A stretch of DNA of 63,896 bases, filler included, from Reclinomonas americana ATCC 50394 (GCA_048213135.1; 17 parts of 17 records of this genome joined end to end with filler, not necessarily neighbours in it); one strand, 5' to 3'; positions 1 to 63,896 are shown, numbered from the whole stretch's first letter. Notes: generated from the letters alone by a model not told the origin. Translations and numbers: made by a program.

Positions 1-891
1 AATCTTCGCAAAGGCAGTCGAGAAGGAAAGGAGAAGTGAGCGGCAAGACTGAGAAGACACGTGTTTCCTTCTCTCTCTCCGATGTCAGCTGCTTCCCCTG
101 TCATCTGCCAAAACCTGAGTTTCTCTATTCGTGATCCACGCATGATCATCGCTCCTCTTGACTTGCTTGACTTTGAGAGAAAACAAGCAAAAAGAGGTGG
201 GAGAGGAAGAAGGAGAGAGAGAGAGATCCGAGGGAACGAGAGTGAGAGGAAACAAGAGAAAGAAAATGTGGAAGAGGAGGATGGAGACAGAAAGAGATCG
301 GAGGGAGAGAATGAGAGAGAGAGAGAGAGAGAGAGAATGTAAAGTGCGTTTGCGAGAGTAACAGGGAGCAAGGGATCGGAGGGAGGGAGATGAGAGGCTC
401 TCTAAGTCTGCTTTCTCGGTGTGCGCTCTCGTACTCCTTGCTTCTCGCGCTCTCACACACTCTCTCCTCTCTCGCACTCCCGCACACCCTGACTTCTTCC
501 TCTCTCCACTCTTTCCGCTCTCGACCTCGACTCTCTCGCCCTGAAGTTTCTTTCTTTATCCCCCCCTCCTCTCTCTACCACACGCTCTCTCTTTCTGTGT
601 CTCTCCTCACTCTCACTCACCCACTCACTTTCTCTCTTCTCTCTATCTCTCTCTCTCTCTTTCTCACTCTCTCTCTCTCTCTATTTCTACCCCACGCTTA
701 CTACATCACTTCTCTTCCCCTCCTCTCTTTCTCTCTCTCCCTCCTCTCTCTCTCTCTCTTTCTCTCTCTCACGCACACTGAATCGCTTCTCTCTTCCCCC
801 TTCTCTCCCCCCTCTCCCTTCTCTCCACCCTCCCTCTCTCTCACTCCCACTTCCTTCTCTCTCCCTCTTTTCCCCTCCCTCTCTCCGCAAC

Positions 892-988
892 TTGGTGGAA
901 CCACGGCAGTGGCGCCATGCAACAGCATCGCGAACAATCCGACCAAGAAAACAACCAATGTGAAAGTTGGACACCTCCGTGTGTACAT
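892..988 (-). CDS. First exon of a putative secreted/membrane protein (partial; remainder unresolved toward the window start)
   Basis: ATG at 988 gives MYTRRCPTFTLVVFLVGLFAMLLHGATAVVPP, a signal-peptide-like sequence. It is followed by a GT donor at 891 and a GA-microsatellite intron. Confidence 0.4.
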
Positions 989-1553
989 GCGCGGTCTCCG
1001 CACACACGCAGCGCACGCAGCGACACCACACATCGCCACCATTGGAGAGGCGAATGCGGGATGCGAGAACGCTCGCTTGACGGAAGTGTATTGTCTGAAA
1101 CCTGAATGTTGACGTCACGGGGCAAAACACAAGGCTTGAGCGCGCGAACGCCAACTCTGGTGTACCATCATACTGACCGACGCACTTACATGCTCTCTGG
1201 CGGCGCGGCGCATTTCTTTCGAATTTCATTGATCGACGTCGACTTCGCAAGGCGAAGAATAGGTGCGTTCGCCAGAAAAACACACTCGCTTTGATGCACG
1301 AACCATGTCACGACCAGTTGGAGTGTTGGCGAGAGCAAACGAGGTGGTGGATTGGATGCTCGACGTCTGCGTGTCCAGGACAGGTTCATTTTTTCGTCCG
1401 CCACTCACACACCAACGAGCAGCACGTGAGTACCGCCTCCTTCTCCGCACGCACTTCCACACAAAGAGTTCGCGATTGTGGCGCAGGCGCATCACAGTTG
1501 TCACAAGACTGCTAATTTTAGCCATTCCTCTCCGCAGTCACCTCATGAGCGAC

Positions 1554-4500
1554 ATGGGATCATCAGCATCAAAGCGCGCGGAGGGGCACCGAGTTCTCTG
1601 TCAGGTGAGGGTGACACAGCTCTCTCTCTCTCTCTCTCTTTTCTTCATCGGGTTCGTCTGTGTTGTCAGAGTGGTCACTTTGGTGACGTGTGCGTCTCTT
1701 CGTGTGGGTGGTTGTCTGGGCGCAAGAGTGATCAAGGGAAGGGTTGAGTTGTTGTGTCTGTACCATTACTGTCGTCGTGATCTCCTTGTGTGCCGTCGCG
1801 TGGTGGGGTGGTTGTCTGGGATTCGTTAGAGGGATCAAGGGAAGGGTCGAGTCCTCGACTTTGTGCATCACTTTTGAGGTCCGTCGTTCCGTCAATGGTG
1901 GGGTGGTTGTCTGAGCGAGATCAGAGTGGGTCAAGTCTCTGTGCTTTCAGATTTGAGGTCTGTACCTTCAGATTTGAAATGTGACTGTCTGTCAAGTGCT
2001 TGAGGGTGGGCATTTGGTATGCGATACATGTTTGTGTTGCAGACGTCGTGGGTGGTGGGAGGTGGATGCCTGCCAACTTGCAGCACTGTGTACTTCCTAT
2101 TTACACAACTCATCTGCGTTTTTCCGTCTCAGATCCAAGTGGCCAGCGACATTCACCTGGAGTTCGACCGTGCAAGAGCCGGCAAGGTGCCACTGGAGAG
2201 CATCATCGTACCGGCGGCGCCGTATCTGGCTCTTGTCGGCGATATTGGGTTGCATGTGCAGGCGGAGCAGTACGAGGTGTTTCTGCGTGCACTTTCGCCG
2301 TCGTTTGAAAAGGTTCGGATTGGCAAGTTTGTGAGAGCGACAACACAAAGGGTTGGTATGTCGTGTGCATGTTGATACTCTCTCCCTCCTGTCTCTTTGT
2401 CTCTCTGTCTCCCTCTCTCCCTCTCTCCCTCTTTCCCTCTTTCCCTCTCTCCTCTCTATTTCTTTTTCCTCCCTCCATCGCCTGGTTTCACCGTCTCTCC
2501 CTCTCCCTCTCTCTCTCTTTCTCGTTTGTCGTGTTTTTTTGGAGGCAGTGCTTGCTCGTGGTCACCGTCGTCTGCATTCTTGTATAAGTTCGTGCGTCTA
2601 CGTCTCTGTCCCTCCTTCTCTCTCTGCTTCTCATTCTCTGTCCCTCTTTGTCTCTTTGCTTCTCATTCTCTGTCCCTCTTTGTCACTCTGCTTCTCATTC
2701 TCCGTCCCTCCTTTTCTCTCTGCTTCTCATTCTCCGTCCCTCCTTTTCTCTCTGCTTCTCATTCTCCGTCCTCCATTTCTCTTTGCTTCCCATTCTCTGT
2801 CCCTGTTTTTTTCTCTGTGTCTGTCATTCTCTGTGCCTCTGTCTCTCTGCTTCTCATTCTCCGTCCCTCCCTTTCTCTCTGCTTCTCATTCTCTGTCCTC
2901 CCTTTCTCTCTGCTTCTCATTCTCTGTCCTTCCTTGTCTCTATGCTTGTCATTCTCTGCCCCTCATTGTCTATGTGTCTGTCATTCTCTGTTCCTCATTG
3001 TCAATGTGTCTGTCATTCTCTGTTCCTCTGTTCCTCATTGTCTCTGTGCTTCTCATTATCCGTCCCTCTTTTTCTCTCTGCTACTCATTCTGCCTCTCCC
3101 CCTCTGCCTCTCATTCTCTTTGTCTTTGCTCCTCGAATGGATACATCTCCCTCCCCTTCTCCTTCTTTCCCCCTTGCCCCCTGCCCCCTCTTCCCCCTCT
3201 TCCCCCTTCCCCCCCCCCTTCCCCCCCTTCACCCGCTTCCTCGTCGCAGATCTTTGTGATCGCCGGAAACCACGAGTACTACGGCTCCACAGTGGCCGGC
3301 ACGCTGGAGTGGCTGCGCAGTCTTACGGAGCGCATTCCCAACGTGATGTTCATGGAGAACGATCATTTCGACATTCCTATCGTGGAAGATGGTGAAGATA
3401 CACAGCGCGTGGTGCGCGTTCTTGGTTGCACACTGTGGTCCCACGTACCGGAGGAGAACGCGAAGGAAGTGACCGACTATCTCAACGATTATCGGGTGAT
3501 CTCTGTCCACGACGAGGCGGTTCGCGGAGGCCAGCGGCGACTGACAGTGGCCGATACGGTGGGATTTTTCCAGCGGAGCACGACGTGGATTGAGGAGCAG
3601 CTGGCGTCGGCGCCAGAGCATGTGGAGGTGAGTGTGGGAGAAGGGGGAGAAAGGGGAAATGGGATAGCTGTCACTGGATGCTATCTGCTTTGTGCGTGTT
3701 TTGAGCGTGCATGTGTGTGCGCTCTGTGTCGTTTCTTGTGAGTTAAGCAAAAGGAAAGATCGCGCATAGGTAGTATCCAGTAGAATGCCGTTGAGCAAGT
3801 GACCGAGCGACTCCGACTCCTTGCCACAGAGTGGCACAGCGAGGCAGGGCCGCTGATGACCGCCGCCTTGTTGTTGAACATCGACAACACACTTGAAACA
3901 GTTTTAGTTGTAGGAGGAAAGCACACGAGACTTGTTGGCGATCACTGGTAGATGCTTAGTGTTGTGGATTGATCAGTGCAGTTTCTATTCTTATTATTGA
4001 CTGTTGCTGAAGCAGGAAAAGAGACAGACAAAAGAGGAGAGTGAGAGAGGCAAAACAAAGAGACAAAGATAAAGAGTAAGCGAGTATGTGTGAGAGAGAG
4101 AGAGACACTAAACAGAATGGGACAGGGACGTGGAGAGAAAGAGAGACAGGGGAGGAGAGGCTGCATGGGATAGAACGCAGAGTGGGAGGAAACGAATGGG
4201 AAGTGAGCAACTTGCAGAGTGAGTGGGCAGCAGGAGAAAGGGAAAGCAGAGAACTGTACCGACATTGGGGGTGCATGAAAGGAGACAAGAGAATGCGTGC
4301 GCGCTGCGCTGCCAGTAAGAGAAAATATCCCCCAGAGAAAGATAAGGGCACTGAAGGGGAGGAAGAGAGTGAGCGATTCCTCTGCTTCGCTTTGCTCTCG
4401 CTTCTTTTACGTGTCATTCTCGTATTGCTGATATGCACGAGATCTCTTTTATTGATCGTGCAAACCCTGGTGATCAGTGTTTCGTGATCCTCACCCATCA

Positions 4501-4959
4501 CGCGCCATTGATGGAGGGAATCGCTGATCCGCAATACGCTGGACTGCCGACCAACTGCGCGTTTGCCACTGAGTTGCGTGAGCGTATCGGGAGGGAAAGG
4601 GGATGCGTCTGCCTTTGTCGTCAATGTAATTGTATATGTGTTTGCACTTTTTTGTGCAAGTGTCTGTTTTTTACTCTGTCTGTGTGTTTTTTTTTCGTTC
4701 GCGCTATTGCGTGTGAACTGAGTGTTTTATATTCATGTATCCAACAGCATGTCGGCTCTGATGGGTCGGGAAGAGAAGCGAGTTGCTGTGTGGGCCTTTG
4801 GGCACACCCACTGTTGCGTGATATTATGCTCTCTGTGTTGCATTCACTTTGCTCATGGCTGGCGTCGCAGACTGTTGCCATTTCTCCCATGCTGGTACGC
4901 AAATCGTCAGCAACCAGCGCGGATACCCGCAGGAGCCGTCCGTGCGTCGAACCTACAAG
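1554..4959 (+). CDS. Calcineurin-like metallophosphoesterase (multi-exon; 3' end in gap)
   Basis: Spliced exons give MGSSASK...Q | IQVASDIHLEF...LVGDIG | IFVIAGNHEYY...LGCTLWS | ILTHHAP...FATD | WAFGHTHY | SNQRGYP. All five metallophosphoesterase motifs are present (DxH, GD, GNHE, H, GHxH). GT-AG junctions keep the frame. Confidence 0.9.
2600..3125. repeat. Intronic degenerate minisatellite (TCTCTGCTTCTCATTCTCTGTCCCT-like unit, ~25-35 bp)
   Basis: The TGCTTCTCATTCTC(T/C)GTCC core recurs many times in the intron before the GNHE exon. Confidence 0.8.
3770..3960 (-). mobile_element. Possible decayed non-LTR retrotransposon fragment (CCHC zinc-knuckle region) inside an intron
   Basis: This is a non-microsatellite island in the intron. 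The minus strand reads ...PRC/PLCGKESESLGHLLNG... with a one-base frameshift, resembling the CxxC...ES/TxxHL knuckle downstream of non-LTR reverse transcriptases. Confidence 0.35.
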
Positions 4960-5022
4960 GTAGGTGGAGGAGTTGATGTCTCTCTCTCTCTCTCTCTCTT
5001 CGTGTGTGTGCGTGTGTGTGTA

Positions 5023-5097
<75 letters not shown>

Positions 5098-5106
5098 TAG
5101 TGTGTG

Positions 5107-5206
5107 NNNNNNNNNNNNNNNNNNNNNNNNNNNNNNNNNNNNNNNNNNNNTTAATTAATTAANNNNNNNNNNNNNNNNNNNNNNNNNNNNNNNNNNNNNN
5201 NNNNNN
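5107..5206. other. Assembly gap linker (N44-TTAATTAATTAA-N44); the same linker recurs at 6338, 12858, 14362, 17394, 18820, 23323, 27300, 31149, 34595, 40241, 53855, 55103, 57143, 58347 and 62351
   Basis: Identical 100-nt N blocks each contain a six-frame stop oligo. Most are flanked by microsatellites where the assembly broke. Confidence 0.98.
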
Positions 5207-5234
5207 CTCGTCGTCGTCGTCGTCGTCGTCGTAC

Positions 5235-5287
<53 letters not shown>

Positions 5288-5337
5288 CCGTGAGCACAAG
5301 CGGCAATCTGGCAAAACAATGATGGAGCACACCGCAC

Positions 5338-15165
<9,828 letters not shown>

Positions 15166-15429
15166 CAATGTTGGCGGACGACATGCGCGCATGAATGTTG
15201 GAATTCGCGAAAAACAGGTTTGGACCGGATTGATTTGGACAGACACGCGCGCTGCGGACCTCGAAGTGGTCGCGCATGCAGTTGCTGGAGACACTAGGTA
15301 TTTCACACACACCACTATCCACACGCAGCCGCAGCTGGAGCCGGTGCGTGTCCAACTCAACGCTGACTGGCCACGCATTGGATTTGGCGACCATTGCCTT
15401 ATTTGTCCGCGTGTCGCAGACGCTACGCA
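15166..15429. promoter_or_regulatory. Putative 264-bp bidirectional promoter/5'UTR region between the receptor paralogs
   Basis: It lies between the two divergent signal-peptide ATGs. It contains GATTTGG twice and TTCGCGAAAAA. Confidence 0.5.
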
Positions 15430-17192
15430 ATGCTGCGCAGCCCCACCTCCTCAGCTTGGTGGCGGAGACTGCTGCACGCACTGTCGTGGTGTGTGTTGGT
15501 GCTGTTCTTTGTAATACATGCGCACCGCATGCGCAGTACTCTGGCGTCCGAACCCGAATGCACAGGTAACACCGCTGCATCCATGGCAGCAGGTCTCAGG
15601 CCCCTCGCTTGCGCTTCTGACACTCAGCTTGGCGCCGTGCAGTGGTGGTGACGCCCACTGGTGCCACTGCATTGCCATGCGGAGAAGAAGCCAACCCATG
15701 CGTGTTTGATTTCGATGTGTTTACGGCATCGTGCATTCAGCGGGGTTTCGATGCCGCGTCCTCTGCATGGGCATTGCGAGTGGAGCTGGCTGGTGGTGTG
15801 CATGTGGTCTCTCGAACCATGCTATTGGAAGGTGTGGTCACTCATAACCGAGGAGATCATCTAGATATCTTTCACCGCAGCGCAGCTGTCGCTCGTTTTT
15901 CGGTGTTTGCCTTTCTGCCCTTGCTCTTGTCGCTGCTGCGCATGCTGCGTGCATAGAGAACATTCACTGACAATCGCTTTTCTGTGCTCCTGATGATGAC
16001 TCCACGCGCGCGTGCGCAGGTCGTCAACTCACCATCTCTTCATCCATTGCTGGCTCGGCCTCCACCGCCGTGCTTGTGCTGCGCTCAGCATCCATCAGCA
16101 TCCTCAACTCGCCCGCCCTCCATCTCTCTGGCGTGAGTATCGTCGGCAGTGACATACACGAGCCAGCCATCACCTGGACTGCCTCGCCGTCGTCACCCAG
16201 CCCCTCTGTCACCGTCACTAATTGCATCTTCACGGACTCCACCGGTGGCGCACTGCTGCTGGACGCCTCCGCCCTCGACAGCCCGGCCAGCGCGTCCTGT
16301 TCCATATCCAATTCTGCATTCTCCAGACACAGTGGGGGCTCGGCGGTCTCGCTGTCGGGCAGGTTCTCGCGGGTGGATGTGGCCGCCGGCTCGTCGTGGT
16401 CCGAGTGTTCCAGCATTGCCACAGCTGGCGCAGCACTGGCCGTCTCCACGTCAGCGCCCGAAGCTCAAGTCTTTCTGCAAGATGCGATGTTTACCTCCAA
16501 CAGTGTCACCGGGGTCACTTCGAGTGACGGCGGCGGCGGAGGAGCGGTTGTGTTGCAGGGCACCGGCGGCATTCATGTGCAGATGAGCAACAACCTGTTT
16601 GCCGACAACTCCGTCTCTCAATGGGCACAAAGTGACGTCGGCGGTGGTGCCATGCGCGTGGTGGACACCATTCACGTGTATCTCGTTGACGACGGCAGTC
16701 AATGGTTGCGGAACTTCGTGTCCCAGTGCGGCAATGGAAATCAGGACGACCATCCGAGCGGATTCTCTCACGTGGGTGGCGGTGCACTACAGGTGCGCAA
16801 TGCCGCCTCGGTGCGGCTTGTCAACACGGAGTTCCACGACAACGTGGTTGTCGACAGCGCCAACGGAGTTCAATGCACGTCTAAGTGTGACGTGTGCAGT
16901 GCTTCCGGTGGCGCTGAAGCGGGGGGTGGAGCATTGTATATCGTTGGCGCGCTACTGGTACGTTGTGTGGTTGACGTGGAGGTGCGTGTGTGCCGTTGTT
17001 TGGGCTCGGAGGCGAGTAATCAAGAGTCTCACTCCGTTGTTGATCAGCACGTGATTGCGACCGCGAATTATGTTCGCGCGTCTTGTAACGGTGGCAGCAA
17101 CTTGACCGGCGATGGTGACTCTGGTTACTTTTGTGGTGGCGGTGCAATGTGGATGAGCGGCATTTACGAGCTGCAGGTGATTTGATTGGTCA

Positions 17193-17238
<46 letters not shown>

Positions 17239-17335
17239 GAGGAGGAGGAGAGGAGGAGGAGAGAGAGAGAGAGAGAGAGACGACGACGACGAGAGAGAGG
17301 AGGAGGAGGAGGAGGAGGAGGAGGAGGAGGAGGAG

Positions 17336-17382
<47 letters not shown>

Positions 17383-18529
17383 GAGTAGTAGTANNNNNNN
17401 NNNNNNNNNNNNNNNNNNNNNNNNNNNNNNNNNNNNNTTAATTAATTAANNNNNNNNNNNNNNNNNNNNNNNNNNNNNNNNNNNNNNNNNNNNAGAGAGA
17501 GAGAGAGAGCACGTTGATTTTCCTCTCACATTTCCTCTACTTTCCTCTCTTCACGCGCCCGTCGCACAGGTGGCCAGGAGCTCATTTGTCATGAACCAGG
17601 CGATCATGAATGCCAGCGGTGGCCAGCAAAATGATGGCACCGGCAATGCGCGAGGGTCGACAATGTTCCAGGCGCTGTTCACAGAAGTTACAGAGCTTGG
17701 CCTGTCTGGTGGAGGTGCACTGTGGACGCGCTTTGCCGATGCCGATATCAGCATGCCCGCTCTACAAAACGTACTTTCTTCGCTCCCGCTGTGTAAAGTG
17801 GAGTGAGAGTAGGGGTTACTGAGTGCGTGTCACCTGCAGGTCACGGCTTCGGATTTCCGCCTCAACCAGAGTGTTATGAATGGTTGCGGAGGTCGCGGAA
17901 GCGCAGAGGCGCGGCACTCATACTCTGCCGGCAATGGTGGGGGCGGCATTATGAGCTTCTTTGAGGGAGCAGGCGAGCAGGTTTGAGGCCTCTATCGATC
18001 TCTCTCAGACTCTCTCTCTCTCTCTCTCTTTCTCTACTCTGCGCTTGATTATGTCTGTCGTTTGACCGCCCCATCTGTACCGTATTCCCACACGTGCAGC
18101 ACTTTGACCGATGTACTATGACGTACAATGTGGCCGATCAAAATGGCAATGGCGGGTTGCTTGGTACGTTTTCTTGCAAGACACTCGGTCGCACATGGGC
18201 CCCCTCTCATACGGACGCACAGCAAGTACAAGCGACCTTGGGAGTGCGGACAGCAACGGCGGCAGCAATGGCGGCGGGTTTTTGTGGGTCACATTTGTTG
18301 GACCTGGGGTGCAGGTATTTTAGCCATCAGTACTCTGTTCATTCGCCTGGTTTGAGTTCTCACAATTCATCTTCGCGACACAAGCTGGTACGCAACAGCA
18401 CTATTGGCCACAACGCGGCAACTGAGAACGGAAGCGGTGGTCATATAGGTGTGTTTTCTTTCAGTGGCATCCCTGCCAACTCGCGCCTGTTCTCGACCTC
18501 TATCATCGATTGTATCTCTCTCTCCTCTC

Positions 18530-18576
<47 letters not shown>

Positions 18577-21500
18577 CCCGTCTGCTTCCCCCTTCCGCTT
18601 CCCCCTTCCGCTTCCCCCTTCCGCTTCCCCCTTCCGCTTCCCCCTTCCGCTTTCCCCTTCCGCTTCCCCCTTCTCACTTTCCCCTTCCGCTTTTCCCCTT
18701 CATCTTCCCCCTCTTCCATCTTCCCCCTCTTCCATCTTCCCCTCTTTCATCTCCCCTCTTCACTCTCCCCTCCCTCTTCCCCCTTCGTCCTTCTCCCCCT
18801 TCCTCTTCCCTTCTCTTCCNNNNNNNNNNNNNNNNNNNNNNNNNNNNNNNNNNNNNNNNNNNNTTAATTAATTAANNNNNNNNNNNNNNNNNNNNNNNNN
18901 NNNNNNNNNNNNNNNNNNNCTTCCCCTCCCATCTTCCCCCTTCCGTCTTCTCCCCCTTCCGTCTTCCCCCTTTCGTCTTCCCCTCCTCTTCCATCTTCCC
19001 CCTCCCGTCTCGTCTTCTTTCCTAACGAATCTGTTTGATTGCCGATCTTCTGCATTCTCTGCGCACGGTAGCTGCCTTTGCGTCCTCTGCGGTTGCCAAT
19101 GCATACTACAACGGTGGTGGTGGCATGTTTACAACGTTTATCGGCAATGCTCAGCTTGTGCGTCGCCTCGTTTTTGTTGTTCGGAGACCTTTCACAGTTG
19201 GCGGCGTTTATCATCTGACATTGTTGTTGCCTGCGCACAGCGTGTAATCGACTGCTCATGGAACTCTAACTTGGCGAATCGCAACGGCAGTGGGGGCACG
19301 TCGAGTACGTTCATTTCGTGCAGTCGACTTGTGTTTTTTTGCAGTAGGTCTCATGTACCCTCACTCAGCTGGTGAGATTACCCGGGTGGACAGCTCTCGA
19401 TCCTCCGGCGTGGCTGGGGGTGGTGCCTTGTATCTAAATTGCTATCGAGCAGCCGATGTGGTACGTCGGCGAATTTTCTGTGCACACCATGCGTAAATCT
19501 GCGTCACGTAACTTGGTTTATTCACCAGGTGGTATCGAAATCCAGTTTTATGAACAATCTGGCCAGCAATAACGCAGCTGGAGGATCCGTGCTCAGTTCG
19601 TACTCGTTCTTGCCTCCGGCATTTGTGGCGCCAGACTTTGCACTGATGATCTGATATTTGTGCGCGGTTGCATGTTCAGATGCGACCTATTCAACGGCCA
19701 GCAGTCATGGTGGCTATTCTGGTGGTGGTGTTGCTTGGGTACAACTGCTCGGCGATAGCTCTCTGGTAGGACAGAATTATGGCTCTTTCTCGTAACATTG
19801 TTGCCTCACGTCATCTGATCTCTCCTCCTTTCTCCATTTTCCTTCCCTCTATCTCTCATTCGCAGTCCTTCCTGCATTGCACGTTTGAGCGCAACGTTGC
19901 AATCTCTAACGGATCCGGGGGTGTTGTGGGTGAGCCTGTCAGTTTTTGTTTCGTCGGCAAGGACGGTCTGTCACTCTTACACAGTTTCACGTGTTTTTTT
20001 CTCACGTGAATAGTGGGCGAGGGCGGCAGGGCCGACAATGTCGAGGGATTCTCTGGTGGCGGCGGTTTGTACATTGGATGCTACGATCCTGCGTACCTCG
20101 CTGCAACGGTTGTGCACCTTGTTATCGATGCTTGTTCATTCACTGCAAACGGCGCGTACAATAACGGCAGTGGCGGTCGCGCTGGTGAGAACCGAATGAG
20201 AGGCTAATAGTGGACCTACTCGTCTGCATCTCATACGCGAAGCCTTAGGTACGGTGCTTGACGGGTCGGCAAGAGCTACCAGCGGATTCAACGGTGGTGG
20301 TGCTTACTGGCTGTCGGTCTTTTCTGTACAGGGAACTCAGGTGAGTGTCGGGAGGTGCAGTGAGTGACCGTCGATGGAGCATTCGCTTGTGGTATGTTGT
20401 TCATGCGAGTTCCACAATCACGCAGCGCATCACGAATAGTGCATTTCTGGGCAATCTAGCCACCGATAATGGCAGCGGCGGAAGTATGGGATACGACGGA
20501 ACAACGACGAGTCCCGGCAACGGCGGCGGTGCCATGCTTCTCGTCCAGACCGCAGTTGTGACGGTATGCTCTCTGGTGTTCTTCGTTGACTCGATACTTG
20601 AATTCAACGAGTAAGCTGCAGACTGTTATCGACAATTGCGTTGTTTCCAACAATCTATCCGCACGCAATGCGCTTGGTGGCTCGAACAACGGTGAGCGAG
20701 GCGACTCGTCAGGATTTGGAGACGGTGGTGGCGGCATTCTTGTGTTGCTCAGGGGATCCCTGCAGGTTTCGTTCACCTTGTCGATCAATTTCCATGTGAT
20801 TGTACATTGCCAGCTCGAGCTGACCTGTCGCACGACACACAGATGAGCAACATGCTGTTCTTCAATAACACGTCGGCACGCAACGGTTTGCGTGCTTATT
20901 AGATGTCGTCATTGTGTGCTGTTTCTGAGTGTGACGTGCCGCATTAGGATCCGGCGGCAACTTTTCAAAGGCTTCCGGAAGCAGCTCTCGGCGCTATGCT
21001 GGTGGCGGTGCTCTGCTCGTGTACGCGGTCCCTGATGCACACGGCAGCTTGGTGTGTGAGAGCGTGTGTTTTGTTTGGTGTGTTTACTGTCCTTTTTCCG
21101 GCGGTCGTTGCTAAGTCCGCCGTGCTGTCAGATCATCACCAAAAGTCGATTTCACCAAAACACCTCCCAACTCAACTGCTCCGGAGGCACGAGCTCATCT
21201 GTTGGATCCTCACTCGGTGGCTTTTGCGGTGGTGGTGCGGCGTTGTTGGTGGCGCCTATTTCAGACTCGGTTTGTACCCACTCCTTTCTCGCGTCACTCT
21301 TTCTCACGCGCACGCTTTTGACGTTGTCCGCGCGCTCACAGACAGTCTTTCAAGTGTCCGACTGTGACTTTATCGAGAATCTCTCCAGCTTGGACGGTTC
21401 CGGTGGTCTGTCTAATGATCGCGAAGCACAGGGCAGTGACGTGAATGGCGGCGGCGCGCTTGTGATCGTCAATCCGCCGAGCTCCGTAATCAACAGCAAC

Positions 21501-24500
21501 TTTGTTGGCAATCACGTGATCGACGCTGGCCTTGGTCGTGGACAATCGGCCTCTGGTGCCTATTGTGGTGGTGGCGCGTTGCTTGCATTCAGTCTTGCTT
21601 CTGTGGCCAAGTGCCAGTTTGTAAGCAATTTCGTCGAGTCCAACGCGCCTGCCGTCACAGCCGGTCATCTGGGAGGCGGTGGAGCAGTGCTGTTGGAGAA
21701 CACTAGCCTGTTGAGGGACTCGCATTTGCATCACAATTCTGTGAGAGGAGAGCAAGTGGCGGGCGGAGGTGTGTTAATTGGGTCGCACAGCACGTTGACA
21801 GATTCGGTTGTGGAGTGGAACTCGGCTGTGTTTGCTGGCGGTGGTGTTGCGTTTACTGGCTCTCTCAGCACCATGTCGACAACGCAAGTGACTGGGAATA
21901 GCGCTGACGATGGCTACGGGGGTGGTGTGGCGTCGAGCGAAGTGGCCTCGAGGTCGACAATGTTGACTTCTCATGTGTCGGGAAATCGTGCTTTGTACGG
22001 CGGTGGTGTGGCGCTCTTGGCCGGTGAAACTGCACTGCATATTTCGGAGACTTCTGTCGTTGACGGTAATCGTGCAACAGCAAGTGGCGGCGGTCTCTAC
22101 CTTACCTCCTCCGCATTTGTTGCAGTCACGAGCAGCTCGCGTGTGTCAAACAATCAGGCGGCTGACTTTGGTGGTGGCGTATTTGCTGACGCGCAGTCTT
22201 CCTCTCGCTGGGAGGCTGCTACGATTCGCAGTAATGTGGCGTCGTTTGGTGGCGGAGGAGCATTCGACAACGCCAGCGTCCACGCGTTCATCTCGACGAG
22301 TATCGCGGAGAATGCAGCGCGCGTTGCTGACGGCGGCGGTCTCTTGTCCAGTGGATTGGCTCAGACGAGCCTCACTGACTGTTTGGTGATGTTTAACAAC
22401 GCCGCACTCTCCGGCGGCGGCATGTACCTAGCACAACAGGCCTCGACGGTGACTACGGAGACTCGGTTCCAGAACAACCGGGCTCAAACCGATGGAGGCC
22501 ACGTGTCGGTCCAGGGCAAGGCAGCTTGGACCGATACCGGCAGTTCGCTCGTCGAGGGAGTGGCATTACTGACGGGTGGCGGTTCGTTCTTTACCGGCAG
22601 TGCAGTGGCGACGTTGCAGCGCACACGCTTCGCTGTCAACACGGCAGTGACCGGCGCTGGTGGCGCATTTTTTGCTACCAAGACGGCAAGTGTGACCGTG
22701 TCAAATGCGCTTGTGGAAGACAACGAGGCCTTGTATGGTGGGGCCGTGGCGACAGACAATACGCCAGCTGTGGTCGTGCAGGACACGGTGATTACCAACA
22801 ATCGTGCGCGAACAGCTGGTGGCGGTTTCTTTGTGGCAAATGGCTCGGGAATGAGGTGCTGGCGCTGTCGGCTGGAATCCAATGTGGCGCAGATTGGCGA
22901 CGGTGGTGGTGCGTCGGTAACCAACAGCACAGCCGTATGGTTCATGGACACGGAGTTTGTCAGCAACACGTGTGGCAGTCGCGGTGGCGGCCTGGCCATA
23001 AACATGACGGCGTCAGCGGGTGTTGATGGTACAGTGAGCGCACTTGGCACTGTGATGTCTGGCGTCTCGTTCTCCAGCAACCGTGCGACGGCCGCGAGTG
23101 GCAGGCTACGCACTCTGGGTGAGGGAGCTGGGGGTGGATTGTTCCTGAACGGTGCCGGTAACCCGCAACTCTTGCTGCAAACAGCAGTCGCGCAGGGTGG
23201 GGGTTGGTCGCGGCTGATGGTGCAGCAGAGATTGTCGTTTTCCGGGAATACGGCCACTAATACTGCGGCGGCGGATTGGGGGAGCAGTTTCGTAGAGAGG
23301 GAAGAGGGAGAGAGAGGGTGAGNNNNNNNNNNNNNNNNNNNNNNNNNNNNNNNNNNNNNNNNNNNNTTAATTAATTAANNNNNNNNNNNNNNNNNNNNNN
23401 NNNNNNNNNNNNNNNNNNNNNNGAGAGGAGAGGAGATAGAGATAGAGAGGAGATAGAGATGGAGAGGGAGAGGGAGAGAGGAAAAGGTAAAGGGGGAGGG
23501 CGAGGGAGGGGAAGAGGGAGAGATGAGAGGGAGAAAGGGAGAGAGAAAGGGAGAGGGAGAGGCTGAGGGAGAGGGAGAGGGACGGGAAGAGGAAGAGGGA
23601 GAGGTTGAGAGTGAGGGTGAGGGAGAGATAAAAATGGAGAAACGGAGAGAATCGGATGAGAGGAGTGCAGAGAATAGACGGAAAAGCAAGCTGAACGTGG
23701 AGCGGTGGTCGACATAGTGAATGGAGGTATCGATAGATGTATCGGCTTTACGAATAAAAGGGAGAAGTAGGGAGAGACGAGTAGGTAGTGTGGGAAGGCG
23801 AGTGACGTGAGAATCGTGAGTGCACGCCTTACTGTGTTGAATGTCTGTGACGAATGTCGACACTCATTCTTCACCTGGAGTACAGCCATTTACACTGCGT
23901 CGTTGAGGCTTGTTGGCGTTCAAGCGGTGGTTCCGTCACCGACTATTCCGTACACCGTCATGGCCGAGGCATTGGATGTGTTTGATCACCCAGTCGCCAC
24001 GCTTGACAGTCTGCTGCTTGGACTCCAGTGCGACGGTTGCAGTGTGCGGACTCTTTCCCTCTCTGATGCAGTCAAGTACCTCTGCCTCATGCGCGTTTTT
24101 TCACAGACTGATGTACTGACGGCCGCCACCGTAAATGGTGTTTCGACATTCAGTATCCTGGTCAACGAACGCGGCGCAAATTCAACTACCTCAGTCGATC
24201 GTCTGCGACGAGGTGTATCTTCGCTTTCCCTCTCGCTGTTCATCAATGGAGGCGCCTCGTTTGGCGGTATCGTGCCCTCCGTTGAGACGGCGATCAAGTC
24301 GTGCCCGGCGGGGCAACAATATCGCGAAGGTGTCGGTTGCGAGGACTGCCCGACCGACAAGTACGCTCTGCCGGCTCCAGCCTTCAACCAAACCTGTACC
24401 GATTGCGCAACTGGCGTCGTTTGCCGTGGTGGCTCATCGTTGACTGTCGAATCAGCACGATGGACCTTCCCCTTTTCGATAGACTGGGCGCCGCAGCGTG

Positions 24501-27500
24501 TGCTCTCTGGAGGCTGGAGTGGAACTGATGTCCTGCCACCGGCGGATGGGTCCTTGGTTACATATATATGCCCGTATGACTATTGCATTCGCGCTGCGGT
24601 GCCAATCAACGTGACCGAAGTAACGGATTACTGCAACAAGCACACCAACCGCGACACGCGATCTCCGTTGTGTGGCGCGTGCAAGGTGAGGGAAGGGATA
24701 TACAGACGAGCGACAAAAAGAGAGTGAGACGGAGAGAGAAAAGATCGCGATTTGTCTTTTCAAAAAGTTGTTCTCGTACTCAAATGCATGACCGCAGGAA
24801 GGGTACTCTCATTGGCAAGGAGATTGCATTCCATGCGAAAGGACAACGGGCGCTGCGCGCTTTGTGACGCTGCTTAAAATGACCGCCTATGTGCTGCTGG
24901 TGCACATTTTCTTCCAGACTCCCGTCGGTGGTGGTGGTGGCGGCGGCGGCGGTGTGTAAAATTTGTTTCCGTGTACATGCATTGCGTGAAAATGATTTGT
25001 GCTCACGACTGATTTGCGCAGCCTCTGCTGAAGTCATCTTTTTCACCTTGCAGACCACCACATTGTTGTTTTATCCGAATGTGGAACTCTTGTCTCTGGG
25101 CCAACTGATGGCACTCTTGCCACCACGCTCTGGCCCCAGTTGTCCGTTTTTCCTTGACGCTTTGGGTGACCTGGTGGCGCGAGTGGTGTCTCCTCTCGTC
25201 TCTCTGGCGATTGCTTGGACTCTATGTGGACTGCACCATCTTTGCATTCCATTGTTGCAGCGATGCTGCCTGCCGAAAAGTCGATTCCAGCGCGCGGCCG
25301 ACCGTCGAGTGCGATTCGTTGCTGCATTCGTGCAAGCTGCATCACCGTATCGTTATGTAATGACAACAGTCCTGCTGCTGCTGTCGGCGTACGCTGGACT
25401 GGCCGAGACGGTCATCACCTTTTTCTTCTCATGCACCGCTGTGGGTCAGTCGCGCGTCATGCTGTTCGCGCCCAGTATTGTGTGCTTTACGGGAGCGTTG
25501 CGTGTACGCACTTCTTTCCTCTGTGTCGCTTGCGCACACTGGTGCCCTGACAGAGTCGATTGTTGCGCTCCAGGTGGTCGAGAATGGTGCCGCTGTTTGC
25601 AACGGTATTTCTGTTCGTGGCCGCTGCACCCATTGTCATTGTGTGGTGGACCGTGCGGTTGCGTCGCCAGCGACGACTGGATGATGATCGGGTTCGGCGC
25701 AGCCTCGGCTCGCTGTACCACCAGTACCGCCCTGCAGTTGTTTGGTATCATGGTTCGTTAGCTTCGATTTCCTCATCCATGTGATCTGGCGCGGCCCTTG
25801 ATTGACAGTTTTTGCTTGTTTGTGCGTGTGTATGTGCGTGTGACGCGGATGGATGTATGGTATCGGAACGGGTCTGCATATGCTTGTGTTCAATAATATT
25901 TGCGCGGGTCTGTGTGTATGTTTTTTTGGTCTTTGATCGTTCCTTGTGTGTGTGGATTCATTTTTTACCGTGTGGGTGTATGTGTCGTTTGAATGTGCGT
26001 TGTCGTGCGTGTGGGTTTGTACATAATGTCGACTGTGCGTGTGCATTCTTGTTTGTTTTGTGCGCGTGCATTTTTTCAATGATGCATGCTCATTAGCATA
26101 CCAGCTCTCACGGCGCATTATCGTGGTCAGCACCCTCTTTCCACTGGCCGCATACGCCCTCACAGATGCTCTGCCGCTTGCTTTGTGGCTTGTGTGCGTT
26201 TTCTTTCTTGCTGTACACCTGTGGGTACGCCCTTATCTCCACCAACTAAACAACGTGTTGGAGGTGAGCGGTTTGCAATCGTGTGATCGTGCACAGACTC
26301 GCTGCTGATGACACGCTGCATGCACATGCACATCGACAGGCCATTGGTCTTGGTAGTCTGGTGGTTGTTTCAACCATATTTGCATCTCGAGCCACGGACA
26401 AGTTCAAGACTATCACCTGTCTCATCATCATGGCTGTGGTCGGTGCCGTACTAGTCGCGCCGCTGGTGTGGACTGCTGTGACCAGGCAGCTGGATGCCGT
26501 TCGTCAGTACCGATCAAGTAGGCGGCTGTCGGCGTTACCAAGAGCAGAAGGTGGGCGGGCAGTAGTTGGAAAGGGATATGGAAGGGAGACCGCAGCGAGA
26601 AAGCAGGAGATGAGAGCCAGAAAGAGGAAAGGAGATTGTGAAATGCAGAAAATGACGAGAGGACAAAAGATATATCTGCTCAATGAGAGTGAAGAGGAAA
26701 GGAGAGAGAGAGAGAGAGAGGAACGAGATGACAGAGAGGAGAAACGAGGAAACAAGTGAATCACAGAGTGTCACGCATTGAGTCTGTGCGTGAGCGAAAG
26801 AGAAGGAGAGAAAGTAGTGGTACAGTTGTGAGCAAGGAAGGAGGATGTTCTCGAGAGGGAGAGAGGCTCAGAGAGAAAGTGAATGGACGGATTCATAAGA
26901 GAAAGGGAGTGCGGGATCAGACAGATATACAGAGCTGAGTGAACGAGAGACTCAACTGCAGAGATTGAGTCTGAGTGTGTGAGGCCGAGAGGACGAGCGA
27001 ATGAGATGAAGACGACATATAGGGAAGGAAGTCGGCGGAGTGCGAGCGAGAGAAGGTCAAAAACTCAGCGCCAAAGATTGAGTTCATGCGAAAAGCCAAC
27101 AGTGGAGGCAGCGATTTAGTCCATGAGCAAGCCAAGGAACAGAGAAAAGGGGATGGCCAACTGAGAAGAAGGAGAGTGGATGAGACACGCAGCGGCTGCA
27201 ACTGAGTTTGCAGGAGAGAACGAAACAATGGTGGGAAATATGAGGAAGAGATTGGAAACAGCGTGTTGGCGAGACTGTGCGAGAGATCGAGTGTGTGTGN
27301 NNNNNNNNNNNNNNNNNNNNNNNNNNNNNNNNNNNNNNNNNNNTTAATTAATTAANNNNNNNNNNNNNNNNNNNNNNNNNNNNNNNNNNNNNNNNNNNNA
27401 GAGAGAGAGAGAGTAGGAAACAAGAAACTGAGAGAAGGTGTTTAACCTGTGTGTTGGCGATGGCGATAGTAGTATGTCAAAAACTACTGACTCCTTTGTT

Positions 27501-29401
27501 CATCATCCTGCTGACTTTGCACGATTGCAGACTTTGGAGACGATGTGGAACTCAGACCAATGCGCGCTGTCCTTGAGAATCGCGAGGACAAGGAACCCAA
27601 TCAGTTGCCTTGGTTACCTTCGTCACCATCGGGTGCGTGCTTGTGGCTTATCTTGCTTGCCGAAGCGGTTGATCGTGTTTTGCTGACGTGCAAGCGGATA
27701 GTGACACAAGCTCTGATACGCCAGTCGGAGGACGCCGATGCAAGACGTGACTCTATCTCCTCTTCGAACTCGGAATGTGTCAGTACCGAGGACGTGCTGC
27801 TTGAAGGGCATGGAATGCCACTCCCCGTACTGCTACCGCCGCGCTTGCCCTCGCTGTCGCAGCTGGCACTGTCCCGGGAGCTCCGGTTGCCGAATCTGTC
27901 AGCGGAGCCGATTAGCGCGCAAGTGCGACGATTGGCCAGTCAGCGACAGCTGCCGGTGCTGCCGACGTTGCCCGTGAGTTCACGAGCACGACCATCGCGC
28001 AGTCAAACTGTAGTCGAGCGCGCCGCCGCGTCACATCTGGGCGACGTTGTTCCTCGCCAGTTTGGCGAATCCCTGTTGGCAGGGATGTTGCCACCGCTTC
28101 CGCAGCCGCCGGCTGCCACGTTGGCTTCATCGCCGCCGCCGCGCACGCAGTCTATGTTTGAGTCGCATGTGTCTGTCGCGGCGCGTAATGCGATGGCGGG
28201 AAGGCAGTCGGTAAGTGGGCGAGAAGGGGATGATAGGAGGGGAAGGAGATCGAGAGGAAGGGGAGGGAAAGGGGAGGATAAAGGGAGGATAAAGGGAAGG
28301 GAGGAGATATGAGGATGTGGGAGGCAAGGGATATGGGAAGGGAAGGAAAGAGACAATTTGTAAGGAAGGGAAGGGATAATGAAGGGAAGGAAGGGAAGGG
28401 GAATGGGAAGGGGAAGGGATCGGGAAAAGGGAAAAGGAGTGAAAATTGAAGAGATATGTAGAGAAGGGCGGAACAGAAAAGTGAGAGGGTGGGTGGACTG
28501 AAAGGAGAGTGTGTGCGTGAGAGACAGAGGGTACCGCGAAGAGCCTGTCATCGTCGTGCAGTTTTGCCAGACTTCTTGTCTTATATACACACACAACGTC
28601 ATGGAGAAAAGGCGAGAGTGTGGGCGCGAGAAATGTAAGGATCAGAGAGAGAGAGAGAGAGAGTGCTAACTGTGTAGTTGCAGTCAACTACCCAGTCAAG
28701 AGTCTAGATGTAGGCGATTGTGGATGTGAGGAATCAAGAGAATCGATATGAAAGGAGTTGTATTCGGCTACAGAGAGCAAGAGGGTGCTCGTCGTGCAAC
28801 TGTTGTCAAGAGCAGGAGAATCGATATGAAAGGAGTTGTATTCGGTTACAGAGAGCAAGAGGGTGCTCGTCGTGCAACTGTTGTCAAGGAGAGGAAAACA
28901 GGAGAATCGATATGAAAGGAGTGATATTCGGTTACAGAGAGCAAGAGGGTGCTCGTCGTGCAACTGTTGTCAAGGAGAGGAAAACAGGAGAATCGATATG
29001 AAAGGAGTGATATTCGGTTACAGAGAGCAAGAGGGTGCTCGTCGTGCAACTGTTGTCAAGAACAGGAGAATCGATATGAAAGGAGTTGTATTCGGTTACA
29101 GAGAGCAAGAGGGTGCTCGTCGTGCAACTGTTGTCAGGGAGGAACTGCTACAGTTTGCGATATAAGTATTAAGAGAGGCAGTTGGTGCGTGTACGTGTGT
29201 GTATATGAGTGCGTGCGGTGGCATTGTGATGTGTTGCAGCTCGCGCACCGTGCCTCTGGCCTCTGGAAGCATATTGACTCACTGTGTATATTGTTTGTGT
29301 CGCAGCTTCGCAGACCGCCTGTGGTGGCGGACCGAGCGCCAACAAGCGTGCCGAGGAGGGTTTCCGCTGTAGCGGTGAGCAGTGCTTGGCGAACAGCATG
29401 A
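15430..29401 (+). CDS. Giant surface receptor: signal peptide, GGA/FxxN (PMP-like) repeats, Cys-rich region, multi-pass TM domain (TRP/PF06011-like C-terminus) and low-complexity tail; paralog B
   Basis: Hydrophobic N-terminus (WWRRLLHALSWCVLVLFFVIHA). Repeat exons 15643-23290. Cys-rich 24300-24690 (CPAG...CEDCP...CTDC...CRGG...CPYDYC...PLCGAC). TM exons 24780-26530 include LGSLYHQYR...WY, LSRRIIVV and VRPYLHQLNNVLE. Joining the Pro/Ser-rich tail exons (27530-29401) to this gene is inference. Confidence 0.85.
28738..29136. repeat. Intronic minisatellite, 5 copies, periods 78/86/86/78 bp
   Basis: AATCGATATGAAAGGAGT..TATTCGG.TACAGAGAGCAAGAGGGTGCTCGTCGTGCAACTGTTGTCA begins at 28741, 28819, 28905, 28991 and 29069. 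Confidence 0.95.
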
Positions 29402-29510
29402 TAGGAGAGATGAAGAACTCACAAGACTCCTTGCAGTTACGAAATATGCGAGAGCAGTCACCTTCATCACCGCACGCTGCAGATGCGGCAGAGGGCAGTC
29501 ATGGAGAGAA

Positions 29511-29945
29511 ATGAAGCTTTGCGCACTGCGACAATCTCACCACCATCGGGATGGGACAGAGCAGTGGGGATTCGTGCATCTGTCGTTGCTGGAGCACTGT
29601 GTGGCACGGCATGTGTTTGCGTGGGAAACGTGGGATGAGGAGAGGAGATTGACGATGTAAGATGTACAGCAGCATGTGTTGGGAGTGCGTCTCTGCTGAA
29701 CGACAGACCATCATTGGTGGAGCAGGTGGCCGAGGTGGTGAGACGGTCTCCTGCATTGCAAGCGAGACTGTGGGAAGTGATTGAGATGTCACGGGAGGTG
29801 GATGAGGAGCGAGTGGTGACGGCCGCCGCGAATGCAGCGACAGTGTTGTGTGTGGCACAAGTGTCATTCAGTGGGCGCGATGTGTCGATGTAGGGGTGCG
29901 GATTTGAGTTGTGATTTCGCGGCGCAGATGTCGTTTGACTCGCTG
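29511..29945 (+). pseudogene. Decayed fragment of the post-NACHT helical domain plus pentapeptide repeats (NACHT-pentapeptide-WD40 type)
   Basis: It reads WGFVHLSLLEHCVARHVF ... LLNDRPSLVEQVAEVV...RLWEVIEMSR...VTAAANAATVLCVAQVSFSGRDVS, then GADLS and FRGADV remnants. Stops and frameshifts interrupt it. Confidence 0.7.
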
Positions 29946-30249
29946 TGCTTGCGACACGTGCGCCACCAATGCCATTGTTCTTTGCGTAAGATGAAACTGT
30001 GAGAAGTGTGTTATAAACCTTTGTCGTTGATGTATGATCTCGAAGCATGGAATGGAAGTGGCAGTTAATGTCTGCAAGATTCAGCGACTGCGCCACATGG
30101 ACACGCAATCTGTTTACTCTTTCATTTCATGCATCCTCGACGAATGAGAGACACAGAAGACTCATAACGCACAACACAACGAGTGGCAGACGCAAAATCA
30201 CACATGCAAAACATTCACAAACGGGAAGCCGGGCTGCGACAGTTCCAAG

Positions 30250-30985
30250 ACGTCAACGCTCATCTGAATGGCGGGCGTGCGAATGGCAATGCAGGAGGTC
30301 ACCCCAGGATCTTGTCAAGTACACCGGCCACATCCGCCAGATGACCGAGCATGCCACAAGCGTGGTCATGCTCACACTGCAACCGGCGTTGCATGACGGG
30401 AAAGGGACAGAGAGAGAGAGAGAGAGAGAGGAGGAGAGAGAGAGAGAGAAGAGCGAGCGAGGAAAAGAGAGAGAGAGTAAGATAATGAAAGAGAGACAAG
30501 AAGGAGATGTGCTCTAACGTGGTGAATTTCACCATGAAGACATGGGGTGAAAATAGTAAACAGACTCACTCACACTGACATCTCCAGTAAAGCAGACCAT
30601 CCCAACAATCCTTCCGCCTGATCACTCACATGGCGTGGTATGAATGATCGAGACAAGCGACCAATTCAAGCTCATGCCACACACATGCACACTCTCTCTC
30701 TTCTCATGTATCTCTGTACTCTTTCCCCTCTGCGTAACGACCAGGAGCAAACAGAGCAACATGAAAGAGACAACTCGATGTTGAGATGAGGGGAGAGTGA
30801 CAGAGACACGTGTCCATCACCGATATTGGGCGAATAGAAATAAGGGACATCCTGCAAGTGAGGGAGACAGAGAGGGAGAGACAGACCAACAAAGCAGCAG
30901 GCAAAGTACACCAGTTGGCGATAGACAGAGACCGACGATGTACACTCTCTCTTGATGCCAAACATGAAAACACTGCCCGTCGCTG
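30250..30985 (-). CDS. Possible small spliced gene fragment of unknown function
   Basis: Short AG/GT-bounded segments (GSVFMFGIKRE, DVPYFYSPNIGDGH, AEGLLGWSALLEMS) lie between pyrimidine-rich introns. No recognisable motif. Confidence 0.25.
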
Positions 30986-31505
30986 GCAACGAGAGAAAGA
31001 ACAAACAACATCAACGATCAATGCATGCGAGACTGATGGAGAGAGAGCGAACGAGATGGATGGTGCGTCTTGTGCTCCATGCATCAACAGCCAAGCCTTG
31101 GAGACAAAGAAATTAGCAGGAGAGTCGGGAGAATAGAGAGAGAGAAGTNNNNNNNNNNNNNNNNNNNNNNNNNNNNNNNNNNNNNNNNNNNNTTAATTAA
31201 TTAANNNNNNNNNNNNNNNNNNNNNNNNNNNNNNNNNNNNNNNNNNNNCGCCTCCCGCGTCCCTCTCTCCCTCGCTCGCGCACTCTCTTCCTCACTCATT
31301 CATGACAAGTGATACAGCAAGGCGACCATCAAACACGTGCGTGCTGAAGAAAGCAAGATACGTCAGGTGTCCCCCATGACAATGACGATCTCCCACGCAC
31401 AACGCAAAACGCCACGAGAACACGCCGACTGTGTTTGAGACGTGTGTGCACCAAGGTGTATTGTGCTGAAGAGCGAGAAAAGGAACAAAGAACTGCGACG
31501 AGAAG

Positions 31506-33742
31506 ATGTCGGTGAGTTGTATTGATTGCGTACGCGTGGGGGACGCTTGTCGTTCGCTTGCTTCTCTCTCCTCGTCGCTTGTCGCTCACTGCCTTTGTGT
31601 GTGTGCGACAGTTCTCTGTGAACGAGAGTGCGGCGCATGAATCATCGCTGGCGGTGGTGGTGGAGGGCATGTCGGCCAAAGCCACTCTCGCGGACCTGCT
31701 GCGCGAGGCCACACGCTTGATGCGTGAGAAGAGTGGAGATGGGGAGATGAATACTGTAGGGGTGGAGAGGCCGTGGCCCTTTGACGTCAATCTTGCTGCT
31801 GGCTGGCGTGCCGCTTGCTGCACTCGGCATCAACTCATCCACTCATCTCGTCCTCCGTCTGACACCTGGCGTGGCGCTGCAGTCTAGTGGCGAGGGGGAG
31901 CGGGAATGAGGGCGGAAGGTGTGTGCTTGGGATGTGTTGGATCACCTCTTCGCGCCAAACTTATTGCTCACTCTCGTGTCTTCGCGCAGCAACTCGGAGC
32001 GAGTGACTCGGTTTGTTTGCTTGCCTTCGTCATCCTTCCTCTCTCTCTTCCTTGTTCTTCCACTCGGACTGAGTCTGTGCTGATTGTGTTTGTGTGTACG
32101 CGCAGCATGATCAACTCGCAGCGCATCAACATGGCCTTTGAGGTGGTGGAGGAGGCCGTGCGTTGCGCTGTCAACGCGCACTGGCCCAGTTCAGTCGTGA
32201 TCATTCCGACTTTGATGTGCGGGCGTGGGCGTGGATGCAGTGACCGTGAAGGCGTGGCGTGAGCGACATGCTCCACTCCACCCCTCTCGAGTCAAGTTGT
32301 TTGAGGAGAAGCAACCGGTGATGTTGGCCTGGCGTGCTGCATTCGACGCCGACCCGTCGTCCGACCCTCTCTGTGACGGATTCGATACGACAGCACTCCA
32401 CTCAATCATGATATATGGTTGCTTTGTTGAGGATGACGGTCGCAAGCTGCTGCTGATTGACGATGCAGATGAACGGAAGGCGGTGGAGAAGCGTTGGCTC
32501 ACAAGGATCTCGTGGTGACGGACTTCAGTGTGCGGCAATACCTTGGTGATGGTGGTGTCTTCCTCTCCATCCTCTCTCGACTGCAGTTGACGGCTGACGA
32601 GCGTACTCGATTCTTTGCTCGTGTCTGCGAGGCACGTCACGCCCGTCACATCGTGGACACATTTGAGGAGCGATTGCACCGACTGGCGGTGCGTGAGCTC
32701 TCCTTCTACCAGCACGGCGAGGGTGTGCGCAAGGACACGCAGATGTATGTGCCACTGTTGTGCTCACGTGAGCGTGACGTCGCGTCGAGTGACAAGATGA
32801 CGGATCTGTTGTCGGAGGTTGATGCATTCCTCTCCGACACCAACACCACACAGCGTGTGCTGGTGCTATTTGGCAACAGTGGTGCTGGCAAGACTACCAC
32901 CATGTCGGTACTCGCCGAGCGAGCATGGCGACAGTGGCAGACGGGTGAGAAGAGACGAGTGCCTGTGCGTGTGCCTCTTGGCGCACTGCGGAATGCCGAC
33001 GAGCGATTGTTGGATGAGGCACTTGAGCGACTGTCTCCCGAGCTGGGATTCAGCGAGTCGGATGTGCGACGGTTGAAGGAGGAACCACTGTTGTTGTTGC
33101 TTGACGGGTACGATGAGTTGTACCGTGGTGTGAATCTGTTTGTCAAGAACCAGCTGGATGTGTGTCGTGATGTGAAGGTGATTATCGCCTGTCGGGAGGA
33201 TTACGCTCTGACTGTACTGGGTGGTGCGACGCAGTGTCGACGGTACTTGGCACCGGTGGATGCACGAGGACAGCTGTGCATGCAGCAGTTGATGGAGCGA
33301 CACATTGCACCGTTCAACAAGGAGCAAATTGAGGAGTACTTCGTGCGACTGGTGCGAGCAGGTGGTGATGATGAGGGTGAAGTGCGACGGTCGACTGAAG
33401 AAGAGTACATTGGCGCACTGAAGAGTGTGCATGGACTAGATGCGCTGGTGTCGAATCCATTCCTGTTGGCAGTGGTGGGTGGATCATGTTGTGTGGTTTG
33501 TGAAGCGTCATTCGTGATGCAGGTGTTTTTGTATGTTTCTTGCTGATGACATTGTTGTTTGTATGTGTGTGTGTCTTTTGTTTGTGTTCAGTTATTTGTA
33601 TGGCGGTGTGGGCACGCCTGTGCAAGTCGGCAGCACTTCGTTGCTTGCGGCCGCAGCGCAGTCATTTGGCGGAGCGGCGTCGGCTCGCGAGGTCGTCGTG
33701 GCGACGACTGCGGAGAGCTCTGTGCCTGTTGGATCATTCCAT
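31506..33742 (+). CDS. NACHT-family STAND NTPase (NLR-like), partial, with an apparent frameshift near 32490
   Basis: Walker A VLVLFGNSGAGKTT, then VPVRVPL, Walker B LLLLLDGYDE, NLF, KVIIACR, IAPFNKEQIEEY and LVSNPFLL. An ATG TCG|gtgagt micro-exon lies at 31506. The C-terminus is not seen before the gap. Confidence 0.85.
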
Positions 33743-34506
33743 GTGTGCGAGAGTGGGGAGGGGAAGGGAAGGGGAGAGGGGAGGAGAAGGGATTGGAGGA
33801 GAAGGGATTGGAGGGGAAGGGAAGGGAGGAAAGGAGAAGGGAAATGGGTGAAGGGAAGAGAGGAGACGGGAAGAAAGGAGAGGAGAAGGGAGAGGAAGGG
33901 AGGAGACGGGAGGAGACGGGAGGAGAAGAGAGAAGAAGAAGGGAAGAAAGGAAAAGAAAAGGAGGAGAAGAGAAGAGAGGAAATGAGGAAAATGTGTAAG
34001 AGGGGGATGAGAGGAATGCTGAGAGGAGATAAAGGAATGTAAGAGAAAGGAGAGGGGAAGAACGGAGAGAAGAGAGGAGGTGAGAGCTCGAGGTGAGATG
34101 GAGTGAATAGAAACTGGGACCAATGAGAATGTGCGGTTGTTTCCGTGTGCGAGAGCTTGTCCAGTGTGACTGTGTGTGTGTGTGTGTGTGTGTTTGTGTG
34201 TATATATATATATGTGAGTTAGTGAGCGAGGGCGAGAGAGTGAGACCAGCTCAGCCGGCAGGGATGAAAAGGAGGTGAAGGGAGGAGGAATGGGGAAGCA
34301 ACGGTGATCAGAATGAGTGAGTATTAAGATACGTAATGTTATCAGCGAGACACTGAGAATGAAAGCATGTATGTTGAGCGAGATACATGAGATTACATTA
34401 GAATGGAGCCCCATATTGCAGAGGATAGGTCAAGGGTCAAGGGTCAAGGGAGGGGAAGGGGGATAGAGGGAAAGAGAAGGGGAAGGGAGGGGAAAGAGAG
34501 AGAGAA

Positions 34507-34592
<86 letters not shown>

Positions 34593-34694
34593 GANNNNNN
34601 NNNNNNNNNNNNNNNNNNNNNNNNNNNNNNNNNNNNNNTTAATTAATTAANNNNNNNNNNNNNNNNNNNNNNNNNNNNNNNNNNNNNNNNNNNN

Positions 34695-37600
34695 ACAACC
34701 AACAACACAGCTGCATGATGATCACCTGAATATACATATCGTACCTGTGAAGAAAGGGAGTCTGGCAGTGTTGGGATCGTTATTCTTCAAGTGTACAGCA
34801 ACGCACATTGATTAGCACTCCTCGTCTACGACTTCAGAGAAACCCGAGTTCGAGTAACTCCACTGGAGTCTCGACACTCTATAGACTCTTGTGTCCTCTC
34901 CTTAGTCGGCCGTCAGCCGCCGCCACCACTCTGGCTACTATGGTCTCGACCTCTCGGTCTGCTCGCTGACTACTGCTCCACTGACTACCTCAAAACGATG
35001 CACCCCATCATGACACCCTTAGTCCCGCCATCCAAATCCCACAAAGTAAAGCCGAAAAGCCATGATCACCGTGCAGTCAACCGCACAACCCCTCCGTCAG
35101 GATAACCGTACTCATGCTGCCGACCACCAAGCTCACTCTCGGCACAGCAGGAACCACCCGAGCACGACTGCACGTGGCCAACAAGGAACCCGTCAGCCCA
35201 AGGAACCGTCTCCCATTACACTGATCAACGCTCGTTCCAGAACTCAATCACATGCACCCCCGTCGCGTGTGTTTGAGACGCCACCCACAGACATGATCAA
35301 CAACAGCACGTGCACCGCGCTGCTAAAGACAGACACCGACAGTGGTCACACTGCCTCGATAAGAGCTCGACAAAACCACTGACCACATCCCTCGTCGTGT
35401 CGTCCACTGAGTAACCACAAGAGCATCGCCCTCAGCACGGTCTCAGGCCCGTTGCCACTCTCGTCCACTCGGGAAACCATCACTCAATACAGTACAGCCC
35501 CTTATTCAGCTGTCAGCCACTGTGTCTGTCCCACAAAGTAGCCCGTTCTATTCCCTGACATCTCAATGACGACATGCCAACAAGGTCCTGTCCACCCACA
35601 GAACCCTGGTACGGCAATCGACCAAAACGCACGTGGCCACCCGTCGCACTATGCGTCGAGATGCGCGCTGCTCCTACAGCGTCAACAACCGATCACTAAA
35701 CCCTTCGCGATCGGCCATCAACTCCACCACGCACGGCCGAACACCCTGCCATCGATGCCTAACCGTTGCCGGCTTGACCACGCCGTCGCCAACTCTTAGC
35801 CACTCACACATCCGACTACAAAGTCAAGACAGATCCGGTCAACAGGGCGACGCCTGCGTCAACAACTCACTGCGTACCAAGCGCAAAACCATAACACAAC
35901 CGTTAAACCGACTGCAGCGCTAGCGTAGTCGATTGTTTCGAACCCTCGTTCTCTTCGCCGCGTGCATCACCAAACAGCACTCGCACACCGAGTAAGACAG
36001 GCACCTCGACACATTGAGGCAAAACAACTACCGGTCACCAGCCGATCATCGGTGGCACACTATCACCGTCGCCGAGTGCAGACCAGAACACTGAGAAAAT
36101 TAACTGCACTCTCACACTGCGTCGCTCAGCTTCCACGAGTACTGACCAGCATCAGGTACCATCTCCACAGAGGGCCGCACGCGTCAACTTGCCAGACGCG
36201 CAATCCGTCGCCAACTAGCTCCATCACCAAAGCGGCATCAATTGTCGCGAATCGACTCAAACCACAACCGCACATGGGTCACACGCCACCGTGGACTACC
36301 CGGCGCCGCGTCAAGGTTTGCCCTCCTGGCATTTTCCGCACTCGGCCACCAACGTCACACTGGTTACTCGCTCAGCATTCAATGATGCATACCAACAGTG
36401 CCGCCGAGCCTGCTGCGTGACACAGCCCTCTCCGTCACTCTCAGCGCCGCAGGTGTTTGCGACCGGCGCCGGCAATTCATCGCACCAGCCCTTCGGCCAT
36501 CTCGTTGCTCACGCGCGTCAGTAACGCCCCGCAACACCCATTGGCGACGGCACACAACCATCCCGTCGCACAGTGACGCAGCTGCGCACCAACCGACCAG
36601 CCATCCACCAGCCATCCAACTCGGCCGGTGCCAGTCTCTCTCACACACTCTCTCGACGCTGTCACACAGTCTCCGACCAGACACTTCCAGGTACCAGGAC
36701 GACTGCCTCCCTCACATGACGCATCGACATCTAAAGTGTGTTTGCCCCAGCAAACAAAACCATAATGGAGGCGAGTGCGCACCGCGCGCACCGCACCACT
36801 CACGCCAACCGACGTATATACGTGCACGAAGCTCGGTACAACACCGTCGCGACGACAACAAACGGTCAACAGCAGCCAAATGCTCGACAACAGCAGAGCA
36901 CTGACTACAAAGTGGACGCAAAAGTGACACTGAGCAATGCCGCGCAATCAAAACGGTCCCGTCACTCAGCCAAGCATCGCGTTGCCACCACGCCAACTGT
37001 GGCTCGTCCACAAGTAACACCGCACAGACCGTGCTGTCGTCACTCTCACCCTCACACGAAAACGCTGGCACTGTCAACTGTCATACAGCGAGGACTACAC
37101 GAGCACTCGACGCAAAAACCTCATCCACGAGTCAGGCCCGGACACTCCAGCGGCCACAGACCAAGCCCAAACAAACAAACGCGCGCACGCCGCCGACACC
37201 GCAAGAGGGGGCCCTCCACCACTGGAGGTAACAAAACGTGCACCCGAAAAAACATCGGTGGTGTCAACACAACACTGCTGCTCTATCATAATCCTTCTCA
37301 AAGCTCGCAGCCAGAATGCACGCACTGCGTGAACTGGTTTCTCCGTCGCCAACCGGACATTCGTCGCGTACCGCGAGACACAGTCTCCGCCAGCGATGAT
37401 AGGCGCTGAACGGCACCGCCGAAAAATACAGCCACAAGCAGCCCACGTACAAAACTCTGCACGCGTGGGAAGGTATCACGGTCTGGCCAAGCATCGCCCA
37501 CACACCAGTCCGACAACATGCACGTGCACAAAGTCGACTTCCATTTTAGACATCTCAGTCTCATCAACAGGTTGCCGCCACACGGCAGCAACTGCTGTCC

Positions 37601-39078
37601 ACAGTACAGCCACCGCCGACCGAGGTTGGACGCAACACGGTACATAAATGTCGTCGAAAGTCACAGTGGTCGACCAGCACAAGCACACAACGACAGCCAT
37701 ATTGAGACTCGAGCATCCACCTCGCATTCACCAGCCGACGGTGGACGCTAACAGCGTACCGATCACGCGTCGCAGTCGCTCAGGTTGACCATCAGTAAAC
37801 ACGCCTTCTCGCTCAACGGCGCGGCAGCAACAGGACCTCCAAACACGCCAGCGGCAATCCACACCACACATGGCACACAAATCTGAACATGGCGTCGTGC
37901 GAGCACGCGGTTCAGGCGCACAATGCCGTGGATACTCAAGGAGAAAAACACGCCACCACACACTGCATGACGCTGGCATAATCGGCATAATCCAGATCAC
38001 ACGAACCCACGCGGCCTAAACCCTCCAATCACATTGTGGTTGTTTTGCGAAACCGTCTGTGGCACAGATACCCTGTCGCCACTCACACTTGGTCAAATGA
38101 CATGGTTCAGAGCACCATCGTCCCGGCTCGCAAAAAGAGGCTGCTGGAACACGGAAAAGCGATTGGCAGCCACACACTCCGAAACTCAAGCAATGGGCAC
38201 ATTCTCCACCATATGCATGGCAGTCAGAAAAAACACGCATGTGCGATACGTCGAGGATTTCCACTCAGAGCAACGCACTCTCCGGCTTGCCGCTAATCCT
38301 TCGCGACATCCGAGTCATCCACGACCAATGCCGCCGCCGCGTTCCAGCGTCACACCCAGCTCAAGTTTGCCCAGAGCAAGAACTCCCAGTACTGCCGGTG
38401 CCAGCTACACGCCGGCGCAACGCACATCCAAACACAATCGCTCGACGACAACAACTGTCGAGCTGTGCCACTGCACACGTCGTGTCCTCATAGTTAGCTG
38501 GGTGTGTCCCATAGATCACACCCTCTGCCCGTATCCACGCCGTCGTACATCGAACACTGCCGCTCTCTCTCCACTCGGGAAAAGAGGTACGCAAAAACAT
38601 CGTCGACGGTAACGTAGTCGTACAGATGCCACCTTCCATGTGCCTCCCCACACCGTGCGCAACCAAGCAACTCCACAGGCGGCAGGAGGTCGGTGTCAAT
38701 CCAGCGCAGGGCTACCGCAGGCAACGATTACTCAAAACACATCGTCACCCTCAACAGTGAAAAACTAGCAGCCCAAACGATCTTCTCCCAGAGGCTGGGA
38801 TCTCCAACGACCAATGTCAAAATCAATGCTGCTGTGCTCCGACACCGCAATGATGCATGCGCATTCCCAGCGCGCAGTGACGAGCAAATGTGGGGAAGAA
38901 ATTTAAACTGCCATCCAGGTTCCTCCTCCGATGAGGCAGCTTGACCTCTCCTCCCCGAGTACGTCAATTAATTGCAAGCACAAAAAGCTCCTTTACATGG
39001 GTGCCATCACGGTTCCTCCTCCAATGAGGCGGCTCGACTCCTCCTCCGCCGAGTACATCAATCACAAGAAAGTCCTCC
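34695..39078. pseudogene. Unidentified decayed coding-like/intronless DNA (host of the transposon insertion; continues at 53245-53854)
   Basis: It lacks microsatellites and has a strong C/A (+) versus G/T (-) strand skew. Only short broken ORFs are present. The same ~55-bp repeat occurs on both sides of the transposon. Confidence 0.35.
38908..39060. repeat. Two copies of a ~55-bp repeat; a third copy is at 53268-53315
   Basis: TGCCATC..GGTTCCTCCTCC(G/A)ATGAGGC(A/G)GCT..AC.CC.CC occurs at ~38909, ~39002 and ~53268. Confidence 0.9.
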
Positions 39079-39102
39079 GGACCCCGGAAGACCGCGACCC
39101 AG
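39079..39102 (+). repeat. Left terminal inverted repeat
   Basis: 24/24 match to the reverse complement of 53221-53244. Confidence 0.95.
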
Positions 39103-41088
39103 GATCCCACGCTCATTTGGCGGATTCTGCCGGAAAATGCCCGGATTTCCCCCGTCCTGGATTCAGTTGTCGCAGTGTGCTCAGTGAGCAAACTCCCACC
39201 TCTCTCCTCTCCCGTGGAGTGGCGCGACCTCTGAAGTGCACCACCTTGGAGAACTCACTGTTGCGCACCAGGTGCGCGCGCTGTGGTTCCCTCTGGCAGT
39301 GTGTTTTGTGGTGCATTGCCATTTTTGGTCATCTCCAGGGGGCATTTGCCGTGCATGCTCGACGCACAGTCGCTTGTTTGCCCTCCTTTACAGCAGAGTG
39401 TGTGTGGGAGTTTATGTTCCACCCAGTGAACCGCGAACACAGGCGTGTGGTGTTGTGCTTCTCGAGTTCTTTGATGTGCAGTTGCATTGTCGGACTTAGT
39501 CGTTTTTTCGCTCATCTGCTGAACGCAAGAGAGGGAGAGGCCAGAGGTTAAGTGCGACGCAATCCGGTGGTGTCACGAAGGTTTCTGTGCCAAAGAGTGC
39601 GGAATCCCTCGTGATTTCATGTAATCCGCTTACATCCAGTTGGACACCAGGGATTACGCACCTCGCTTTCAGAATCCGAGGGATTCCGCCGTGTGCGGAG
39701 CGCGCCGCAGCAGCCCGTACTACCGGCCGCCTACCACCACCACCGCACACCACACGCCCCGCATTTGTTTGTGCCAACGAGTCATGCATTCATTCATTGA
39801 CATTCAATACTCTCTGCATGCTGGGGCGCAGGCGCAAGCAGCACACGGTGGCCGCCATGTCCACGTTGGACGTGTATAGGCGCCCTCGTGCTGGCGTTGC
39901 TACGACAGCCTGGGCACACTTGCCGTGCCCGCGCGCAGCGAGAATCGTGGAACAGGCCGACCATGGTCGCCGCTCAATCTCAGCGACGGCAGAAGCCGAT
40001 CGATTGCGCACGGCCAGGTGGGAAGAAGTCATTCTGTACGAATCGTATGAGCAAATTAGTTCAGCAACAGTGTACCGTGCGAGCTCATCCTCACGCGCAT
40101 GTACAAGTAGCCAAGCACATAGAGCGACAGATAGAAGAGAGAACACACACCCACACAGGCTGCGACACACAGCAAGAGACGACGAGACAGGCAGCATACC
40201 CAACCACCCACGCAGGCTGCGACACGAGACAGACAGCATANNNNNNNNNNNNNNNNNNNNNNNNNNNNNNNNNNNNNNNNNNNNTTAATTAATTAANNNN
40301 NNNNNNNNNNNNNNNNNNNNNNNNNNNNNNNNNNNNNNNNGAGAGAGAGAGAGAGAGAGAGAAGAGACGACGAGACGACGGTATCGCGTGCAGGAGAGCG
40401 ATCACAACACACAATAACGCAACATCAACTGTGGGCCTTGTCCATCCTCGAATGCAGTCACGCCCAGCTGCAGGGCATCCACCGGTGCCAGCCAGCTGCA
40501 TGCGCAGAGAACCCCTGCAGTAGAGGAGCACACCATGAGAGTTGCATCGACTGCTGTCCCAATGCGTTGGCACGTGATTTGACATCGACTTACCCACATC
40601 ATCAGCTTCGCCTGGCGCAGCTGCAGAGAAGGGGCGACAAAGCAATGTGTCAGTGTTGGCGCCAACTCCACACACAAACATGCATTTCACTGCGCGCGAA
40701 CATCAAAACCTCTGCACCCCTTCTCCTGCAGTGCACAACCACACACACACAGAGTTGCAATCACACATGCACACGCGTATGCTCACCTGCAGAGAATGCA
40801 GCCTCCGTGCGAGCCACAGGTGCCATCTGCGCCTTGCATATGTGCACGCGCGTCAGTTGGAGTCGCGTTTCTGCGTGCAGATCGAAGACACAGCAACAAG
40901 CTCACGCACTCGCAGCCGGTACCACGAGTGTCGCTTTCACACCACGCTCACAGGCCGAGCGCGCTCGATGCTTCCGGCCACATGGGTCGCGCGCGTGATG
41001 CTTTCTCACAAAGCACAAACAAGAAGCGGATATCCGACGCGAGCGGAGTGCGACAGACGGATCTGTCACCAGTGTTTGTCCCTCCTCA

Positions 41089-42115
41089 ATGAGCTCCAGC
41101 GAGAGTGGTGCCGAGTCGCCCAGTGAGTGCCGTTGCAGTGCGTGTGCGGAGCAAGCACACACGCATCGTCGACCGCGAGAAGTGAAGTATGCGGGGGAGC
41201 TGTGGACAGAGCTGGCGTACGTCAAACACGTACTAGGTGCACACACTTGTCTGTGAGGGAGTGTGCGAGTCTCCTCTCAACCTTTCTGTCGACTGCATAG
41301 GTCAGCAAGTGATGTGCCTCGAGGATGCGTACTCAACGAGCGCTTCATCCGCACTCTCTGGCGCTACTACGGCTTTCACGGCACGGGAAGAACGCTCGAT
41401 TCGGCTGATTTGCCAGTCGGAGATGGATACCTTCTCTCGCACACACCGACCCCGCGCCTCACTGCATAATCTGCCGAGTGCCAGCATCGGTTCGTACCCG
41501 CTGCGTGTGCAGTGACCGTGAAGTTATCTGACCAACGAGGCGTGGTCATTATTGCAGATGCAAGTGTGCAGACAGTAGAGACTGAGAGCTTCGCGTCGCC
41601 CCCCGCACCTCCACCCTCCAGACCAACCTGCTCGAATCGGCTGCTCCTCCGAGATCTCACTGGCCTCAAGTCTGGTGTCGTCAGTGTGCGTTGCGTGTGA
41701 TTCCAAGTGTGCCCCTCACACGAATTTGGCAATAACAAGCGTGCAGGTGGCGACGGCAGCAGCGCTTTGTGAGGCGCTGAGCGCCGATGTTGCCTTTGGA
41801 GCCACCACGAAATCTGGTGTGCACCACCTGCAGTTGCTGCGGGAGTCCAGAAGCAGAGTTGTCGACTGTCTCCGCCTCGCTCTCCAACGATGTGGTGCTG
41901 CTTCGAGTCGCGATTTGACGGACGATGTTCTCTTCCAGCACGCGAACGAGACGCTCGTCAACCGCCGCCGTGAGCTCTCCGCTCAAGTACGAGCAGCCGA
42001 GAAGCAGGGCCTGCCTCTCAGCGACGTCAGACGTCGTTTCATTGCTCACTGGCAGAGTGTCGCCGCGAAGCATACTCGGCCTCAGCCGGCGATTGTACGA
42101 TCTCCAAATGAATGA
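41089..42115 (+). CDS. Transposon accessory protein A (spliced; C-terminal helical, possibly BEN-like domain)
   Basis: In-frame exons: MSSSESGAES...YVKHVL | GQQVMCLE...PSASI | DASVQT...KSGVVS | VATAAALCEAL...LTDDVLFQHANETLVNRRRELSAQVRAAEKQG...HW...stop. The start codon is uncertain. Confidence 0.6.
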
Positions 42116-42623
42116 TGGCTGCACTGAGAATCGTGTCTTCCTTTGAGTCACAGTGGCAAGTTAGTGTTGGTCGCTGATTGACGCTGAGCCACTGATGGGA
42201 AATGATTAATCAGTGGGTTTTTGCGGTTGGCCGGTCGAGTGGAAAATTTCTGGAATGTATTCCTCCGCAGCTCCTCTCCCACTTGCACTACGACCCCAAG
42301 CAAGCATGCTCCCCACTCAGTGAGACATGCGGTTTCCAGCGCACTTCGCCTTTTTCTTTGTGCCCTTCAGGATCACGAAACAGGGTCGAAGAAATGCTTT
42401 GGCCGACTTTGAGTGCAAACTCCAAGCAAATTGACTCAGATTCTGCGGCTGGAGCACGTTTCACGTCGTTTTTGTCACGAAACGACATGAGAATACGTCA
42501 GTACCGACCTTAACTTGTTGCAGGAATGAAGCATCACGCAAGGCCCTTGAAGATGTCGCGGAAACGGACACAGCGATCAATAACAGCTTTTTTTGTCATG
42601 AACTGATATCATGATGCTTTCAT

Positions 42624-45600
42624 TCAGTGGTCCACACATTTACACGCCTCAACAAGACACACGTAATGGGCGGTGCCTGCACCCGCGATGCTGGACGTGT
42701 CTGCACCGAAGCCCCAACCATACAAGTCGCACTGATACGATGCGGGCTCATCGAATTTTTTGATAATGTCGGAAACTTGTCGCGGAGGTCGGCGGCGTTG
42801 TTCATTTGCGTTCTCTTTTTCAGAGAGAGCCCACCGATAAACCTGTTGTACAAACAGCCATTAGTGTGCACGCGCGAACGATGACGAGACCCACAAGACG
42901 CATATCAAGGGAGTTTCGATCGGTCTGCTCCCCTCTGATCGCACACACAAACTCACATCCTCCAGCTTCTTTGTTCGGAAAAAGAAGTCGTCGAGGCTCA
43001 AGGTGGCAGCCGCGGCATTGCCTGTGAGCACTAGAATTCGGAGTGCGCGATGCGCATGGCAGTGAGTGATGGCGTAACATGACAATCAACAAGGCAACAG
43101 CGACGCACAGCCAGCCAGCAAGTCCGGTCGACGTGGGTGCACGATGCAAGCAGGCGAGCTGAGCGGAAACAGTAAACAGTGCCGCCGGATGAGCGACAGA
43201 GGAATAGCGATGCGCAGTGGACGTTGACTGCCACAAAAGTTGGGCGAAGTACTAGTGGGTGGCACGCGAGCGGGGTGAATGTCATAATAGACACCGACGC
43301 CTAGGCGCTCAGCAAGTGCTGCGGCGATGCGGTCGGGATCACGATCACCCGGCTCGCCGACGGCGCACTGGTGGAACTCGACGATGGCGTAGCAGTTGAC
43401 GAGTGCAACCACGGACTTGCCCTTTTTCGTTCCACGCACCACCGCGCACGAGTCAGCGAGAAGTGGGAACTCCCTCGCCGCTGCCAGTGTGTCGTCGAAG
43501 CGGTTCTGGTCAAGCTTCCCGTCAACCTCAAAACGCAGTGGCAGTGCAACCAGCGAAAGCACTTGTGCGGGACCAACTCGCCTCGTCAGGGGGTTGACAG
43601 CCATGACGGAGGAGTTGTTAATCCTCGAAGGTCGCAGCCCAGCATCAGGAGCACCGGCATCCAGTGGTGAGACTGAGAGCTGCTCAAAACCGCAGCCCGC
43701 AAGCGCACTCCTGCCTCGGCTGATTGGCACCGACAGTTTCATCCGCCGAACAAGGAGAGCACGCACTGGGTGCAAAGCGTGTGACTCCTTGAGGCGGTGG
43801 AGGATGCCTTCGCGATAGGTGTCCAGATTTCTCTGCACCACCGGCGCAAAATGCCGACAGGTGGCATCGGCAATGAGGCGGAGAACCTCGACGCCCTCGG
43901 CCGTCGCTCCGTCGGCCTGCCCTTCCGCACCGGAAAGGACAACTGAGGAGCGGAGAAACGTGGAATGCAGTGGCTCCACTGAACCCGGAATCGTGACCGA
44001 GACACGAGGCAGCAGCGCGACGGCGTGCTCTATCAAGGAGCAACCGCCGGGATCGCGAATGGCACTCGACAGTGGGTGTGCGTTGGCGCAGAACAGGGAC
44101 ACCAGCGACTGCCAACTGTCTCGAAACTCCGGCGACTCGGCAGCTGGCGATCGGTAATCACCGTCACCGTCGTCTACGCCAAGTGGCTGCAGTTGACCAA
44201 ACGCGTTCACCGTGGCCTGCTCGTCAGCCAGCTGACGCACGGCGGTGATGATGTTCGAATACACAGCACTTTCAATCTGGCGGAACTGTGCTGCCGACAG
44301 ATCCGAGCGGCTGGAAGCCACAGTGTCGATTTCGCGGCGGACGGTGGTGTTGGCAGAGATCAGGAGCGCGCCGTATGTGGCCATGCACCGACGAACAACC
44401 AGCCACTCTGGCAGGCGAGTGGAGCGGATACCGCGCATGAGCGTGCCGTAGACTGACTCGGCACTCCATGTGGAGCACGATTTCGCACTGCCGAACAACC
44501 GCACGGCTGAGGAAATGTCGTGCAGTCGCTCGTGAATGCAGTATGCGACGTTGGCTGGCAGAGAAAAACAACACGGTGAGAGAGGGAGAGGATGAGTCAT
44601 CAGCAGTGGAACGACAGACGGGACGGTGCGTGTGCGAGCCTTGAAACATACCTGAGCCTGTCAATCGTTCAAACTCGGCGACAATGTCGTGGATGTCAGC
44701 CTCCAGCTCGCCAAGCTGGGAGCGGCGAACGACTGCCGAGTTGACTGTCTTGCACCAGCGCGCGTACCGCCAAATAAGCGATATGATTGCTGGCTGCGCA
44801 ATATCTGCGGTCAACATGCTGATGATTTCGTACAGCGCGAACCTCGTGTCAGACGCTGTAAGTCACAGGCGATGAGCGTTGTGTACACCGAATTTGCAAA
44901 CACAAAGCACACTGTACCTTTCCGCAGTGCCATGTGGCATTTGGCATCTACCGATGGCAGATACTGCGCGATGCAACCGGGCGCAATGAGGGATTGCAGT
45001 CGGTCGCCAACTCGAGCTGCGTCCTTGTCGCTCAAGAGAAAGCCTACTCGGTTCAACGGCCAGTCGTCCGGATCCGCGACAACTGGAACCTTGTCGATGA
45101 CATGCGACGGCGGATCTGGAACGACCTCTTGACGGTCGTTCTCATCAGCTGAGAACGCAAAACCGACCAGTTCGTCTCGCAGAGGTGCGGCGGCGGCACT
45201 CCACGGCGACTCGTCAGCGGCCGCCACCAGCGAAACATCTTCATCGTCTGTCGACTCAGAGCCACTCTCCTCCGACGATCGCGATGACTCTGTGTCGGTG
45301 CTGTCCTCGTCTTCGACAGAGTCTGCGGCAGCGCTGCGTGGAGTAGTCGTGTCCGTACTGGATCCAGCTGCAGTTGAGCCGTGGTCGTCACCAGCACGAC
45401 TGATCGTCCTCTTGCTTTTCTTCTTCGTCTTCTTCTTCTTCTTCTTCGATCGCTTATCCCGCTTGCGATCAAACAGGGCGCTGAGCAGCTTAGAACCGGC
45501 GCCGATCACTGCGCCATGCATCTCCTCGGTGGGGAATGATTGTGTGAGATCGACCGATCGCAATTTCAAGAACCTGCGTGACAAGAAAGGACCAATCGTG

Positions 45601-48551
45601 AGCCTCTCGCAAAGACTGCGGTACTCAAGTCACCACAGCGAGGGAATCAGAACGCACTCGTTGCTTGACTTTGCCATAAAGGTCTCGTTTTGCGGCAGAT
45701 TGTTGAAGTCTGCCAGGGTGATCATTCCCTCCTCCAGGCGACGACGGTGTGCCATTGAGAGCAGGACGTCAGCTTCTGTTCGCAACTTGCCCACTCCACG
45801 GTATGTTGTGGTGCCAGTCGCGTGCATGTGCTCTCCCTGCACGTCGCAGTACATGCAGCCATTCAACGCAGGAACCTGTCAGATGAGCAAATGCAGGAGT
45901 GAGTCAACTGATGAGCGACTGCTCGTGCAGTGCATTTGTGGGACTTGTCTTCTTGTTCTCACCTGTTTGATACCGAGCATCTGAGCACTGCATACGATAT
46001 AAGAGAGTGAGCATATATGTAACTAATGGAGCAAACATGCAGAGTCAAAAACGAACCGTGCTCGCCCGTCACCGGTGATCAACAACAGGTCGAGAGACCA
46101 CTCTGCAAGACGAAAGCCTGGATGGCTTGCGCAAAAGGAGGCCAGATCCCGGCGAAGCCGAGAGATGTCGTCGTTGCAGACGGCGGGTGGCTGATACGGT
46201 GGCTGATCCAAATCACCCACTGACTCGGGTTCCACGAACACGGACTCTGCGAGGTAACAGGTTAGCTCTATTATGAAGTTGCTGCCAGACAAACAAACAA
46301 CTATGATCGACTCACTGTACTGGAGGCAGGCCAGTTCGTCGATCACTGGCTTGAGCGCGACATTCAGGTCGCGCATGTGGCCTTGAGTGATCAACACAGG
46401 CAGAAACAGGCCAGGAAGTTTTGCCAGAGTTGGGTGGATTCCAGGGAAGAAAATCGACCCGACGCCGATAGAGTGTGACTTGCGCTTGCCGTAAGGGTTC
46501 ACGCCATCAAAGGTGAATCCCAAAGGCACTGATCTGTTGTCGCGAAAGAACCCAGCAGACTGAAGAGAACGGTATCTGTCGCCGTCGAAGATGCTGGACA
46601 TGCGGTCAGCAGCCGGATCGTCTCGCAGATCGGGCGGCGGCGGTTGTGTCTGCCGGTTGACGAACAGTGGGGCGAGGGTCTCTTGCATAAGCAGGCCTTG
46701 GAATGCTGCGGCCACCGAAAGTGTCCAGAAGCGGAATCGGGGAGCGACACGCGATTGGTCACCCACCGCTTCAAAGAGCGGAGCTCGACAGCGTGGATCC
46801 GGGCACTTGCCACTGGGTCCCGCTGCCAGGTCCTCCCAGCTGCACTCGTCTGCATCGAGTGACACCAGCGATTCGACGCAGTTGCATACACAGCACGCCG
46901 TCCACGTCGACAGCGGCGGGAAGCAGGCCTTCACAAGGCCATACAACCCCTTCGTGCTCGCCGGGATCACGTTGAGCGCTTCACCGCCTGGCACGAATCT
47001 GAGAATGTTGCACACCTTCTGGAAGCCTGTCTCGTGAATGCCGCCGCCGTGCAGTTCTTTCAGGATAAGAAGCGCAACAGCAACAGGAGGCAGGCCGGCG
47101 CTGCATGCGGAGTCGGCAACATCAGCGTCAGCAGCAGAAAGTATCTGCCGGGAACGTGAAGCCGCTCCACGCTCCGCTCGCCGGCCGTGATCATCCAGGA
47201 CTCCGTGCACGGCTCTCGCCATTCTCGCGACTGTGCGCTGAACTGTGGAGCAAGTCGACCAAAAAGTAGCGGCTGGTGAGTTTCAACGCGTCACATCGTT
47301 AGCGCCGACCATTGTCTGCATTGTGACACACCGTCAACGGCCATTTTTGGTGGGACGACCGAGCAGCTGTGTTGCTGTCGACGATGCTCGTGGCTGTCGA
47401 TTTCCATGTCAGCACCTCCTTCCCACAATTGATCCACAGCGACGTTGGCGTCATCTTGCTTCTGTGACGCAGCTCCATTGGCACCAGCTGCGCGAGAAAG
47501 AAGTCAGTCAATGTACCCATCAAAAGATCAACAGTCGGCAGATTCACTCACGGTTATCCCACCAATTTTTGAAGCGCCGGTAAGCAGGCGCGCTTGTCCG
47601 TTCACCAACAAGCCGCAGCGCATCAGCAAGTGTAATCTCGCCTTGCATGTGCTCGAAGAGGTGAATCTCCCACTCGTCGCTCTTCGCAGGATTCTCGTCG
47701 TCCACCAATAAAGAGGCACCGCACTCCGGAAACGGACACGACATAAACCTCCCACCACGACTGCGAGATCGAGCGAAAGCTGCCTTGGTAAGCGGCGCAG
47801 GATGCACCTCTCGTTCTGCACTCCATCGTATGCCGTGAGACTGCAGCGCAAGAGGGAGAATACAATGCCAGGACGCGACATGGGCACTCACCGTCACTAC
47901 CTGCTGCGTTTTGCAAGCGAGCAAGCGAATCAATGCGGCCAGCAACTCGTTCAGCGTCGCGTGCATCACGCTCAGACTCCAGGTGGTGGTGTTCGTCGTC
48001 AGATCGTGGCCTTTTTTGTCTCAGCCGTGCCAGGGCAGATTCGAGAGACTGAGCGGGGAAGGCATGCGTCCACCTCCCTCTCTTGAAGCCGTGGTCAGAT
48101 GAAGACCGAGAACGCGCCGCATGCTTGCCACCTCGAGAGCGTCGTCCAAAGGCCGCGTATCTCACGGCGGCGTCGGCTTGCGCTGCATCGCGCTCTTCGG
48201 CTTCTCTCGTCAATTCTATACACGGGGTGAACTGCAGTCGTCAGTGCAATCGACGTAGGATTCAGCACACATATGCACACGCACACGTGTACACACACGC
48301 TCTCTCTCTCTCTCTCTCTCTTTCTCGTACTCACGTGTCGCAAACTCCGGGTTTGCGAATGAGTGATCCACGGATTGTGATCGACCACCTGGTGACGGTG
48401 CCGGACGTTGCGCCAGCCGTCGGCGGGGACGCCGAAAGTCACCGCTCTCGTCCTCTTCACTCTCCGCGTCACTGGACGCGAATGGCTGGCCAGGGAGGCG
48501 GCTTTCACCTGCACGATCACGGTGATCATGAGAGTCATGTTCGTAGGTCAT
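42624..48551 (-). CDS. CMC/EnSpm-type DDE transposase (Transposase_21-like), multi-exon
   Basis: Motifs: CPFPEC..HLFEH (zinc-finger-like), CCVCNC..CPDPRC, MSSIFDGDRY, LGFTFDGVNPY, LKPVIDELACL, ITGDGRAR, GCMYC (C2C), EEMHGAVIG (MH), HERLHD (H3H) and FGSAKSCSTWSAESVYG (catalytic E). These match the CMC signature string. The 5' exons and the last two exons (43021-42624) are inferred from splice phase. Confidence 0.9.
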
Positions 48552-49295
48552 GCTGGTGATGCATCATCACAACGTACCCGTCATCCATTGGTCGTTGAAA
48601 AAGCGAGAGTTGGGCCGACGAGCCCTCTCAGAGGGTGGCCGCATTGGAGGACGACTAGAGGAACCAGAGCCGCTCGCAAGCGAAGCTGAACCATCGGTGA
48701 TGTCCATTGCCGATCACGATTGATGAGCACGTGTGGTGTTGACCGTGCGCGGCACACGTGCACCACGCTGTGCGCGTTTGTGCGCCAAGTGGGTGAGAGA
48801 GCGTGTGTGTGAGAGTCTAAGTGTGTACTCCGTGCGTGACGAGAGCGACGGAGATCGAGAGAAAATGCAGAGTTTGATACTCAACTCCATGAAAAACACC
48901 GATTCAGCAAGCAGCGTCACGCACGTGCGCATGCTGCTTGCCTCACATTGCGTCGTTGGCACACGAGACGCTCCCCTGTGTCGCGGTTGTTGAGTCGTTG
49001 CAAGTCGACCGCCGATTCAATCGACGAAATCTGTAACACGCACACTCGCAATAGACCGCGCATCACACGCCTCACGTGACTAAGAAGCGTGTTGTGCCAT
49101 GCGCTACGCATTTGGCGTTCACATCGCCCGTGTGTGCGCAACATCCCGACTCGGCAACGAGTGCACATTTGTTTTTTCTGCTGTGAGAGAGAATGTCAGG
49201 CAGTCGTCACAAGAATCGTGGTTCAGCCATGGTTAAAGCGGTCGCCGCAAGCGGGCGTCACGCCAGCACTGCCGGCGATGACCGTGCCCGTGCGC

Positions 49296-51596
49296 ATGAC
49301 CAAGCAGCGGCCGCAGAGTGTGCGTGTTACACGTCCTTTTTTTGTTGCTGGCGACCAACTGCTCACACACTCCTCAGCGAAATCTCGCAGTCGCCGCCGT
49401 TCTAAAACAGCAGATTCTTCACCACCTCGGCGTTCACGCTCAGCATCTTCGCCCGGGCGCGATCGCCATCATGGGCACCGCGGCCGCCACTCAACGGCGA
49501 CGAAGAAGAGAGAGAAGGCTGACTCTGACGCAGACTCGTCGGTTTGCGAAGACAACCACTCGTCGGCGCCGGCTTGTTCACCGACGTCGGGTGTAGTTGG
49601 CTCACGGAAGCAGACACAGCAGCAGGTGCGTTGTGGTCGGGATAATCGAAATGAGCATGATTGTGTGGACAGAAGCACGCGCGGTCGCATAGAGAGTACA
49701 CGAGTGGGCACGCACGCATGTAGGCCCTCGCGAGACTAACTTGTTGTTGCCGCTTTGTCGCCACAGCACCACGAAGCGCCCTGCGACAACGGTCGACCTG
49801 GTCCCGGTTCTGGAATCGGTGAGGCAGCACGCTCAAGCGTGCCTCCGCCACCGCTGTCGTCGCTGCTGCCATCCAGTGCGACGATTCCTGCGGTGTCCCA
49901 GCTTCTGTCGCCCAACATGGTGACGACCGCCGGCACCCAGTGTTCGACTGCGCCATCTGCGTCAGCTTCGCTTTCCTCCACCGTCTCCGACACCGACATC
50001 ACCGCAGCAGCCGGCGCCACGACAACACGGCACAGCCCGATGAAACCACCAACGCCCTCGAATTTGACGCCAGATCCGGGAGCGTGCGCAGTGCCGTCAA
50101 CGACACATCTTGGCACACTCGTGCTCCCGTCACTGCCGGCGGCATTTCATCAACCGTCGACACTTTCCTCATCATTGGGCTCCCCGTCGTCCCCGGTGGT
50201 GGGGCAGCCTTCGTGGCAGAAGGAGCTGGTCTGCATATCCGGGTCCGCGTCCACGCTTTCGGGCGGCACTCCAAGTGCGAGCTCGATATCTGCCATGTCG
50301 TGCGGCAGCACGCCGGGGTCGGCAGCAAAAAGTTCCACCTGCCCACGACCAGCGCGTCCGCCGCCACGAGATGACACACCGCGGAAGTTGACTTACCCTG
50401 CCGACGCCTACGATTCGGAAAGCAGCGGTGAGTGGTGACTGCGCCGCAGACTGCCAGTTTGCATGATCTTTTTCTGATAGAGGCGACGACAGAGACTCGC
50501 GGTCGCGAGCCCACCGCCCGCCGCCGCCGTGGAGACAACGATGACCAGTCCGACATGCTTCGACAGATAATGGAGACGCTCCAAAACCTGGCCAAGGGTG
50601 AGTTCCTGTTACACGTGCAGGTCTATTCAGATCTGCTCCGTGAATTCTCATTCGCACCCACGCGCACAGTGCAATCGCGTACACAAGACAAGGGTGCCTC
50701 CAATCGAGCATCGCAATCTCGTTCTCGTGACCACGGTCGAGACAGTGATCGCCTGTCTCAGCGACGCCGTCGGAGCAAAAGCCGGAGCGCATTCGAGAAC
50801 ATGTCTAGCGGCGATTCAGTGACATCATCGTCGGAAGATCGCGAGAGGGTGAGTTGGATCGATGCTGCAAAAAGGGCACACGCACGCGCTGTCTCCGTAC
50901 TGATCGATCACATTCGTAAATCTCTGCAGGATTATGAACGCACTCGAGCGCGCGAGTCGGATAAGCATGATAGTCGCCGTCGTCGTCGTCGACGCCACTC
51001 GGTTGATGAGCGTTCAAATTCATCTGGCGCCGAACGCAGTGCCAGCACCGATGACAGCAGCGATGAGGATGCGCCGCCACGCAAGCGCCAAAAGCACGTG
51101 CAGGCCCGATCTCGGAACAACTCCGCGTCGTCGGTCGTGGAATCGTTCTCCAAGTCCAAGATGACGGTAAGTGGATGTGTGTCTGTGTTCTCGGCTCGAT
51201 CGTGTATTACTGAGCTTGCGATTGACACTTCGCATCCCGCACACACGCGCACAGGCTTATCTGGCGCAGGCGACCTTCACCGTTCTTGGAGAAGATCGCC
51301 TCATATCTGGCCTGCACGCTGAGGCCGATAAAGCAGATTCGACGGTGAACGACATGACCAACGTTCGTCGCAAGCTCGATGACAAGGTGCTGATGGCGCT
51401 GCTCCCATACGTTGGGTGCTCGGAGGACCAGCTGCTCAATGACGAGAAACTGAAGAATCGGGTCGAGGGCTTCCTCGACACTCGTCGGAAGCATGTTAGA
51501 ACGGAGATCCGTGAGGCGCGAAATCGTGGGGACTCTGAGCCCAACTTCACCAGTCTGGTTAAGAAGTGGCATCGCCAGACGGGCATTCGGCGTTAG
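49296..51596 (+). CDS. Transposon accessory protein B (Ser/Arg/Pro-rich, C-terminal BEN-like helical domain), divergent from the transposase
   Basis: A chain of GT-AG exons ends in AYLAQATFTVLGEDRLISGL...RRKLDDKVLMALLPYV...LKNRVEGFLDTRRKHVRTEIREARNRG...KKW. An NLS-like PPRKRQK is present. The start codon is uncertain. Confidence 0.7.
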
Positions 51597-51671
51597 AGGA
51601 GAGACAGCAAGACAGATGTTGGGCAGATCAATATGTATACGTATGAATGACAGAGAGAGAGAGAGAGAGAG

Positions 51672-53091
51672 AGAGACAATCGAAGAGACAGTTACAGGCA
51701 GACATAGCGACAGGGAGAGACAGTATGCATCGATTCGGAGTGTTGGGAATACGACGTTTACATGTATCAATATACACGCACAACACCCCGCGACACATCA
51801 TCTGCCTGCAGACAAGAATGAAACAACACGCCTGGCCGCTGAAGATCTCGGCTCCTGTCTTCGGAAACGGACACAGCGGAACGTTAACACCACGGCTTGC
51901 TTGTCATGCTTGGTCCACGGCGACACGTGCACGCATCAACAGGAAACGTGTGCATACATTCGATGGGCGGTGTGCAGTACGTATACAGTGCAGCACAGCC
52001 ACTCTACTGCTCCCTCCCAAGCACGCTCTCTCTCTCTCTCTCACACACGCGTAGTACACGGCGCGCAAACACGCGCATCACATACATGCAGCCACTCTCT
52101 CTCGCTCTTGTGTCACACACAAACACACACACACACGCAAGCTCCTCCCCTTTCTCTCGCTCTCTCACTCCTTCTCGCACTCGCCCAGGCACTCGTTCAG
52201 GCACTCGCTCCTGCCTTGCTGCAACGACAACAAGACAGCCAATATAATGTACACAATTGCACACGAAGCGCACGCTCTCTCTCTCTCTGCACGTGCGAAT
52301 CAGCTCCCAGCGCACACACTGCTGCACAGACAACAAGACGCACCACGCAACGGGCAACAACCCTCGCGGGAGCACGTCGGTGCAAGAGAGTAAAGCAAGT
52401 GAATTTTCAAGATTCCCGTCGCTCTTCTCCACTTGCGTCGTCTCCGCGCGCTCGTCTTCGTGTGTGTGCGTGCGCTTGTGTTGTGTGTCGCTCGAGTGTG
52501 CCAGAGTAAGTTCTTCTGTGCATGTGTGTGTGAGGTTGTCCATGCACTGCAGCACTGGGTGCCGACATCCGTCATCTCACGCACTCGACACTCGCGGTGG
52601 CCTGTGCCGCACTGAGAGGCCGTATGGATCATCAGGGTACGCGTGAGATGCCACACACACGCATCGCAGCAGTGCGTGTACAGTGGAGTAGAAGAGCATA
52701 GACTTTGCTTGTTTGTTTGCAGACACCATCAGCAGTCACGCGCACCGAGTGACAGCTGCAGAGAGTGAGTGTGTGTGAGAGAGAGAGAGAGAGCGAGTGG
52801 CGGCCCGCCCACCCACCCACATCCACACAGGATAGTGCGAGAGAGACGCAGAGAGAGAGAGAGGCTGATGCATGTGTCCTTGCAACCGTGCTGCTGATGA
52901 TGCTCTCAATGAAGGCTGTGACTGTGAGCGCTTCGTGCACCCAAGTCAGCATGGCTGACGTCTGAGTGGGAGAGACGACCAGAGAGTCAGTTCGACTCAG
53001 CGAGAGTGAGAGACATGGGTTCGGAGTGTTGGGAATGCGATAATTAGCAGTGTACACTGCACAACACCGCGCGACACATCATCAGCCTGCA
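51672..53091. repeat. Diverged direct repeat pair (~51672-51810 and ~52971-53091) inside the transposon right arm
   Basis: Both copies share the blocks TTCGGAGTGTTGGGAAT and GCACAACACC.CGCGACACATCATC.GCCTGCA, starting at 51734 and 53020. Confidence 0.85.
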
Positions 53092-53220
53092 AACCGCTCT
53101 CTTCTCTCACCGGATGCATGAAGAACGTCCACCAACTGCCGGTCCCAAAAGGCTGCGATCGTGCAGAAATGCGCGGAAAACGACGGAAAACCTGCCCGAC
53201 AGTGCGGAATCCGAGGTTTG

Positions 53221-53244
53221 CTGGGTCGCGGTCTTCCGGGGTCC
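53221..53244 (-). repeat. Right terminal inverted repeat
   Basis: CTGGGTCGCGGTCTTCCGGGGTCC is the reverse complement of the left TIR. Confidence 0.95.
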
Positions 53245-54361
53245 ACATGTACATGGGGGAGAAAGACTGCCATCACGGTTCCTCCTCCGATGAGGCAGCT
53301 CAACCTCCTCCCCCATGCACACTAACGACGCAAGCGGCTGACTCACGGCCAAGTATCGCTCCGAACTGCCGTGTGAGTGTGTCTCTTTCGGCGACAGACA
53401 AGAGGGGGCTCTGGCGCCTAAAAAAGGTCGCCACCCAACAATGTCGCCTATTCCCCCAAACAACGACCCGTGCCCCGCAGAGCATCGTTCACGCCACGCT
53501 GCCACTCAGCTCTACGCAAGCTTACGGTCAGCGACACAGCTAATCCAACAAAGGTAGCGCCGTTGTACACAGCTCAATGTCCCACACTCAGTCCAACAGC
53601 GTGATATTTGCGGTCACATCACCGTCAGCCCAAGTCACGCGCGACACATGGTTCATCACTACCCTGTCGGGCTTGACCGCGCTCGGACACACCATCGTAA
53701 AGACGTTGCCGGTGGACTTCTCCACAGCATAGTCAAGCGAGCCACGCCGCCCGAACACGGTGAACACCCACTTGCTCAAGAAAACACATCCCTCGCACAC
53801 CAGCCAAGTACGGCGGCCCTCATCGACCTCACTGCCGTCCCCCCACTCGCGTCCNNNNNNNNNNNNNNNNNNNNNNNNNNNNNNNNNNNNNNNNNNNNTT
53901 AATTAATTAANNNNNNNNNNNNNNNNNNNNNNNNNNNNNNNNNNNNNNNNNNNNTTGCCCCTGCGGGAAGTCGCAGAATTAGCCTGCCACGGCTACTTGG
54001 TAACATCCATGTTTAGCACGATCTTTCACGATAGCACGCGCATAAGCGCAGTCCAAGCCCGTTGTAAACGGTTTAGCCTCAGACTAAAGTGAGATACTTC
54101 GCGGACTTGGTTTTTAGTCTTGTTCTATCCAGTGTAAGACCGAGGATAAACCAAGGCAAAAGAAGACTATTCATTTAGTTCACTTTGAGCTCACAAGCAG
54201 AATTAGCCTGACACAGTCTATTGTGCAGAAGCTCAGTCTAGATCAGCTGTGCTACTTGGCGATGCAGCCTTTTGTGGGGAAGCTCTGTTTAGGTCGGCTA
54301 AAAGACTTAGCGAAAAAAGGACGCATCCATCGTCAACAAGTACGGTGCAGAAGGGCTCTGA

Positions 54362-54400
<39 letters not shown>

Positions 54401-55679
54401 TCTCTCTCTCTCTCTGTCCCTCTCTCTCTGTGTGTGTCTCTCTCAATGACTGCCAAACCAGTCTGCACACTTCTTCTCCATCGCTTTTACGCACATGTGC
54501 GACATCCCACTCGTACCTTGCTGAACCACAGAGCCTCGCAAAGCACCTGGTGCCACTGAGAGCGCCCGGGTGTGTGTGATGACGTCATCTCTGCGTCAAG
54601 CGCTGCTGCACACGGCAGCCACAAACACACACACGCGCACACACACAAGGATTTGCTCTGGCACACCCAAGCGACACACAGCCACAGACACACAGCGCGG
54701 TGAGACAACTCGAGCTCAGCGTCGGCGGGAAAATTCAATGATTACGTCACTCTTTTCTGCACATTCTCGAGCGAAGGTTGTGCGTCTTGGTTGTGCGTCT
54801 TGCTTGCTGTGTTGCAGTGTGTGGCACCGGACGCGACACGCACAGAGAGCGCGTGCGGTGTGCGTGGTGCATTTGCTTTTTGGTGTGTGTTTTCTTCTCG
54901 CGCGCGCGCACATCTCGCACATGTCGCACTGTCTTTCACACACACCACACACACGCACGCACATTGACAGGCGAGCACATGTGTTATCGATTCCATGGCC
55001 GTGCTTTTGTCGCTGATGGTAAGTTCTCTCTCGCTGTGGCGAGGCATGATTTGCGACATCGTCTGATTCTCTCTCCCGCTCTCTCTCTCTCTCTCTCTCT
55101 CTNNNNNNNNNNNNNNNNNNNNNNNNNNNNNNNNNNNNNNNNNNNNTTAATTAATTAANNNNNNNNNNNNNNNNNNNNNNNNNNNNNNNNNNNNNNNNNN
55201 NNAGCATACGAGTGTTGCCGTGCATGAACGAGAAGGGGCTGGCGGTGTGTGAATTCATTTGCATTGGCGGGACAAGCGGGACACCGAAGTTGCTCACTCC
55301 AAGTGCCTAGGGTGGCGTGTTTCCACTATTCTTCCATAGCCATCTGTGCGAAATAGTCTCCTGATGGTATTACGCGGTTCTCCGTGCTTATGTGACTGAT
55401 TTATCGTTCTCTTAGACTCCAAATACGGTTTAGACGCTCATCTAAGCTGCAAATCAATGACTTTGCTGAGCGATTCGGCGCTCTTTTTCTTGTTCGAGTG
55501 GTAGGATAAGCCGGATAAGCGCAGGTTTGGGCGAGGGCTGGACCAGTGACCACTATGCTGCATGGGGAGAGTGCCTTCTCGGTCAAATGAGCCTCGTTTC
55601 GAGTATTGAAAAATCGAAGAGTTCACTGGATCGACTGTGGATATCGCGTTTCTTATCTGTGCTCAATCAGGTGGGCGGC

Positions 55680-57100
55680 CTTCTCTCGCTCTCTCTCTCA
55701 CTTACTGATTCACTCTTGCTCGCTCATTTACTTCCTCTTACTTTCTCACTTTCACTCACTCATGATCAAGCTCTCATGATCACTCTCTAGCTCGCTCTCT
55801 CTTGCTATCTCTCTCTCTCAGTCTCACTCTCTCTCTCACTCTCTATCGCTCTCTCGTTCTCCCTCACTCTCACTCGATCCCACCCACTCACTCTCACTCA
55901 CTCCCACACTCATCTCTCTCACTCACTCCCACTCTCGCTCTCGCTCTCTAGATCATTCTCTCGCTTTCTCGCTCTCTCACTCACTCTCACTCGCTCTCAC
56001 TCTCGCTTACTCACTCAAACTCACACTCACTCTTTCACAATCACTCTCTCTCTCATGATCACTCACTCGAGCTCACTCCCACACTCATCTCTCACATGTA
56101 CATGTACACTCACTCCCACTCTCTCTCGCTCTCGCTCTCTCTCTCTTGCTCTCTCCCGCTCTCTCTCGCGATCGCTCTCGCTCTCTATCGCTCTCTCTCG
56201 CTCTCTCTCACTGTCTCTAACTCTCCCTCTCTCTCGCTCTCTCTTTCTAGATCTGTCTCCCTCCCACTCTCTCTCTCTCTCGCTTTTTCTCACTCTCACT
56301 TGCTCTCTCACTCATCTCTCACGCTCACTCCCACTCTCTCTCGCTCTCTCTCGCTCTCTCTCACAGCTGTCTCTCACTGTCTCTCACTCTCCCTCTCTCT
56401 CGCTCTCTCTAGATCTTTCTGTCTTTCTGTCTCTCTCGCTCTATCTGTCTTTCTGTCTCTCTTGCTCTCTCTATCTGTCTTTCTGTCTCTCTCCCACTCT
56501 CTCTCTCTCTCGCTTTTTCTCACTCTCACTCGCTCTCTCACTCATCTCTCACACTCACTCTCACTCGCTCTCACTCTCGCTCACTCACTCAAACTCACAC
56601 TCACTCTTTCACAATCACTCTCTCTCTCATGTGACTCGAGCTCGAGCTCACTCCCACACTCATCTCTCACACTCTTTCCCACTCTCTCTCGCTCTCGCTT
56701 TCTCTCTCTCGCTCTCTCTCTCGCTTTCCCTCACTCTCTCTCGCTCTCTCTCGCTCTCTCTCGCTCTCTCTCGCTCTCTCTCGCTCTCTCTCGCTCTCTC
56801 TCGCTCTCCCTTTTGTCTTTCTGTCTCTCTTATGGTCACTCTCTCACTCTCTCTCTCGCTCTGTCACGCACTCTCACTCTCTTTCGCTCTCTTTTCGTCT
56901 CTCTCTCGCTCTCTCTCGCTCTCTCTCTCTCTCTCGCTCTCCTTCCTTTCACTCTCACTTCACTCTCGCTCTCGCTCATGCGCACTCCCTCCCACTCACT
57001 CCCTCTCCCTCGCTCGAGCTTATTCTCTCTGCTCGCTCAGCTGCTCACAACGCATCTCGTTTGCAGTCTCTCTCCTTCTCACGCATGGCTACCCACAGTC
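55680..57100. repeat. Long degenerate (CT/CTCA/CTCG)n low-complexity tract with an internal duplication
   Basis: Pyrimidine-rich tract. The block CTCACTCAAACTCACACTCACTCTTTCACAATCACTCTCTCTCTCATG occurs near 56010 and near 56585. Confidence 0.9.
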
Positions 57101-57741
57101 ACTTATGATCACTCCGCTTCACACAATCACTCCGGATCCGTTNNNNNNNNNNNNNNNNNNNNNNNNNNNNNNNNNNNNNNNNNNNNTTAATTAATTAANN
57201 NNNNNNNNNNNNNNNNNNNNNNNNNNNNNNNNNNNNNNNNNNGAAGGGGAAGAGAAGGGGAAGAGCATGGGGGAAGAGCATGAGGGGGGAGGATGGGGAA
57301 GAGCATGGGGGAAAGAGCATGGGGGAAAGAGCATGGGGGAAAGAGCAAAGGGGAAGAAGGAGGGGAAAGAGCGAAGGGGAAGGAGGGGAAAGAGAGGAGA
57401 AGAGATGAGCAAGAGATGAATAAGTGGGGAAGCCCGAAAGGGGGAAGCGAAGAGGGAAGCGAAGGGGGAAGCAAAGGGGGAAGAGAAGGGGGAAGAGAAG
57501 GGGGAAGCAAAGGGGGAAGAGAAGGAAGCGGAGAGCGAGGGAAGAGATGAGCAACAGTGAATAAAGAGTGGGGAAGCCCGAAAGGGGGAGACCAAGGGGG
57601 AAGACCGAGAGTGAAAGAGAAGGGGGACGAGCAAAGGGGGAAGAGAAAGGGGGAAGAAGAAGAGGGAGGAGCAAAGGGGGAGGAGAAAGAGGAAGGGGAG
57701 AGAGAGAGCTTCGAAAGCCTCTCCCAACAAACGCAACAGAC

Positions 57742-58311
57742 GTGCACGGCGACGACGGCTTGATATCTGTGTGCCGGGTTGGCGGTGCCGTCAACATCGA
57801 CACACAAGAAGCGCCGTCCACCATCACGGTCGTTGGCAGTAGAGAAAACAATCGTCACGCTGCCGGGAATCGAGGGGACTGGCGTGATGCTCGTAATGAG
57901 CGTCGACGCAGTAGCACTGGTGCAACTGGCGTCGGCGAACATGGCAAGAGAGGAAACTCCAGCGGTGAAGGCGGAGGGGGCAAAGGCAAAGTCCACAGCT
58001 TGATTTGCGACGCCCGCCTTGATGGCAATCTCCGCCGGCGCGAATCCTGCACAGCGATCGCGATGAGCACACACAGATGGTGGTACAGAGAGCGAACTTA
58101 AATAGCGAAGTACATGAAGAGCAACTAAGAGAGTGCGAAAACAACAGTTTGCAAAAAAGAGCGCGAAAGGACAGAAGATGCCGTTACAAAACAAACAAAA
58201 AACGAGGAGACACTCACCGCTCTGGATCGCAGCAGCGCCAGCGCAGAGACTGATGAAGAGGAGCAACAGTGGAACCGCCCATGAGGGGCGCTGAGTGGCG
58301 GTCATCATCAT
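57742..58311 (-). CDS. Secreted/surface protein, first two exons (partial)
   Basis: Signal peptide MMMTATQRPSWAVPLLLLFISLCAGAAA|gtgagt, then a beta-rich exon GFAPAEIAIKAGVANQAVDF...FLCVDVDG...YQAVVAVH. Confidence 0.65.
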
Positions 58312-58568
58312 ATTGTCTGCGTGGAGGAGAGAGTGCAGACAAGTTANNNNNNNNNNNNNNNNNNNNNNNNNNNNNNNNNNNNNNNNNNNNTTAATTAATT
58401 AANNNNNNNNNNNNNNNNNNNNNNNNNNNNNNNNNNNNNNNNNNNNCTGCACCCCAGCACCCCTGCGCTGCGTGCCCCCCTCCAAAAGGCCGCAAAACCC
58501 AAAGCAGCTCAAAGCGGACAGATCGCACTGCCACGTCATCGCCGTTGTATCACTGCTCAATCACAAAG

Positions 58569-59923
58569 ATGGCGAGTGCAGGCGACGTTGGCAAGGCCGT
58601 GTCTGGTCGACCGGGCTACGCAGGCTACATTCCGCAAGGCCGAGTTCCGCCACCACCGGTTCGCATTTGCACTCTCATCTGTGTGTGTGTGTGTGTTCAC
58701 GTGTTCCGATGAGTGAAAGGTTGCGTGCGAGTGGAGAGGCAGAGTGGCAGCTGTAGCGCGGAGACCGTGCATGTGGAGAGAATTCAGGAACGAGAGAGGA
58801 AGAGAGCGTGTGTGTGAGAAAAGAGCCTCTCTTTGTGTATAACTGACACGTGCCTCTCCTGACACAGGTGAAGACCGGCACTGCTGAGCGGCTTCCGCTG
58901 GTGGACCGCACCGAGAGCCACCAGCGTGCGTACAGTGCAGTGGAAGAGCGCGATCTGAGCAAGTCATGGGGCTCGCCACTGATGCGCCTCCGCGGACAAA
59001 CCACGGTGCACGACTCAATGTTCCGCGCCACCACGGCCGCCAGCGCGCCTCGCCCTCCACCTCGCATCCACTCGCCCCCACCTCCTCCTTCGGATGCACC
59101 ACCTGCAGCGCGGTTTGTTGCCTCGTCGACGCACAAGAGCGACTTTTCGTGGCGAGAGAACCCTGTCGCCAATCGCACACAAGTCATGTTGCGTCGCCCC
59201 CTTGGTCCGTGGTTTGAGGAGGTTGTTTGTTTACATGGCGATTCGTACATTAGCAATGTGAACACGACGCGGACGGCGGCGGAGATGATGCAGTTTGCGT
59301 TGCCGGGTGGGGAGAGCAAGTCGACGACGCAACGCGATTTTGGAGTGCATGGGCATCGGCCAGCGGCGACGCTGCTGGAGAATCCGCTGTCGATTACGCA
59401 AAAGAGCACGGTGAAGGAGTTGATGCGGGGTACGGCCAAGGATGTCGGTGTGACGCCGGGCGCCACCATTCATGTGCCGAGCACCGAGGCCAACATGGAG
59501 AAGGTGTTGGGTGGGTCGGCGTCGGGCGCCGATCCGCATCACTCGCACAAGAAGGATCACTTGGTGTACAGCGCGACGAGTGGCATGCCGGGCTACTCGG
59601 GCCACGTGCCGCGCTCGGTGATGAACCCGGCCAAGCCGGTGAATGAGCGCGCACCAAGCTCACGGTCCAGCTACGGAGCGTCGTATCGTGCGCACTCGGT
59701 TGGCCGCATGGAGCGATTCGGCCATCACAACGCCATGAATGCCGGCTTCTTCACCGGGCCCTCAAATCCGTCCAACACGGAGAAGTACTACGTCAAGGGC
59801 GCAGGTGTGGGCAGACCAATGGAGGGTGTGTGGCGGATCGGCTTCCCCGAGGAGCGGCAGTACACGTCGGATCGCGAGCTGCGACGACAACACATTTATA
59901 CGTTGCGTCGTGCGGGCGCGTGA
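58569..59923 (+). CDS. PGY-motif protein, probably a ciliary/axonemal microtubule inner protein
   Basis: Two exons (58569-58658 and 58868-59923) with motifs RPGYAGYIP, TPGATIHVP and MPGYSGHVP, plus STHKSDF/STTQRDF-type motifs typical of microtubule inner proteins. Confidence 0.6.
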
Positions 59924-60085
59924 AATCGCGCGTAAAGAGATTGCTGACTGTCTCTCGTGCGCACACAGAAACTATTGAGGCGACGATGTGAGACGTAACA
60001 GGGACAGCAGCCGCAGCGTGCGCAGATATTATTTCATGTCGGTGTATAAGTGTAGGAAGGCGACGACAATACTGTGCATTTCTCC

Positions 60086-62278
60086 TCACCGCCCACCACC
60101 ACCACCACCCAGCATTTTCTCGCTCAATTCGGGCGACAGGTCAGGAGAAACCGCCAGTGGCGACTGCAGTGTGAACGACGAGCACTGGGCACCGAGCTGC
60201 AAGGCGCGCGCCAGACTGGCACCTCGCACCACACCCGTAATGACACCGGCGGCCAGACTATCGCCAGCGCCCGTGGTACTGACGATGGCGCGTACTGGGA
60301 CAGCCGGTACGCGCACCACATGGTACGATTTGCCGTTGGCGAGAGTCTTGCTGGAGGCACCGTCGGCAGCGCTGGCGGTGGTGCTGACCACGAGTGCACC
60401 TTGCGGGCCCGCCGTCGCCACCACCGTGCGCACGCCGATTTCTGTGACAAGGAGCGCCGCTCGTTGCTCCAAACCCGTCAGTGACGTACTGTCGTCTGCG
60501 CCAGCAATGCAAAGCATGAGAGATCGTCGAGTGCTCAACAGCTACAATCTCCACAACAAGAACCTTTCGGGACCTTGCGGCGATCGATGTATCCCAGTTC
60601 GACACACGCGGCAACCAGCGTGTCGATCTCCATCTCGTTGCCCTTGAGAATGTCCACGAGTGGCAGCAGATTCTGCTCGCGACTGACCAGCTTGCGACAT
60701 CTGTCGGCCGACGTGGCCTCAAACATGCCTGCACTCACATGGTTGGTGAGAACAATGCGCAAAACAACCTCTGCACAGGCGACGCACAAGTGACGCCATT
60801 CTCTCGACAGTACGCCAATGTCCACGCAGTGGTCTCCAGTGGCACATTGGCGTCGAGCACAACGATGCGCGCATGCGCGAGTGCCTGGCTGTATTTTTCC
60901 ACCTGCAACCAAAAAGAGTGAGAGATCTGCGACACCAAAAAACGAGAAGGGGGGACCGATGGACGCAACGAATGATGGGTCCACCATTTGCATGGTGTTG
61001 GCGTCGGAGATGCCGGCAACGAGATCGCCGTCTTCGCCGAGAATGCAATTGAAGCACGTGGTTGAAGCGCGAGATGGATCCACACGGCGGATGCCGAGAT
61101 TCGACTGCGCACAAATCGACGAGATGAGAAGCCTGCCAGTGGCAAGTCATGATGCATTTTTCCGCTCGATGCGTACCAATTGCATAGCCTCGTGCTCCGC
61201 CAACACATTCTTTCCGTACAGGTCGTCGGCGACGGCAGAGAGCAGCAGCACCTTGGTGCCGAGACGATGCGCAGCTGTGTAGAGAGAGCATCGCGTGAGG
61301 CGCAGCGAAGCATAACGGCGAAGCAGCGGGGCGAAAAGACCTTCGGAAATGTTGCGACCGACACCTGCCACACAGAAGCACAATGAGTGAACAGCCAGTC
61401 ACATAGACAAGGAAGCGTGCAGCGTCGGTGTTGGTGCACCTCCAAGAGACGTGCGTACATGTCCAATGGTGGACGAGTGGAATAATAGCTTGCCGTTGGG
61501 CACGCCAGTAATGTCCACGGCAGCTGCGACGCCATGCGAGTGTCACACACAGTGGCCATGTAGCACACACGCACTCAATCATTCACACATACACACACAC
61601 ACACACCTCCACCGATAATAACTGTATCCCACGATTGCTGGTTGGCCACACTGCTGTCACTCTCGCAGGCAGGCGCGCCCGACACGCTGGACATGCGGAG
61701 GTTCGAGAACTCGACTGCGATGCGCGAGCCGACTCGTGCATTGTTGTGAATCAACTCGATATGTGGAACGCAGTCAAGGGGACAACTGAAACAAAGACGA
61801 TGGATCACGCAGGCGAGACAACAAGGATATTGGCTGCCAGACTGGCGCCCTTGGTGAGCTCGTTGACTCTGCCGAGCAGGAACGGCGTCACCTCGCGACC
61901 GCCAATGTGCTGCGCTCTGCGCACACTGTTGATGAGCAAGACAGAGACATTGTGCTTGCGTGCACGCGCGCACGCAGAGACACAACTTGGCCTCCTCTAA
62001 CGCCTGCGCAATAGCCTTTTCAATCACTTGCGTTCGCTTCGCCGACTCGGTGGGCACCGGCACCGCCACCACCATACCCGACTGCAGACCAAGCAGCTCA
62101 CTGCGATCTGTGTTTACAGTACGAGGTGAATCACACGCTGAAGGGTGATGGGGGGAGGAGGAGGAGAAATCGCGGTCTACCAATGGCCGCAGCCACTTCG
62201 CCCGGTGTGTCAAATCGTGACGGGGCCTGCGCACTGCCGGTGAGCAAGTCTTGTGTCGCCAGCAACCACTCCCACACA

Positions 62279-62350
<72 letters not shown>

Positions 62351-62578
62351 NNNNNNNNNNNNNNNNNNNNNNNNNNNNNNNNNNNNNNNNNNNNTTAATT
62401 AATTAANNNNNNNNNNNNNNNNNNNNNNNNNNNNNNNNNNNNNNNNNNNNTGTGTGCGTGTGTGTGTGAGACATTTTCCACAAACACAAAACACACAAAC
62501 GCAAAACAAAAAAACGCATTCCGCGTGCGTGCGTACCAGCGTGGCCCAGCTACGCAGCATCGACTGCGCAAACAACAT
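60086..62578 (-). CDS. psuG/psuK: Bifunctional pseudouridine-5'-phosphate glycosidase / PfkB-family pseudouridine kinase fusion (part of the N-terminal domain is in the gap)
   Basis: PsuG/IndA motifs: LQSGMVVAVPVP, IEKAIAQALEEA, GREVTPFLLGRVNELTKGASLAAN, LIHNNARVG. PfkB motifs: GVGRNISE, LLSAVADDLYG, VVLDAN, KGNEME, STTGAGDSL. A putative first exon lies at 62578-62537 across the gap (inference). Confidence 0.9.
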
Positions 62579-62659
62579 TCGCGCAAGAGAGCGTGCGCGA
62601 GGGGGGAAAAAGCGCGCCAAAGATGCGCAAATTCATTTGTGTGTTGAGCACTTTACTTG
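62579..62659. promoter_or_regulatory. Putative 81-bp bidirectional promoter with an E2F-like site
   Basis: It lies between divergent ATGs at 62578(-) and 62660(+). GCGCCAAA at 62614-62621 reads TTTGGCGC on the minus strand. Confidence 0.45.
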
Positions 62660-63098
62660 ATGATTGTGTTGCGCAGGCTCTTCTCGTCTTCTTCGGCCTC
62701 AAAAGGCCGCCCGTTTGTCATTGGCATTGCGGGAGGCACTGCCAGCGGGTGCGTCCTTTCCTCATGCCTTCTTTGTTATGCGTTTTTTGTGTGTTGAGTG
62801 TGATCATCATGCAGGAAAACAACCGTGGCCAATCGCGTGCGTCTTTTTTTTCCTCACACTCTGTCTCTCACACTCACTCGCTCACTCACTGTGGTTCTTT
62901 TGTGTGTGTGCAGTTGGTCAAGCTGCTGTCGGCTGACGTTCCATGCGTGGTGGTCACCCAAGACCATTTCTACAAGGATTTGTCGCCGGAACAACACATT
63001 CAAGTGCGTTCCACTCACTCCCCTCATTCACTCTCACCTCCTCTCCCTCACTCTCACGTTCAGGCATCAGCGGAACTGTACAATTTCGACTGCCCTGG

Positions 63099-63130
<32 letters not shown>

Positions 63131-63847
63131 TGCTCTCCCTCCCTCTGGTGACCTTCTTCTGTGTGCAGCTGCGTTTGATCACGATGGCATTCTCGACACA
63201 CTGAGCAAGCTGCGCGCGCGGAAGAGCGTCGAGCTGGTGCCGTGGGATTACAAATCGCAGTTGCGACAGAGCTGTCTGTTTTTTCCGTGTCTGTCTGCCT
63301 GAGCCTTATCATGGTGGTGACAGCACGCACAAGGGCACACCCGACGTGTTGAAGCCGGCCGAAGTGGTGGTGTTTGAGGGCATTTTGGCGTTGCATGATC
63401 CGCGGGCACGAGAGCTCATGGATCTCAAGGGTGCGTCGTTGCCGGACCGCCATTGTTGACTGTGAAGCTGACCCTCGATTGTAGTGTTTGTCGACTGCGA
63501 TGCGGAGACGCGGCTGTCTCGTCGAGGTGTGTCATGATTAGGAGGAGAAGGCTGAGCAGCAGGCGTGCTCACTGTACGCATGGCAACAGTGATTCGTGAC
63601 ATTGCGGAGCGTGGACGGGATCTGCGCATGGTGATTCAGCAGTACGAGCGCACGGTCAAGCCGTCGTTTGATCAGTACATTGCGCCGCTGAAGCAGCATG
63701 CCGATGTCGTCATTCCGTGGGACCGATACAATGATGGTGCGTAGTCGCGCGATCCTGTGAACGCAAGTTGCTCACTTGTCTGCCATCGCAGTGGCTCTGG
63801 TTCTCCTGTACAATCACATTCGCCAGCACATGACACACCGCGACTGA
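62660..63847 (+). CDS. UCK: Uridine/cytidine kinase (multi-exon, complete)
   Basis: Spliced product: [35 protein letters not shown]...QDHFYK...YNFDCPAAFD...[10 protein letters not shown]...[25 protein letters not shown]...[25 protein letters not shown]. Stop at 63845-63847. Confidence 0.95.
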
Positions 63848-63896
63848 GCCCTCGCCACCACCACTACTGTGCTCCCCGCCGCCTTTGCGCCACCTA

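Follow-up and report, generated by a model that had tools for sequence, protein, structure and literature searches.

The segment between positions 39079 and 53244 of the analyzed DNA of Reclinomonas americana ATCC 50394 (GCA_048213135.1; the whole stretch of 63,896 nucleotides is referred to as the window) is probably a class II transposon that inserted into an array of ~93-nt repeats and that carries an intact-looking, tnp2-related transposase gene together with a divergently oriented second gene, termed gene B. An inverted-repeat search delimited this element by a pair of terminal inverted repeats (TIRs) of 33 nt and 88% identity at 39079-39111 (left, plus strand) and 53212-53244 (right, minus strand), the outer 24 nt of which (39079-39102 and 53221-53244) were perfect (24/24). 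At up to three mismatches, the 24-nt sequence matched the window twice, and no such pair arose in 100 shuffles; the original prediction of perfect 24-bp TIRs enclosing the element was thus upheld. The termini read 5'-GGACCCC..GGGGTCC-3' (GG..CC) and not CA..TG.

Both flanks consisted of ~93-nt repeat units of 80-86% identity: The left flank (38907-39078, plus strand) comprised two units (aligned cores 38907-38955 and 39000-39048), the second of which is broken by the element, and the right flank (53245-53314, plus strand) contained a further unit (53266-53314) with 86% identity to the reference unit. Since both flanks belong to one repeat, this arrangement fits a single insertion; the repeat was picked up by a separate repeat search only and was not reported by Tandem Repeats Finder. 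In this single copy, for which mutational loss is possible, no target-site duplication was found (the left flank ends with ..GTCCTCC, the right flank begins with ACATGTAC.. (ACA..)). No 8-12-mer reached four copies in the outermost 700 nt of both ends, and the motif CGGAAAA occurred in three copies near the element ends versus 14 across the window. One copy was seen, and related DNA was absent from the rest of the window; no related loci were detected among the metagenome and viral contigs searched, the latter contained no exact copy of the TIR, and no Rfam family was matched in the window.

The transposase gene (43086-47744, minus strand) was tentatively modeled with six exons (47744-47552, 47272-46053 (or 46041), 45875-45634, 45573-44918, 44855-44652, and 44554-43086) that are separated by five GT/GC-AG introns of 279, 177 (or 165), 60, 62, and 97 nt; the spliced model encodes 1,328 (or 1,332) amino acids with zero internal stops. 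With lengths not divisible by three, the introns of 62 and 97 nt shift the genomic frame, and splicing is required. Along this region, minus-strand frame 1 contained six stops in 1,399 codons versus 35 and 41 in the other frames, leave-one-out tests of codon usage favored the sense frame of every exon, and the period-3 signal of the large exons reached 5.7-7.8. As the frame is unbroken after removal of the five introns, the copy looks autonomous and young. Two other readings of the frame were rejected. A recoding of TGA was considered, since this codon makes up 12 of the 13 stops found in frame between the pieces of the transposase ORF; this excess is background in TA-poor DNA, where TCA provides 88 of the region's 105 stop triplets on the minus strand. 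The large ORF pieces share one genomic frame, which had prompted the reading as a pseudogene with nonsense mutations; it was rejected because canonical introns, two of which shift the frame, clear all stops, a rejection that does not extend to intron 2, the donor of which is weak (GTTTTT or GCATGT).

The spliced protein begins with a finger-like arrangement (C-x4-C...H-x3-H) and contains the acidic motifs DGxxPYG and GDG (TGDG at residue 464), with the third, last catalytic residue not placeable; the second acidic motif is followed, in the model with its predicted introns, by C(2)C (CMYC at 478) and H(3)H (HERLH at 846), the latter within a long C-terminal part, and a lysine/serine/acid-rich insert is present in addition. 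The Pfam family tnp2 (PF02992) matched residues 242-325 with E=1.5e-4 and 21.5 bits, below the curated cut-off of 28.6. An exhaustive HMMER search of 1.84 billion representative proteins retrieved one relative, P0001 (E=6.6e-30, 31% identity, residues 67-326), which itself matched PF02992 in the same model region as the transposase (E=1.1e-6, 28.5 bits against the cut-off of 28.6). Pfam scans, including those of sets of 10 and 99 ORFs, gave no transposase-family match for the remaining exons. In the ESM Atlas, the C-terminal exon was closest to eukaryotic hypothetical proteins (0.93), with DUF6830 (19% of members) and DUF4218 (20%) as family leads and nothing beyond leads. A word-based protein search in the near-length range yielded nothing for the transposase core or the C-terminal exon, and PDB sequence searches returned nothing noteworthy for the element proteins. 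The weak tnp2 match and the sole relative with its 28.5 bits on the same model region point to a likely assignment of the element, judged from sequence, as a very divergent CMC-like DNA transposon, whose position inside or outside the CMC group rests on one relative and two tnp2 matches below the cut-off. The spliced minus-strand CMC transposase that had been proposed earlier can therefore be retained as CMC/tnp2-like, based on the stop-free multi-exon frame and the tnp2 match below the cut-off.

Gene B (49278-51596, plus strand) lies head-to-head with the transposase start at a distance of ~1.5 kb and was tentatively modeled with four exons (49278-49703, 49767-50427, 50481-51166, and 51255-51596; 704 amino acids, stop-free). 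Its introns (GTGGGC..CACAG, 63 nt; GTGAGT..GATAG, 53 nt; GTAAGT..CACAG, 88 nt) include two, the last ones, that alter the frame. The support for the gene comes mainly from the last two exons: In the final exon (B_e4), the GC contents of the three codon positions were 0.65/0.40/0.65, the codon score amounted to +0.137, and the period-3 signal reached 6.2, whereas in exon 2 three long ORFs overlap and the frame is ambiguous, the position-specific model favoring other frames. The open chain for B, at 719 amino acids, was barely longer than that of the best of 24 controls (697; median 493). The product is mostly of low complexity and rich in Arg and Ser, with a C-terminal domain of ~110 amino acids predicted to be all-helical. 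Neither Pfam nor the ESM Atlas nor the word-based search revealed a homologue or domain for gene B; HTH cro/C1-like clusters found for B_e4 in the ESM Atlas at 0.85 are a lead at most, and the word-based search in the near-length range gave nothing for exon 3.

For the second plus-strand gene of the original prediction, gene A, the coding signal was limited to the candidate last exon (A_e3, 41747-42115, proposed on the plus strand; 122 amino acids), the period-3 and codon-position signals of which are coding-like, in contrast to a codon-usage model that scored -0.029 for the sense versus +0.016 for the antisense strand. The proposed upstream exons (41312-41489 and 41558-41679, plus strand; 41312-41679 in total) showed no coding signal, and the three-exon model was at chance level: An open GT-AG chain on the antisense strand was equally long (246 amino acids), and chains of at least 222 amino acids occurred in 14 of 32 control pieces. 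The model is moreover loosely constrained, since an out-of-frame version with three stops is mended by swapping in the phase-0 donor GTCAGT. Of the two spliced plus-strand genes, B was accordingly retained, mainly on its last two exons, and A was not in its three-exon form. A phase-0 intron at an equivalent position before both last exons was confirmed for B (51167-51254, GTAAGT..CAG); for A it was reduced to a phase-0 CAG acceptor with which several candidate donors fit, and the acceptors lie 56 (A) and 60 (B) residues upstream of the aligned core.

The two last exons had been regarded as paralogous, which would make the insertion a three-gene element with a duplicated accessory module, A and B having in common a helical domain at the C-terminus for DNA binding or regulation; an anti-silencing role of this pair, as suggested at first, is purely hypothetical. 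The core alignment itself was reproduced as originally written (9/32 identities), with a Smith-Waterman score of 45 compared to 27.4±4.9 for shuffled sequences, 27 of 5000 of which reached this value; 61 transposase windows of 120 amino acids all stayed below 45, peaking at 32 and 33, and a score of 33 was obtained with reversed sequences. Among 551 other ORFs of the window, A ranked first for B. The composition in the proposed frames was coding-like (+0.071 for A_e3, +0.115 for B_e4) with period-3 signals of 2.27 and 6.17, respectively, above the 95th percentile of the null (2.08), and the comparable acceptor positions point in the same direction. However, the next ORFs scored 44, 42, and 41 against B, and for A the rank of B was third, below unrelated ORFs at 51 and 47. 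BLASTP of A versus B gave E=1.9 with a sole match that differs from the original alignment, and tblastx of the two regions recovered the TIR only. As the pair was chosen after inspection, the single-pair p of ~0.005 needs correction for the pairs that had been looked at. Taken with the chance-level model of gene A, the antisense-favoring codon usage of A_e3, and the lack of a known homologue for either exon, paralogy was not established and appears doubtful: The alignment stands, its significance is borderline and is equaled by unrelated ORF pairs.

The structural predictions bear on the same question. Single-sequence AlphaFold models of A_e3 and B_e4 were all-helical with the same helix order (a helix of 28-29 residues up to the aligned Gly, a last helix with the aligned Trp), at low confidence (pLDDT 64.5 and 54.8). 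VIA-align listed TetR C-terminal-like helical bundles for both, with 3cjd, 5ojy, and 8tkp common to the two lists; all were below the noise level stated by the tool for helical models (best Z 7.0 and 6.9). Foldseek returned nothing at E≤0.001 for either model, BEN entries were absent among the matches listed by Foldseek and VIA-align, and PDB sequence searches with both exons gave nothing of note. The BEN domain is likewise small and all-alpha; A_e3 and B_e4 had no Pfam match to BEN (PF10523) or DUF4806 at E≤1, nor did such matches appear in the scans of 10 and 99 ORFs. The BEN-type fold postulated for both exons thus found no support, with models that are too uncertain to speak against it.

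Gene B, and A_e3 if real, could alternatively represent captured host gene fragments (transduplication) or no genes at all. This alternative would agree with the lack of a homologue or domain for either, with the low complexity of much of B and its ambiguous exon 2, and with the ease by which G+C-rich, TA-poor DNA yields open GT-AG chains. Against it, B has consensus-like donors (GTGAGT, GTAAGT) and acceptors that lie behind pyrimidine tracts, no coding signal apart from that of the transposase is stronger than the one of B_e4, and B lies head-to-head with the transposase start at ~1.5 kb; this alternative is regarded as unlikely.

Seventeen contigs and the 16 linkers of the type N44-TTAATTAATTAA-N44 between them make up the window, which is thus a scaffold; one of these linkers (40241-40340) is located inside the element, so that the length of 14 kb is a minimum. 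This linker separates the contig with the left end from the one that carries all three genes. The same low-complexity repeat or continuous microsatellites run on across several linkers, and the 15-mer AAGAGACGACGAGAC was present in the window solely at 40174 and 40362, flanking the internal linker; based on both observations, the linkers resemble gaps in a scaffold more than arbitrary joins. Any feature of the window that crosses such a linker carries the same gap caveat. A scaffolding chimera, in which one family copy contributes the left end (contig 34695-40240) and another the body with the right end (contig 40341-53854), both in the same repeat type, would account for the separation of the left end from all else, for flanks that are not tied by a target-site duplication, and for a rebuilt repeat unit across the insertion of ~100 instead of 93 nt, but is very unlikely in view of an order and orientation matching one element, the identical outer 24 nt at both ends, flanks that carry on one repeat array in register, the window-unique 15-mer on either side of the linker, and the other linkers that likewise lie inside continuous microsatellites.

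According to the preferred reading, a single cut-and-paste (class II) element inserted into the short ~93-nt repeat array, and its 24-bp perfect TIRs would be the ends recognized by the transposase. The minus-strand six-exon gene would encode a DDE-type transposase of ~1,330 amino acids, a distant kin of the tnp2 proteins (En/Spm, CACTA) of the CMC group, with putative catalytic residues. Gene B, transcribed divergently from it, is predicted to encode an Arg/Ser-rich protein with a helical end domain of ~110 amino acids that might act in a TNPA-like manner by binding the element ends or regulating the element; A_e3 may encode a helical domain similar to that of B. To our knowledge, intact, autonomous DNA transposons have seldom been documented in protists. 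A transposase that has a single relative in 1.84 billion representative proteins and matches tnp2 below the threshold broadens the known range of CMC, and the element, if it moves, could be considered as a tool for the genetics of its host. The duplicated accessory module, if true, would constitute a new kind of transposon-encoded regulator, a proposal resting on one borderline alignment. More speculatively, and with little probability at present, the element might be the still-autonomous founder of a new lineage bordering on CMC, characterized by GG..CC termini, a target duplication that is absent or unusual, and a lineage-specific helical domain present in duplicate (A_e3, B_e4), the two copies forming a module for end binding or regulation as another solution to the TNPA function.

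En/Spm (CACTA) elements, e.g. maize En/Spm and soybean Tgmt*, are described as large (8-20 kb), TIR-bounded cut-and-paste elements with a multi-exon tnp2-type transposase and a second, poorly conserved protein, TNPA, with roles in end binding and in the regulation of the element (PMC2613891). The present element resembles them in its large TIR-bounded structure, the multi-exon tnp2-type transposase core, and a candidate second gene (B). It differs in its GGACCCC.. termini that lack CACTA, in that neither a target-site duplication of 3 bp nor reiterated subterminal motifs were found here, and in the tnp2 similarity of 21.5 bits; furthermore, gene B is separate from and divergent to the transposase gene instead of arising with it from one transcript by alternative splicing. 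For the CMCT clade, a C(2)C motif followed by H(3-4)H downstream of the second acidic motif was reported, and termini of 5'-CA..TG-3' for most of its elements (PMC12730594). The tnp2-like core, with its match below the cut-off, and the succession of C(2)C and H(3)H after the second acidic motif in the predicted spliced model would correspond to this description, in contrast to the 5'-GGACCCC..GGGGTCC-3' ends and to the flanks, which in the one copy lack a direct repeat unlike the target-site duplications of 2-5 bp in CMC/CMCT. In the coccidian Sarcocystis neurona, the most abundant DNA repeats were reported to be of the CMC type (CACTA-Mirage-Chapaev); they were called ancient and degraded, with no transposase gene detected according to that account (PMC4337577). 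The Reclinomonas americana element is similarly a probable, CMC-like DNA element in a unicellular eukaryote, but here the transposase frame is open.

The element at 39079..53244 is a real and very divergent transposon that is probably autonomous; it contains a transposase gene (minus strand, 43086..47744), one likely accessory gene (B, plus strand) and one doubtful one (A, plus strand). Its terminal inverted repeats (TIRs) were correctly placed by the original prediction: 39079-39111 pairs with 53212-53244 (33 nt, 88% identity), and the outer 24 nt are identical, are the sole two matches within the window at up to 3 mismatches, and occurred in none of 100 dinucleotide-preserving shuffles. No target-site duplication was visible (the left flank ends with GTCCTCC, the right flank begins with ACATGTAC), and there was no reiterated subterminal motif, i.e. 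no 8-12-mer reaching four copies within the outermost 700 nt at both ends; CGGAAAA, with 3 copies within 70 nt of the element ends and 14 in the window, was treated as weak.

The window consists of 17 contigs of 1.1-13.5 kb separated by 16 N44-TTAATTAATTAA-N44 linkers (e.g. 5107-5206, 6338-6437, 12858-12957 and 62351-62450), with microsatellites such as (GA)n, (CA)n and (GACGAC)n at most contig ends. One linker (40241-40340) falls within the element, so that one contig carries the left end with 1.16 kb of the interior, and the next one the right end and all three proposed genes; the element length of 14,166 nt is therefore a minimum. Several other linkers sit within one continuing microsatellite, the 15-mer AAGAGACGACGAGAC has just two occurrences in the window, one 66 nt ahead of the internal linker and one 22 nt past it, and the outer flanks of the element are units of one ~93-nt repeat (two left, one right, 80-86% identity). 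On these grounds we think that the two contigs are truly adjacent, and the arrangement fits a single insertion into a short repeat array.

Elsewhere in the window, an ORF with a NACHT NTPase domain (32473-33543, plus strand; PF05729, E=4.6e-10, 40 bits) is presumably a host STAND-type gene, and an ORF piece that matches PfkB-family carbohydrate kinases over their C-terminal part (60089-60541, minus strand; PF00294, E=3.2e-17) is probably a single exon of a host gene. Two long plus-strand ORFs carry right-handed beta-helix repeats (PF13229), at 21060-23318 (E=3.6e-12, four stretches) and 15971-17182 (weak, E=0.002). Satellite-like tandem arrays are located at 2547-3181 (32-nt period), 18559-19024 (13-nt, CTTCCCCCTTCCG-type), 28732-29219 (78-86-nt units) and 57246-57704 (12-13-nt, GGGGGAAGAG-type). 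The window is strongly TA-depleted, and its plus-strand stop triplets are biased to TGA (1007 of 1530; TAA 293, TAG 230); in consequence, long open frames are common on both strands, and a long ORF by itself says little about the presence of a gene here.

The transposase gene comprises consecutive large ORF pieces on the minus strand (48020-47547, 47282-46026, 45878-45633, 45629-44814 and 44660-43089); over 1,399 codons, one minus-strand frame contains 6 stops and the other two 35 and 41. TGA accounts for 12 of the 13 in-frame stops between the pieces; a recoding of TGA was rejected, since the DNA is TA-poor and 88 of the region's 105 minus-strand stop triplets read TCA, so that the TGA excess equals background. 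Every in-frame stop falls inside a plausible intron: intron 1 (279 nt, GTGAGT..CACCAG), intron 2 (177 or 165 nt, weak donor GTTTTT or GCATGT, acceptor GACAG), intron 3 (60 nt, GTGACT..ACGCAG), intron 4 (62 nt, GTACAG..TTACAG) and intron 5 (97 nt, GTATGT..TGCCAG). The lengths of introns 4 and 5 are not divisible by three and the exon between them (44855-44652) lies in another genomic frame; splicing is thus needed by the model, not merely tolerated. The predicted spliced, CMC-like minus-strand transposase is supported, with 1,328 (or 1,332) aa and no internal stop once the five introns are removed, its tnp2 match being sub-threshold: the 419-aa core ORF matched PF02992 with E=1.5e-4 and 21.5 bits, below the 28.6-bit cut-off. 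No element ORF other than the core matched a transposase family in Pfam (ORF sets of 10, 99 and 6 scanned). When 1.84 billion representative proteins were searched exhaustively with HMMER, exactly one relative of the core emerged, the 361-aa P0001, with 31% identity across residues 67-326 (E=6.6e-30). P0001 forms a cluster on its own, comes from a single 9.7-kb contig and matches PF02992 in the same part (28.5 bits, E=1.1e-6). The spliced model contains the motifs DGVNPYG (320), TGDG (464), CMYC (C(2)C, 478) and HERLH (H(3)H, 846), and no position could be assigned to the last catalytic residue; the stretch downstream of HERLH we take to be similar to the DUF4218 core of plant CACTA transposases, and for the C-terminal exon the ESM Atlas returned, as leads only, DUF4218 (20% of one cluster's members) and DUF6830 (19%). 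The finger-like N-terminal pattern C-x4-C-x19-H-x3-H (47744-47649), recognized by no Pfam family, could be a candidate zinc finger.

Gene B is likely an accessory gene of the element, without any Pfam domain or homologue in the searches made. Four plus-strand ORF pieces and three GT-AG introns (63, 53 and 88 nt; donors GTGGGC, GTGAGT and GTAAGT) give 704 aa with no stop; a pyrimidine-rich tract precedes each acceptor, introns 2 and 3 change frame, and the last intron (51167-51254) is in phase 0 as predicted. Outside the transposase, the last exon (51255-51596) provides the clearest coding signal (GC by codon position 0.65/0.40/0.65, codon score +0.137 per codon, period-3 signal 6.2). Confidence is lower for exons 1 and 2: in exon 2, two plus-strand ORFs and one minus-strand ORF overlap, and the position-specific model favors other frames. 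At 49740-50435, three long ORFs overlap (two plus-strand, one minus-strand broken by two stops), the period-3 signal (9.0) is higher than anywhere else in the element, and the coding frame is ambiguous. With at most three introns, the best open chain reached 719 aa for gene B and 620 aa for the antisense strand; gene B tops the controls (24 pieces, median 493 aa, maximum 697 aa), but not by much.

Support for gene A is confined to its last exon (41747-42115), and its role as an accessory gene is doubtful. The period-3 signal of this exon is 2.27, above the 2.08 that marks the 95th percentile of 69 equally long non-coding windows and below the transposase-window median of 2.83. Of the six frames, the position-specific model scores the proposed one highest (+0.071, a value like those of transposase exons), whereas the 61-codon model favors antisense (+0.016 versus −0.029), which leaves the strand unsettled. 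Gene A as a spliced three-exon gene is not established: the proposed upstream exons lack coding signal (period-3 0.73 and 0.34), and the open three-exon model of 222 aa is equaled by chance, since chains of at least that length with at most two GT-AG introns occur in 14 of 32 control pieces; in the region itself, sense and antisense chains reach 248 and 246 aa.

A true paralogy of A and B, as originally predicted, appears rather unlikely, and a duplicated accessory module is offered as a hypothesis. In its favor, the Smith-Waterman score of the last exons (45) was reached in 27 of 5000 shuffles (27.4±4.9); reversed sequences scored 33, exceeded by none of 61 transposase windows (120 aa). This would correspond to p ~0.005 for a single pre-stated pair and appears borderline for a pair picked by eye. 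Weak single-sequence AlphaFold models (pLDDT 64.5 for A, 54.8 for B) show helices in the same succession, including a 28-29-residue helix ending at an aligned glycine and a last helix containing an aligned tryptophan. Against it, BLASTP gave E=1.9, its sole match being another 7-residue stretch, and tblastx between both gene regions found nothing but the TIR; among the window's 551 other ORFs, A ranks first for B (45, followed by 44, 42 and 41), whereas two unrelated ORFs (51 and 47) outscore B in the ranking for A, leaving it in third place. The proposed BEN-type fold found no support in Pfam, and with these low-confidence models neither Foldseek (best E 1.7 and 3.4) nor VIA-align (best Z 7.0 and 6.9) returned anything above noise; both sub-noise VIA-align lists consist mostly of TetR C-terminal-type bundles.

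According to an excerpt of PMC4337577, CMC-type repeats are the commonest DNA elements of a coccidian genome in which no transposase gene was found, which shows that finding a CMC-like transposase with an open frame is not routine in protists; in contrast, the frame is open here, and no link is claimed. In contrast to CACTA elements proper, CACTA termini, a 3-bp duplication and subterminal repeats are missing, as are the CA..TG termini usual in the CMCT clade (the group with the CMC elements) in the portion of a 2025 survey (PMC12730594) that describes it. The same portion names a C(2)C motif with H(3-4)H after it as a common mark of this clade, to which CMYC and then HERLH in the tentative spliced model could correspond. 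En/Spm-type elements, as far as an extract of PMC2613891 describes them, are large and TIR-bounded and encode a tnp2-like transposase with several exons plus a second protein that is not conserved; all of these features recur here, with gene B encoding the candidate second protein, and by analogy the element may work like an En/Spm-type element.
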